Both the position numbers and the translations under genes were made by a program. From NCBI GenBank assembly GCA_049651825.1, contig JBASCV010000169.1, forward strand, positions 1 to 48,440: DNA of 48,440 nucleotides, read 5' to 3'. The DNA comes from Bacteroidia bacterium. GTDB taxonomy: Bacteria > Bacteroidota > Bacteroidia > 2-12-FULL-35-15. The notes under the pieces were generated by a model, which worked only from the letters and a program-made list of their open reading frames with translations, searched no databases and was not told where the DNA came from. The stretch's first letter is position 1, and each line of letters starts with the position of its first letter. Positions 1 to 48,440 of the stretch are shown here, in pieces.

Positions 1-75
1 TTTGTAAGCAACTATATTATTGCGATATTATTAGTAAATTAGCGCCTTAAAACTTATTTAGGCGGAGTATTTTAT

Positions 76-1866
76 ATGGAGCACATTCGAAATTTTTGCA
101 TCATTGCACACATTGATCACGGAAAAAGCACATTAGCCGATAGGCTTTTAGAATATACCAACACGGTTAGCCAGCGCGAAATGCAAGCGCAAGTGTTGGA
201 TGATATGGATTTGGAAAAAGAGCGTGGCATTACCATCAAAAGCCATGCTATTCAGATGGATTATACCTATAATGGTAAAAAATACGTGTTGAATTTGATT
301 GACACACCCGGCCACGTTGATTTTTCGTACGAAGTTTCTCGTTCCATTGCTGCTTGTGAAGGTGCTTTACTTATTGTGGATGCTGCGCAAGGTATTCAGG
401 CTCAGACTATTTCCAATCTATATTTAGCCTTGGGTAACGATTTAGAAATTGTACCTGTATTAAATAAAATAGATCTACCTAGTGCCGAGCCCGAAGTTGT
501 AAAAGACCAAATAGTTGATTTAATTGGCTGTAAACGTGAAGAAATTATACCCGCATCTGGTAAAACAGGTATGGGGGTGCATGATATTTTAGCAGCTATT
601 GTTGAGCGTATTCCTCCTCCAAAGGGCGACCCCAACAAACCGTTACAAGCCCTGATTTTTGACTCTGTTTTTAACTCGTTTAGAGGTATTATAGCCTATT
701 ACAAAATTATTAATGGTTCAATCAAAAAAGGCGAAAAAGTAAAGTTTATTGCTACTGAAAAGGAATATAATGCCGATGAAATTGGAGTTTTAAGGTTAAA
801 GCAAGAGCCTCGCAACGAAATAAAAACAGGCGATGTGGGTTATATTATATCGGGGATTAAAGATGCACGCGAAGTAAAGGTGGGCGATACCATCACAAGC
901 GTTTTAAATCCTTCGCAAGAGCCAATACTTGGTTTTGAAGATGTAAAACCAATGGTGTTTGCGGGTATTTATCCTGTTGATACTGAGGATTTTGAAGAGT
1001 TGCGCTACTCGATGGAAAAACTACAGCTAAATGATGCTTCTTTAACTTGGGAGCCAGAATCATCGGCTGCTTTGGGTTTTGGTTTCCGTTGTGGATTTTT
1101 AGGAATGCTACACATGGAAATTATCCAAGAGCGTTTGGAGCGAGAGTTTAATATGACGGTTATTACAACTGTTCCCAATGTATCGTACCATGCTTATACA
1201 ACAAACGGTGAAATGATTGTTGTAAACAATCCGAGCGATTTGCCAGACCCAGCGCGTTTGGATAGGGTAGAGGAGCCTTATATTAAAGCGCAAGTAATTA
1301 CAAAGGCCGAGTTTGTTGGTAACATTATGACTTTGTGTATAAGCAAACGAGGCATACTTACCAATCAGGTGTATTTAACTACCGACCGTGTAGAGCTTAT
1401 GTTTGATATGCCTTTGGGTGAAATTGTATTTGATTTTTACGATCGTTTAAAAACCATCTCTAAAGGCTATGCTTCATTTGACTATCAGCCAGTAGATTAC
1501 AGACCAAGCGCATTAATAAAATTGGATATTTTATTAAATTCAGAACCAGTAGATGCTTTGTCGTCCTTAATTCATAGAGATAACGCTTATGAATTTGGAA
1601 AGAAAATGTGCGAAAAACTGAAAGAGCTAATTCCTCGTCAACAATTTGAAATACCGATACAGGCTGCTATTGGGGCAAAAATTATTGCTCGTGAAACGAT
1701 AAAGGCTATGCGTAAAGACGTAACAGCTAAGTGTTATGGAGGCGATATTTCTCGTAAACGTAAGTTGTTGGAAAAACAGAAAGAGGGTAAAAAACGTATG
1801 CGTGCGGTTGGTAATGTAGAAATTCCACAAAGTGCGTTTATGGCGGTGCTGAAGCTGAATGATTAA
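76..1866 (+). CDS. lepA: Translation elongation factor 4 (LepA) GTPase
   Basis: 596-aa ORF with GTPase motifs AHIDHGKST (G1), DTPGH (G3) and NKID (G4), plus a LepA-type C-terminal domain. Length is typical of the family. Confidence 0.97.
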
Positions 1867-1888
1867 AGAATAAAATTGAATAAAAACA

Positions 1889-1919
1889 AAAATAGGGGGA
1901 TTAAAAATCCCCCTATTTT
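1889..1919. terminator. Bidirectional intrinsic terminator between convergent lepA and gap
   Basis: About 13-bp stem AAAATAGGGGGAT / ATCCCCCTATTTT with a short A-rich loop. T-runs follow on both strands. Confidence 0.65.
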
Positions 1920-1949
1920 GTTTAAAAACGTTTTAGAGTTTTCTGTTTA

Positions 1950-2972
<1,023 letters not shown>

Positions 2973-3001
2973 TCAAAAAAATTGATTTTAAACAAATCAA
3001 A

Positions 3002-3364
3002 TCACAACAAGGGATAAAAAGCATCTTCAATATGATTTATTTTCATTTCTTGTTCGTTCATAACGATAGAAATAATGTCGAAACGAGCCTCTAAATCGAG
3101 GCTGTTTCGAATAATGTATTCATTGGCTGTTTTTATAAGGTTTTTTTGTTTTTGTTTATTTACAAAGGTTTCGGGTTCACCAAAATAATTACTTTTTCGT
3201 GTTTTTACCTCTGCCACAATCAGTGTTTTGTTTATTGATGCAATAATATCGGCTTCTAAATTTTTAAAGCGCCAATTGGTTTCTAGTATTGTATATCCTT
3301 TTTTTTCGAGATAATTTGCGGCAATTTGTTCTCCTTTTGTGCCCGTTTCGTTGTGTGTGGCCAT
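3002..3364 (-). CDS. YraN/UPF0102 family endonuclease-like protein
   Basis: 120 aa. The pattern GEQIAANYLEKKGYTILETNWR...EADIIA...LIVAEVKTR is typical of UPF0102 (PD-(D/E)xK-like). Confidence 0.8.
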   Translation of the reverse strand: MATHNETGTKGEQIAANYLEKKGYTILETNWRFKNLEADIIASINKTLIVAEVKTRKSNYFGEPETFVNKQKQKNLIKTANEYIIRNSLDLEARFDIISIVMNEQEMKINHIEDAFYPLL

Positions 3365-3504
3365 GCTTTTAGTGTTGTATAAATATAGTACAAAACAATT
3401 AAATGCGGGTAGAATGTTTCATAAAACGTTCTTTTTGTTAATTACAGTCTTTTGAAACTCTCTTTTTTGTTTATATTTGTACTTACAAATTAATACTTTA
3501 CAAA

Positions 3505-3705
3505 ATGTTAAACAGTGTTTTAATCGGATTTTTAGGCTTAGGCGGAACCGAATTAGTGGTTATTTTAGTGGTTGTTCTTTTGCTATTTGGAGGTAAAAAA
3601 ATACCAGAATTAATGAAAGGCTTAGGTAGAGGAATAAAAGATTTTAAAGATGCTTCTAAAGGTGTTGAAAGCGATGGTGCCGCAGCCCCAGATAAGAAGG
3701 ACTAA
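3505..3705 (+). CDS. tatA: Twin-arginine translocase subunit TatA/E
   Basis: 66 aa with one N-terminal TM helix followed by the amphipathic [21 protein letters not shown] segment. Confidence 0.85.
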
Positions 3706-3726
3706 TTAAAATAAAAAATAGCTTAT

Positions 3727-3780
3727 ACGAATTTACAAAACAGCGAGTTGATGAACCTGTTTTGTAAATTCGTTTTTGTT
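3727..3780 (+). terminator. Intrinsic terminator after tatA
   Basis: Perfect 17-bp stem ACGAATTTACAAAACAG / CTGTTTTGTAAATTCGT (3727-3743 / 3757-3773) with a 13-nt loop, followed by TTTTGTTT. Confidence 0.7.
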
Positions 3781-3865
3781 TATTGACATTTAGTAGTTGT
3801 TTTTTCGTTGATACTTAAATAATGATAAAACAACATATTTTATTATTTGAATCTTTTCTACAACA

Positions 3866-5317
3866 ATGAAAACATATAACTCGCTTCGTGAAGTACAAGC
3901 CGATTTGGCTATTGATAAAACATCGTGTTTAACGCTTACGCAAGAATATATCTCGCGTATTAATAGCAATTGGAGTTTGAATGCTTTTGTTGAGGTGTTT
4001 GAAGCATCGGCCATAGCAAAGGCAAAAGAGGTAGATGAAAAGTTAAAATCAAAAACAGCAGGAAAACTAGCGGGTTTGGTAATCGCAATTAAAGATAATA
4101 TATGCTATAAGGGGCACAAGGTTTCGGCCGCCTCTAAAATTTTAGATGGTTTTGAATCGTTGTTTAGTGCAACTGTTGTAGAACGTTTATTGGCTGCAGA
4201 TGCGATTATTATTGGCCGTTGCAATTGTGATGAATTTGCCATGGGTAGTTCTAATGAAAATTCTGCTCTTGGAAAAGTGTTGAATCCATTAGATATTAAA
4301 CGAGTTCCGGGTGGTTCGTCTGGCGGTTCGGCAGCAGCAGTTGTTGCTAATTTGTGTTTAGCGGCATTGGGTACAGATACAGGCGGCTCTATCCGTCAGC
4401 CAGCATCGTTTTGTGGTGTTGTTGGCTTAAAGCCAACGTATGCAAGGGTTTCGCGTCACGGAGCTATTGCTTATGCATCATCGTTTGACCAAATTGGGCC
4501 CATAACAAAAAGTGTAGAGGATGCTGCTTTGATTATGGAAGTAATTGCTGGAAAAGATAATTATGATAGTACAGCTTCATCTACAGAAGTGGCAAGCTAT
4601 TCAGAGGCTCTAAAAGAGACCACAAAAAAATATAGAGTTGCTTATTTGAAAGATTGCATAGAAACAGAGGGTTTGGATAGTGAAATAAAAAAACAAATGT
4701 TTGCTTTAATAGAGCAATTAAGGCAAGATGGACATACTGTTGAAGCGGTTGACTTTCCGTACTTAGATTATTTGGTTCCAACCTATTATGTTTTAACTAC
4801 GGCAGAAGCCTCATCTAATTTAGCTCGTTATGCAGGAGTTACTTATGGTTTTAGAAGTGCTAATTTAGTTGCTAACAATGATGGCGGATCAACTTTAGAG
4901 GCGGTTTATAAAAAAACACGTACCGAAGGTTTTGGGGCTGAAGTAAAACGAAGAATTATGCTTGGCACTTTTGTTTTAAGTTCGGGCTATTACGATGCAT
5001 ATTACTCGAAAGCGCAGCGTGTAAGAAGATTATTGAAAGATAAAACCAACGAAATTTTAGAAAATTTTGATTTTATTTTGTTGCCAACAACGCCAGGAAC
5101 AGCTTTTGAATTTGGTAAAAAAAGTGCCGACCCGATAGCAATGTATCTCGAAGATATTTTTACTGTACAGGCTAATATTACTGGTGTTCCGGCAATATCG
5201 CTTCCAATTGGGAAACATTCTAACGGGTTACCTTTTGGTGTTCAGCTAATGGCAAAAAACTTTGCAGAAGCCGATTTGCTTGCTATTTCTAATCAATTGA
5301 TGGCTAAAAATAATTAG
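3866..5317 (+). CDS. gatA: Asp-tRNA(Asn)/Glu-tRNA(Gln) amidotransferase subunit A
   Basis: 483 aa carrying the amidase signature GGSSGGSAAAV and GTDTGGSIRQPASFCG. Confidence 0.93.
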   Translation: MKTYNSLREVQADLAIDKTSCLTLTQEYISRINSNWSLNAFVEVFEASAIAKAKEVDEKLKSKTAGKLAGLVIAIKDNICYKGHKVSAASKILDGFESLFSATVVERLLAADAIIIGRCNCDEFAMGSSNENSALGKVLNPLDIKRVPGGSSGGSAAAVVANLCLAALGTDTGGSIRQPASFCGVVGLKPTYARVSRHGAIAYASSFDQIGPITKSVEDAALIMEVIAGKDNYDSTASSTEVASYSEALKETTKKYRVAYLKDCIETEGLDSEIKKQMFALIEQLRQDGHTVEAVDFPYLDYLVPTYYVLTTAEASSNLARYAGVTYGFRSANLVANNDGGSTLEAVYKKTRTEGFGAEVKRRIMLGTFVLSSGYYDAYYSKAQRVRRLLKDKTNEILENFDFILLPTTPGTAFEFGKKSADPIAMYLEDIFTVQANITGVPAISLPIGKHSNGLPFGVQLMAKNFAEADLLAISNQLMAKNN

Positions 5318-5415
5318 AAACGAAAATAGGAAAGCGAGAACATTAATAATCGGAGTTGGATTATAAACAAAACAAAAAACGTATAATCAAGTTAATCTAT
5401 TTTATTTTTCGTATT

Positions 5416-5440
5416 CGACCCTTTTAGGGTCGTTTATTTA
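5416..5440 (+). terminator. Intrinsic terminator after gatA
   Basis: Stem CGACCC / GGGTCG with loop TTTTA, followed by TTTATTTAT. Confidence 0.6.
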
Positions 5441-5511
5441 TAACGGTATCGTAATTTCTATTCATATTTGACTCCTTCGGAGTCGAGCTAAAATTGAACT
5501 TTGGTTAATAG

Positions 5512-5925
5512 CTATTTAACACTCGTATCCAATATACTTATCACCACTTCGCTTTGGTTGTCGGAAACCGAAAGTAGTGTTACTTTAAAGTGTCTCCAGT
5601 TTATGCTTGCAGATTTTTGAGTTACGCCCATGTAAATGATGAGTTCTTCTAAATAATCTTTTGCAACAGCTTCAAAAAAGTAAACACCAGTAGTTGCTGC
5701 AAATGGTTCGTTGGGCGATGATGACGAGTTTTCGTGACTATAGCGCATATAGCCCAATTTTACCTGTTCGTTTAAAGCCGCTTTGCGTTCGCCAACTCTT
5801 AATGTTAGTGTGTCGCAGTTTTTTGTTGTTTTTATTTCTACTACAGCATTTTCTTGTGCAGGGGCTTGTTGTGCTCTACAAAGTATAAATAAACCGAATA
5901 AGGTGTAAAAAAATAGTTTTTTCAT
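5512..5925 (-). CDS. Hypothetical secreted protein
   Basis: The ORF-track start at 5973 is trimmed to the internal ATG at 5925, which gives a clean signal peptide MKKLFFYTLFGLFILCRAQQ. No recognisable family. Confidence 0.5.
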   Translation of the reverse strand: MKKLFFYTLFGLFILCRAQQAPAQENAVVEIKTTKNCDTLTLRVGERKAALNEQVKLGYMRYSHENSSSSPNEPFAATTGVYFFEAVAKDYLEELIIYMGVTQKSASINWRHFKVTLLSVSDNQSEVVISILDTSVK

Positions 5926-5998
5926 AAAATTTATATTGTAACAAAAATGCCTTGTTGAATTCCAACAAGGCATTTTTATTGACTTTTATAATGGTTAG

Positions 5999-6763
5999 TT
6001 ATGCTTTTGCTAATTGTCCGGTTAATATTTCTGCATCCACTAAAATTCTTCCGCAATGCTCACATACGATAATTTTTTTGTGTGTACGAATATCTAACTG
6101 ACGTTGAGGAGGAATTTTATTGAAACATCCACCACAAGCATCACGCTCAACAGTAACAACACCTAAGCCGTTCATTACATTTGCACGAATACGTTTGTAA
6201 GCATTCAATAAACGTTCTTCAATAACAGCTTCTGATGCAGCAGATTTTTTTATCAATGCTGTTTCTTCTTTTTCTGTTTCGGCAACTATTTCTTCAAGCT
6301 CTTTTCTTTTGATTGTTAAATCTTTCTTACGGCTTTCAAGCTCTTCTGCTGATTCGTCAGCAATTGCTTTTTTAGCAAGTATGTTTGCTTTATATTCTTT
6401 AATGCGTTTTTCAGCCAATTGAATTTCCAAATTTTGGAATTCAATTTCTTTGGTGATAGAATCGTACTCACGGTTGTTACGTACTTTTCCTTGTTGAGTT
6501 TCGTATTTTTTGATTAATGCTTGCGCATCTTTCATTATGTTTTTTTTCTCGGTAATAGAGTCTTCCAGTGCCGTTAGTTCTTGTGTATAGTTTGCTATAC
6601 GCGTTTCTAAACCAGCAACCATATCTTCCAAATCTCTAACTTCTAAAGGCAATTCACCTCTAACGATTCTGATTTTATCAATTTTTGAGTCAATTTGCTG
6701 TAATTCATACAATGCTCTTAACTTTTCCTCTACCGAAATTTCGTCAGTTTTAGTTTTCGACAT
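5999..6763 (-). CDS. Coiled-coil protein with C-terminal C4 zinc ribbon (COG1579-like)
   Basis: 254 aa with long heptad-rich helices and a terminal CGGC...x17...CEHC motif. It lies immediately downstream of the Nif3 gene, the usual conserved pairing. Confidence 0.8.
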   Translation of the reverse strand: MSKTKTDEISVEEKLRALYELQQIDSKIDKIRIVRGELPLEVRDLEDMVAGLETRIANYTQELTALEDSITEKKNIMKDAQALIKKYETQQGKVRNNREYDSITKEIEFQNLEIQLAEKRIKEYKANILAKKAIADESAEELESRKKDLTIKRKELEEIVAETEKEETALIKKSAASEAVIEERLLNAYKRIRANVMNGLGVVTVERDACGGCFNKIPPQRQLDIRTHKKIIVCEHCGRILVDAEILTGQLAKA

Positions 6764-6765
6764 CT

Positions 6766-7860
6766 TTATAAATAGTTTATTGGATTTGTATTAATAGTTG
6801 ATATAAGGAATACAAAAGTAGTAAATTTTTTATTCAAAACCTCATAAAATAATTCCTTTGTAAACTGTTCGCTCTCATAATGGCCAATATCGGCTATTAC
6901 AATGCGGTTTTCGGCATCAAAAAACTGATGATATTTATAATCGGCCGTTATAAACACATCTGCTTGATTTCCAATAGCATCTTTCAACAAAAAGCTACCC
7001 GAACCACCACAAATTGCTACTTTTTTCACTTTTTTGCCAAGTGGAGCTGTATAACGCACACAACTTGCTTGCATTGAACGCTTTACGTGTTTTAAAAAAT
7101 CGATTTCATCTTGTTCCTCGGCTAATTCTCCAATAATTCCTGCTCCCACTTGTGAATTACTGTTGCTGAGGCTTATAAGGTCGTAGGCAACTTCCTCGTA
7201 TGGATGGCTAGCAAAAAGCGCTCTTAAAACCTGTGATTCAATGTGTTGTGGGTAAATAGTTTCTATTTTTACTTCGTTTTCTTGATGCTGCACTCCTTTT
7301 TCACCCACAAAAGCGTTTGTATTATTTCCAGCCTTAAATGTACCCATACCTGTGCTATTAAAGCTACATTCGTCATAATTACCAATGGCTCCGCAGCCAG
7401 CAGCAAAAAGTGCATTGCGAACTGTATCTGCCTGTTTTTCAGGACAAAAGGCAATTAGTTTTTTCAATCCTCCTTTTTGAGGAACCAATATTTTGCAGTT
7501 AACCAATCCCAGTTTTTCGGCAATTTTAGCATTTACACCATTGTGTACATTGTCCAAATTGGTATGAGCCGAATAAATGGCAATATTATTTTTAATGGCT
7601 TTTATCAATACTCGCTCAATGTAATTTTTACCGTTCAGCTTTTTTATTCCCGAAAACACAATGGGGTGGTGTGCAATTATCAAATTACAACCCAAAGTAA
7701 TTGCTTCGTCAACCACGGCTTCGGTGCTATCTAAACAAATAAGCGCTTTTGTAAGCTCCATATCGGCCGAACCACAAATTAAACCCGCATTATCATAGCT
7801 TTCTTGATAGGCTAATGGAGCGTACTGTTCGAGGTAATTGGTAATGTCTTTAACTTTCAT
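6766..7860 (-). CDS. Nif3-like dinuclear metal centre protein (GTP cyclohydrolase 1 type 2 homologue)
   Basis: 364 aa with motifs IIAHHPIVF, SAHTNLD and DIGHYESE, plus the inserted middle domain typical of long Nif3 proteins. Confidence 0.88.
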   Translation of the reverse strand: MKVKDITNYLEQYAPLAYQESYDNAGLICGSADMELTKALICLDSTEAVVDEAITLGCNLIIAHHPIVFSGIKKLNGKNYIERVLIKAIKNNIAIYSAHTNLDNVHNGVNAKIAEKLGLVNCKILVPQKGGLKKLIAFCPEKQADTVRNALFAAGCGAIGNYDECSFNSTGMGTFKAGNNTNAFVGEKGVQHQENEVKIETIYPQHIESQVLRALFASHPYEEVAYDLISLSNSNSQVGAGIIGELAEEQDEIDFLKHVKRSMQASCVRYTAPLGKKVKKVAICGGSGSFLLKDAIGNQADVFITADYKYHQFFDAENRIVIADIGHYESEQFTKELFYEVLNKKFTTFVFLISTINTNPINYL

Positions 7861-8039
7861 TGGTAAATATCAATTTATAATCTACTAAGGTACAAAATGC
7901 AAATAAGCTTATGTGTTAATTTCGTCTATAAATTATGCTCATTCGTAATAAAAATATAGAAATAAATTAAAAATAACACTATTTAAACACCAACTTCATT
8001 ATAGATTCATAAATTTACAGTTGTTTAATTAATTTTACC

Positions 8040-8528
8040 TTGGGAAAACATACTCTTAAAATAGAATATGATTTTGATTTTGTGTTGATTGGCATCTCTT
8101 CTCACGAAAAAGATTATAGATTGTGTTGGGCTATCAATAAAGCATTAGAGATTGATTTAATAAAAATAGATTCACTGGAAATCAAACAGAAAAAAGACAA
8201 TGAATCCTCTTTTTTTTCTTTGTTTCATTTTGAAAACCCTGATGAGTTTAAAGAGTATTTTATTGTTTCTAACTTAAGCGAAGACAAACAATTTGTAAGC
8301 AAAAACCTTACTCTTTTCAATAAACAGCCTCAAGGTGCTCAATCTGCCGAAAATGGAGTATTGATTCCTGAGCAAAAACAAATGAATTATTTTTTCATCA
8401 TTAGAGGAGAGCTAGATGATGTGGATGTAAATGAATATATAAAAAAGATAAAAAAAATTGACTTTGTTTTAACTGCTCTAGAAATAGATGCTGCTGCTTT
8501 AAAGTCGAAATCAAATTTGGTGTTTTAA
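8040..8528 (+). CDS. IPExxxVDY-family protein (function unknown)
   Basis: 162 aa with a TTG start. It shows N-terminal DFDFVLIGISSHEKDYRLCWAIN and the family-like IPEQKQMNY motif. It sits directly upstream of pyk. Family assignment is from memory. Confidence 0.6.
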   Translation: MGKHTLKIEYDFDFVLIGISSHEKDYRLCWAINKALEIDLIKIDSLEIKQKKDNESSFFSLFHFENPDEFKEYFIVSNLSEDKQFVSKNLTLFNKQPQGAQSAENGVLIPEQKQMNYFFIIRGELDDVDVNEYIKKIKKIDFVLTALEIDAAALKSKSNLVF

Positions 8529-8544
8529 TGTAAATAAGAATAAA

Positions 8545-9978
8545 ATGAAAAGAACAAAAATTGTAGTAACCTTAGGGCCAGCATCTTCATCGTTTGAAGT
8601 AATTGAAAAAATGGTATTGGCTGGTGCCGATGTTTGTCGCATTAATTTTTCGCATGGCTCCTACGAAAATGTTTTAGAACAAATAAATAACATTCGTGAA
8701 GTAAATAAAAAGCTAGATGCACATACAGCCATATTAGCAGATTTACAAGGGCCTAAATTACGTATTGGTGTAGTAGAAAATAATGGTGTAGAGCTCGTAT
8801 CGGGAAACGAAATTACCATTACAACAGAAGAGTGTGCAGGAACAGCCGAACGTATTTATATTACCTATCCTCAGTTTCCGAAAGATGTAAAAGTAGGTGA
8901 AAGCATATTGATTGACGATGGCAAATTGGTTTTAAAAGTTGTTGCTACCAATGGAACAAATGAAGTAAAAGCAATTGTTAGTCATGGGGGAATTTTATCT
9001 TCAAAAAAAGGCGTGAATTTACCAAACACTAAAATCTCCTTGCCTTGCCTTACTCCAAAAGATATTAAAGATTTAGAATTTGCTTTGGCGCAAAACATTG
9101 ATTGGATAGGCCTTTCCTTTGTTCGTTCAGCAGCCGATATTATTGAGTTAAAGCACTTGATTCAAAATTTTGTTCATGGCTCAAAAGCTAAAGTTGTAGC
9201 AAAAATAGAAAAGCCCGAAGCGATTTTAGAAATAGATAATATCATTAAAGAAACCGATGCAATTATGGTTGCCCGTGGCGATTTAGGCGTTGAAGTACCA
9301 ATGCAAGAAGTGCCCATTATTCAAAAAATGTTGGTGCGAAAATGTTTAGAGCAAAGCAAACCTGTAATTATTGCAACCCAAATGATGGAAAGCATGATTA
9401 CCAACATAAGTCCTACAAGAGCCGAAGTGAGTGATGTTGCAAATAGCGTTATGGACGGTGCTGATGCCGTTATGTTAAGCGGTGAAACATCCGTTGGCAA
9501 TCACCCCGAAAAAGTAGTAGAAGCAATGACAAAAATTATTGAACACGTAGAGGAAGAAAGCATCATTTACAACCGCGATAATGCCGCACCAGAACTTAAC
9601 ATCTACAACGACCGCTTTATATCGGATTCTATTTGCTACACTGCCGCAAAAATGGCACAACGTACCAAGGCCGAAGCAATTATTACAATGACGCACTCTG
9701 GTTACACGGCATTTAAGTTGTCGAGTCATCGCCCCAAGGCTTATATATATGTGTTTACAGACAATCACCACATTCTTACAACACTAAATTTGGTATGGGG
9801 CGTAAAAGGTTTTTATTACGATAAAAACATTAGCACCGACCACACAATTGCTGATATTAAATTCATTTTAAAGAAAAACGGATACGTAAAACCACACGAT
9901 TTAATCATCAATATTGCTAGTGTTCCGTTGAGTGAAAAAGGAAAATCAAACATGGTAAAACTAAGTGAAGTAGAGTAG
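8545..9978 (+). CDS. pyk: Pyruvate kinase
   Basis: 477 aa with TKIVVTLGPAS, NFSHG and MVARGDLGVE motifs and a C-terminal regulatory domain. Confidence 0.95.
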   Translation: MKRTKIVVTLGPASSSFEVIEKMVLAGADVCRINFSHGSYENVLEQINNIREVNKKLDAHTAILADLQGPKLRIGVVENNGVELVSGNEITITTEECAGTAERIYITYPQFPKDVKVGESILIDDGKLVLKVVATNGTNEVKAIVSHGGILSSKKGVNLPNTKISLPCLTPKDIKDLEFALAQNIDWIGLSFVRSAADIIELKHLIQNFVHGSKAKVVAKIEKPEAILEIDNIIKETDAIMVARGDLGVEVPMQEVPIIQKMLVRKCLEQSKPVIIATQMMESMITNISPTRAEVSDVANSVMDGADAVMLSGETSVGNHPEKVVEAMTKIIEHVEEESIIYNRDNAAPELNIYNDRFISDSICYTAAKMAQRTKAEAIITMTHSGYTAFKLSSHRPKAYIYVFTDNHHILTTLNLVWGVKGFYYDKNISTDHTIADIKFILKKNGYVKPHDLIINIASVPLSEKGKSNMVKLSEVE

Positions 9979-10017
9979 TTTAAAAATATTCGTTTTATAA
10001 ATAAATATTGATTAAAA

Positions 10018-10368
10018 ATGAAAAAAATATATTACCTAAGCTCTTGCTCCACATGTACAAGAATTATTTCGAAGTTGGGCATCAGCCCTAAAACCTTTAC
10101 TTTTCAGGATATTAAAACCGAAAAAATTACCGAAGCTCAACTTGATGAAATGAAAAAAATGGCTGGTAGTTACGAAGCCTTGTTTAGCAGAGTAGCGATG
10201 AAATACAGAGCTTTAGGCCTGGATAAACAAACATTGCAAGAAAACGATTACAAAAAATACATTCTTGAGGAATACACTTTTTTAAAGCGTCCAGTAATTA
10301 TAATTGGTAAAAATATTTTTATTGGAAATTCTAAAAAAACGGTTGCTGAAGCAAAAGCAGCGCTTTAA
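10018..10368 (+). CDS. ArsC/Spx/MgsR-family (arsenate-reductase-like thioredoxin fold) protein
   Basis: 116 aa with an N-terminal YYLSSCSTC (CxxC-like) motif and family-typical length. Confidence 0.8.
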   Translation: MKKIYYLSSCSTCTRIISKLGISPKTFTFQDIKTEKITEAQLDEMKKMAGSYEALFSRVAMKYRALGLDKQTLQENDYKKYILEEYTFLKRPVIIIGKNIFIGNSKKTVAEAKAAL

Positions 10369-10386
10369 CTTTTTTCAATTTATTTT

Positions 10387-11298
10387 GTGAGTATGAGTAA
10401 GGTGTTGAGAGCCCATCTAGCATTGTTAATTGTGAACATTATTTATGGAGCCAATTATTCAATTGCTAAAGAGGTGATGCCATTGTATATTCAGCCCTTT
10501 GCTTTTGTTGTGATGCGAGTTGTGGGTGCCACTATTTTATTTTGGATAGTAGGTACATTATTTATTAGAGAAAAAATAGATAAAAAAGATTTGCCAAAAC
10601 TTGCGCTACTTGCCGTTTTTGGTGTTGCTGGTAATCAACTCTTTTTTTTAAAAGGATTAAGCTTAACTACACCCATAAACGCTTCTATCATTATGGTTTC
10701 CAATCCTATTGTAGTTATGATTGTGGCGGCAATAGTTTTAAAAGAAAAAATTTCGTTATTAAAAATCATTGGAATTGTAATTGGTGTTTCTGGGGCATTA
10801 TTTCTGTTATTGTTTAACAAACAATTTAGCTTTGGTTCGGAAACAATGGTTGGCGATTCGTTAATTTTTTTAAACTCTCTTTTTTGGGCAGCTTACATTA
10901 TCCTTGTAAAACCCTTAATGAATAAGTACAATACACTTACAATTGTAAAATGGGTGTTTTTGTTTGGTTGCTTCTATGTTATTCCGTTCGGTTACAAAGA
11001 TTTTGAGACCATTAATTGGCAATCAATTCCTCCGCATATTTGGTGGAACATTGCTTTTGTTGTGTTGATAACCACATTTGTTGCCTACTTGTTAAATACC
11101 TATGCATTAAAAGCTTTAAGTCCTTCTGTTGTTAGCATTTACATTTATCTTCAGCCTTTTTTAACAACACTCATCGCTATTTTTTATTATAACAACGATG
11201 AGTTAGATGTACGAAAAATAGTATCTGGTTTACTTATAATTTTAGGCGTTTATTTAGTAAGCAAAACCAAACACAAAAAGGTGGTAAAAAAGGTATAG
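10387..11298 (+). CDS. EamA/DMT-family transporter
   Basis: 303 aa with about 10 predicted TM helices in two EamA-like halves. The track start is GTG at 10387, and ATG at 10393 is an alternative. Confidence 0.85.
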   Translation: MSMSKVLRAHLALLIVNIIYGANYSIAKEVMPLYIQPFAFVVMRVVGATILFWIVGTLFIREKIDKKDLPKLALLAVFGVAGNQLFFLKGLSLTTPINASIIMVSNPIVVMIVAAIVLKEKISLLKIIGIVIGVSGALFLLLFNKQFSFGSETMVGDSLIFLNSLFWAAYIILVKPLMNKYNTLTIVKWVFLFGCFYVIPFGYKDFETINWQSIPPHIWWNIAFVVLITTFVAYLLNTYALKALSPSVVSIYIYLQPFLTTLIAIFYYNNDELDVRKIVSGLLIILGVYLVSKTKHKKVVKKV

Positions 11299-11309
11299 GA
11301 GTGAAGTGT

Positions 11310-14300
11310 TTATCTTATTAAGGTAATTGTGCCTTTGTATTTATGCGTATTGTTTTTAAAGTCAAGCACCTTTATAGAGTAAACATACACATCTTTTTTG
11401 GCAACTTCACTACCATTATTTATTGTTCCGTCCCAAGGTTTGTTTAAATCATCTGTTCTATAAACAAGCGTTCCCCAGCGATCGAAAATGAGCATTTCTA
11501 TTGATGTAACAAAAGTTCCTGTTCCAATAAATGTATCGTTTACACCATCATCATTGGGAGTAAATGCGCTTGGAATATAAAACATAAAATCAGGATCAAT
11601 AATTACTTGATGATTAATTGTGTTAGTACATCCGTAAAGTGTACCTGTTTCAAGCGAAACCATGTATGTTCCTGTTAATGAATAGGTGTGAGGTGGAGGT
11701 GAAAACAATGAACTGGTATCACCATCTCCAAATTGCCAAGCCCAGAAATTACCGCCAATAGATGTGTTTGTGAAGTTTATTACAGGGTCGGTAATTGTTG
11801 TGCTTTGTGGTGAGGCAAAAAACTCTGTAACAGGCAATGGATAAACCGTTATATGGTTGTTTTTAGATAAACTACTAACACAACCGCTATCAGAAGTAAC
11901 ACTTAGGTTTACACTATACTGTGTTAGAGCAAAAACAGAGTCGCTATTAAAACAATAGTTTGGCGAGTTTTGATTGCTAAAGGATGTACCATTGCTAATT
12001 GTCCATAAATTATTGGTGTTTGTTCCGGTTGCAATACTCGATAAATTATTAAATGTAACGCACAGTGGTTCGCAGCCAACGGTATCGCTAGAACTAAATG
12101 CAACTTGAGGGTTGGGGTTTACAAAAACTGTTTTTGTTATAGAATCCAAACAACCAAATGTTGATGTAACTTTTAGTTGAACAGGATATGAACCGTTTGT
12201 TGCATAAGCGTGTTGGGTATTTGAGCCAATCCCTGTATTATTATCTCCCAAACTCCACAACCATTGTGTAATAACATCATTGCTTATGTTATTAGTTAGC
12301 GTTGATTGACTAGTAAAAACATTCGTGTCTCCTAAACAAACATTCGTAAAATTAAAATCCGATACTGGTAATGGGTGTACAACAAGGCTATCAATAATGG
12401 TATCTTTGCACGAGTTGTTTGTTGTTACTATTAATTCTATCATATGTTGTCCAAAGTTATCGTAAAGATGTGTTGGGTTTTGTATTGTTTCTGTAGGGCT
12501 CGAATCGCCAAAACTCCAGTTCCAATTCGTAATCGTATTTCCATTTGTTACAGTTGATATATCATTAAATAATATGCTTTGTTGTAAGCAAACATCATTA
12601 GCAGTATATGTTGCAACAGGCATTGGAAATATTGTTACAGAGTCGGTTGTTGTGTCGGCACAAGCTAAATTTGAAGAGCGTGTAATTAAAGTTATTAAAT
12701 AATTTCCTGCACTTGAATACAAATGCCTTGGATTAACCTCAACAGTATTTAGTGGACTACCATCACCAAAATCCCAACTCCAAGTTGCAATGGTTCCCAT
12801 TGTTGGGTTTACAGAAGTATTGAAAAAGTTTACAGAGTCAATTAAACACTCATTTTCAACTGTAAAGTTCGCAACAGGAGGGTCAAAAACATTTATCGTT
12901 TTATTTGATGCGTTTGCACAGCCTTGATTGGTAGTAACCAACAACGTTACGCTATAGCTACCCGCATTTGAATAAAGGTGAGTTGGATTTTGTTCATTAT
13001 TGGTTGGGCTACCATCATTAAACACCCATAAATGAGATGAAATATTTGCCGAATTGTGTATCGATGACGAATCAATAAAATGCGTTGAGTCATTTAAACA
13101 AACATCTAATGCATTAAAATGTGAAATAGGATTATGATATACTGTTACAGTTTTAGTAATAGTATCCGCACAGGTAAAATTGTTTTTCACAATCAGCGTT
13201 ACATTATATGTACCAGTTGATGAATAGGTGTTTGCTGGATTTTGTGCACTATCTAAAGGAGTCGCATCACCAAAATTCCATGACCAAAAATTAATTGAAC
13301 CAGATGAAGTTGAAGAACTGTCGACAAAATGAGTAACACTACCTTGACAAACATTTTCACCACTAAACTTGGCAATGGGGTCGGGGTTTCTTGTAATTAC
13401 AAAGGAAAGCGTATCCCAACACGAATCCGCATCAATAACAGTAACTGTATAAATTCCTGCTGATAAATTTGATGCCGTTTGTGTTGTTTGAACAGGAGTT
13501 GTGTTCCAGCTATAAGTATATGGTTCTGTTCCACCAGAAACAGTTACTGTAGCGCTTCCATCAAAACTATTTAAACAGGTTTCATTAACAATGCCAAGTA
13601 CATTGTTACCTCCTAGAGTTTGGTATTGCGAAAGATTTAACTCATCAACAGCGTTTATTGTAATTGAATCGGTGTATGTGTGACAGAAAGGGTCGGTAAC
13701 AGTACAGGTATATGTACCAGGGGCAAGGCTATCAATGCTTGAGGTTGTTTCACCACCTGGTTGCCACAAATACGCATACGGTGTTGTTCCACCAGAAACA
13801 CTAACACTAGCTCTTCCTCCTTTACAAGAAGCATCATTCCCACTTATTACAACATTAAGCTGAGGTGGAGGAGTGCAGCTTATACTATAATTTGCAACAA
13901 AACCTGCTCCGCAAGCCAAAAGGGTTCCCGAAAAACGAGAACTTAAAATAATATCATAAACAGCACCTGGCGTTGGTGTACTTTCAATAAAAGTAAGCGT
14001 TGAATCATATTTTACGATACCGTTTGTTGTGGTGCCAACATAAATATTACCACAAGCATCAGAAGCCATTCCGCTGCATTGGTAATTAACTCCACCAGGT
14101 ACAGTAACAGAGTTTATGGGTGTAAGTGTTGCTTTGTTAAATCTTCTAAGGGTTGTGCCATCATACAAATAAACCCAAGGTCCTTGAACAAGAATACCAT
14201 TTATTCCTTGATAGACACTTGATGAATATGCTGGATTATAAGAATACCCCACGCCATCGTAGATTAAAGACAAACCACTAGGTGCAACGCCTGCTGGTGT

Positions 14301-15647
14301 AAAATCTGCATTTGTTTTTCTAATGGTTTTGGTTGGTAAATGTAGCGAATACATGTCCCCGTTGCAATCTGTTGCAATAGCCCTTGTTTCCTCATTATAA
14401 GCAATTTGGTCGCTTATTAAACCTGTTGAAATATCTAAACGAGCGAGATTATTTCCGCCAGGATTGATAAAGTACCCGCAAATAGCAAGTACATTTTTTG
14501 AATAGTTAAAACCCAGTCGCCACTCCTCTGAAAGTCCTGTGTGTACCCATTGTTGTACACCTGTTGAATCCAGCTTCTGACGCTTCCCTCCAGGATAACC
14601 GCCAATAATATATACATTGCCAGGGTTGTCAACGGCAATATCTCCAAGAAAAATAGAATAGGTTACATAGGTCCATTGTAATACACCAGCCGAATTATAT
14701 TTTTCAACACTATAATTTGAGTGATTACCGTGTACAAAAATATTTCCAACCGAATCTTCTTGTATATCAAATGCTCTATTAAAACTTGCGTAGTTTGTAT
14801 TCGTTATCCAAGGGTCTATTACAACTCCTTCTGGTGAAGATATTTTATTATTATTAAAAGTTATTTCAACAATGTTGTTTTTTAGTGAATAAACGGCAGG
14901 TATGTTTTTTAAAGAGTTTGCTGTGTATGCAATAGGTGCTTTATCTACAATGTGCCATTCTTTATTTAAGCTTTTTCGTTTAAATTTATTTTTTAAATGC
15001 AATGCTCCATTTTTATCAAGATAAATATCTTTTATTCCGCTCCATTCAAAGGCTATTTTCGGAATAATAGTATTAGGAGTAACCACAAATTTATATTTTA
15101 TTCCACCTTCTTCTGGTAATTCAAAAATAAGGTCAACCCCTTTGTATATATTTTTATAAATAAGTTTTTTAAATGCAGGAACAAAATTAAAACCATTTGT
15201 TTTATTTGCGTTTGCATATAAATTTTCATAATTATAATAGTTGTTTACTTTGTCCTCTACTACTATTTCTGGATTTGGATTTGCGTCTAAAAATAGCATA
15301 GCAGCCCTATGCCATATCGCTTCTGTTGTTTGCTCTTCTGGTTTTTTAACTATGCGCTCATTTTCTTCATCTCTTTTAATTTCTCTCCATTCTGGATAAT
15401 AAAAAACAATACCTTTTTTACTGAAATACATATTAAAATCAGTTTGTTCAACACCATAAAAAACGGTATCCTCAAATGGAATTTTTGTTAGTGCATTTGC
15501 GGTAAATTGACCATTTTCCTTAATAAAAACTCTATTCTGCAATGGTTTTATTAATAGGCCATTTTTTAATTTTTGAGCAGAGCTATTTGTTGAAAATAGC
15601 AGAATACTCAAATAGAAAAAATAAGATATAAATCGTTTTTTATTCAT
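11310..15647 (-). CDS. Giant secreted protein: beta-propeller head, 2 SprB-type repeats, 7 PKD modules, T9SS type-B (gliding-motility-associated, CHU_C-like) C-terminal domain
   Basis: 1445 aa with signal peptide MNKKRFISYFFYLSILLFSTNSSAQ. It has two C...SGGT.PY.Y.W repeats and seven modules carrying W.W.FGD...NP.H.Y...G.Y.V.L motifs. The C-terminus is DFMFYIPSAFTPNDDGVNDTF...FDRWGTLVY...PWDG. Confidence 0.92.
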   Translation of the reverse strand: MNKKRFISYFFYLSILLFSTNSSAQKLKNGLLIKPLQNRVFIKENGQFTANALTKIPFEDTVFYGVEQTDFNMYFSKKGIVFYYPEWREIKRDEENERIVKKPEEQTTEAIWHRAAMLFLDANPNPEIVVEDKVNNYYNYENLYANANKTNGFNFVPAFKKLIYKNIYKGVDLIFELPEEGGIKYKFVVTPNTIIPKIAFEWSGIKDIYLDKNGALHLKNKFKRKSLNKEWHIVDKAPIAYTANSLKNIPAVYSLKNNIVEITFNNNKISSPEGVVIDPWITNTNYASFNRAFDIQEDSVGNIFVHGNHSNYSVEKYNSAGVLQWTYVTYSIFLGDIAVDNPGNVYIIGGYPGGKRQKLDSTGVQQWVHTGLSEEWRLGFNYSKNVLAICGYFINPGGNNLARLDISTGLISDQIAYNEETRAIATDCNGDMYSLHLPTKTIRKTNADFTPAGVAPSGLSLIYDGVGYSYNPAYSSSVYQGINGILVQGPWVYLYDGTTLRRFNKATLTPINSVTVPGGVNYQCSGMASDACGNIYVGTTTNGIVKYDSTLTFIESTPTPGAVYDIILSSRFSGTLLACGAGFVANYSISCTPPPQLNVVISGNDASCKGGRASVSVSGGTTPYAYLWQPGGETTSSIDSLAPGTYTCTVTDPFCHTYTDSITINAVDELNLSQYQTLGGNNVLGIVNETCLNSFDGSATVTVSGGTEPYTYSWNTTPVQTTQTASNLSAGIYTVTVIDADSCWDTLSFVITRNPDPIAKFSGENVCQGSVTHFVDSSSTSSGSINFWSWNFGDATPLDSAQNPANTYSSTGTYNVTLIVKNNFTCADTITKTVTVYHNPISHFNALDVCLNDSTHFIDSSSIHNSANISSHLWVFNDGSPTNNEQNPTHLYSNAGSYSVTLLVTTNQGCANASNKTINVFDPPVANFTVENECLIDSVNFFNTSVNPTMGTIATWSWDFGDGSPLNTVEVNPRHLYSSAGNYLITLITRSSNLACADTTTDSVTIFPMPVATYTANDVCLQQSILFNDISTVTNGNTITNWNWSFGDSSPTETIQNPTHLYDNFGQHMIELIVTTNNSCKDTIIDSLVVHPLPVSDFNFTNVCLGDTNVFTSQSTLTNNISNDVITQWLWSLGDNNTGIGSNTQHAYATNGSYPVQLKVTSTFGCLDSITKTVFVNPNPQVAFSSSDTVGCEPLCVTFNNLSSIATGTNTNNLWTISNGTSFSNQNSPNYCFNSDSVFALTQYSVNLSVTSDSGCVSSLSKNNHITVYPLPVTEFFASPQSTTITDPVINFTNTSIGGNFWAWQFGDGDTSSLFSPPPHTYSLTGTYMVSLETGTLYGCTNTINHQVIIDPDFMFYIPSAFTPNDDGVNDTFIGTGTFVTSIEMLIFDRWGTLVYRTDDLNKPWDGTINNGSEVAKKDVYVYSIKVLDFKNNTHKYKGTITLIR

Positions 15648-15657
15648 GAATTTTTAA

Positions 15658-18600
15658 TTAGTTAACCAAAGTTACAGTGCCCTTAAACTTATGTTTGTTC
15701 TGTTTAAAGTCAATAACATTTATCGAGTATATATATACATCTTGTTTAGCAATTGTACTACCATTATTTATTGTTCCGTCCCAAGGTTTTTTTAGATCAT
15801 CTGTTCTATAAACAAGCGTTCCCCAGCGGTCGAAAATGAGCATTTCTATTGATGTAATAAACATCCCCTTTCCAATAAATGTATCATTTATACCATCATC
15901 ATTGGGGCTAAATGCGCTTGGAATATAAAACATAAAATCTGGTTCAATAATTATTTGCTTGAATGCCGTATCTATACAATTATAATTATTGGTGGCTATA
16001 AGTTGTACGTTATAAATTCCTGTGTCTGCATATGTGTGAGGCTCTGGATGAAATTGTGTACTTGTATCACTATCTCCTAAAAACCATTCCCAGCTCTCTC
16101 CACCCAAGCTATTGTTTGTAAATTCTATTGTGGGGTTTGTTATTGTTGCTGTTTCGGGGAATAAAGAAAAATTAGCAAAGGGCTTTGGGTATACTGTTAT
16201 AAAATTGGGTTTACTTAATGTACTAATACATCCACTATCTGAAACAACAGTAAGTGTTGGAGTGAAAATATCTGTTTGAATAGTAGATGTATTGTTATAA
16301 CAATATTCGAACGATTCTAATCCTTGTATAGAATCTCCGTTTCCTAAGCTCCACTCCCAATAAACAATGTTGCCCGACAAAATCTCTGAAGAGTCGCTAA
16401 ATACAGTACAGAGTGGTGAACATCCAGCGCTAATTGTTGAGTTAAAATAAATTGCTGGATTTGGGTTTACAACCACCGCTTTGCTAATAGAGTCAACACA
16501 ACCATTATTTGAATAAACTTTAAGCGTAACAGTATATGTTCCAGTATTGGTATATAAATGGGAGGCGTTTTGCGTAAATGTATTTGATGAAAAGTCGCCC
16601 CAACTCCAATTCCAATTCACAATAGAATCAACGCCTTCAATGCTTGATAAATCATTAAAATTGAGCGGTGTTCCATCACAAACATTTGAGGTAGAGTATT
16701 GCGAATTTGGGAGATGGTAAACAACTGTGTTTTTAATAGTAGAATCTACACAACCATTATTGCTAGTAGCTTTTAATAAAATAGTATGATTTCCTGGAAA
16801 AGAAAAAATATTTGTTGGTTCAGATGTGGTTGCGTTTACAACTCCATCTGTATCAAAATCCCAAAACCAAGTAGTAATACTATCTGGCGTAGCAATTGTT
16901 GTTAGATTTGTAAACGAATTAGTATTACCTAAACAAACACTATCCGAGCTAAAATCAACAACTGGCGAAGGAAAAACACTTATTAAGCCCGTTGCTGTGT
17001 CTTTACAACCAAAAGCTGTTGTTGCAAAAAGCGTTGTTGTGTAATTACCAACTAAAAAAGTATGATTAGGTGAATTAGCTGTATCATCAATAGTTCCATT
17101 TGATTCAAAATCCCAGTCAAAAAGAGTTGCACCTTGCGATGTATTATTAAATTCGGCTTGTTCGTAAACACATATATTATTAGTTGTAAAACTTGCGTTT
17201 GGTTTACAATATACAGTTACAGGTTTTGTATTAAATGAGGTGCAGCCGCTATCTGAAATTGTTGTAAGGCTTATTGTATAAACATTACAACTAGGGTAAG
17301 TATATGTTGGATTTTGCTGTATAGAACCAGCAGAACCAATTCCAAAGGTCCAGTTATACGTAACAATTGTTCCGGAACTAATAGTTGTACTATCAGAAAA
17401 AACAGATGCTTCACCCACACAAACTGGGGGAACTCCAAAATTTACATTTGGGTTTGGGTTAACAATAATACTTGCGCTATCCTTAGCAATGCAATTATTT
17501 TGGTCGGTAATTGTTAAAGTATAATTGGTTGTTATGTTAGGAGAAAGAGTAATGTTTTGATTTGTTATTCCACCCGGCTGCCAGCTATAGCTATATATTC
17601 CCGTTCCTCCTGATGCAGTGCTATTAATTGTTCCGCTTGCTCCTTGACAAACTGAAACGTTATTTGAAACATTTAAATTTAATGCAGTTGGTTCATTTAT
17701 TGTTATTGATGCGGATGTTGTACAGCCATTAGAATCTGTTATGGCGTATGTATAATTCCCTTGAGGAACATTACTAGCTTGTATTGTAGTTTGAACAGGT
17801 GTTGTATTCCAACTGTATGTATATGGAGGGGTTCCACCACTCACGAAAAGTGTAGCGCTTCCAGAAGAGTTGCTAAAGCAGTCAACATGTTGAATAGAAA
17901 CAGAGTCAACTGTAAGCGCAGCCTCTGGCTCGGTAATTGTTGTGCTGTCTTGTGAGGTACAGCCTTTGGTATCCGTGATACCTACAATGTAATTTCCTGG
18001 AGAAAGATTATTAATTGTTGCGGTGGTGGCTAAGTTATTCCATAAATAGGAATAAGGAGTATTTGTGCCAAGCTCTGTAGTTGTTATTGTGCCATCGCTT
18101 AGACCCACACAAGTTACATTGCTGCTTGTAATTGCTATTGATGGCAAAGGTATTATTCTAATTGTATCAACAAGTGTATCAATGATGCAACTATACTGGT
18201 TTATTGCTCTTATGATGTAATATCCTGTAGAATCAACCTGTTTCGAAAAGCTTGGATTGTTGGAGCTTTGAATAACCACATTGGGGTTATTCAAAGAAAA
18301 AAGGCTCCAATTATAACTTATTATTTTACTTGTATCTAACAAGCTAAACTCAATAGTGCTATTGATACAACTATCGCTTAATGTAATATTATTTACAGGC
18401 CTAATTAAACTTGTAACAATTGCTGGCAAGCCTAATTGACAAGTCTTACCTCCCAAATCTTGTTGCATGTCAACATAATTACAAGCGTTGCCAGCAGCAT
18501 TTGGCGTGTTAATAACCCCTAATTTGTTTTGCCCATGAAGTGCCGCATATATCTTTTGATCTGATGCAATTTGTAATGCACACATTCGGTATCCTACATT

Positions 18601-19536
18601 ATTACTAGTTGTTCCTATAACCTGTTTTGAAGCCAAAAATGCATTATTATCTATTGATGTTAAATCATATTGATAAATATTAGGATTATTCAATGCGGTA
18701 AAATAAAGAAACACATTGTTGGGGGAAAACTCTTGGCTATAAGAGAAACCACTTACCGAAACATCTGAAAATTTTAAAGTAAGTATACCTGTTGCATTGT
18801 TAAAATCATATACATATAAGCCATTTGGCGCACTACCATAAGTTGCAGTAACGATTTTGCTATTGGGAGATGATTTTAGTGAGCCAAGATGGTTGCTTAC
18901 TGATGGTCCAGCGGGGCTCAAAACAGGAGTTGTGTTAAATCCCGATGAAGAAATAAGGTAAGTGTTGTAGTTTACTGATCCAACAGGCTTTGCAACAACC
19001 CAAAAGTCGCAATTGTTTGCATGTTGAACTACACAAATTTTTTCACTTGTAGTTGATCCAAAAAGATGAATATTTTTTGTTGCAGTAACACTCCCAAGCC
19101 CCCCACTAAGTGTCATATCTACCTCGGAATACCTAACACCGCTTGTTCCACCATTATAATCAACAGTAACAATAAAATATTTATCAAAATGTTTTGTTGT
19201 GTAGTTGTAAGTACCAGGATACGGAACAATAATTGCGGACTGTGTTGCAGACGGGTTTCCTAACAATCCAGTTCCATTAGTCATTGCCACATGGTTTTTA
19301 TTCCAAACGGTTATCCCATCGGTATAAAAAACTAAATCTCCATTTTTATCTGCTATAGAGGCACACCCCTCAAATGTAGCGAGCTGTCCATTTGTTAATG
19401 GTGTTGGTGGGTTTGTGTTAAAGCTTAACCCTGCATTCGTTCCAAAATACCAAATGTTTGCCTCTCCCTGCGACCAAATATTTAAGCAAACGAAAAAAAG
19501 TAAGAAAGAAAAAAATATTTTTTTTGCAATTAACAT
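15658..19536 (-). CDS. Giant secreted protein: WYFG-type beta-propeller head, 3 SprB-type repeats, 6 PKD modules, T9SS type-B C-terminal domain
   Basis: 1292 aa with a signal peptide. The head starts ANIWYFGTNAGLSFN...FYTDGITVWNKNH. The C-terminal 90 aa are nearly identical to those of the downstream paralogue. There is a 10-nt gap to the next gene. Confidence 0.92.
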   Translation of the reverse strand: MLIAKKIFFSFLLFFVCLNIWSQGEANIWYFGTNAGLSFNTNPPTPLTNGQLATFEGCASIADKNGDLVFYTDGITVWNKNHVAMTNGTGLLGNPSATQSAIIVPYPGTYNYTTKHFDKYFIVTVDYNGGTSGVRYSEVDMTLSGGLGSVTATKNIHLFGSTTSEKICVVQHANNCDFWVVAKPVGSVNYNTYLISSSGFNTTPVLSPAGPSVSNHLGSLKSSPNSKIVTATYGSAPNGLYVYDFNNATGILTLKFSDVSVSGFSYSQEFSPNNVFLYFTALNNPNIYQYDLTSIDNNAFLASKQVIGTTSNNVGYRMCALQIASDQKIYAALHGQNKLGVINTPNAAGNACNYVDMQQDLGGKTCQLGLPAIVTSLIRPVNNITLSDSCINSTIEFSLLDTSKIISYNWSLFSLNNPNVVIQSSNNPSFSKQVDSTGYYIIRAINQYSCIIDTLVDTIRIIPLPSIAITSSNVTCVGLSDGTITTTELGTNTPYSYLWNNLATTATINNLSPGNYIVGITDTKGCTSQDSTTITEPEAALTVDSVSIQHVDCFSNSSGSATLFVSGGTPPYTYSWNTTPVQTTIQASNVPQGNYTYAITDSNGCTTSASITINEPTALNLNVSNNVSVCQGASGTINSTASGGTGIYSYSWQPGGITNQNITLSPNITTNYTLTITDQNNCIAKDSASIIVNPNPNVNFGVPPVCVGEASVFSDSTTISSGTIVTYNWTFGIGSAGSIQQNPTYTYPSCNVYTISLTTISDSGCTSFNTKPVTVYCKPNASFTTNNICVYEQAEFNNTSQGATLFDWDFESNGTIDDTANSPNHTFLVGNYTTTLFATTAFGCKDTATGLISVFPSPVVDFSSDSVCLGNTNSFTNLTTIATPDSITTWFWDFDTDGVVNATTSEPTNIFSFPGNHTILLKATSNNGCVDSTIKNTVVYHLPNSQYSTSNVCDGTPLNFNDLSSIEGVDSIVNWNWSWGDFSSNTFTQNASHLYTNTGTYTVTLKVYSNNGCVDSISKAVVVNPNPAIYFNSTISAGCSPLCTVFSDSSEILSGNIVYWEWSLGNGDSIQGLESFEYCYNNTSTIQTDIFTPTLTVVSDSGCISTLSKPNFITVYPKPFANFSLFPETATITNPTIEFTNNSLGGESWEWFLGDSDTSTQFHPEPHTYADTGIYNVQLIATNNYNCIDTAFKQIIIEPDFMFYIPSAFSPNDDGINDTFIGKGMFITSIEMLIFDRWGTLVYRTDDLKKPWDGTINNGSTIAKQDVYIYSINVIDFKQNKHKFKGTVTLVN

Positions 19537-19542
19537 ACCCCA

Positions 19543-22500
19543 CTATTTAATTAAAGTAACAATCCCTTTGAATTTATGTTGTTCGTTTCTAAAGTCTTTT
19601 GCTTTTATAGAATATACATATACATCCTGTTGTGCTAACTCCGAACTGTTTTTAACTTTTCCGTCCCAAGGGGTATTCAAATTATTTGTTTCAAATACTA
19701 AATTGCCCCACCTGTCAAAAATTTGCATTTCAAATTCAATTACAAAAATTCCATTTGCACTAAAAAAATCATTTACACCATCTTCATTGGGTGTAAATGC
19801 ATTGGGAACAAAAAGTAAAAAATCAGGTTCAATAATAATTGTTTGAGTATTTGTATCTAAACAATTGTTTTGTGTTGTACCTACTAGTGTAATTGTATAG
19901 GTTCCTGTATCAGTATATGTATGTGAATTTGGGTTTTCAACTGTACTTGAACTTCCATCTCCAAAGCTCCAACTCCAACTGTTGGCAATACTACTCTCAT
20001 TTGTTATATTAATGATGGGGTTGGTATATTGAGCCACTTGTGGTGAAACACTAAACTGTACTACAGGTAAAGGGTAAACTGTAATATAATTGTTTTTTGC
20101 TATAGTATTGGTACAACCATTTTCGGAAGTAACAATTAAACTGGGTGTATATGTTTGGTTTATTCCTGCGGAATTTGTGTAACAGTGTGTTGTTTGTTGT
20201 GAATTATTGTTTGTTGCCCCATCTCCAAAATCCCAAGCCCAGCTGGTAATTGTTCCAGAAGAAATTGTTGATGTGTTTTCGAACATAATGCAAAGTTCTT
20301 CACATCCATTTGTATCGCTTACAGTAAACTGTGCAATTGGATTTGCGTGTACAGTAAGCGTTGCTGTTATAGAATCTTGGCAACCAAAGTTGGTTTCAAC
20401 TAAAAGTTGCACAGGGAAATTCCCTGCTGTTGAGTATTGGTGACTAACGTTAATATTTCCATTTCCACTGTGTATGCCGCCATCTCCAAAATTCCAACTC
20501 CAGTTAGTTATTACATCGTTTAAGTTGTTTGTTGGTATGGTTGAAACATTGTAAAACAAAGCTGTTGAGTCTGCACAAATGTTTGTTGTTTCAAATTGGG
20601 CTGTTGGCAAAGGGTGAACAAGCACACTTTTTATAAGTGTATCCTTACAACCATCAGCGCTAGTAACAATTAAGCTTGTACTAAAACTTCCGTGAGCTTG
20701 GTAGTTGTGTGTTGGGTTTTGATTATTATTAGTTGGTGAACTATCGCCAAAGCTCCACAACCAGTTTGTAATGCTTCCGTTTGTTATTACTGATGAATCT
20801 GTAAATACAGATACCGTATTTAAGCAAACCTCGTTAACACCCCAGTTTGCTATTGGTTTTGGGTATACGCTAATTGTATCAATTAATGTATCGGAACAAC
20901 CTAAGTTTGAAGAGAAAGTAATTAATGATACATAATAGCTACCAACAGAGGTATAAATGTGATTCGGGTTTAAATCAGATGTATTGGCTGGACTTCCATC
21001 TCCAAAATCCCATTTCCAATTACTAATTGTTCCTAAACTCGGGTTTAAAGATTGGCTAGTAAAACTTGTTGCATCTAAAAAACAGGCATTGTTGTATGTA
21101 AAAGCTGATGTAGGGGCATCAAAAACATTAACGGTATTGGTTATGCTATCTTTACATCCATCTATACTTGTTGTTATTAATTTTACATTAAAATTTCCAC
21201 TGTTTGTATAAACATGTTTTGTATTTACAGAATTTACGCTTGAATTATTGTCTCCAAAATTCCAAACATTTGATGATATACTTGATGACGAGTGTATTGT
21301 GCTTGAATTGTTAAAAAATGTTGAATCTCCAAAACACACGTCTGATGATGTGAATGAGCTTGAGGGTTTGTAAAAAACACTTATATTTTTTGTTGTAGTA
21401 TCCAAACAACCAAAACTATTTGTAACGATTAAGGTTGCTATATAAGTACCTCCACTATCATAAACATGTGTTGGGTTTTGCAGTATATTTAGGGTGTTGT
21501 TATCACCAAAATTGTAATTCCATGTGGTTATTGAACCCAAACTTGTTGTTGATGTGTCGGTAAATTGTGTTGCCAAACCACCACAAACGCTAGTACTTCC
21601 AAAAACCGCAATCGGTTTTGGGTTTACTGTTATTGTAAAGTTTATTGTGCTACTGCATCCTGTAGATGTGTTTATACCAGTAACAGTATAGGTTGTTGTT
21701 GATAAAGGAGTGGCAATAATATTTGTTCCTGTAGTTGTGTTTAGTCCTGTGGACGGGCTCCATGTATATAAATTAGCACCAGAGGCGATAATTGTTGTGC
21801 TTTCGTTGTAACAAATAACGGTGTCGCCAGCTATTTCAATTGATGTAGATGATTGGCTGAGTAAAATGGAATCGTTGTTATTTGTGGAATCACATTCCAT
21901 AAATAGTAATTGTGGTGCATTTATGGGGCTGCTTCCATCATCATTTACATATATATGGTATGTAAGTATATTGCCATTGTAAGGCACGGTAATAGTGTCT
22001 TTTAAACAGCTATCGGCATAAATTAATTTATTTTTTTGTACGTTAGCAATAAGTGTTCCTCCTGTGCTAGGGTTTGCGTCATAAACAGCAATAGTAAGTG
22101 GTGATGTTGTTACCTTGCTTCCGATATTACACATTGTTAACAACAGAATTACGCTATCTGGTTTCAGGCAATAAATAGCAGAATCGATAGAAACATTAAC
22201 ATTGGCAAGAGGGATACAGCTCAACATCCAATTAACATCATAAATAGGCGATTGGGCAGAAAATCCGTTTATCTGTGGTATTAACGAATTGTTTTGTAGC
22301 TGTGTTGGTATTGATAAATCATCATTTATATTTGTTACAAAATAGCTGTGTTGATTCATTACTTTTCTGGAACCAACCCATTGATTGGTGCTGCTATTAA
22401 ATGCTTTTACAACACCTGCACTTGCTCCATTAGACGATCCGCAAGCACAAACAATATTAACCTGCCCGTCTCCATCAACGTCAACTATTGTGGGTAACTC

Positions 22501-23772
22501 ACTTCTTGTTGCCGAACCACAAGGTATTGATGCTAAAACACTTCCTGTTTCCCCATCCCAAACATATAATATGTTTTCATCTCTGTAAACAACCTGTGCT
22601 TTTCCATCACAGTCAAAATCGAATACAGAGCCTGTTGTATGTTGCGAACCATCAACAATGGTTTTTATCCATTTTTGAGAGAGTGTATTTGTTGATGTAT
22701 CAATATCTACAACAACATATCTGTCGTTTCCACCAGCTCCAATCTCCGGTAATCCATCATTATCGTAATCTCCAATATTGGCTCTCCCTCCAGCCGATGT
22801 GTTGGGTATAGAAAACGTGTTTCCGTATTGTTGACCTGTTCTCGGATTCCAAACGTAAATTTTTCCACTAGAAACTACCACAACATCTAGTTGCCCGTCA
22901 ATATCAATATCGGCAACAGAGGAAAAACCATCGCCCAACGAACCCAAGCTATTTGTAATAGGTGTAATCGTTGCTCCTGAAATATCAACAGCATACACTT
23001 TGTTTCCACATATCAACTCCAGCCCACTGCATGTTGCACAATAATTATCGGGTAACACATCGGCCGCTACAGGCATTCCTGCTGGAGAGCCATTTGAACC
23101 CGGATTGTTTCCCGTGCTTCCTGCACCACCAGATACAATAAGAGCGCCTGTTAACGAATTATAAATTCTATTGTCTTTATACAGTTCTGGAAGCCCATCG
23201 CCATCAAAATCTGCAATGCCAGGAATAGACTCGTCTGTGCCACCTGTTGCGGGAGGGGTGTATCCAGCTTTTGCTGTTCCATCGTGCTCAAAACAGCGTA
23301 GTTTATTGTCGGATGTAACAACGTATATTTCGCCAAAACCATCATCGTCAGTATCACCAATAGTTATTGCATCTACATGATCAGCAATAGCAGGACAGTT
23401 AATTGTTACTTCTACAGCGCCTGTTATACCATCTAAAATGTATAACTCATTTGCACTATTTTGATGGCAAACAACTTCCGGCACTCCATCGTTATCAACA
23501 TCTCCAACCATCATGGTTGAACGTGTAGAAACATTTACTGTAGATTGCCAAATGGTGTTTAAACTAAATGTTGGATTGGTAGGTGTTGCGCTACAATTTA
23601 TTGCTGGCTTTCCGTAAAAAAAAGTATTACAATCGGCATTTCCGCTACATTGAGAGTCGTAACAATCTACAAACCCATCGCCATCATCGTCAATGCCATT
23701 ATTACAAATTTCCTGAGCGAAAAATGTGTAATGAGTAAATATAAAAAGGATAAAAAGTATTTTTTTTATCAT
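19543..23772 (-). CDS. Giant secreted protein: Cys/Asp-rich motif plus about 7 FG-GAP/VCBS (integrin-alpha-like) repeats, 7 PKD modules, T9SS type-B C-terminal domain
   Basis: 1409 aa with signal peptide MIKKILFILFIFTHYTFFAQ and the motif CNNGIDDDGDGFVDCYDSQC. Repeated D.D.DG..E/D motifs are present (VGDVDNDGVPEVV, IADFDGDGLPELY, IGDYDNDGLPEIG and others). The tail is the same stalk and CTD as the neighbours. There is a 6-nt gap to the next gene. Confidence 0.92.
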   Translation of the reverse strand: MIKKILFILFIFTHYTFFAQEICNNGIDDDGDGFVDCYDSQCSGNADCNTFFYGKPAINCSATPTNPTFSLNTIWQSTVNVSTRSTMMVGDVDNDGVPEVVCHQNSANELYILDGITGAVEVTINCPAIADHVDAITIGDTDDDGFGEIYVVTSDNKLRCFEHDGTAKAGYTPPATGGTDESIPGIADFDGDGLPELYKDNRIYNSLTGALIVSGGAGSTGNNPGSNGSPAGMPVAADVLPDNYCATCSGLELICGNKVYAVDISGATITPITNSLGSLGDGFSSVADIDIDGQLDVVVVSSGKIYVWNPRTGQQYGNTFSIPNTSAGGRANIGDYDNDGLPEIGAGGNDRYVVVDIDTSTNTLSQKWIKTIVDGSQHTTGSVFDFDCDGKAQVVYRDENILYVWDGETGSVLASIPCGSATRSELPTIVDVDGDGQVNIVCACGSSNGASAGVVKAFNSSTNQWVGSRKVMNQHSYFVTNINDDLSIPTQLQNNSLIPQINGFSAQSPIYDVNWMLSCIPLANVNVSIDSAIYCLKPDSVILLLTMCNIGSKVTTSPLTIAVYDANPSTGGTLIANVQKNKLIYADSCLKDTITVPYNGNILTYHIYVNDDGSSPINAPQLLFMECDSTNNNDSILLSQSSTSIEIAGDTVICYNESTTIIASGANLYTWSPSTGLNTTTGTNIIATPLSTTTYTVTGINTSTGCSSTINFTITVNPKPIAVFGSTSVCGGLATQFTDTSTTSLGSITTWNYNFGDNNTLNILQNPTHVYDSGGTYIATLIVTNSFGCLDTTTKNISVFYKPSSSFTSSDVCFGDSTFFNNSSTIHSSSSISSNVWNFGDNNSSVNSVNTKHVYTNSGNFNVKLITTSIDGCKDSITNTVNVFDAPTSAFTYNNACFLDATSFTSQSLNPSLGTISNWKWDFGDGSPANTSDLNPNHIYTSVGSYYVSLITFSSNLGCSDTLIDTISVYPKPIANWGVNEVCLNTVSVFTDSSVITNGSITNWLWSFGDSSPTNNNQNPTHNYQAHGSFSTSLIVTSADGCKDTLIKSVLVHPLPTAQFETTNICADSTALFYNVSTIPTNNLNDVITNWSWNFGDGGIHSGNGNINVSHQYSTAGNFPVQLLVETNFGCQDSITATLTVHANPIAQFTVSDTNGCEELCIMFENTSTISSGTITSWAWDFGDGATNNNSQQTTHCYTNSAGINQTYTPSLIVTSENGCTNTIAKNNYITVYPLPVVQFSVSPQVAQYTNPIINITNESSIANSWSWSFGDGSSSTVENPNSHTYTDTGTYTITLVGTTQNNCLDTNTQTIIIEPDFLLFVPNAFTPNEDGVNDFFSANGIFVIEFEMQIFDRWGNLVFETNNLNTPWDGKVKNSSELAQQDVYVYSIKAKDFRNEQHKFKGIVTLIK

Positions 23773-23901
23773 GCAGCTATTTGTAAAAAATCGTATTTTA
23801 TTACAAGATGCACTTTTTGTGTAAAAGGTTGCAATACAGTACGATAAACCAAATATAGCGAAAAAAAATGATGGAAAAGCAGATAAACGGGCTTTTTGAG
23901 T

Positions 23902-26865
23902 TTACCTAACAAGGGTTACAGTTCCTCTGTATGTGTATATTTTGTTTTTTAAATCTTTTGCTTTTAACGAATAGATATACACATCTTGTTGTGCTTCGGT
24001 TGCGCCATTATTGGCATATCCGTTCCAAGGCTTGTCTATTTTATCTGTTTTATAAATAAGCGTTCCCCATCTATTGTATATTGTTAATTCAAATTCAGCA
24101 AAAAAGGAGCCAGTAAACATAAACACATCGTTTATTCCGTCTCCGTTAGGTGTAAATGCATTTGGTATATACAGCACAAATTCTGGCTCTATAATGATTG
24201 TTTGTAGTGCTGTATCTATACAACCGTATTGGGTTGAACCTATTAATGAAATAGTAAAGGTTCCTGTATCGGCATAAGTATGGCTTTCTGGATTACTTAC
24301 GTTTGAAGAGTCCATATCTCCAAAAAACCATTCCCAAGAATAAACTCCAACGGACAAATCATTAATTTCAATAACAGGATTTGATGTTGTTGTAGAAGTT
24401 GGTTCGGCAGTAAAATTTACTTGAGGAGCAGGAAAAACACTTATAAAATCAGTTTTTGTAACGGATGCTATACAGCCACTATCAGAAGCAACTGTAAGCG
24501 AAACGGTATAACTTTGAGGGGCAAATACGTTGGGGTTTTCGTAACATTGTTGTGGGTTTTCATTGTTATTTAAAGCCCCTCCATTTCCTAAATTCCATAG
24601 CCAAGAAACAATACTACCATTATTAACGGTTGACGTATTATTAAAAATTACACATAACGGCTCACATCCATTGGTATCGCTTACGGTAAAATTGGCGATA
24701 GGGTTGGGGTGTATAATTAGTGGATGTGTAACAGAATCTACACAGCCAAAATTTGAAACAACAAGCAAACCAACATCATATCCACCAAAAGTAGTATATG
24801 TGTGCGTTGGGTTTTGTGTGCTCGATGTGTTATTGTCACCAAACGACCAATTATTTTGTTGAATAACATCTGTTCCCTCTATTGAGGATGTATTGTTAAA
24901 GCTAGCAATAGAATCGGCACAAACATTTTGAGTTGTAAATTGAGCAACGGGCAATGGATGAATAACTATTGTTTTTGAAATACTATCCAAACAACCATTG
25001 TTGGATGCAACAATTAATTTAGTGGAGTAGTTTGCTGCAGAAGCGTATGCGTGTGTTGTGTTTTCTTGAATGGAAGGGGGTGAATTATCGCCAAAATTCC
25101 AAAGCCACGTTACAATACTGCCTGTTGAAATAGCAGACGTGTCGTTAAAATTGATAGTAGCATTCATACAAGCATCATTGGCTGTAAAATCGGCTACGGG
25201 CATTGGGTATATTGTTATATCTAACGTATGTGTATCGGCACAACCAAGGTTTGATGATTGATTGATTAACATTATTGTATAATCTCCGGGTGTTGGATAC
25301 AAATGTGTTGGATTTAAAGCGGATGTGTTAACAGGACTTCCGTCACCAAAGTTCCAACTCCAATTAGCAATGGTTCCCATTGTTGGCGAAATAGAGGTGT
25401 TTGAAAACAAAACAGAATCTGTTAAGCAGGAGTTGTTTGCTGTGAAGAGTGATTGTGGTGCGTCAAACGTGTTTACTGTGCCAGTAGCAGTATCTTTACA
25501 TAAATCTGTAGAAGAAACGATTAAAGTAACAGTATAAGTTCCTGCGGTGTATAGGTGTGTTGGATTTTGTTGCGTACTGGTATTACTATTGCCAAAGGCC
25601 CAATTATATGTATTAATTGTTGATCCAGAGGCTATTGTAGAGCCGTCAACAAATATAGTGCTATCGCCTTCGCAAACATCCGTGGTTGTAAATGAAGCTA
25701 TCGGTTTATGATATACGGTTACAATTTTTGTAACCGTATCTTTACACCCAAAACTATTGGTTGTAATTAAAGTAACATTATAAGAACCGCCCAGTGCATA
25801 TAAGTGGGATGGCCCTGTGGCAGTTTCTGTAGGACTTCCGTCTCCAAAGTTCCATAGCCAGTCTGTAATTGTTCCATCGGCAGTTATAGAGTTATCTGTA
25901 AATTGTGTAGGTAATTGATTACAAACGGTTGTTGCATTAAAATCTGCTTCTGGATTTCCGCCAACGTAAGTTATTACAATATAGCCATCTCCACCTTTTG
26001 TAGAAGTTCCGCCTCCAATAGCAACTCCTGAGGGTAAATCGGGGTCAGAACTATTCCCTGGTGTTTGACCGCTTCCATTAACAATTGTTGTATTTGTTCC
26101 TGCAGAGTAACTTGTTCCACCACCGCCACCACAAGCTCCGCAATCGCAACCTGTTGCAACTCCACCGCCACCACCACCAAGGTAACCGCCACCACCACCA
26201 CCACCGCCAGCGCCATCTCCACCACCTTTATTTAAACCAATTAATCCATTTCCTGTAGAGCTCGCCCCAGCAATGCCTGCCGAAGAACAAGAGCCTGGCG
26301 CAATATTTCCATTAACCCCACCGCCACCGCCAGTAGCACCACTGCTGTTAAGTCCGCCACCGCTTCCGCCACCGCCACCGCCAGCAACAAGAAGAATAGA
26401 AGAGCCACGCAAAACTCCTGCACCACCGCCACCACCACCGCCACCGCCAGAGCAGCCCGACCCACCAGCATTTCCACCTTTCCCGCCATCAAAAATACTA
26501 TTTCCCCATCCTTCAGAGCCACCAGGTGCATTACCAGCGCAATTACCTCCTGGGCCAGCACCTCCTCCAACAATAAGTGTAAGTGTTTCCCCTGCTGTTA
26601 CGGGTATGGTTGTTTCAACAAATGCTCCGGCACCGCCAACAGCACCGCCATAGCTATCTGCACCGCCACCACTACCCCCTGCACCCCAAGCTTTTACATT
26701 TAAACTTGTAACACCACAAGGAACTATAAATGTTTGCACACCACCAGTATAGGAAAAAGGTACAGATGTTTGCGAAAAAGTTAATGGGATATAAAACAAT
26801 AATAAAAAAAACGTAGACGTACTAATATTTATGAAACGTAATAAATATGTGGAAAGATGATTCAT
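23902..26865 (-). CDS. Secreted protein: extreme glycine-rich head domain, 7 PKD modules, T9SS type-B C-terminal domain
   Basis: 987 aa. Residues about 33-300 read GGVQTFIVPCGVTSLNVKAWGAGGSGGG ... GGGGGGGGG ... GDGYIVITY, roughly half glycine. These are followed by seven PKD modules colinear with those of the paralogues, and then the CTD. Confidence 0.9.
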   Translation of the reverse strand: MNHLSTYLLRFINISTSTFFLLLFYIPLTFSQTSVPFSYTGGVQTFIVPCGVTSLNVKAWGAGGSGGGADSYGGAVGGAGAFVETTIPVTAGETLTLIVGGGAGPGGNCAGNAPGGSEGWGNSIFDGGKGGNAGGSGCSGGGGGGGGGAGVLRGSSILLVAGGGGGGSGGGLNSSGATGGGGGVNGNIAPGSCSSAGIAGASSTGNGLIGLNKGGGDGAGGGGGGGGYLGGGGGGVATGCDCGACGGGGGTSYSAGTNTTIVNGSGQTPGNSSDPDLPSGVAIGGGTSTKGGDGYIVITYVGGNPEADFNATTVCNQLPTQFTDNSITADGTITDWLWNFGDGSPTETATGPSHLYALGGSYNVTLITTNSFGCKDTVTKIVTVYHKPIASFTTTDVCEGDSTIFVDGSTIASGSTINTYNWAFGNSNTSTQQNPTHLYTAGTYTVTLIVSSTDLCKDTATGTVNTFDAPQSLFTANNSCLTDSVLFSNTSISPTMGTIANWSWNFGDGSPVNTSALNPTHLYPTPGDYTIMLINQSSNLGCADTHTLDITIYPMPVADFTANDACMNATINFNDTSAISTGSIVTWLWNFGDNSPPSIQENTTHAYASAANYSTKLIVASNNGCLDSISKTIVIHPLPVAQFTTQNVCADSIASFNNTSSIEGTDVIQQNNWSFGDNNTSSTQNPTHTYTTFGGYDVGLLVVSNFGCVDSVTHPLIIHPNPIANFTVSDTNGCEPLCVIFNNTSTVNNGSIVSWLWNLGNGGALNNNENPQQCYENPNVFAPQSYTVSLTVASDSGCIASVTKTDFISVFPAPQVNFTAEPTSTTTSNPVIEINDLSVGVYSWEWFFGDMDSSNVSNPESHTYADTGTFTISLIGSTQYGCIDTALQTIIIEPEFVLYIPNAFTPNGDGINDVFMFTGSFFAEFELTIYNRWGTLIYKTDKIDKPWNGYANNGATEAQQDVYIYSLKAKDLKNKIYTYRGTVTLVR

Positions 26866-26980
26866 TGGTATAAATTGTACTCAAAGATAGTTGAATATTA
26901 GCTAATTGATGCTATTTTAATAAAAAAGGTTGCATGTGCTTTAAACTCTTTTGAGGTTAATTTAAACAGGCTCTTAAAAT

Positions 26981-28633
26981 TTATTTTTTATTCAATAAGT
27001 TAGAATATTCTTTTGGCGAATTTAAAATAGCTTTTGCTTTCAACACTTCTGCATCAGTTGGCAATGAGTTTAAGATACCCCCACTATTAAAATAATAACG
27101 TATTGCTATTTCTTTTTGAAGTACTTTTTTTATTAACTCTTTATTTTGAATGAGAATTTTTTTCTTTGAACGTTTTATTTCAGTAGTTAATTGCTGATAT
27201 TTTTTGTTGAACAATGAAGCCGTATTGTTTTTATCCATTACTTCCTGAAACTCTTTTAATTTTTGCTCTTCAGCCATTACAAAGTCAAAATTGTTTTTTT
27301 CTACAAAGTGTAAAAAATCATAAAAAACAGCATCTGTAATAGTTATTTTTTCGGCATCTACATTAATTGAATGGGTGTTTCTGTAGTAAGTTGCGTAATT
27401 AAAAATAAGTCCAGCATCACTTAATGCTTCAATTGTAGGTGTGTTTGTAATTTCTGGTTCCATTTTTACATCAGGTTCAATGCCTCCAATATCATAAACT
27501 TTACGTCCGTTGCGCGTAAAAAAAACCTTTTTCAAGGTGTCGGCAAAAACTGTTTCTTTTCCATTGATGTATCGTTTTGAATAATCACGTTTTTGTATAC
27601 ACCTTCCAGAGGGGGTGTAATAACGAGCTGCGGTAACATATAAGCTGGTACCATATCCAGGAAAGCGTGTTCCTTGCACTAATCCTTTGCCAAATGTTTT
27701 TTGACCAATAATTACAGCTCTATCTAAATCTTGCATAGCACCAGTGAATATTTCGCCAGCCGAAATAGTATTGTTATTCGTTAATATCGCAAGCGGAATA
27801 AGCGTATCAATGGGCTCTTGATGGGTAATGTTGTTATAATCATTTCCTTTGCCAAGAACGTGAATGATGACGGTGTTTTTCGGCACAAACACATTTACGC
27901 AGTTAACAGCTTGCTCTACTAAACCACCAATATTATCACGAAAGTCGAGAATAATTGATTTTAGTTTCGGATTTTTTTTCAACTCTTTTACTGCTTGAGC
28001 AAATTGGGTATCAGAGCCTACTAAAAATTGCTGTACTTGTATATAGCCAGTACCTGTTAGTGTATCAAGTATGGTATAAAAAGGGATTGATTGATTAATG
28101 ATTTGCTTTCGTGTAATTTGTTTTGTCAACTTCCCAACATAAGGCCTATCAACCGTAACGCTAACAACAGTTTCTGGAGCGCCTCTTAATTTAGAAATAA
28201 TGGTATCCATGGGTTTTCCTTTTACTGAAAATCCATCAACTTCAATGTAAATATCACCTGCTCTTAAATCGTTTTGTTGTGCTCCATAACCTTCAATTGG
28301 GTATGTAACTACCACATTTGAATCCATGTAGCCAATGCGAGCGCCAATACCTGAGTAAGCGATGCCTTGCCAAACATTATTACGTTCATTTGTTTCTTTC
28401 TCGTCAAAAAAAACGGTGTGAGGGTCAACCGATTTAACCATCCCGTCAATAGCCCTTCTAATAAGTATGTCGGAATCAAGCGTGTCAACAAACTCTGATT
28501 TTAACATTTTAAAAACAGAAGCAAACAAATTGATGTTTTTGCTGTCTTTTTCTTCTTCATTACTAGTAACAACAAATGCGCTACTTGCAATAAAAAGAAA
28601 AGCAAAGATAAAATAAACGAACTTTTTTTTCAT
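26981..28633 (-). CDS. S41-family C-terminal processing (tail-specific) peptidase
   Basis: 550 aa with a signal peptide and a PDZ-like segment (LRAGDIYIEVDG). Catalytic-region motifs are RDNIGGL, TISAGEIF (Ser) and FGKGLVQ (Lys). Confidence 0.85.
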   Translation of the reverse strand: MKKKFVYFIFAFLFIASSAFVVTSNEEEKDSKNINLFASVFKMLKSEFVDTLDSDILIRRAIDGMVKSVDPHTVFFDEKETNERNNVWQGIAYSGIGARIGYMDSNVVVTYPIEGYGAQQNDLRAGDIYIEVDGFSVKGKPMDTIISKLRGAPETVVSVTVDRPYVGKLTKQITRKQIINQSIPFYTILDTLTGTGYIQVQQFLVGSDTQFAQAVKELKKNPKLKSIILDFRDNIGGLVEQAVNCVNVFVPKNTVIIHVLGKGNDYNNITHQEPIDTLIPLAILTNNNTISAGEIFTGAMQDLDRAVIIGQKTFGKGLVQGTRFPGYGTSLYVTAARYYTPSGRCIQKRDYSKRYINGKETVFADTLKKVFFTRNGRKVYDIGGIEPDVKMEPEITNTPTIEALSDAGLIFNYATYYRNTHSINVDAEKITITDAVFYDFLHFVEKNNFDFVMAEEQKLKEFQEVMDKNNTASLFNKKYQQLTTEIKRSKKKILIQNKELIKKVLQKEIAIRYYFNSGGILNSLPTDAEVLKAKAILNSPKEYSNLLNKK

Positions 28634-28686
28634 TGATAAAATAGCTACATCGCTTTATTATAAGACACATTAAAGTAAATATTGTT

Positions 28687-30105
28687 TTATTTTTTTACAA
28701 AACGTTTAGAAAAATAAAAATCATTACTACCCCCCTTTATTATATAAACACCCGCCTTTAATTGAGAAACCAACAGTTGCTGGGTATTTGAACCCACTGT
28801 TGCTTTTACCTGCTTTGCAAACAATTTTCGGCCTGTAACATCATAAATTTCTATTGTAATCAAATCAGTAGTACTTATATTAAAATCAACATTAATAATG
28901 CTTTCAGCAGGATTTGGGAAAAGTGAAACAAGTACATTTTCTTGTTCTTTATTTTTTATATTCAATGCAAGTGTTGCATCCAGTACAAACAACCCATTTT
29001 GCATATCGCTAGCCAATATCAAACCACTTGGCAAATCTACGTATGCGCCCCAACACCCATGATAAGGTGTCCCATTAGGGTTATAATTATTGTGAGGTCC
29101 ATCGAGTGTATCGGTGTCAAAATAACCCATCCGAAATGGAGTGGAAGGGTTTTTAATATCGTAAATCTGAACTCCATCTTGATAATACGCAATAACAACT
29201 CTATGGCTTCCTATTATGTAAGGGTTGTGTGGCGTTGGTCCATCTGCAGATCGAAACGAGCTTTCAAGAGAAATATTTTGCAAATCAGTTACATCAATTA
29301 CTTTTACGGGCAAATTGCGCGGAACCTCATCACAAAAAACAAGTGATTTGCCATTTGGAGTAAGAAAACTACTGTGGTTGTACCCTTGATCAGGATAAGA
29401 GGTGTAAGAGCTGATAAGTGAAAATGTAGTATCTGGATTAAATTTATAAATAAATAAGCCTTGATAACCACACGAGGCGTAAACCGTATCGTTACGCACA
29501 AACATATCGTGTACGGCACTGATAAGCGAATCATCTTGATTAAGCGTTCTCAACAATTGTGGTTGTGCTGGATTATCTAAGCTGTAAACCGCCATCGAAT
29601 AGTGTTGAAAATTGCCTTTAGTTACGCTTGCACAATAAAGCCGATTCCCGTCAACGTACAAGGTGTGTGCACGTTCAAAAATAGACGTTGTGTCGTGTAT
29701 TACATGAACGGAATCAGGTAAATAAGATAAATCGATTATCTGAAAACTGTTGGGCGAAGGATCGTCACTTATTGCGTAAAGATAGTGCCCATAGGTTTTA
29801 TATTCTCTCCAAATGCACTGGTCTCGTTTTCCTGCAACATAATCAACCAATACAGGGTTTGTTGGATTTGAAATATCAATAATATTTGTTCCCGAACTAG
29901 AGCCAATAATTGCATATTCTTTATTATTATCTGTGGTGTCTACCCAACCCCAAACACCTTGGTATTTTATGCCTAAAGAAGGTTCGGCAGCTTGTGTAGG
30001 ATTATACCAATGACCCACTAAAGAAATGTTTTCGTGTTGGTATTGTGCATTTGCATTGATGATTATTGCGAAGAAAAAAACAAGGCACAGATTTATTCGT
30101 TTCAT
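28687..30105 (-). CDS. LVIVD-repeat / choice-of-anchor-B-like beta-propeller protein with T9SS type-A C-terminal sorting domain
   Basis: 472 aa with a signal peptide. The C-terminal 80 aa (LFPNPAESIINVDF...ITIEIYDVTGRKLF...LKAGVYIIK) match the Por-secretion-tail pattern. Head-domain assignment is from memory. Confidence 0.75.
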   Translation of the reverse strand: MKRINLCLVFFFAIIINANAQYQHENISLVGHWYNPTQAAEPSLGIKYQGVWGWVDTTDNNKEYAIIGSSSGTNIIDISNPTNPVLVDYVAGKRDQCIWREYKTYGHYLYAISDDPSPNSFQIIDLSYLPDSVHVIHDTTSIFERAHTLYVDGNRLYCASVTKGNFQHYSMAVYSLDNPAQPQLLRTLNQDDSLISAVHDMFVRNDTVYASCGYQGLFIYKFNPDTTFSLISSYTSYPDQGYNHSSFLTPNGKSLVFCDEVPRNLPVKVIDVTDLQNISLESSFRSADGPTPHNPYIIGSHRVVIAYYQDGVQIYDIKNPSTPFRMGYFDTDTLDGPHNNYNPNGTPYHGCWGAYVDLPSGLILASDMQNGLFVLDATLALNIKNKEQENVLVSLFPNPAESIINVDFNISTTDLITIEIYDVTGRKLFAKQVKATVGSNTQQLLVSQLKAGVYIIKGGSNDFYFSKRFVKK

Positions 30106-30175
30106 TGAACAGTTTTTTGTTGTTCAATAAAGGTAGTGAAAAGAAATTAAAATTATTGATTTAAGCCGTAAAGTC

Positions 30176-30580
30176 TTATTTTAAAGGTTTTGATAATGGT
30201 GGTGCTTCTTCTTTGGCTTTGTCGTATTTTGAAAAGAAATTCATCCATAGCAAACGCGAAATTCTAAACGTAAGTGTTGTAAACAAGACGATAGTAACAC
30301 TTAAAAAAATTAAATACGGAACTGTTGGTGCCTCAACTATAAAGGTGTTGATAGCCCATGTGATAATAAACCAGCCCACCATAAGTGCATAGCTAACGTA
30401 CATTGCCCCATAAAAATAGCCTGGTTCTCTATCGTAGCGTTCTCCGCAGTGCGAGCAGGTTTCATGCATCTTATCAAACTTTTTAAAGTCGTAAGGGTTG
30501 TTGGTAATAAACACCTGACCTTTATGGCATTTGGGGCACTTATTCCACAATGTTGAGTAAAAAATGTTTTTTAAGAGCAT
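30176..30580 (-). CDS. DUF983-family membrane protein with zinc-ribbon-like CxxC pairs
   Basis: CPKCHKG...CSHCGERYDREPGYFYGAMYVSY followed by two TM helices. The start is moved to ATG 30580 (MLLKNIF...), because the track start at 30619 would overlap dps by 35 nt. Confidence 0.75.
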   Translation of the reverse strand: MLLKNIFYSTLWNKCPKCHKGQVFITNNPYDFKKFDKMHETCSHCGERYDREPGYFYGAMYVSYALMVGWFIITWAINTFIVEAPTVPYLIFLSVTIVLFTTLTFRISRLLWMNFFSKYDKAKEEAPPLSKPLK

Positions 30581-30584
30581 GTTT

Positions 30585-31052
30585 TTATTTATTTGAGTAG
30601 GCTGAGTACATCCAAACAAGCTTCTCTTGTTCCCGAATGTAGTCGCTCATCAGTGCGTTTGTTCCCTCGTCTCCTGCATCAGCAGAGAGGTTTAACAATG
30701 CTCGCTGTTTAATAATAACCGTTTCAAATGCTTTCAGGGTTGCTTTAACACCATCTTTGCCATCCGAAACGTTTTTTACAATTTTAACTTTTGCCGTTGA
30801 TTTATAATCATCAAATGTGTGAAGTGGTGTAGCACCCAGAGTTAATATACGTTCGGCAATTTCATCTACTTTCAACAATAAATTGGTGTATAACTCTTCG
30901 TATTTAAGGTGAAGTTCAAAAAATTTTTCACCTTTTATGTTCCAATGCAAACCGCGTGTGTTTTGGTAAAACACCATATAGTCGGCCAACAAATCATTTA
31001 ATTTATTGGCGAGCTCTTTACTTTTAGAAGAATTTAGTCCTATTGCATTCAT
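30585..31052 (-). CDS. dps: Dps-family DNA-protection/ferritin-like protein
   Basis: 155 aa with HWNIKG..FFELH...EE ferroxidase-site pattern and four-helix-bundle length. Confidence 0.9.
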   Translation of the reverse strand: MNAIGLNSSKSKELANKLNDLLADYMVFYQNTRGLHWNIKGEKFFELHLKYEELYTNLLLKVDEIAERILTLGATPLHTFDDYKSTAKVKIVKNVSDGKDGVKATLKAFETVIIKQRALLNLSADAGDEGTNALMSDYIREQEKLVWMYSAYSNK

Positions 31053-31064
31053 AAACGAAGAGGT

Positions 31065-31382
31065 TTAATTGATTTTATTCTGTAAAGTTAACCAACTACC
31101 ACCGTTATATACAAGTTTATAACCATTTGCTTTTAAAATATTTTTTGCAGCAGCACTCCTCATGCCTGATGCACAGCAAGTTATGATGGTTTTTTCTTTA
31201 TCTTTTAGTTTTGATAAGTTGGCGTCTAATTGGTCTACAGCAATATTTACAGAGCCTTTTATGTGTCCGCCAGCATATTCACCTTTGCTACGTACATCAA
31301 GCACTATTGCTCCATCCTTTATTAATTGAGCGTAATCAACTTTAGGGCCAATGCCCAGCATTTGTTTTATAGAATCGAACAT
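31065..31382 (-). CDS. Single-domain rhodanese (sulfurtransferase)
   Basis: 105 aa with the active-site loop CASGMRS (C-X4-R) and upstream VLDVRS..EY..GHI. Confidence 0.85.
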   Translation of the reverse strand: MFDSIKQMLGIGPKVDYAQLIKDGAIVLDVRSKGEYAGGHIKGSVNIAVDQLDANLSKLKDKEKTIITCCASGMRSAAAKNILKANGYKLVYNGGSWLTLQNKIN

Positions 31383-31399
31383 ATTTTTAGTTAGTTTTT

Positions 31400-31603
31400 T
31401 TAATTGTTTTCTGTGTTATTGGGTTGAAAGAGGTTTAACAATAAGCTTCCCATAATGCTTCCATATAATGTGCTATTTATGGGGTTAGAGGTAATTGCAC
31501 AAGTACCAGAGGCGCAACCCCAAAAATAATAATACAAATAGCCCGCAATTGCTCCAAAACCAAGCCCTAAAAGGGTTAATCGGTGTTTTTTTATGGTTTT
31601 CAT
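31400..31603 (-). CDS. Small two-TM membrane protein with GCASGTCAI motif (DUF6132-like)
   Basis: 67 aa, hydrophobic, with a conserved-looking Cys pair. Family name is from memory only. Confidence 0.5.
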   Translation of the reverse strand: MKTIKKHRLTLLGLGFGAIAGYLYYYFWGCASGTCAITSNPINSTLYGSIMGSLLLNLFQPNNTENN

Positions 31604-31636
31604 TGATGGTGTTTTATATGTAAAATAAAAACGAGT

Positions 31637-31846
31637 TTATTTTTCACTTTTTTTAAGAGTGCTTAAGCCTAAAGGTAAATACAGTGGACAAAAACCTAGT
31701 ACACTGGTTAAAATAAATATGGCCGAAAAGATTAATAGCACTATTGCTAAGGTACCGGAAATAAATCCCATAAAATAACTTGCAATAACAACAATAGCAG
31801 CAAGTACTCTTAGCACCCTATCTGCAACTCCCATGTTTTTTTTCAT
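31637..31846 (-). CDS. DUF2892 (YgaP-like transmembrane domain) protein
   Basis: 69 aa. The pattern GVADRVLRVLAAIV...GFCPLY is characteristic of the DUF2892 family. Confidence 0.7.
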   Translation of the reverse strand: MKKNMGVADRVLRVLAAIVVIASYFMGFISGTLAIVLLIFSAIFILTSVLGFCPLYLPLGLSTLKKSEK

Positions 31847-31934
31847 TGTGTTTGAATGTTAGTTAATTACCAATTTATGAATACAAAGATGAAACATTAA
31901 AACACAACAAACGGTAACTTTTGTTACATAGCGG

Positions 31935-31987
31935 AATAAAAAAAGCTGCGCCTAAAAAGTGTTATAAAAACAACTTTTTAGGCGCAG
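31935..31987 (-). terminator. Intrinsic terminator after the SPFH gene
   Basis: Perfect 15-bp stem CTGCGCCTAAAAAGT / ACTTTTTAGGCGCAG (31946-31960 / 31973-31987). On the minus strand it is followed by CTTTTTTTATT. Confidence 0.7.
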
Positions 31988-32013
31988 ATAATGTTATAAA
32001 GCGAGTGTTTCTT

Positions 32014-32970
32014 TTATTCTGTTGGAGGGGTTGTGTTTTTCTTATTTCCCGTACTCATTAAAGAGTTCATTGCCATCATTTCTCTCATTGTTTTTTGCAT
32101 TCCATCGCTTGAACCATCAAGGAATATAACATTTCCAGAACCATATTCTGCGAAATTTTTGATTGCTTCAGTCCACATTGAAAACAGAATTACCGATGTG
32201 TCCATATTGGCTTGCTCCATTTCTTTTGCCGCTTCACTCATCCCTTTTGCAACCTCTTGACGGAACAAAGCAACCCCTTGTCCGCGTAATTGAGCCGCTT
32301 CTTTTTCGGCTGTTGCCGAAATGCGCGTTGCATTACCATCGGCCTCAGCAGCTTTGGTTTTGGTAATTAATAATGCTTGTCCTTCATTTTCTGCTGCAGC
32401 TTTTAAGTTGTTTGAAGCCACCACTTTCGACATGGAAAGCATGATTGCTTCATCGAATGTAATATCGTTTAATTGCAAATCTTGTAGGTGAAAACCCCAA
32501 TCTTCAAGTATTATATCTATTTGTTCTTTAACGTGTTCTGTAATGTCTTTTCTTAAACCTAACACTTCAGCCTGTTTTTTTGTAGCTACATAGCCTCTGA
32601 TAGACCCCTCTATTGTACGCACTAAGGTTTGCATAAACGATCTATCGTCAATAAACTTAAATGCAACGTTTTTAATGGTGTTTTCTTGCTGATCCAAAAC
32701 AGAGTATAACAACATCGCCTTAAAATAAACATTTGCTTGGTCGATTGTAATTGCCTGAAACTCAAGTTCAACGGAGCGATTTTGAATAGAAACTCGTTTA
32801 TAAATACTTTCAATAAACGGAATTTTCATGTTTAATCCAGGTCCGATAATTCTACGGTATTTACCAAATACAGTAATAACCGCAATATATCCTTGTTGAA
32901 CAGTTACAAAGGATAAAAACAATAAGAATAAAAAGAATACGCCTAAAATAAGTGGTACAATTGGTGCCAT
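32014..32970 (-). CDS. SPFH/Band-7 (stomatin/prohibitin-like) domain protein
   Basis: N-terminal TM helix followed by GYIAVITVFGKYRRIIGPGLNMKIPFIE and an Ala/Glu-rich coiled region. ATG 32970 is preferred over the TTG at 33000 used in the track. Confidence 0.85.
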   Translation of the reverse strand: MAPIVPLILGVFFLFLLFLSFVTVQQGYIAVITVFGKYRRIIGPGLNMKIPFIESIYKRVSIQNRSVELEFQAITIDQANVYFKAMLLYSVLDQQENTIKNVAFKFIDDRSFMQTLVRTIEGSIRGYVATKKQAEVLGLRKDITEHVKEQIDIILEDWGFHLQDLQLNDITFDEAIMLSMSKVVASNNLKAAAENEGQALLITKTKAAEADGNATRISATAEKEAAQLRGQGVALFRQEVAKGMSEAAKEMEQANMDTSVILFSMWTEAIKNFAEYGSGNVIFLDGSSDGMQKTMREMMAMNSLMSTGNKKNTTPPTE

Positions 32971-33057
32971 AGTTTTTTGTGTTTTAGTTGGTTTTTGCAA
33001 AGGTATTTAAAATAAAATAGCCCAACAGGTAATATTTTTAACCGAAAACAAAGATTT

Positions 33058-33090
33058 CTTGCATTTTCAGTAGAATTTTAATTATCTTTG
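33058..33090 (+). promoter_or_regulatory. Candidate Bacteroidota-type promoter for tRNA-Arg
   Basis: TATCTTTG (33083-33090) fits the TAnnTTTG -7 box, with CTTG about 21 nt upstream as a weak -33 element. It lies 21 nt before the mature tRNA 5' end. Confidence 0.35.
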
Positions 33091-33111
33091 CACCCTCATT
33101 TATGAGAACAT

Positions 33112-33185
33112 GGTTTCGTAGCTCAACTGAATAGAGCATCTGACTACGGATCAGAAGGTTAGGGGTTTGAATCCCTTCGAGACCA
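33112..33185 (+). tRNA. tRNA-Arg (anticodon ACG)
   Basis: Manual 74-nt cloverleaf: acceptor GGTTTCG/CGAGACC, D arm GCTC-AACTGAATA-GAGC, anticodon arm TCTGA-CTACGGA-TCAGA, variable AGGTT, T arm AGGGG-TTTGAAT-CCCTT, discriminator A. CCA is not encoded. Confidence 0.88.
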
Positions 33186-33190
33186 CTTCT

Positions 33191-33230
33191 AGGGAAGAGA
33201 ATTGATTTTTCAGTTTTTCTTCCCTTTTTT
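33191..33230 (+). terminator. Putative terminator after tRNA-Arg
   Basis: Stem AGGGAAGA / TCTTCCCT with a long 19-nt loop, followed by TTTTT. Confidence 0.5.
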
Positions 33231-33352
33231 ATTTACTTATCCATTTGTAAGTTCTGCTTTTTTGTAGATTCTTCTCTATTTTCGATTTCTCTATTTTTTG
33301 TCTTCCAAATTAGCACTTCTGAATCTTATTTTAATGTGAAACAAAACTAAAT

Positions 33353-33369
33353 ATCTCACAAAATGAGAT
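33353..33369. promoter_or_regulatory. Palindrome ATCTCA-N5-TGAGAT upstream of the XRE gene (candidate operator)
   Basis: Perfect 6-bp arms 48-64 nt upstream of the XRE ATG. A near-consensus -7 box TATATTTA lies at 33388-33395. Confidence 0.3.
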
Positions 33370-33416
33370 GACTTTTAAGAATAATGCTATATTTATCCTG
33401 TACAAGATCAATTAAA

Positions 33417-33602
33417 ATGAACCGAATAAAAGAGGTGCTGGAAGAAAAGGGCTTAACTCAAACTTGGTTATCGGAAAAATTAGGAAAGAGTTACAACATG
33501 GTAAACTCGTATGTTCAAAACAGAAGGCAACCAAGTATTGAAATATTGTTTGATATAGCAACGCTTTTAAAAGTAAGTCCAAGGGAATTATTAAGTAAGT
33601 AG
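33417..33602 (+). CDS. XRE-family helix-turn-helix transcriptional regulator (candidate R-M controller protein)
   Basis: 61 aa from the internal ATG. The pattern KGLTQTWLSEKLGKSYNMVNSYVQNRRQPSIEILFDIATLL is a classic HTH_3 pattern. It lies directly upstream of hsdR. Confidence 0.8.
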   Translation: MNRIKEVLEEKGLTQTWLSEKLGKSYNMVNSYVQNRRQPSIEILFDIATLLKVSPRELLSK

Positions 33603-33603
33603 T

Positions 33604-33689
33604 ATGAAATAGCCATGTTACCAATAAAGCCAAATCAAATAAATAAAACATGGTTATACCATACGACCATGAAAGCATTATAATTGCGT
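33604..33689 (+). promoter_or_regulatory. Leader element copy C: minimal ORF plus a 22-codon upstream ORF between the XRE gene and hsdR
   Basis: It starts 1 nt after the XRE stop with ATGAAATAGCCATGTT, identical to the first 16 nt of copies A and B. The uORF at 33615-33683 encodes MLPIKPNQINKTWLYHTTMKAL, and its stop lies 6 nt before the hsdR ATG. Confidence 0.55.
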
Positions 33690-36600
33690 ATGAAATTTAA
33701 CGAAGACTCAAGAGTAAAAATACCAGCGCTACTGCATCTAACGAGATTGGGATATTCCTATATTTCTCGTAAAGAACATTTTAGGAGAAATGAAGAATGT
33801 AATATTTTCCCAGAGTTATTTTTAGCTTCAATTTCAAAAATTAATCCCGGTGTTGCAACAAATGAAATAGAAAAACTATTAGAGGAATTAATTCTAAAAT
33901 TGGATTATGATGACTTAGGGAAAGCTTTTTATAACGAGTTAACTAAATCATCAGGTATTAAATTAATCGACTTTCAGAATTTTCAGAACAACTCATTTCA
34001 TGTTACAACGGAACTCACTTGCAAAAATGGTGATGAAGAATTTAGGCCTGATATAACTGTTCTTATTAATGGAATGCCGCTTGTTTTTATAGAAGTAAAA
34101 AAGCCCAATAATAAAGAAGGTGTGATTGCAGAACGTAACCGAATAAATGCTCGCTACCAAAACAGAAAGTTCAAACGCTTCGCAAATATTACACAGTTGA
34201 TGATATTCTCCAATAACATGAACTATGAGGACGGAGTAGTAGAGCCTTTAATGGGGGCTTTTTATGCAACATCATCATTAAAAGATTTACATTTCAATTA
34301 TTTTAGAGAAGAAGAGAATCTGAATCTCACCTATTTACTAGCTTCTGAAAATGATGCTATTGAAAACACTGTTTTAAAAGATAACAATGTTGAAGTGATT
34401 AAGCACTCTCCTGAATTTCAGCAAAACAAACATTACAATACACCAACAAATAATATCATCACTTCTCTATTAAGTAAAGATCGTTTAGCGTTTATGCTCA
34501 ATTATTCCATTGCTTATGTGGAGGAAGAAGTGAATGGCAAGAAAGAATTGCAAAAGCATATCATGCGTTATCCGCAGATTTTTGCATGTAGAGCCATTGA
34601 AAGAAAATTAGATGAAGGTGTTAAAAAGGGAATTATATGGCACACGCAAGGATCTGGCAAAACAGCTCTTGCTTATTATAATGTAAAGTTCTTGACCAAC
34701 TATTATCAAAAGAAAAACATTATACCTAAATTCTATTTTATTGTAGATCGTATTGACTTGGCTATACAAGCGAGTTCTGAATTTGCCAATCGTGGTTTGA
34801 GAGTCAATAGAGTTAATTCAAAATCCGATTTTGTTAGCGACTTGCAAACTCTTGGCGCTATTCATAATGACAGCGGTCAAGCAGAAATTACCGTTATCAA
34901 TATTCAAAAGTTTAGTGAGGAAGCGGTTGTATTAAAGGACATTAATTACGATCTCAATATTCAACGTATTTATTTCTTGGATGAAGCTCACCGTTCTTAC
35001 AATCCTAAAGGTAATTACTTAGCCAACTTAATTAATTCAGATAAAAGCGCCATTAAAATAGCCTTAACAGGAACACCATTATTGAAACAGGTAATTGGTG
35101 AATATGATAGCAAGGCTTTATTTGGAGATTATATTCATAAATACTATTACAACCGTTCTATTGCCGATGGTTATACCTTACGTTTAATACGTGAAGGAAT
35201 AGACACCAATTACAAAATGAAGATGAAGGAAATCCTTTCTCAGATTGATGTATTAAAAGGTGATGTTGAGAAGAAGTTGGTTTATGCTCATCCTAAATAT
35301 GTAGAACCATTACTTGATTACATATTGGAGGATTTGTACCGCTTTAGAAGTACAGAAGCTGACGACTCCTTAGGCGGGATGGTTGTTTGTGATTCTTCTG
35401 AACAAGCAAAAGCTTTATTTGAGCAATTTGAAAAGCGTTTTGGCATTCAGGAAACAGAAGCTGTAAATTTGAGTATGGCAGCCGAACCGCTTGTTATATA
35501 CGGACAACCTCGCCAGAAATTACGCGCTGCTATCATTTTGCACGATGTGAATGATAAGGACATCCGTAAGGATTTAATTGATGCTTTCAAAAAAGGAAAG
35601 ATAGATGTACTGTTTGTATTTAATATGCTTTTAACGGGCTTTGATGCTAAACGTTTGAAGAAGCTATATCTTACCCGTATTATAAAAGATCATAATTTAT
35701 TACAAACACTTACCAGAGTTAATAGACCTTATAAACATTACAAATTTGGCTATGTGGTAGATTTTGCCGACATCACTTCTGCTTTTGATCGCACTAACAA
35801 ATTATACTTTGACGAATTGCAAACAGAACTAGGCTCAGATATTGAGGGTTATAGTATGCTGTTTAAATCGGCTGAAGAAATTGAACAAGACATTCAAAAA
35901 ATACGAGAAACACTATTTCAGTACGATACATTGAATGCCGAAAACTTTAGCCAACAAGTTAGCGAGATACGTGATAAAAAAATACTTAACGAAATTATAA
36001 AAGCTTTACGCACAGCTAAAGAATTAAAGAACATTATTCGACTGGAAGGTTATGATGACCTTTTGCAAAAAATGGACTTCTTTAAATTAAATCAGTTGTT
36101 AAATGTGGCGGAGGCTCGGTTAGGAATGATTAATAGCGTAGATGCCATTCAAAATAGTACCGATACAACCAGCTTGATTAATACGGCTTTAGAAGATATT
36201 TACTTTGTATTCACTAAAATATCAGAAAGTGAGTTAATATTAGCTGATGAATTAAAAAGCTGGCTTCGTAAAACACGCGAGGGCATGCAAGATAATTTCG
36301 ATCAGCAAGACCCTCGCTTTATTTCTCTGAAAGAAGAACTGGAACGCATCTTCAAAAAGAAAAACATGGAAGAAGTAACTCAGGAAGAGATGAGAGACAA
36401 CATAGTTCTTCTGAAATCCATTTACGAGCGAGTGCGTGAATTGAATCGTCAGAATGATTTACTGAAAGCGAAATATCAGCAAGATGAAAAATATGTGCGC
36501 ATCCACAAACGATTGAAAGAACAAAGCACATTAAGTTTAAAAGAAATAGAGCTATATGAAGCTTTACAACATTTGAAACTGAATACTGATGAGCAACTCA

Positions 36601-36776
36601 TGAACAATAACCGTTTAGTAGAAAACGAAAGTTATTTTGAGGAGTACATCATGCAAATGCTTGTTAGAGAACTAAAACAGGAGAAAAAAATAAATCTTGA
36701 TTTTAATACAGCACAAGCCATTAACACATTAATTGTAAACGAGTATTTAACTCAATATAACGGAAGAAGGGTATGA
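33690..36776 (+). CDS. hsdR: Type I restriction enzyme, R subunit
   Basis: N-terminal nuclease motif RPDITVLINGMPLVFIEVKK and helicase motifs GSGKT (I), DEAH (II) and TRVNR (VI). ATG 33690 is preferred over the TTG at 33684. A 4-nt ATGA overlap links it to hsdM. Confidence 0.93.
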   Translation: MKFNEDSRVKIPALLHLTRLGYSYISRKEHFRRNEECNIFPELFLASISKINPGVATNEIEKLLEELILKLDYDDLGKAFYNELTKSSGIKLIDFQNFQNNSFHVTTELTCKNGDEEFRPDITVLINGMPLVFIEVKKPNNKEGVIAERNRINARYQNRKFKRFANITQLMIFSNNMNYEDGVVEPLMGAFYATSSLKDLHFNYFREEENLNLTYLLASENDAIENTVLKDNNVEVIKHSPEFQQNKHYNTPTNNIITSLLSKDRLAFMLNYSIAYVEEEVNGKKELQKHIMRYPQIFACRAIERKLDEGVKKGIIWHTQGSGKTALAYYNVKFLTNYYQKKNIIPKFYFIVDRIDLAIQASSEFANRGLRVNRVNSKSDFVSDLQTLGAIHNDSGQAEITVINIQKFSEEAVVLKDINYDLNIQRIYFLDEAHRSYNPKGNYLANLINSDKSAIKIALTGTPLLKQVIGEYDSKALFGDYIHKYYYNRSIADGYTLRLIREGIDTNYKMKMKEILSQIDVLKGDVEKKLVYAHPKYVEPLLDYILEDLYRFRSTEADDSLGGMVVCDSSEQAKALFEQFEKRFGIQETEAVNLSMAAEPLVIYGQPRQKLRAAIILHDVNDKDIRKDLIDAFKKGKIDVLFVFNMLLTGFDAKRLKKLYLTRIIKDHNLLQTLTRVNRPYKHYKFGYVVDFADITSAFDRTNKLYFDELQTELGSDIEGYSMLFKSAEEIEQDIQKIRETLFQYDTLNAENFSQQVSEIRDKKILNEIIKALRTAKELKNIIRLEGYDDLLQKMDFFKLNQLLNVAEARLGMINSVDAIQNSTDTTSLINTALEDIYFVFTKISESELILADELKSWLRKTREGMQDNFDQQDPRFISLKEELERIFKKKNMEEVTQEEMRDNIVLLKSIYERVRELNRQNDLLKAKYQQDEKYVRIHKRLKEQSTLSLKEIELYEALQHLKLNTDEQLMNNNRLVENESYFEEYIMQMLVRELKQEKKINLDFNTAQAINTLIVNEYLTQYNGRRV

Positions 36777-38392
36777 CCAAACATTTAGAATTTATAACAC
36801 AAACCAAATCACTGATTGATAGTTTAAAGAGTGTTTGTGCCAATTACGGACTAGGTAATGATGGAAACGAATTCAAAATCATTACGCAAATGTTCTTGTA
36901 CAAGTTCATGAATGATAAGTTCAGTTTTGAAGCCAAGAAAAATGAACCAAAATTGGCTAAGGCGAAGAACTTTCAGGAAGCATTGGAAAAGCTGAAAAAG
37001 GATGAGTACAAATTTTTATTGGCAGCCAATGGGCCTGATATCCCAAAATTGTATGCCAACCACACCATTACGCATTTATACAACAGCCAAACACAACCCG
37101 ATTTTGCAGTACTGTTTGATGACACTTTGCGTGCCATAAGCATTAATAATACTGACATTTTTTCTGTAAAATCATCCAGTGGTTCTAAGGACAAAATGTT
37201 TGATGAGTTGAGTCAATTTATTTCCGATTCTTCTCAGCGCGATGCGTTTTGCCGTGCGCTTATTAATAAACTGTTCGAATTTAGTTTCGAAAACATGTTT
37301 GGCGAGAAGTATGATTTTTTTGCCACCATTTTTGAATACCTCATAAAAGATTACAATACCGATAGTGGCGGAAAGTATGCTGAGTATTACACACCACATG
37401 CCGTAGCTCGTATTATGGCTGCTATTATGGTTCCTGAAAAAGTAAAACGTGTAACTTGTTATGATCCAAGTGCAGGATCGGGAACACTATTAATGAACTT
37501 AGCGCATGCCATTGGCGAAAAGAATTGCAGCATTTATTCTGAAGATATTTCTCAAAAATCATCGAGTATGTTGCGATTAAATTTGGTCTTAAACAATTTA
37601 TCGCATTCTATCCCAAACATTATTAAAACCAACACTATTGCCGAACCATATTATTTAGATAAGAAATTTGATTACATCGTTTCTAATCCCCCATTTAAAT
37701 TAGATTTCTCCGATTTTAGAGATCAACTAGAGAAAGATAGTTTTAAAGAACGTTTTTTTGCGGGTATACCAAACGTGCCAAAAAACAAAAAGGAAAGCAT
37801 GGCAATTTATGTGTTGTTTATACAGCACATTATGTATAGCCTGAGTGATAAAGGAAAAGCCGCCATTGTATTACCTACAGGTTTTATTACCGCACAAAGT
37901 GGTATAGAACGTAAAATACGTGAGCAATTAATAGAAAGAGGTTGGTTGCGTGGTGTGGTGAGTATGCCGAGTAATATTTTTGCGAGTACAGGTACAAATG
38001 TTAGCGTGTTATTTATTGACCGAAAAGCGGATAACGAACACATTGTGCTGGTTGATGCAAGCAAATTAGGTGAAACCATTAAAGATGGTAAGAACCAACG
38101 CACCGTGCTAAGAGAGAAAGAAGAACAACGCATTATAGATGCAATGAACTTAAAAAAGGCGGAAGATGATTTTAGTGTAGTGGTAACACAAGATGACATT
38201 CGCGATAAAAACTACAGCTTTAGTGCTGGGCAATATTTTGAAGTGAAGATTGAATACTCTGAAATAACGCCAAATGAGTTCGCAAAGAAAATGGAAAACT
38301 ATAAGTCCAATTTAGATAACTTATTTTCTGAATCTAAAAAGTTGGAGAAAGAAATTCAGAAACAGTTGGAGGGATTGAAGTATGAAGCTTAA
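36773..38392 (+). CDS. hsdM: Type I restriction-modification N6-adenine DNA methyltransferase, M subunit
   Basis: 539 aa with the AdoMet motif DPSAGSGTLL, the catalytic motif NPPF and an EYYTP segment. Confidence 0.93.
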   Translation: MTKHLEFITQTKSLIDSLKSVCANYGLGNDGNEFKIITQMFLYKFMNDKFSFEAKKNEPKLAKAKNFQEALEKLKKDEYKFLLAANGPDIPKLYANHTITHLYNSQTQPDFAVLFDDTLRAISINNTDIFSVKSSSGSKDKMFDELSQFISDSSQRDAFCRALINKLFEFSFENMFGEKYDFFATIFEYLIKDYNTDSGGKYAEYYTPHAVARIMAAIMVPEKVKRVTCYDPSAGSGTLLMNLAHAIGEKNCSIYSEDISQKSSSMLRLNLVLNNLSHSIPNIIKTNTIAEPYYLDKKFDYIVSNPPFKLDFSDFRDQLEKDSFKERFFAGIPNVPKNKKESMAIYVLFIQHIMYSLSDKGKAAIVLPTGFITAQSGIERKIREQLIERGWLRGVVSMPSNIFASTGTNVSVLFIDRKADNEHIVLVDASKLGETIKDGKNQRTVLREKEEQRIIDAMNLKKAEDDFSVVVTQDDIRDKNYSFSAGQYFEVKIEYSEITPNEFAKKMENYKSNLDNLFSESKKLEKEIQKQLEGLKYEA

Positions 38393-39749
38393 TAGAACAA
38401 TTTTAAAAAACCTAACATTAAATATTACTGACGGAGAACATGGGTCTGTAATTGACGATGAAAACGGAAAATATTATCTATTAAGTAATAAAAACATTAT
38501 AAATGGCAAGATAAGTTATAACAATTCAGATAGGAAAATTTCTTCTTTATCTTTTGAAAAAATTAATAGGAGAACCAAACTAAAAAAAGGAGACGTAGTA
38601 ATTTCTACAGTTGGCACAATTGGGAAATCAGCAATAATTTCTGAAGACAATTTGTGTTATGATTTTCAGAGAAGCGTTGGTATCATAAAATGTGATGAGA
38701 CTAAATTATTACCTGACTATTTAAATTATTATTTTAAACAAGATTTTGTTCAAACTAGATTAAATTATCTTTCAAAAGGTGCAGTTCAAAAATGTCTTTT
38801 CATTGGTGATTTGAACTCGTTTGAAATAGATTACCCTAAAGATATTAAAATACAAAAAGGTATAACTGACATACTAGTTACTATAGACTCCAAAATCGAA
38901 CTCAACAATAAAATCAATGCTGAGTTAGAAGCCATGGCAAAAACCATTTACGATTATTGGTTTGTGCAATTTGATTTCCCAAATGCAAAAGGCAAGCCCT
39001 ATAAAAGCAGCGGTGGTAAAATGGTTTGGAATGAGGAGTTGAAGAGGGAAATACCAGTAGGATGGGAGGTTAAAGAGTTAGGTGATGTTATAAACATATT
39101 TGATTCTAAAAGAATACCACTTTCAAAACAACAAAGAGAGAATAGAAAAGGAAATATTCCGTATTACGGAGCCACTGGAGTAATGGACTTCGTAGATGAA
39201 GCTCTTTTTGATGATGAATTTATTTTAATTGCCGAGGATGGATCTGTAATGGATGAGAATGGTCTATTGATTGTGCAATTCATTTGGGGTAAAAGTTGGG
39301 TGAACAATCACGCACACGTAATTCAGGCTAAAGAAAAAAGACATAATGAATATGTTTTTTATCTCTCAAAAAAAATCCAAGCAGTTCAAATAATTACTGG
39401 GTCAATCCAGCTAAAAATAAATCAAGAAAACTTGAAAGGAGTAAAACTTCCATTTCCTCCAAAAAATATATTAGATAGTTTTTGTTCTCAAGCTGATTCA
39501 ATTAGAAAAACTTTGATTAATAACATTGAGCAAAACCAACAACTCGCTTCTCTTCGTGATTGGTTATTGCCAATGTTAATGAATGGGCAGGTGAAAGTTG
39601 GGGATGCTGAGAAGATGGTGGAGGAAAAGTTGAATATGGCTGCGGAGGCTAGAGAAGATTATTCAAATCACAAAGCAAGCAAAGAAAACGGTAAAAAGGT
39701 TAAGTCAAAAACGCTCAAGCTAAAAGCTTTAAATAATTTCAAACAGTAA
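38382..39749 (+). CDS. hsdS: Type I restriction-modification specificity subunit
   Basis: 455 aa with two target-recognition halves separated by the conserved helix ELEAMAKTIYDYWFVQFDFP. The C-terminal helix is LASLRDWLLPMLMNGQV. It overlaps hsdM by 11 nt. Confidence 0.9.
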   Translation: MKLNRTILKNLTLNITDGEHGSVIDDENGKYYLLSNKNIINGKISYNNSDRKISSLSFEKINRRTKLKKGDVVISTVGTIGKSAIISEDNLCYDFQRSVGIIKCDETKLLPDYLNYYFKQDFVQTRLNYLSKGAVQKCLFIGDLNSFEIDYPKDIKIQKGITDILVTIDSKIELNNKINAELEAMAKTIYDYWFVQFDFPNAKGKPYKSSGGKMVWNEELKREIPVGWEVKELGDVINIFDSKRIPLSKQQRENRKGNIPYYGATGVMDFVDEALFDDEFILIAEDGSVMDENGLLIVQFIWGKSWVNNHAHVIQAKEKRHNEYVFYLSKKIQAVQIITGSIQLKINQENLKGVKLPFPPKNILDSFCSQADSIRKTLINNIEQNQQLASLRDWLLPMLMNGQVKVGDAEKMVEEKLNMAAEAREDYSNHKASKENGKKVKSKTLKLKALNNFKQ

Positions 39750-40211
39750 ATGAAATACATGATTATTCGGGATTTTAAAAGAAAAATTTACCTGCTAATT
39801 AGTTCTATTTTGCTAATTTGCAGTTGCAATCTCCTAAGTCCAGGTATTTCACAGTTTGATCATTATTCTTATGTTCAAACTACTTCGGCAAAAGTTGATG
39901 TGCTGAATTTAATGAATTTGGCGAATGAAGATTATCAATTACATCAGAAAGAAATCAATGAGGTGAACACTACCGTTCAAAAAATTGTTGAATATGAAAA
40001 GCATCGACCAAAAAATGATATAACCATTCAGCAATGGGATATTCTCACAGATACAGCAAGGAATTTATATGGTGGTTTTATTGTAAAATGGAAAAGAGAA
40101 AATAGATTAAAAGAAGCCTATCTTACGGAAAAGAAGAAACAAATAGGCGCTGCTTTTGACCAAATCGCGGAGTTAGAAAGTAAGAAAATAAAACCGAAAG
40201 ATATAAAGTAA
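39750..40211 (+). CDS. Hypothetical lipoprotein translationally abutting hsdS
   Basis: The ATG follows the hsdS TAA with no spacer (TAAATG). It has a positively charged n-region, the hydrophobic core IYLLISSILLI and Cys residues (LICSC, lipobox-like). The mature part is helical and charged. No recognised family. Confidence 0.6.
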   Translation: MKYMIIRDFKRKIYLLISSILLICSCNLLSPGISQFDHYSYVQTTSAKVDVLNLMNLANEDYQLHQKEINEVNTTVQKIVEYEKHRPKNDITIQQWDILTDTARNLYGGFIVKWKRENRLKEAYLTEKKKQIGAAFDQIAELESKKIKPKDIK

Positions 40212-40224
40212 ATAAAGCCTGCCA

Positions 40225-40551
40225 ATGGAAGTAGATTTTGAAAACATCTTTAATCAGCTTAAAACAGGAGTGGCTGAAATAGCAAAAAACGCCTTTAAAA
40301 AGCGTGTTTCGGAGATAACACTTGAAGGGCATAAAATATTGACTTCAATTGAAGAAAATATAAAAAATTGGACAGCTCTGATGGTTGATGGAGATATTTC
40401 AAAAAGCGACTTTGAGGATTTAGTCCTTGGACAAAAAGATTTAATTGAAATAGCTGGTTTAAAACAACTCGGATTATCAAAAATACAAGCAGACCAGTTT
40501 AAGAAGGATCTATTAAACCTGATTATAAATACTGTTACAGCCGCAGTTTGA
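40225..40551 (+). CDS. Hypothetical small helical protein
   Basis: 108 aa, 13 nt after the lipoprotein gene. Its composition looks like a real protein, unlike the Cys/Ser/Phe-rich antisense ORFs. No recognised family. Confidence 0.5.
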   Translation: MEVDFENIFNQLKTGVAEIAKNAFKKRVSEITLEGHKILTSIEENIKNWTALMVDGDISKSDFEDLVLGQKDLIEIAGLKQLGLSKIQADQFKKDLLNLIINTVTAAV

Positions 40552-40593
40552 CTATTGCAGTAATTAGTCAAATTGGCGATCAAAGAAAAATTT

Positions 40594-41592
40594 TTAAATC
40601 TCTGTTAACTCAAACGCATATTTGTAGTTTATCAGTTTATGTCCTTTTTCGTTTTCTTTCCACGCCTTTTCTTTATGGCTTATTTCAATAACTTTGTTGG
40701 TTTTTATTCCTTTAAATTTCGCAACTACATCTTTCAACACGTTTAATTCATTTTCATCAAAAAGAGTATTGTTAAACGAGTAGTTTTTATTTGGTTTAAA
40801 CTGTTCGCCAATAGATCCATTGGGGAATTCTGTGAAAATAACATCCACATAATCCCGTGTATAAATGTGCTCAAAAATGCTATTGAAATTGTTGGGTACA
40901 GGCCCCATATTTATGGCTCGATACCTTGCACCGCTTATCGAATAGCCCGTACGCTTATAGTTCAAAAAGTCAGCATAAAATAACAGTTTATTCAATTGTG
41001 TTTTCCATGGCTTTAATTGTTCCGTAAAAAACACCACCATTTCTTTAAATCTGTTATAACTGCTTTTGCGGTAACCTGTATATTCGTCTGGCAAATGCCC
41101 GTCTAGTAAATGTTCTTCGTAAGCAAGTAAGGCTTGCTTGTTTTCCTGTATTAAATATTCAATACGTTTTAGAGTCTTAGTTTTTGTTCGTTCATCGCAA
41201 GTTTCACAGAGTTCCAGCAAATCCCTGAACCGTTTTGGGTTGGCAGCCAGCTGTATCAATTTTCCATTGGCGGCACTGGGCACCTCGCCAGCCTCATAAT
41301 GTCGGTAGCTGTTAATACCAAATCCCAACACTTCCGACATTTTTGTTGCTGGTAAATCATATTGTTCACGGATGGCCCTAATCTCTTCGGGAAACGGTAG
41401 GTTGTGCCTTTCTCGGTATTTATTATACAATTGATTCATGTTCAATTCATCTAGCTTGGTGTCTGTGAATTGTTCTTTTAAATCGTTGTCGTAATAAAAA
41501 TGAAAAACCACATCAAACTTTTCCTTTCTGAACTCCATGTTGCGAGTTTCTTTGCGCAACTCCATTTGTTTACCTGTAATTGGACTTTTCAT
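40594..41592 (-). CDS. Fused antitoxin: Cys-less MqsA-like N-terminal ribbon, XRE-type HTH and DUF4065/Panacea (SocA-like) domain
   Basis: 332 aa. The N-terminus MKSPITGKQMELRKETRNMEFRKEKFDVVFHFYY resembles a YgiT/MqsA ribbon without its cysteines. The HTH is IRAIREQYDLPATKMSEVLGFGINSYRHYEAGE. The C-terminal LNKLLFYADFLNYKRTGYSISGARYRAINMGPVP is typical of DUF4065. Confidence 0.75.
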   Translation of the reverse strand: MKSPITGKQMELRKETRNMEFRKEKFDVVFHFYYDNDLKEQFTDTKLDELNMNQLYNKYRERHNLPFPEEIRAIREQYDLPATKMSEVLGFGINSYRHYEAGEVPSAANGKLIQLAANPKRFRDLLELCETCDERTKTKTLKRIEYLIQENKQALLAYEEHLLDGHLPDEYTGYRKSSYNRFKEMVVFFTEQLKPWKTQLNKLLFYADFLNYKRTGYSISGARYRAINMGPVPNNFNSIFEHIYTRDYVDVIFTEFPNGSIGEQFKPNKNYSFNNTLFDENELNVLKDVVAKFKGIKTNKVIEISHKEKAWKENEKGHKLINYKYAFELTEI

Positions 41593-41690
41593 AAGTGAAT
41601 AATTTATCTTTTAGTTGTCTTATGGAATACGCCAGTTTGAAAAATTATTTTTATCAATTGTTTGTGCTTTTGCAAACATGGCTATTTCAT
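41593..41690 (-). promoter_or_regulatory. Leader element copy A: minimal ORF plus a 19-codon upstream ORF between the toxin and antitoxin genes
   Basis: On the minus strand, 1 nt after the toxin TAA: ATG AAA TAG, CC, then ATG..TAA (41679-41620) encoding MFAKAQTIDKNNFSNWRIP. A 27-nt A-rich spacer follows, then the antitoxin ATG. It is about 85-90% identical to copy B by manual alignment. Confidence 0.6.
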
Positions 41691-41691
41691 A

Positions 41692-42045
41692 TTATAAATT
41701 TTTTAAAGGAAATTTTAAAACGTGCTCTGCAATATGAAACGATATACATATTACACTGGCTCCAGCAATACCCATTGTAACTTTAATGTATATTTCTTTT
41801 TTCTTAATAATCTTGCCAAACACCCACATGTCGGCACCTTTGTATAAAGTATCTTTCAATGGGCCTTCGCAGTAATCCTCAGCAATTAAATTTTCCAACA
41901 CCCGTTTTCTGTCGCTTGGTATCAACTCCAAATCAGCTAATGTTTGAGCGTTCTTTCCGCGTTCATCACGAAAGAGTACATCCCATATTTTCATTTTTTG
42001 TTTAAAATCTTTGAGAAACTTTTCTACCTCTGCTTTTATTAGCAT
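41692..42045 (-). CDS. MqsR-like type II toxin (putative mRNA interferase)
   Basis: 117 aa. The pattern DYCEGP...D...WVFG....EIYIKV.......VICISFH.AEH resembles MqsR-family toxins. It lies upstream of an HTH antitoxin, in the mqsR-mqsA gene order. Assignment is by eye. Confidence 0.6.
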   Translation of the reverse strand: MLIKAEVEKFLKDFKQKMKIWDVLFRDERGKNAQTLADLELIPSDRKRVLENLIAEDYCEGPLKDTLYKGADMWVFGKIIKKKEIYIKVTMGIAGASVICISFHIAEHVLKFPLKNL

Positions 42046-42062
42046 AATAATGAAATATTTTA

Positions 42063-42093
42063 CAAATATACAAATTAATCCTCTAAAAACAAC
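42063..42093 (-). promoter_or_regulatory. Candidate promoter of the toxin-antitoxin operon
   Basis: On the minus strand the -7 box TATATTTG (42070-42063) lies 17 nt before the toxin ATG. A GTTG -33-like element (42093-42090) sits after a 19-nt spacer. Confidence 0.35.
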
Positions 42094-42127
42094 GTTGTAG
42101 TTTTTTTTTAGTTAAAATATTTATATA

Positions 42128-42147
42128 ATACAACTATAAAGTTGTAT
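42128..42147. promoter_or_regulatory. Perfect palindrome ATACAACT-ATAA-AGTTGTAT upstream of the toxin gene (candidate antitoxin operator)
   Basis: 8-bp arms with a 4-nt spacer, 83-102 nt upstream of the toxin ATG. A T9 tract lies between it and the promoter, at 42101-42109. Confidence 0.35.
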
Positions 42148-42499
42148 TGTTGGGGTGGTGTATGCCATGTGAAACCAATTTCTTAGTTAAAAACATTCAA
42201 TTAGTTTATTGGTTTTGGCAAACGAAAGACTGTAAAATCTATAACTCTTAATTTCTATTTTATCATTTACTAGAACCATTCTTTATCAAAAGTCAATTTT
42301 TGTTGAAGCCTTCATGTTGCCTAAAGCAAAACAATGCTGCTAATCAACAAGATAGGCTTCTCTGTTTTGCTCTAAACAACTCAAATAAGTACTTTTTATA
42401 CAGCCTCTTTTTATTTTAAGAACCTCCATTACAAGCAAATACGCCCCCAGATCTCAAATATTTTATTAATTTTGACAGCCTTAGCCTAAAACACCAATT

Positions 42500-43147
42500 G
42501 TGAGAAAACCGTTAATTATCATATTCATTGTTTTACTGCTTGATCAGTTAGTAAAAATATACATCAAAACCCATTTTTTTCTTGGGGAAGAAGTGCGTGT
42601 GGCTGGCGATTGGTTTATTATTCATTTTACCGAAAATAACGGTATGGCCTATGGAATGGAGTTTGGTGGCAACTTTGGCAAACTATTTTTAAGTGTTTTC
42701 AGAATTATTGCCGTTGCTGCCATTGGTTGGTACTTATGGACACTTACCAAACAAAAAGAAGATAAGATTTATATTGTTTGCATTTCCTTAATTTTTGCTG
42801 GTGCAGTTGGTAACATTATTGATAGCGCATTTTACGGCATGTTGTTTAGCGACAGTAATTATGAAGTTGCTCGCTTTATGCCTGAAGAAGGCGGTTATGC
42901 TGGCTTTTTACACGGAAAGGTTGTTGATATGCTCTATTTCCCTGTACTAAAAGGTCATTTCCCTGCATGGTTTCCAATATGGGGAAGTGAAGATTTTATA
43001 TTTTTCAGACCTGTGTTTAACATTGCTGATGCTTCCATTAGTTGTGGAGTTGCGCTAATCATACTTTATCAAAAACGCTTTTTTGCTAAAAAAGAAGAAA
43101 CACCTGTTGTTGAAAACAGTAGCGAAACTCCAATAAACGAAGCGTAA
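42500..43147 (+). CDS. lspA: Lipoprotein signal peptidase (signal peptidase II)
   Basis: 215 aa with a GTG start and four TM segments. Conserved motifs are NNGMAYG, GNIIDS and FNIADASI, which carry the catalytic Asp residues. Confidence 0.9.
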   Translation: MRKPLIIIFIVLLLDQLVKIYIKTHFFLGEEVRVAGDWFIIHFTENNGMAYGMEFGGNFGKLFLSVFRIIAVAAIGWYLWTLTKQKEDKIYIVCISLIFAGAVGNIIDSAFYGMLFSDSNYEVARFMPEEGGYAGFLHGKVVDMLYFPVLKGHFPAWFPIWGSEDFIFFRPVFNIADASISCGVALIILYQKRFFAKKEETPVVENSSETPINEA

Positions 43148-43185
43148 AGTACAGGTGCTTCAAACTAAATGTTAATCAGCACAAA

Positions 43186-44695
43186 ATGAGAATTATCTAT
43201 TTTATCTCTTTTTTACTTCTACTTTCTTGTTCATCGTCAACAACAGAAATTCCAGAGCAAAACCAAGATTTTTGCGCATCAATACACACCACCGACTCTA
43301 CAACGCTTTCTAAAGAATTGCTTCCTTTGGAGCAAAAAATGAACAACCAAACAGGTGTATATGTGCTTGAAGATGGTGGAAACTCAATGATTGCGAGAGC
43401 TTGGTTGTGCGAGCATGCCGAAAAAACAATAGATGTACAATATTTTATATTCTCTACCGATAATGTTGGTTTAATTGCTTGCGATTACCTTGTTCGTGCT
43501 GCCGATAGGGGTATAAAAGTACGCATACTGGTTGATGATATTATGGTTGAGGCTGGAGTGCATGAAATTCTTACCATGGACTCTCACCCTAATATCGAAA
43601 TCAAAATATACAATCCGGGAACAAATCTTGGAAAAAACATTTTTGATAAAATAACAAAAGTGGTAACCGATTTTCAAGGATTAAACCAGCGCATGCACAA
43701 TAAAACATTTACTGTTGATGGAAGGGTTGCTATTACAGGAGGCAGAAATATTGCAGATGAATACTTTGATTATGATCACGAATATAACTTCAGAGACCGA
43801 GATGTTTTATTAATTGGCAAAGAAACACAAACCATACAAAGCTCTTTTAACGATTTTTGGAACAGCCAATTGAGTGTTGCCGTTACAAATTTGGTTGAAG
43901 AACCGGATAATAACTTCAATGATTCGTTACGCTTTGAGCGCCTACACCAATATGCCTGCAACCCCGATAATTTTTGGCCCCAAGTACGAGAAAAAATTCA
44001 AAAACTGCCTGACGCATTTAAAGCAATACAAGCATCTAACGAGCTTATTTGGCTTGATAGCGTGTTTTTTGTAACCGATACCCCAGGAAAAAATAAAGAT
44101 GGGAGAGGGGGCGTTTGTACCGATGCACTTATCAATTTGATTAAAAACGCAAAACAAACGATTGATATACAATCGCCTTATTTGGTTACAACCGAACTTG
44201 GACGAACCCTTTTTAAAGACGCAGTTAAAAGAGGCGTTAAAATCAGAATTTTAACCAATAGCCTTGCTTCTACTGATAATTTAGAAGCCTTTAGCGGATA
44301 CCAACGTAACCGAAAAGAGTTGCTCGAAACAGGGGTTCGGGTATTTGAATTTAGGCCAGATGCTGCTGAACGATTTAAAATAATGACAGGAGCACTGCAA
44401 GAGAAGTTGAACTACGCACCCACCTTTGGTTTACATGCAAAATCAATGGTAGTTGATGGAAAAACAACGGTTATTGGCACATTCAATCTCGACCCTCGAA
44501 GCGCAAACCGAAATACCGGTTGCAATTATTCATTCTTCACAGATTGCTAATGGTGTTTTAAAAGGAATGGAAATAGAGTTTAACGCTGATAATGCCTGGG
44601 AAACAACGCTTGATTGGAACCCCGATTCAAAGGTGGATAAAACAAAACGCTTCAAAACATTCACCAAAAGAGTGGTGCCTAAAAACATATTATAA
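43186..44695 (+). pseudogene. Phospholipase D / cardiolipin-synthase-like lipoprotein gene, interrupted by one frameshift
   Basis: Lipoprotein signal MRIIYFISFLLLLSC, HKD motif 1 MHNKTFTVDGRVAITGGRNI and HKD motif 2 LHAKSMVVDGKTTVIGTFNLDPRS. After ...DPRSAN (about 44503-44515) the family-like sequence TEIPVAIIHSSQIANG... continues in the next frame (track ORF 44453..44695). The original frame stops at 44550. Confidence 0.75.
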
Positions 44696-44955
44696 ATACA
44701 TTTCAGACTCCTACAGTTGTGTTAAAGGTGGTTTGTTTATTTTTTATATTAAAATTACTTTTGATACACGCTTTACCGTGTTGATTATCAATTCTTTTTG
44801 CAATTATTGCTAACAAGTTAGTTAAAAACTTTTTTTTATTGCGTACAACCAAAGTACAACAAGTTGCATCTTTAACAATAATACAAGTTATTAATATCTC
44901 ATTATTTGAGTATTTTAAAGGGGGCGGATGGCAAAAACAAAAAATATATTTACAT

Positions 44956-45053
44956 ATGAAATAGCCATGTTTGCTAAAAACACAAACATAAATGAAAGTA
45001 AATTTTCAAACTGGCGTATTCCATAAGACCACTAAAAAATAAATTATTCACTT
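44956..45053 (+). promoter_or_regulatory. Leader element copy B: minimal ORF plus a 19-codon upstream ORF ahead of the fifth giant T9SS gene
   Basis: ATG AAA TAG (44956-44964), CC, then ATG..TAA (44967-45026) encoding MFAKNTNINESKFSNWRIP. A 27-nt A-rich spacer follows, then ATG 45054. It is the inverted counterpart of copy A. Confidence 0.6.
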
Positions 45054-48000
45054 ATGAAACAATATATACATACAATAAAACTTTTTGCTGTATGGGCTAT
45101 TCTCATCATCCTCATACCAAAAGCTTTTTCACAAAATACGGCATCCCTAAAAACCTTTTCTGCTCCATGGAAAATAATACCATTTGAACGAAAAGCCTTT
45201 ATTGAAAATAAAGGACAATTTGACCAACTTATACCTGAAAATAAAAAGGGGTTTGCCTATTGTATCGACAAAGGACAACAGGTATTTTTCTATAAAAACA
45301 GTGTTTCCTATCGCTTCAATAAAATTGACGTGTCAAAAGCCCCACTTTGGGGATTATTCGAAAACGAAAAACAAAAAGAGAAACGTATTCATAATGCAGA
45401 TAAAAGTATTCAATTTGTTGATTTTGTGTGGGTTAACTCCAATCCCGATGCAGTTATCATAGGAGAAAATAAACAAACTACACGTTACGCTTATGCCTTA
45501 ATGGATGCAACAAGCACAACAACAACCATCTCTTGTGATGGTTATTCAAAAATTACGTACAAAAATCTATATCCCAATATTGATGTTGAATACGTTTTTC
45601 ATCCCGAAGAAGGTGTTAAATACAATCTCTTACTTCACCCAGGAGCAGACATCAGCAAAGTAAAAATGAAGTATAATAGCGATGTTAAATTAAGTGTTAA
45701 AAACGGCAATATTCGCATCAAAACGATTGTTGGAGAAATTATTGATCATGCACCGGTTACATATTATGCTCAAAGTAAACAACACATTGCATCGGCATTT
45801 AAAATAGAAAACAATATTGTTTCATTTGATATTCAAAATGCAGATACTAATCAAGAGATTGTGATTGACCCGTGGACGCTTGTTCCTGGCTTTTCGCCAC
45901 CCAAAGCATTCGATAATGGAGTTGACGCCAGCGGAAACGTATATATTTATGGAGGTGGTGGTGGAACTTGGTTCAATGAAAAGTATCCGCCAACAGGTGG
46001 TGCGCCTATTTGGTCAATGCCTAATTTATTAACTGCAAGTCAATACTCAAATTCTTACTATGGCGACATGTTGGTTGAGGGTTCGGGCGACTTTTATTTG
46101 TGTCAGTCCGTTGATAATTCTCTTGGAGCTCACGTGCAAAAATTTTCTCCAACCGGAGGTGCTATATGGACTAGTGCTGCATCGCCAACAGCAATGTTAG
46201 AATACTGGCGCATGGCGCTTAATTGTGTTACAGGAAAAGTAATTGTTGCTGGCGGAGGAATTAATTACAATGTAAACATTGCTCAAATAGACGCCACAAC
46301 GGGTGCGCTATCAAATGTTCAAGCGCTACAAGCCCCCAATGACATTTCTGGATTATGTGTTGATGAATCGGGTAATTCATATACACATGGTGCTATGCCA
46401 AATACTGTTTCATTCAACGATGCCAACAACAATCCTATTGCAACCGCTTCAACCGGATATTCACAAACAGAAGCAGGGAATCCTTATGCGCCTTCAAATG
46501 GTTATAATATGATGGCCTTGGGTGGTACCGACTTTTTATTTACCTCAGATGGTGCAACCGTTATAAAATGGGATAAAAACACGCATGCAATGATTACGAG
46601 CACCGTTATTCCTGGTGGTCAAGCAAACTTAGGAAGTGGAATACTTGCCGACAAAACCAACAACTTGTTTATTGGAGCAACCAATGGCGTATATCGTTTT
46701 GATTTTAATTTAGTTCAAAAAGAATACCAATCAACAACCACTGCAGTGTACGATATTGCTTTTGCTGCAAATGGCGATATTGTTGCTTGTGGTGATGGAT
46801 TTTTACAAACACTACCTTTTGGTCGCGAGCCGTTTGGAGGCACAACAGTACAAATGACAACAGACCCCTGCGATGCAGAAATTAATACAGTAAAAGTAAC
46901 TCCAACACAAGGTATTCCTCCTTTTACCTTCCTCTGGGACGATGGAAACACTGATTCTGTGAGAACAAACCTTTCTTTAGGCGACCATATAGTTTCTATA
47001 AAGGATGGCTCTTGTACACCCTCTTTTATTATTGATACCATAACAATAGGAGGAAATACCAATTTTTTAACTATTGCTAAAGTTAATCCTTTATGTACTT
47101 ATAGTAGCGATGGCCAAATAAGCATTTCATTGTTAAGCAATCAAGATATAACAGGTATTGTTTGGACGCCTTCAGTTACCAATTCGCTTATAAATGACAG
47201 TACATCACAAGCAACGGGCTTGCCAAGCGGTACTTACAACTGCTTTATTACTTCCAGTTTGGGATGTAGTTTTGATACAACAATAACTTTGGTTAGTCAA
47301 TTTGCGAACCCCTCTGCTAGCTTTTTAGATGCGCAATCTTGCCAAAATGAAGGTATTCAATTTACCGAAAACTCTTCATCAAATGTTGGTACCATAAACA
47401 GTTGGAATTGGAATTTTGGAGATAGCACACCATCATCTAATTCCCAAAACCCATCACATACGTACAACGTTGCAGGCACATTTACAACCACATTAATTAT
47501 AGGTACAAATAATGGCTGTTTTGATACCGTACAAAAACAAACCATAATCCACCCCATTCCCGATGCAAATTTTTCGGTACCGAATATATGCGAAGGTGGT
47601 ATAGCTTTTTTTAACGATATATCAACAATTACATCACCCAGTATCATTCAGTATTGGCAATGGGATTTTGGCGACAATACCGCGTTCAAAAATAATCAAA
47701 ACACAAACCACCTTTACCCATCAACGGGTACATATAATGCAGAATTAACCGTTACCTCCAATTTTGGTTGTAAAGATTCTATTACAAAAACAATTACTGT
47801 ACACCCCAGCCCTACGGTAAGCTTCACGGCCAATGATACAATAAATTGTAGTCCATTGTGTGTGAACTTCCAAAGTAGTGTAGCCCTTAGTAGTGGAACC
47901 GTTGCGAGTTATTTATGGAATTATGGTGACCTAGGTGCAATAGGCAATAACGCTAATGGAAACTATTGTTATAACAATGCAACAGGAAGTACACAAAATC

Positions 48001-48440
48001 CAACTCAAATTAGTTTTGATGTATCACTTACTGTAACTACAGATAGTGGTTGTGTAGAGATAGTTGAAAAGCCGAATTACATTACAGTTCTACCAAATCC
48101 AGTAGCAAATTTTAGCGCAACTCCACAAAAAGAATCGATAATAAGCCCAGCGATTGAAATAATTGATTTATCAATGGGATCAATTAGTTGGCAATGGAAT
48201 TTTGGTGACGATAGCACATCTACAACAGCTACGCCAGGCGAATACAATTATGCAGATACTGGTACATACGTAATTCAGCAGCACATAGTAAACCAATACG
48301 GATGTACAGATTCTACTTACCGAATTGTTATTATCGAACCGGACTGGGCGTTTTTTGTTCCGAATGCCTTTTCTCCTAATGGTGATGGTATTAATGATAC
48401 GTTTGGCGGCAATGGATATGGTGTATTAGAATATCAAATG
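45054..48440 (+). CDS. Giant secreted protein (3' partial, runs off the window): beta-propeller head like that of 11310..15647, 2 SprB-type repeats, 4 PKD modules, start of a T9SS type-B C-terminal domain
   Basis: Absent from the ORF track. I translated it codon by codon from ATG 45054 and found 1129 sense codons with no stop up to the window end. The signal peptide is MKQYIHTIKLFAVWAILIILIPKAFSQ. The last residues, EPDWAFFVPNAFSPNGDGINDTF, begin the type-B CTD. Confidence 0.9.
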   Translation, partial: MKQYIHTIKLFAVWAILIILIPKAFSQNTASLKTFSAPWKIIPFERKAFIENKGQFDQLIPENKKGFAYCIDKGQQVFFYKNSVSYRFNKIDVSKAPLWGLFENEKQKEKRIHNADKSIQFVDFVWVNSNPDAVIIGENKQTTRYAYALMDATSTTTTISCDGYSKITYKNLYPNIDVEYVFHPEEGVKYNLLLHPGADISKVKMKYNSDVKLSVKNGNIRIKTIVGEIIDHAPVTYYAQSKQHIASAFKIENNIVSFDIQNADTNQEIVIDPWTLVPGFSPPKAFDNGVDASGNVYIYGGGGGTWFNEKYPPTGGAPIWSMPNLLTASQYSNSYYGDMLVEGSGDFYLCQSVDNSLGAHVQKFSPTGGAIWTSAASPTAMLEYWRMALNCVTGKVIVAGGGINYNVNIAQIDATTGALSNVQALQAPNDISGLCVDESGNSYTHGAMPNTVSFNDANNNPIATASTGYSQTEAGNPYAPSNGYNMMALGGTDFLFTSDGATVIKWDKNTHAMITSTVIPGGQANLGSGILADKTNNLFIGATNGVYRFDFNLVQKEYQSTTTAVYDIAFAANGDIVACGDGFLQTLPFGREPFGGTTVQMTTDPCDAEINTVKVTPTQGIPPFTFLWDDGNTDSVRTNLSLGDHIVSIKDGSCTPSFIIDTITIGGNTNFLTIAKVNPLCTYSSDGQISISLLSNQDITGIVWTPSVTNSLINDSTSQATGLPSGTYNCFITSSLGCSFDTTITLVSQFANPSASFLDAQSCQNEGIQFTENSSSNVGTINSWNWNFGDSTPSSNSQNPSHTYNVAGTFTTTLIIGTNNGCFDTVQKQTIIHPIPDANFSVPNICEGGIAFFNDISTITSPSIIQYWQWDFGDNTAFKNNQNTNHLYPSTGTYNAELTVTSNFGCKDSITKTITVHPSPTVSFTANDTINCSPLCVNFQSSVALSSGTVASYLWNYGDLGAIGNNANGNYCYNNATGSTQNPTQISFDVSLTVTTDSGCVEIVEKPNYITVLPNPVANFSATPQKESIISPAIEIIDLSMGSISWQWNFGDDSTSTTATPGEYNYADTGTYVIQQHIVNQYGCTDSTYRIVIIEPDWAFFVPNAFSPNGDGINDTFGGNGYGVLEYQM

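Follow-up and report, generated by a model that had tools for sequence, protein, structure and literature searches.

The two small genes that follow hsdS in a type I restriction-modification (R-M) operon of a Bacteroidia bacterium are a genuine conserved two-gene unit of Bacteroidota. We favour, with a probability of roughly 60%, the interpretation that this pair is an autonomous, mobile and envelope-associated cassette, which is a passenger in the islet where it was found and no partner of the restriction complex. The two genes, designated here as ORF1 and ORF2, are located in a stretch of 48,440 nucleotides that is referred to as the window. They define a widespread family, with more than 400 clusters at 90% identity for ORF1 and more than 900 representatives at 50% identity for ORF2, and Pfam and NCBIfam contain no family for either gene.

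Organization of the locus

The hsd operon, the ORF1-ORF2 pair and a convergent toxin-antitoxin locus fill an accessory islet between tRNA-Arg and lspA (Table 1). The tight spacing of the genes, on which the earlier note had based its proposals, was verified on the coordinates: hsdR and hsdM overlap by 4 nt, hsdM and hsdS overlap by 11 nt, the ATG of ORF1 directly follows the stop codon of hsdS (TAAATG at 39747-39752), and 13 nt separate ORF1 from ORF2. The junction between hsdS and ORF1 is covered by contigs of other metagenomes with 0-4 differences, and it is therefore real DNA and not an artefact of the assembly. No direct or inverted repeats that would delimit a mobile unit were found on the flanks of the pair.

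Table 1 Features of the accessory islet in the window
Feature	Position	Strand	Basis or remark
tRNA-Arg(ACG)	33112..33186	+	ARAGORN; bounds the islet on the left
hsdR, type I restriction subunit	33684..36776	+	ORF list; 1030-aa ORF at the hsdR position of the operon
hsdM, type I methyltransferase	36773..38392	+	ORF list; homologous to the HsdM of L008 and L050
hsdS, specificity subunit	38382..39749	+	Pfam Methylase_S, 6.4e-34
Lys-rich tail of HsdS	residues ~408 to 455, ~39603-39749	+	past the canonical HsdS C-terminus
ORF1, lipoprotein precursor, 153 aa	39750..40211	+	lipobox alignment; AF2; family members
Predicted signal peptide of ORF1	residues 1-25; Cys26 codon 39825-39827	+	
ORF2, two-helix hairpin protein, 108 aa, obligate partner of ORF1	40225..40551	+	AF2; adjacency
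Stable hairpin, candidate bidirectional terminator	40542..40578	.	RNA fold; inverted repeat I13
Convergent toxin-antitoxin locus, not part of the pair	40594..42045	-	Pfam/NCBIfam matches
Antitoxin, MqsA-like/HTH/Panacea	40594-41592	-	SocA_Panacea 1.4e-20; TIGR03830 2.3e-14
Small toxin	41692-42045	-	

With regard to the end of hsdS, the 455-residue HsdS of the window aligns with a second HsdS as far as residue 399, the partner being aligned up to residue 409 of 414. The Lys-rich C-terminal tail extends ~47 aa past the canonical end of HsdS, so ORF1 abuts the end of an atypical extension.

No terminator-like site was detected on the + strand from hsdS to the end of ORF2. The Bacteroidota -7 box (TAnnTTTG) is absent from the 160 nt upstream of ORF1, which is weak evidence, as the box is present in just 3 of 10 other loci, and a scan for sigma-70 promoters, with a model unsuited to Bacteroidota, remained at chance level. 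This layout, with the abutting TAAATG, fits a co-transcription with hsdS, and in the simplest reading the pair is probably transcribed by read-through from hsdS. In most of the other loci, non-coding sequence is found upstream of ORF1, which implies that the cassette normally has its own promoter; in the window, the sequence at this place is read as the atypical tail of HsdS. The hairpin located between ORF2 and the convergent antitoxin gene (dG -14.4 kcal/mol, z -3.1) is a candidate for the end of the hsd-ORF1-ORF2 unit.

Pairing and distribution of the two genes

We examined 64 species-level loci taken from named genomes, which include members of Mucilaginibacter, Chitinophaga, Terrimonas, Ilyomonas, Flavipsychrobacter, Paludibacter, Prevotellaceae, Gaoshiqia and Hufsiella. 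At 60-62 of these 64 loci, the gene that follows ORF1 directly is ORF2, usually at a distance of 1-40 nt; in the first 30 loci, a homologue of ORF2 was present on the same strand and immediately 3' of ORF1 in nearly all cases. In a sample of the phylum comprising 401 genomes, ORF1 was found in 20, ORF2 in 22, and both in 19. It is this adjacency, together with the near-identical phyletic patterns, that identifies the pair as a genuine two-gene unit. The earlier note had spoken of a two-gene cassette for the single case of the window, and the homologues are essentially always paired. None of the other neighbouring genes is conserved at every locus. The pair, probably a horizontally mobile cassette, is of sporadic distribution, and within the window's genus it is present in 2 of 68 genomes.

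Properties of ORF1 and ORF2

The N-terminus of ORF1 exhibits a basic n-region (MKYMIIRDFKRK), a hydrophobic core and the motif LICSC, and the whole segment has the features of a lipoprotein signal (MKYMIIRDFKRK-IYLLISSILLI-CS, followed by C26). Among 34 aligned relatives, the lipobox Cys, which is C26 in ORF1, is near-invariant and the -1 position is always occupied by G, S, A or C. Some of the UniRef relatives are also named 'Lipoprotein', and the description of ORF1 as a lipoprotein in the earlier note is in agreement with these data. The same note assumed a location at the cell surface, which is less well supported by the family alignment. In Bacteroidota, an acidic cluster after the lipobox Cys is linked to surface export. 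As no such export signal follows the Cys in the ORF1 family alignment, ORF1 more likely faces the periplasm than the outside of the cell.

The ORF1 family is almost confined to Bacteroidota records, with 65 relatives retrieved with the single sequence and 422 with a profile (members at 90% clustering). These relatives are annotated as 'hypothetical protein' or 'lipoprotein' only and have no Pfam domain. The AF2 model of ORF1 (pLDDT 88) comprises the signal helix and a compact all-helical bundle, with helices at residues 35-59, 62-84, 90-100, 107-117, and 122-143; according to this confident model, the mature protein would be a four/five-helix bundle. The residues T45, K48, K78, Y82, R86, and W114 are invariant in the mature part of the alignment. 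As these residues are polar, basic or aromatic, they may form a putative binding site for a ligand or a partner.

The fold comparison of both proteins had been proposed in the earlier note. The models of the two proteins are confidently all-helical, and their Foldseek matches are generic and not significant. For ORF1, the PDB matches are generic four-helix bundles with no significant E-value, the top match by TM-score being the periplasmic sensor domain of NarX (TM 0.54/0.69, Foldseek E 0.5, not significant). Mature ORF1 is similar to the NarX/NarQ sensor domains and to the 4HB chemoreceptor ligand-binding domains in its size, predicted topology and extracytoplasmic location, and the basic and aromatic residues that are invariant in it might line a binding site. 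It differs from them in being a free lipoprotein that is not fused to a transmembrane (TM) signalling protein, and no sequence similarity is observed.

ORF2 had been described as helical in the earlier note, and its AF2 model (pLDDT 92) consists of two long helices (residues 5-54 and 60-107), which are arranged as a hairpin of two ~50-residue helices. With this model, Foldseek retrieved helical bundles or hairpins of a generic kind from the PDB and from viral models, none of them at a significant E-value. An exhaustive profile search yielded 928 representatives at 50% identity, almost all of which are stand-alone proteins of ~108 aa. The protein has no signal peptide, no TM segment and no hydrophobic segment. 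The lack of a signal peptide points to a cytoplasmic location of ORF2, and the single protein in which the ORF2 domain is fused to a helix-hairpin-helix and a Lys/Pro-rich region fits this location.

In the family searches, neither protein reached a Pfam or NCBIfam family at the curated cut-off, in keeping with the earlier note, where neither had been recognised. PHROGs gave weak matches at most for both proteins (E 0.01 or worse). Searches of the PDB sequences with the single proteins and with profiles returned nothing meaningful for ORF1 or ORF2; with the ORF1 profile, there were 0 matches at E<=10. A tblastn search with the pair gave no match in 50,697 phage records and 72,556 plasmids.

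Genomic contexts of the pair

The 64 species loci correspond to 38 synteny groups. When two flanking genes per side were considered at one locus per group, 142 Pfam families were found among 143 proteins, each of them at most 4 times. The contexts comprise an acyl-carrier/ketoreductase/desaturase cluster, glycolysis genes, the genes for cysteinyl-tRNA synthetase, catalase, and ribosomal protein S1, a PIN gene with a transposase, prophage remnants, and a mutasome locus with a CHAP hydrolase. In Paludibacter propionicigenes WB4, the pair is found with cytochromes and an efflux system. The closest relative (77% identity) is located 90 nt downstream of a tmRNA gene. Genes for CHAP, GH19-like, GH108, and Amidase_2 proteins stand beside the pair in some loci; peptidoglycan hydrolases are absent from the 25 commonest families of immediate neighbours in the 38 synteny groups.

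The largest synteny group comprises 11 of the 64 loci and extends over several genera, including Terrimonas, Flavitalea, Ilyomonas, Agriterribacter, Mucilaginibacter, and Hufsiella. In this block, the pair is accompanied by a propeller-type histidine kinase of ~1040-1350 aa with Reg_prop, Y_Y_Y, and HisKA_3 domains, of which Reg_prop and Y_Y_Y are periplasmic modules, by a LuxR-type regulator (Response_reg and GerE), by a Bestrophin-like membrane protein with four TM segments (PF14023), and by a second multi-TM protein with no family. A GH19-like protein is also part of the block at some loci. The genes of the block and the pair all share a strand; the order of the genes varies, their set does not. 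The conservation of a gene set despite a changing order is a usual sign of functional coupling. Based on this block of kinase, regulator and membrane proteins, we infer from the 11 of 64 loci that the function of the pair is envelope-related, for example in envelope maintenance or in a stress response. The block with the kinase, the LuxR-type regulator and the bestrophin-like protein is the best lead to the biology of the pair.

Defence genes are also observed near the pair. We counted as such the genes recognised by PADLOC, namely type I MTase, CBASS cyclase, PDC-M71, and TIR, and found one among the four flanking genes in about 1/10 of the synteny groups, this proportion being an estimate from tallies that do not resolve the loci. 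CBASS, TIR-domain genes, toxin-antitoxin loci, a tmRNA gene, and prophage remnants are neighbours of the pair in some loci. The pair could therefore be a stand-alone anti-phage or exclusion module of the envelope, which would, for example, block the entry of DNA through the periplasm and collect in defence islands. The sporadic, horizontal distribution of two small genes would suit such a module, as would the islet that they share with hsdRMS and a toxin-antitoxin locus in the window, the position of the pair between type I R-M and CBASS in Hanamia, the decayed copy behind the hsdM of a different type I system with PIN and Schlafen genes, and the presence of TIR_2, CBASS cyclase and PDC-M71 among the flanking genes of a few loci. 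In addition, the best matches of the ORF1 model among viral models in Foldseek are uncharacterised phage proteins of similar size (E 0.012 and 0.14, TM ~0.55), one of which is annotated as a lipoprotein. Nevertheless, the estimated ~10% of synteny groups with a defence gene nearby was judged close to background, contexts of core metabolism or housekeeping are numerous, no homologue was found in the phage records or the plasmids, the PADLOC match of ORF1 is an artefact (see below), and the most conserved context is that of a two-component system with membrane proteins. We thus regard a stand-alone defence module as unlikely. The more specific proposal of a new self-contained envelope anti-phage or exclusion system, which would have been repeatedly recruited to the 3' ends of different type I R-M operons and to CBASS/TIR islands, appears slightly more doubtful still.

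In the neighbourhood survey that the earlier note had called for, the pair does travel together, but across the 38 synteny groups it is not regularly found beside hsdS or other defence genes. As the homologues occur mainly outside defence contexts, the interpretation of the pair as a defence accessory, which that note had put forward, is not supported.

The strict and tight two-gene operon, its patchy distribution in many insertion contexts, and its frequent proximity to toxin-antitoxin or tRNA/tmRNA genes are also what a selfish addiction module would exhibit, with one product being a harmful envelope lipoprotein and the other neutralising it. This seems improbable to us. No similarity to toxin or antitoxin families and no DNA-binding antitoxin was found for ORF1 or ORF2 in Pfam, NCBIfam, PHROGs, or PADLOC (beyond the artefact), and a DNA-binding domain for autoregulation is lacking. 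Moreover, a cytoplasmic antidote could act only before the export of the lipoprotein, and toxin-antitoxin loci do not usually keep a long-term synteny with a two-component system in several genera, as the pair does.

The arrangement in the window itself suggested a different role, that of a dedicated accessory of type I R-M which would be co-translated with HsdS and would, for example, anchor or regulate the complex at the membrane. ORF1 abuts hsdS at TAAATG, on the same strand and with no terminator in between, and the window's genus provides a second case, a truncated ORF1 that starts 12 nt after the stop codon of hsdM (G027, locus L050). However, of the 64 fetched species loci, 3 have hsd genes at up to 10 kb from the pair; the window adds a fourth case (~6%), and ~94% of the species loci have none at this distance. 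The four species concerned are that of the window, Hanamia (L008), the second species of the window's genus, and Ginsengibacter (L089), and they represent three different hsd systems. In Ginsengibacter, a phmmer search with the window's hsdR retrieved a large protein whose gene neighbours a homologue of hsdS. In Hanamia, the pair and the hsd genes are divergent, and it is the pair that is followed by CBASS. In the second species of the window's genus, the HsdM belongs to a different system, being only 27% identical, PIN and Schlafen genes are embedded in the locus, and the copy of ORF1 is truncated despite the hsd genes being intact. The HsdM proteins of these last two loci both carry N6_Mtase and HsdM_N domains. 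Finally, mature ORF1 would be exported and thus separated from the cytoplasmic enzyme.

Type I R-M genes adjoin the pair more often than they would adjoin a random gene; the tight, operon-like spacing behind hsdS nevertheless does not show a functional link. With 64 loci spread over 38 synteny groups, only 4 species that have type I R-M at a distance of up to 10 kb, and many housekeeping or metabolic contexts, the link to the restriction system that the earlier note had drawn from this spacing does not hold. A role as an R-M accessory is already largely refuted by the distribution and appears very improbable, and we advise against listing the pair among such accessories.

Match of ORF1 to the Csx23 model

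The single match obtained with PADLOC for the two proteins was that of the model PDLC01072, named 'Csx23', on ORF1 (1.3e-8). The model matches all 34 of the 34 ORF1 relatives tested, with a best value of 1.6e-15, and taken at face value this would make ORF1 a membrane effector of the Csx23 type, activated by cyclic oligoadenylate. Csx23 is a membrane effector of type III CRISPR systems that is activated by cA4 (PMC11014256). It exhibits two N-terminal TM helices and an alpha/beta, beta-grasp-like domain that binds cA4 (PDB 8QJK; PMC11014256). ORF1 shares with it a length of ~150 aa, an N-terminal hydrophobic segment and the match to PADLOC's Csx23 HMM, whereas it differs as an all-helical lipoprotein located away from cas10, with no homology between the two.

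When the phylum sample was searched with PDLC01072, two groups were retrieved, the ORF1 loci and a second protein set from another Bacteroidota family, both with moderate scores. The proteins of the second set have an N-terminal TM segment and a sequence unlike that of ORF1. Eight of the nine are directly beside cas10, the true Csx23 being upstream of it; for the ninth member (G405), no Cas10 was found. The profile of this second set matches the sequence of 8QJK at 3.9e-14, whereas the profile-profile comparison of true Csx23 with the ORF1 family in hhalign gave a probability of 0.18%. ORF1, in contrast, is not beside cas10. No match to Cas10 (Cmr2 or Csm1) was detected in the window's 94%-complete genome, and among the tested genomes with the ORF1 pair, a convincing Cas10 was found in one only (G379), on another contig.

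The domains of Csx23 were also sought individually in ORF1. The two-helix TM domain was rejected, as ORF1 has a single hydrophobic stretch that ends in the conserved lipobox Cys, and the alpha/beta domain was rejected on the basis of the all-alpha AF2 model and of the lack of PDB sequence matches at E<=10. The identity of ORF1 with Csx23 was rejected on the whole of this evidence, namely the hhalign probability, the absence of a PDB match, the all-alpha structure predicted, the cleavable lipoprotein signal, and the absence of Cas10, and we give it practically no credence. Judged from these sequence comparisons, the match of PDLC01072 to ORF1 is a model artefact with no functional meaning, the model matching two unrelated families. 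In automated defence surveys, the PADLOC 'Csx23' model could mislabel ~5% of Bacteroidota genomes as carriers of a CRISPR effector.

A phage spanin or lysis cassette, in which an outer-membrane lipoprotein is paired with an inner-membrane protein carrying an N-terminal TM helix, was likewise rejected, since ORF2 has no hydrophobic segment and its model is that of a soluble hairpin, the pair has no match in phage records, and the gene order and sizes are atypical.

Proposed mode of action and comparison with known systems

In the favoured interpretation of an envelope-associated cassette, ORF1 would be exported and lipid-anchored through Cys26, most likely facing the periplasm as a small four-helix bundle. 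ORF2, translated from the reading frame that follows at close spacing, would be produced in equimolar amounts, as a soluble or membrane-peripheral antiparallel helical hairpin that probably oligomerises, and the two proteins may interact with each other. In the window, the cassette would be carried at the 3' end of the hsd operon in the tRNA-Arg islet and most likely be expressed by transcription that continues from hsdS to the hairpin at 40542-40578, while translation would start anew at TAAATG. The pair would nevertheless work independently of the restriction complex, with a role in the envelope, such as maintenance or stress response, beside a periplasm-sensing kinase and membrane proteins.

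As regards the compartments of the two products, a periplasmic lipoprotein and a cytoplasmic partner have no obvious way to communicate, which counts against this best explanation.

Llp of T5, Cor of phi80, and TraT of F are exclusion lipoproteins, each encoded by a single gene of the phage or plasmid in question. ORF1 is similar to them as a small lipoprotein on accessory DNA, and exclusion is the mechanism that the earlier note had suggested for it. In contrast to them, ORF1 has an obligate non-exported partner and no detected phage or plasmid homologue, and its contexts are mostly chromosomal and non-prophage. Another comparison is the nuSa-alpha island of Staphylococcus aureus, where lpl lipoprotein genes are next to hsdM/hsdS with no known functional link. 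Both cases combine lipoprotein and type I R-M genes in one island. However, the lpl genes form a tandem array of paralogues that encode unrelated proteins in an unrelated phylum, whereas a conserved two-gene pair is observed here. Cultured carriers of the pair exist in Mucilaginibacter, in Chitinophaga and in Paludibacter propionicigenes WB4.

Relationship of the ORF1 family to Csx23

The PADLOC model PDLC01072 (Csx23) matches two unrelated protein families of Bacteroidota, with moderate scores alike. The first comprises genuine Csx23, a type III CRISPR effector encoded beside cas10 (among loci L143-L151), and the second comprises the ORF1 lipoproteins, which occur in approximately 5% of Bacteroidota genomes. 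Automated defence annotation would therefore give the ORF1 family a wrong Csx23 label. In eight genomes, all belonging to one Bacteroidota family, a genuine Csx23 homologue immediately precedes cas10 (loci L143-L150; genomes G145, G401, G233, G460, G385, G269, G389 and G097). These homologues are approximately 135-165 aa in size and exhibit an N-terminal TM segment, and their C-terminal domain matches the solved Csx23 domain (PDB 8QJK) at 3.9e-14. For a ninth homologue (L151, G405), no Cas10 was detected nearby.

Genomic contexts of the pair and of the hsd operon

The ORF1-ORF2 pair is kept within a same-strand gene block in L104 and also in L090, L100, L101, L102, L107 and L109. In addition to the pair, this block comprises a histidine kinase (Reg_prop/Y_Y_Y/HisKA_3), a LuxR-type response regulator, a Bestrophin-like membrane protein (PF14023) and an uncharacterised multi-TM protein with the conserved motif RPRHQN...GFF.DILSD.NGIS.HRFQN, and some loci additionally contain a GH19-like protein. 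The closest relative of the pair, in L055, shows 77% and 56% identity. A tmRNA gene, a type of site where islands classically integrate, precedes it by 90 nt.

Table. Coordinates of the features discussed.
Feature	Sequence	Positions
hsdM and hsdS differences from related strains	window	38100-39600
HsdS C-terminal extension	window	39603-39749
ORF1	window	39750-40211
Stable hairpin	window	40542-40578
Closest relative of the pair	L055	133-1384
Kinase-regulator-pair block	L104	6071-12387
Different type I R-M locus	L050/L141 (G027)	62-9863

Related strains in other metagenomes (runs X2 and X3) are near-identical to the window from the 3' part of hsdS through the pair to the antitoxin gene, with 4 differences in 1459 nt, whereas their hsdM is approximately 10% divergent and the target-recognition regions of hsdS differ, which suggests mosaic recombination within the hsd operon. 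HsdS itself carries a Lys-rich extension of approximately 47 aa past its canonical C-terminal end, which may be one-time intergenic DNA 5' of ORF1 that is today translated in frame. Foreign genes lie between the subunit genes of a different type I R-M locus in a genome of the same genus (G027), in the order hsdR, DUF433/PIN_10 pair, hsdS, DUF1186/SEC-C protein, 109-aa ORF, Schlafen AlbA_2 protein and hsdM, with a truncated ORF1 12 nt 3' of hsdM.

With regard to ORF2, one protein, P0241, combines its hairpin domain with a helix-hairpin-helix motif at the N-terminus and with a long region that is rich in Lys and Pro and resembles histone H1. This fusion hints that the domain works in the cytoplasm, perhaps in association with the nucleoid. 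ORF2 and the antitoxin gene converge, and the stretch separating them contains a stable RNA hairpin (dG -14.4 kcal/mol, z -3.1), a candidate bidirectional terminator.
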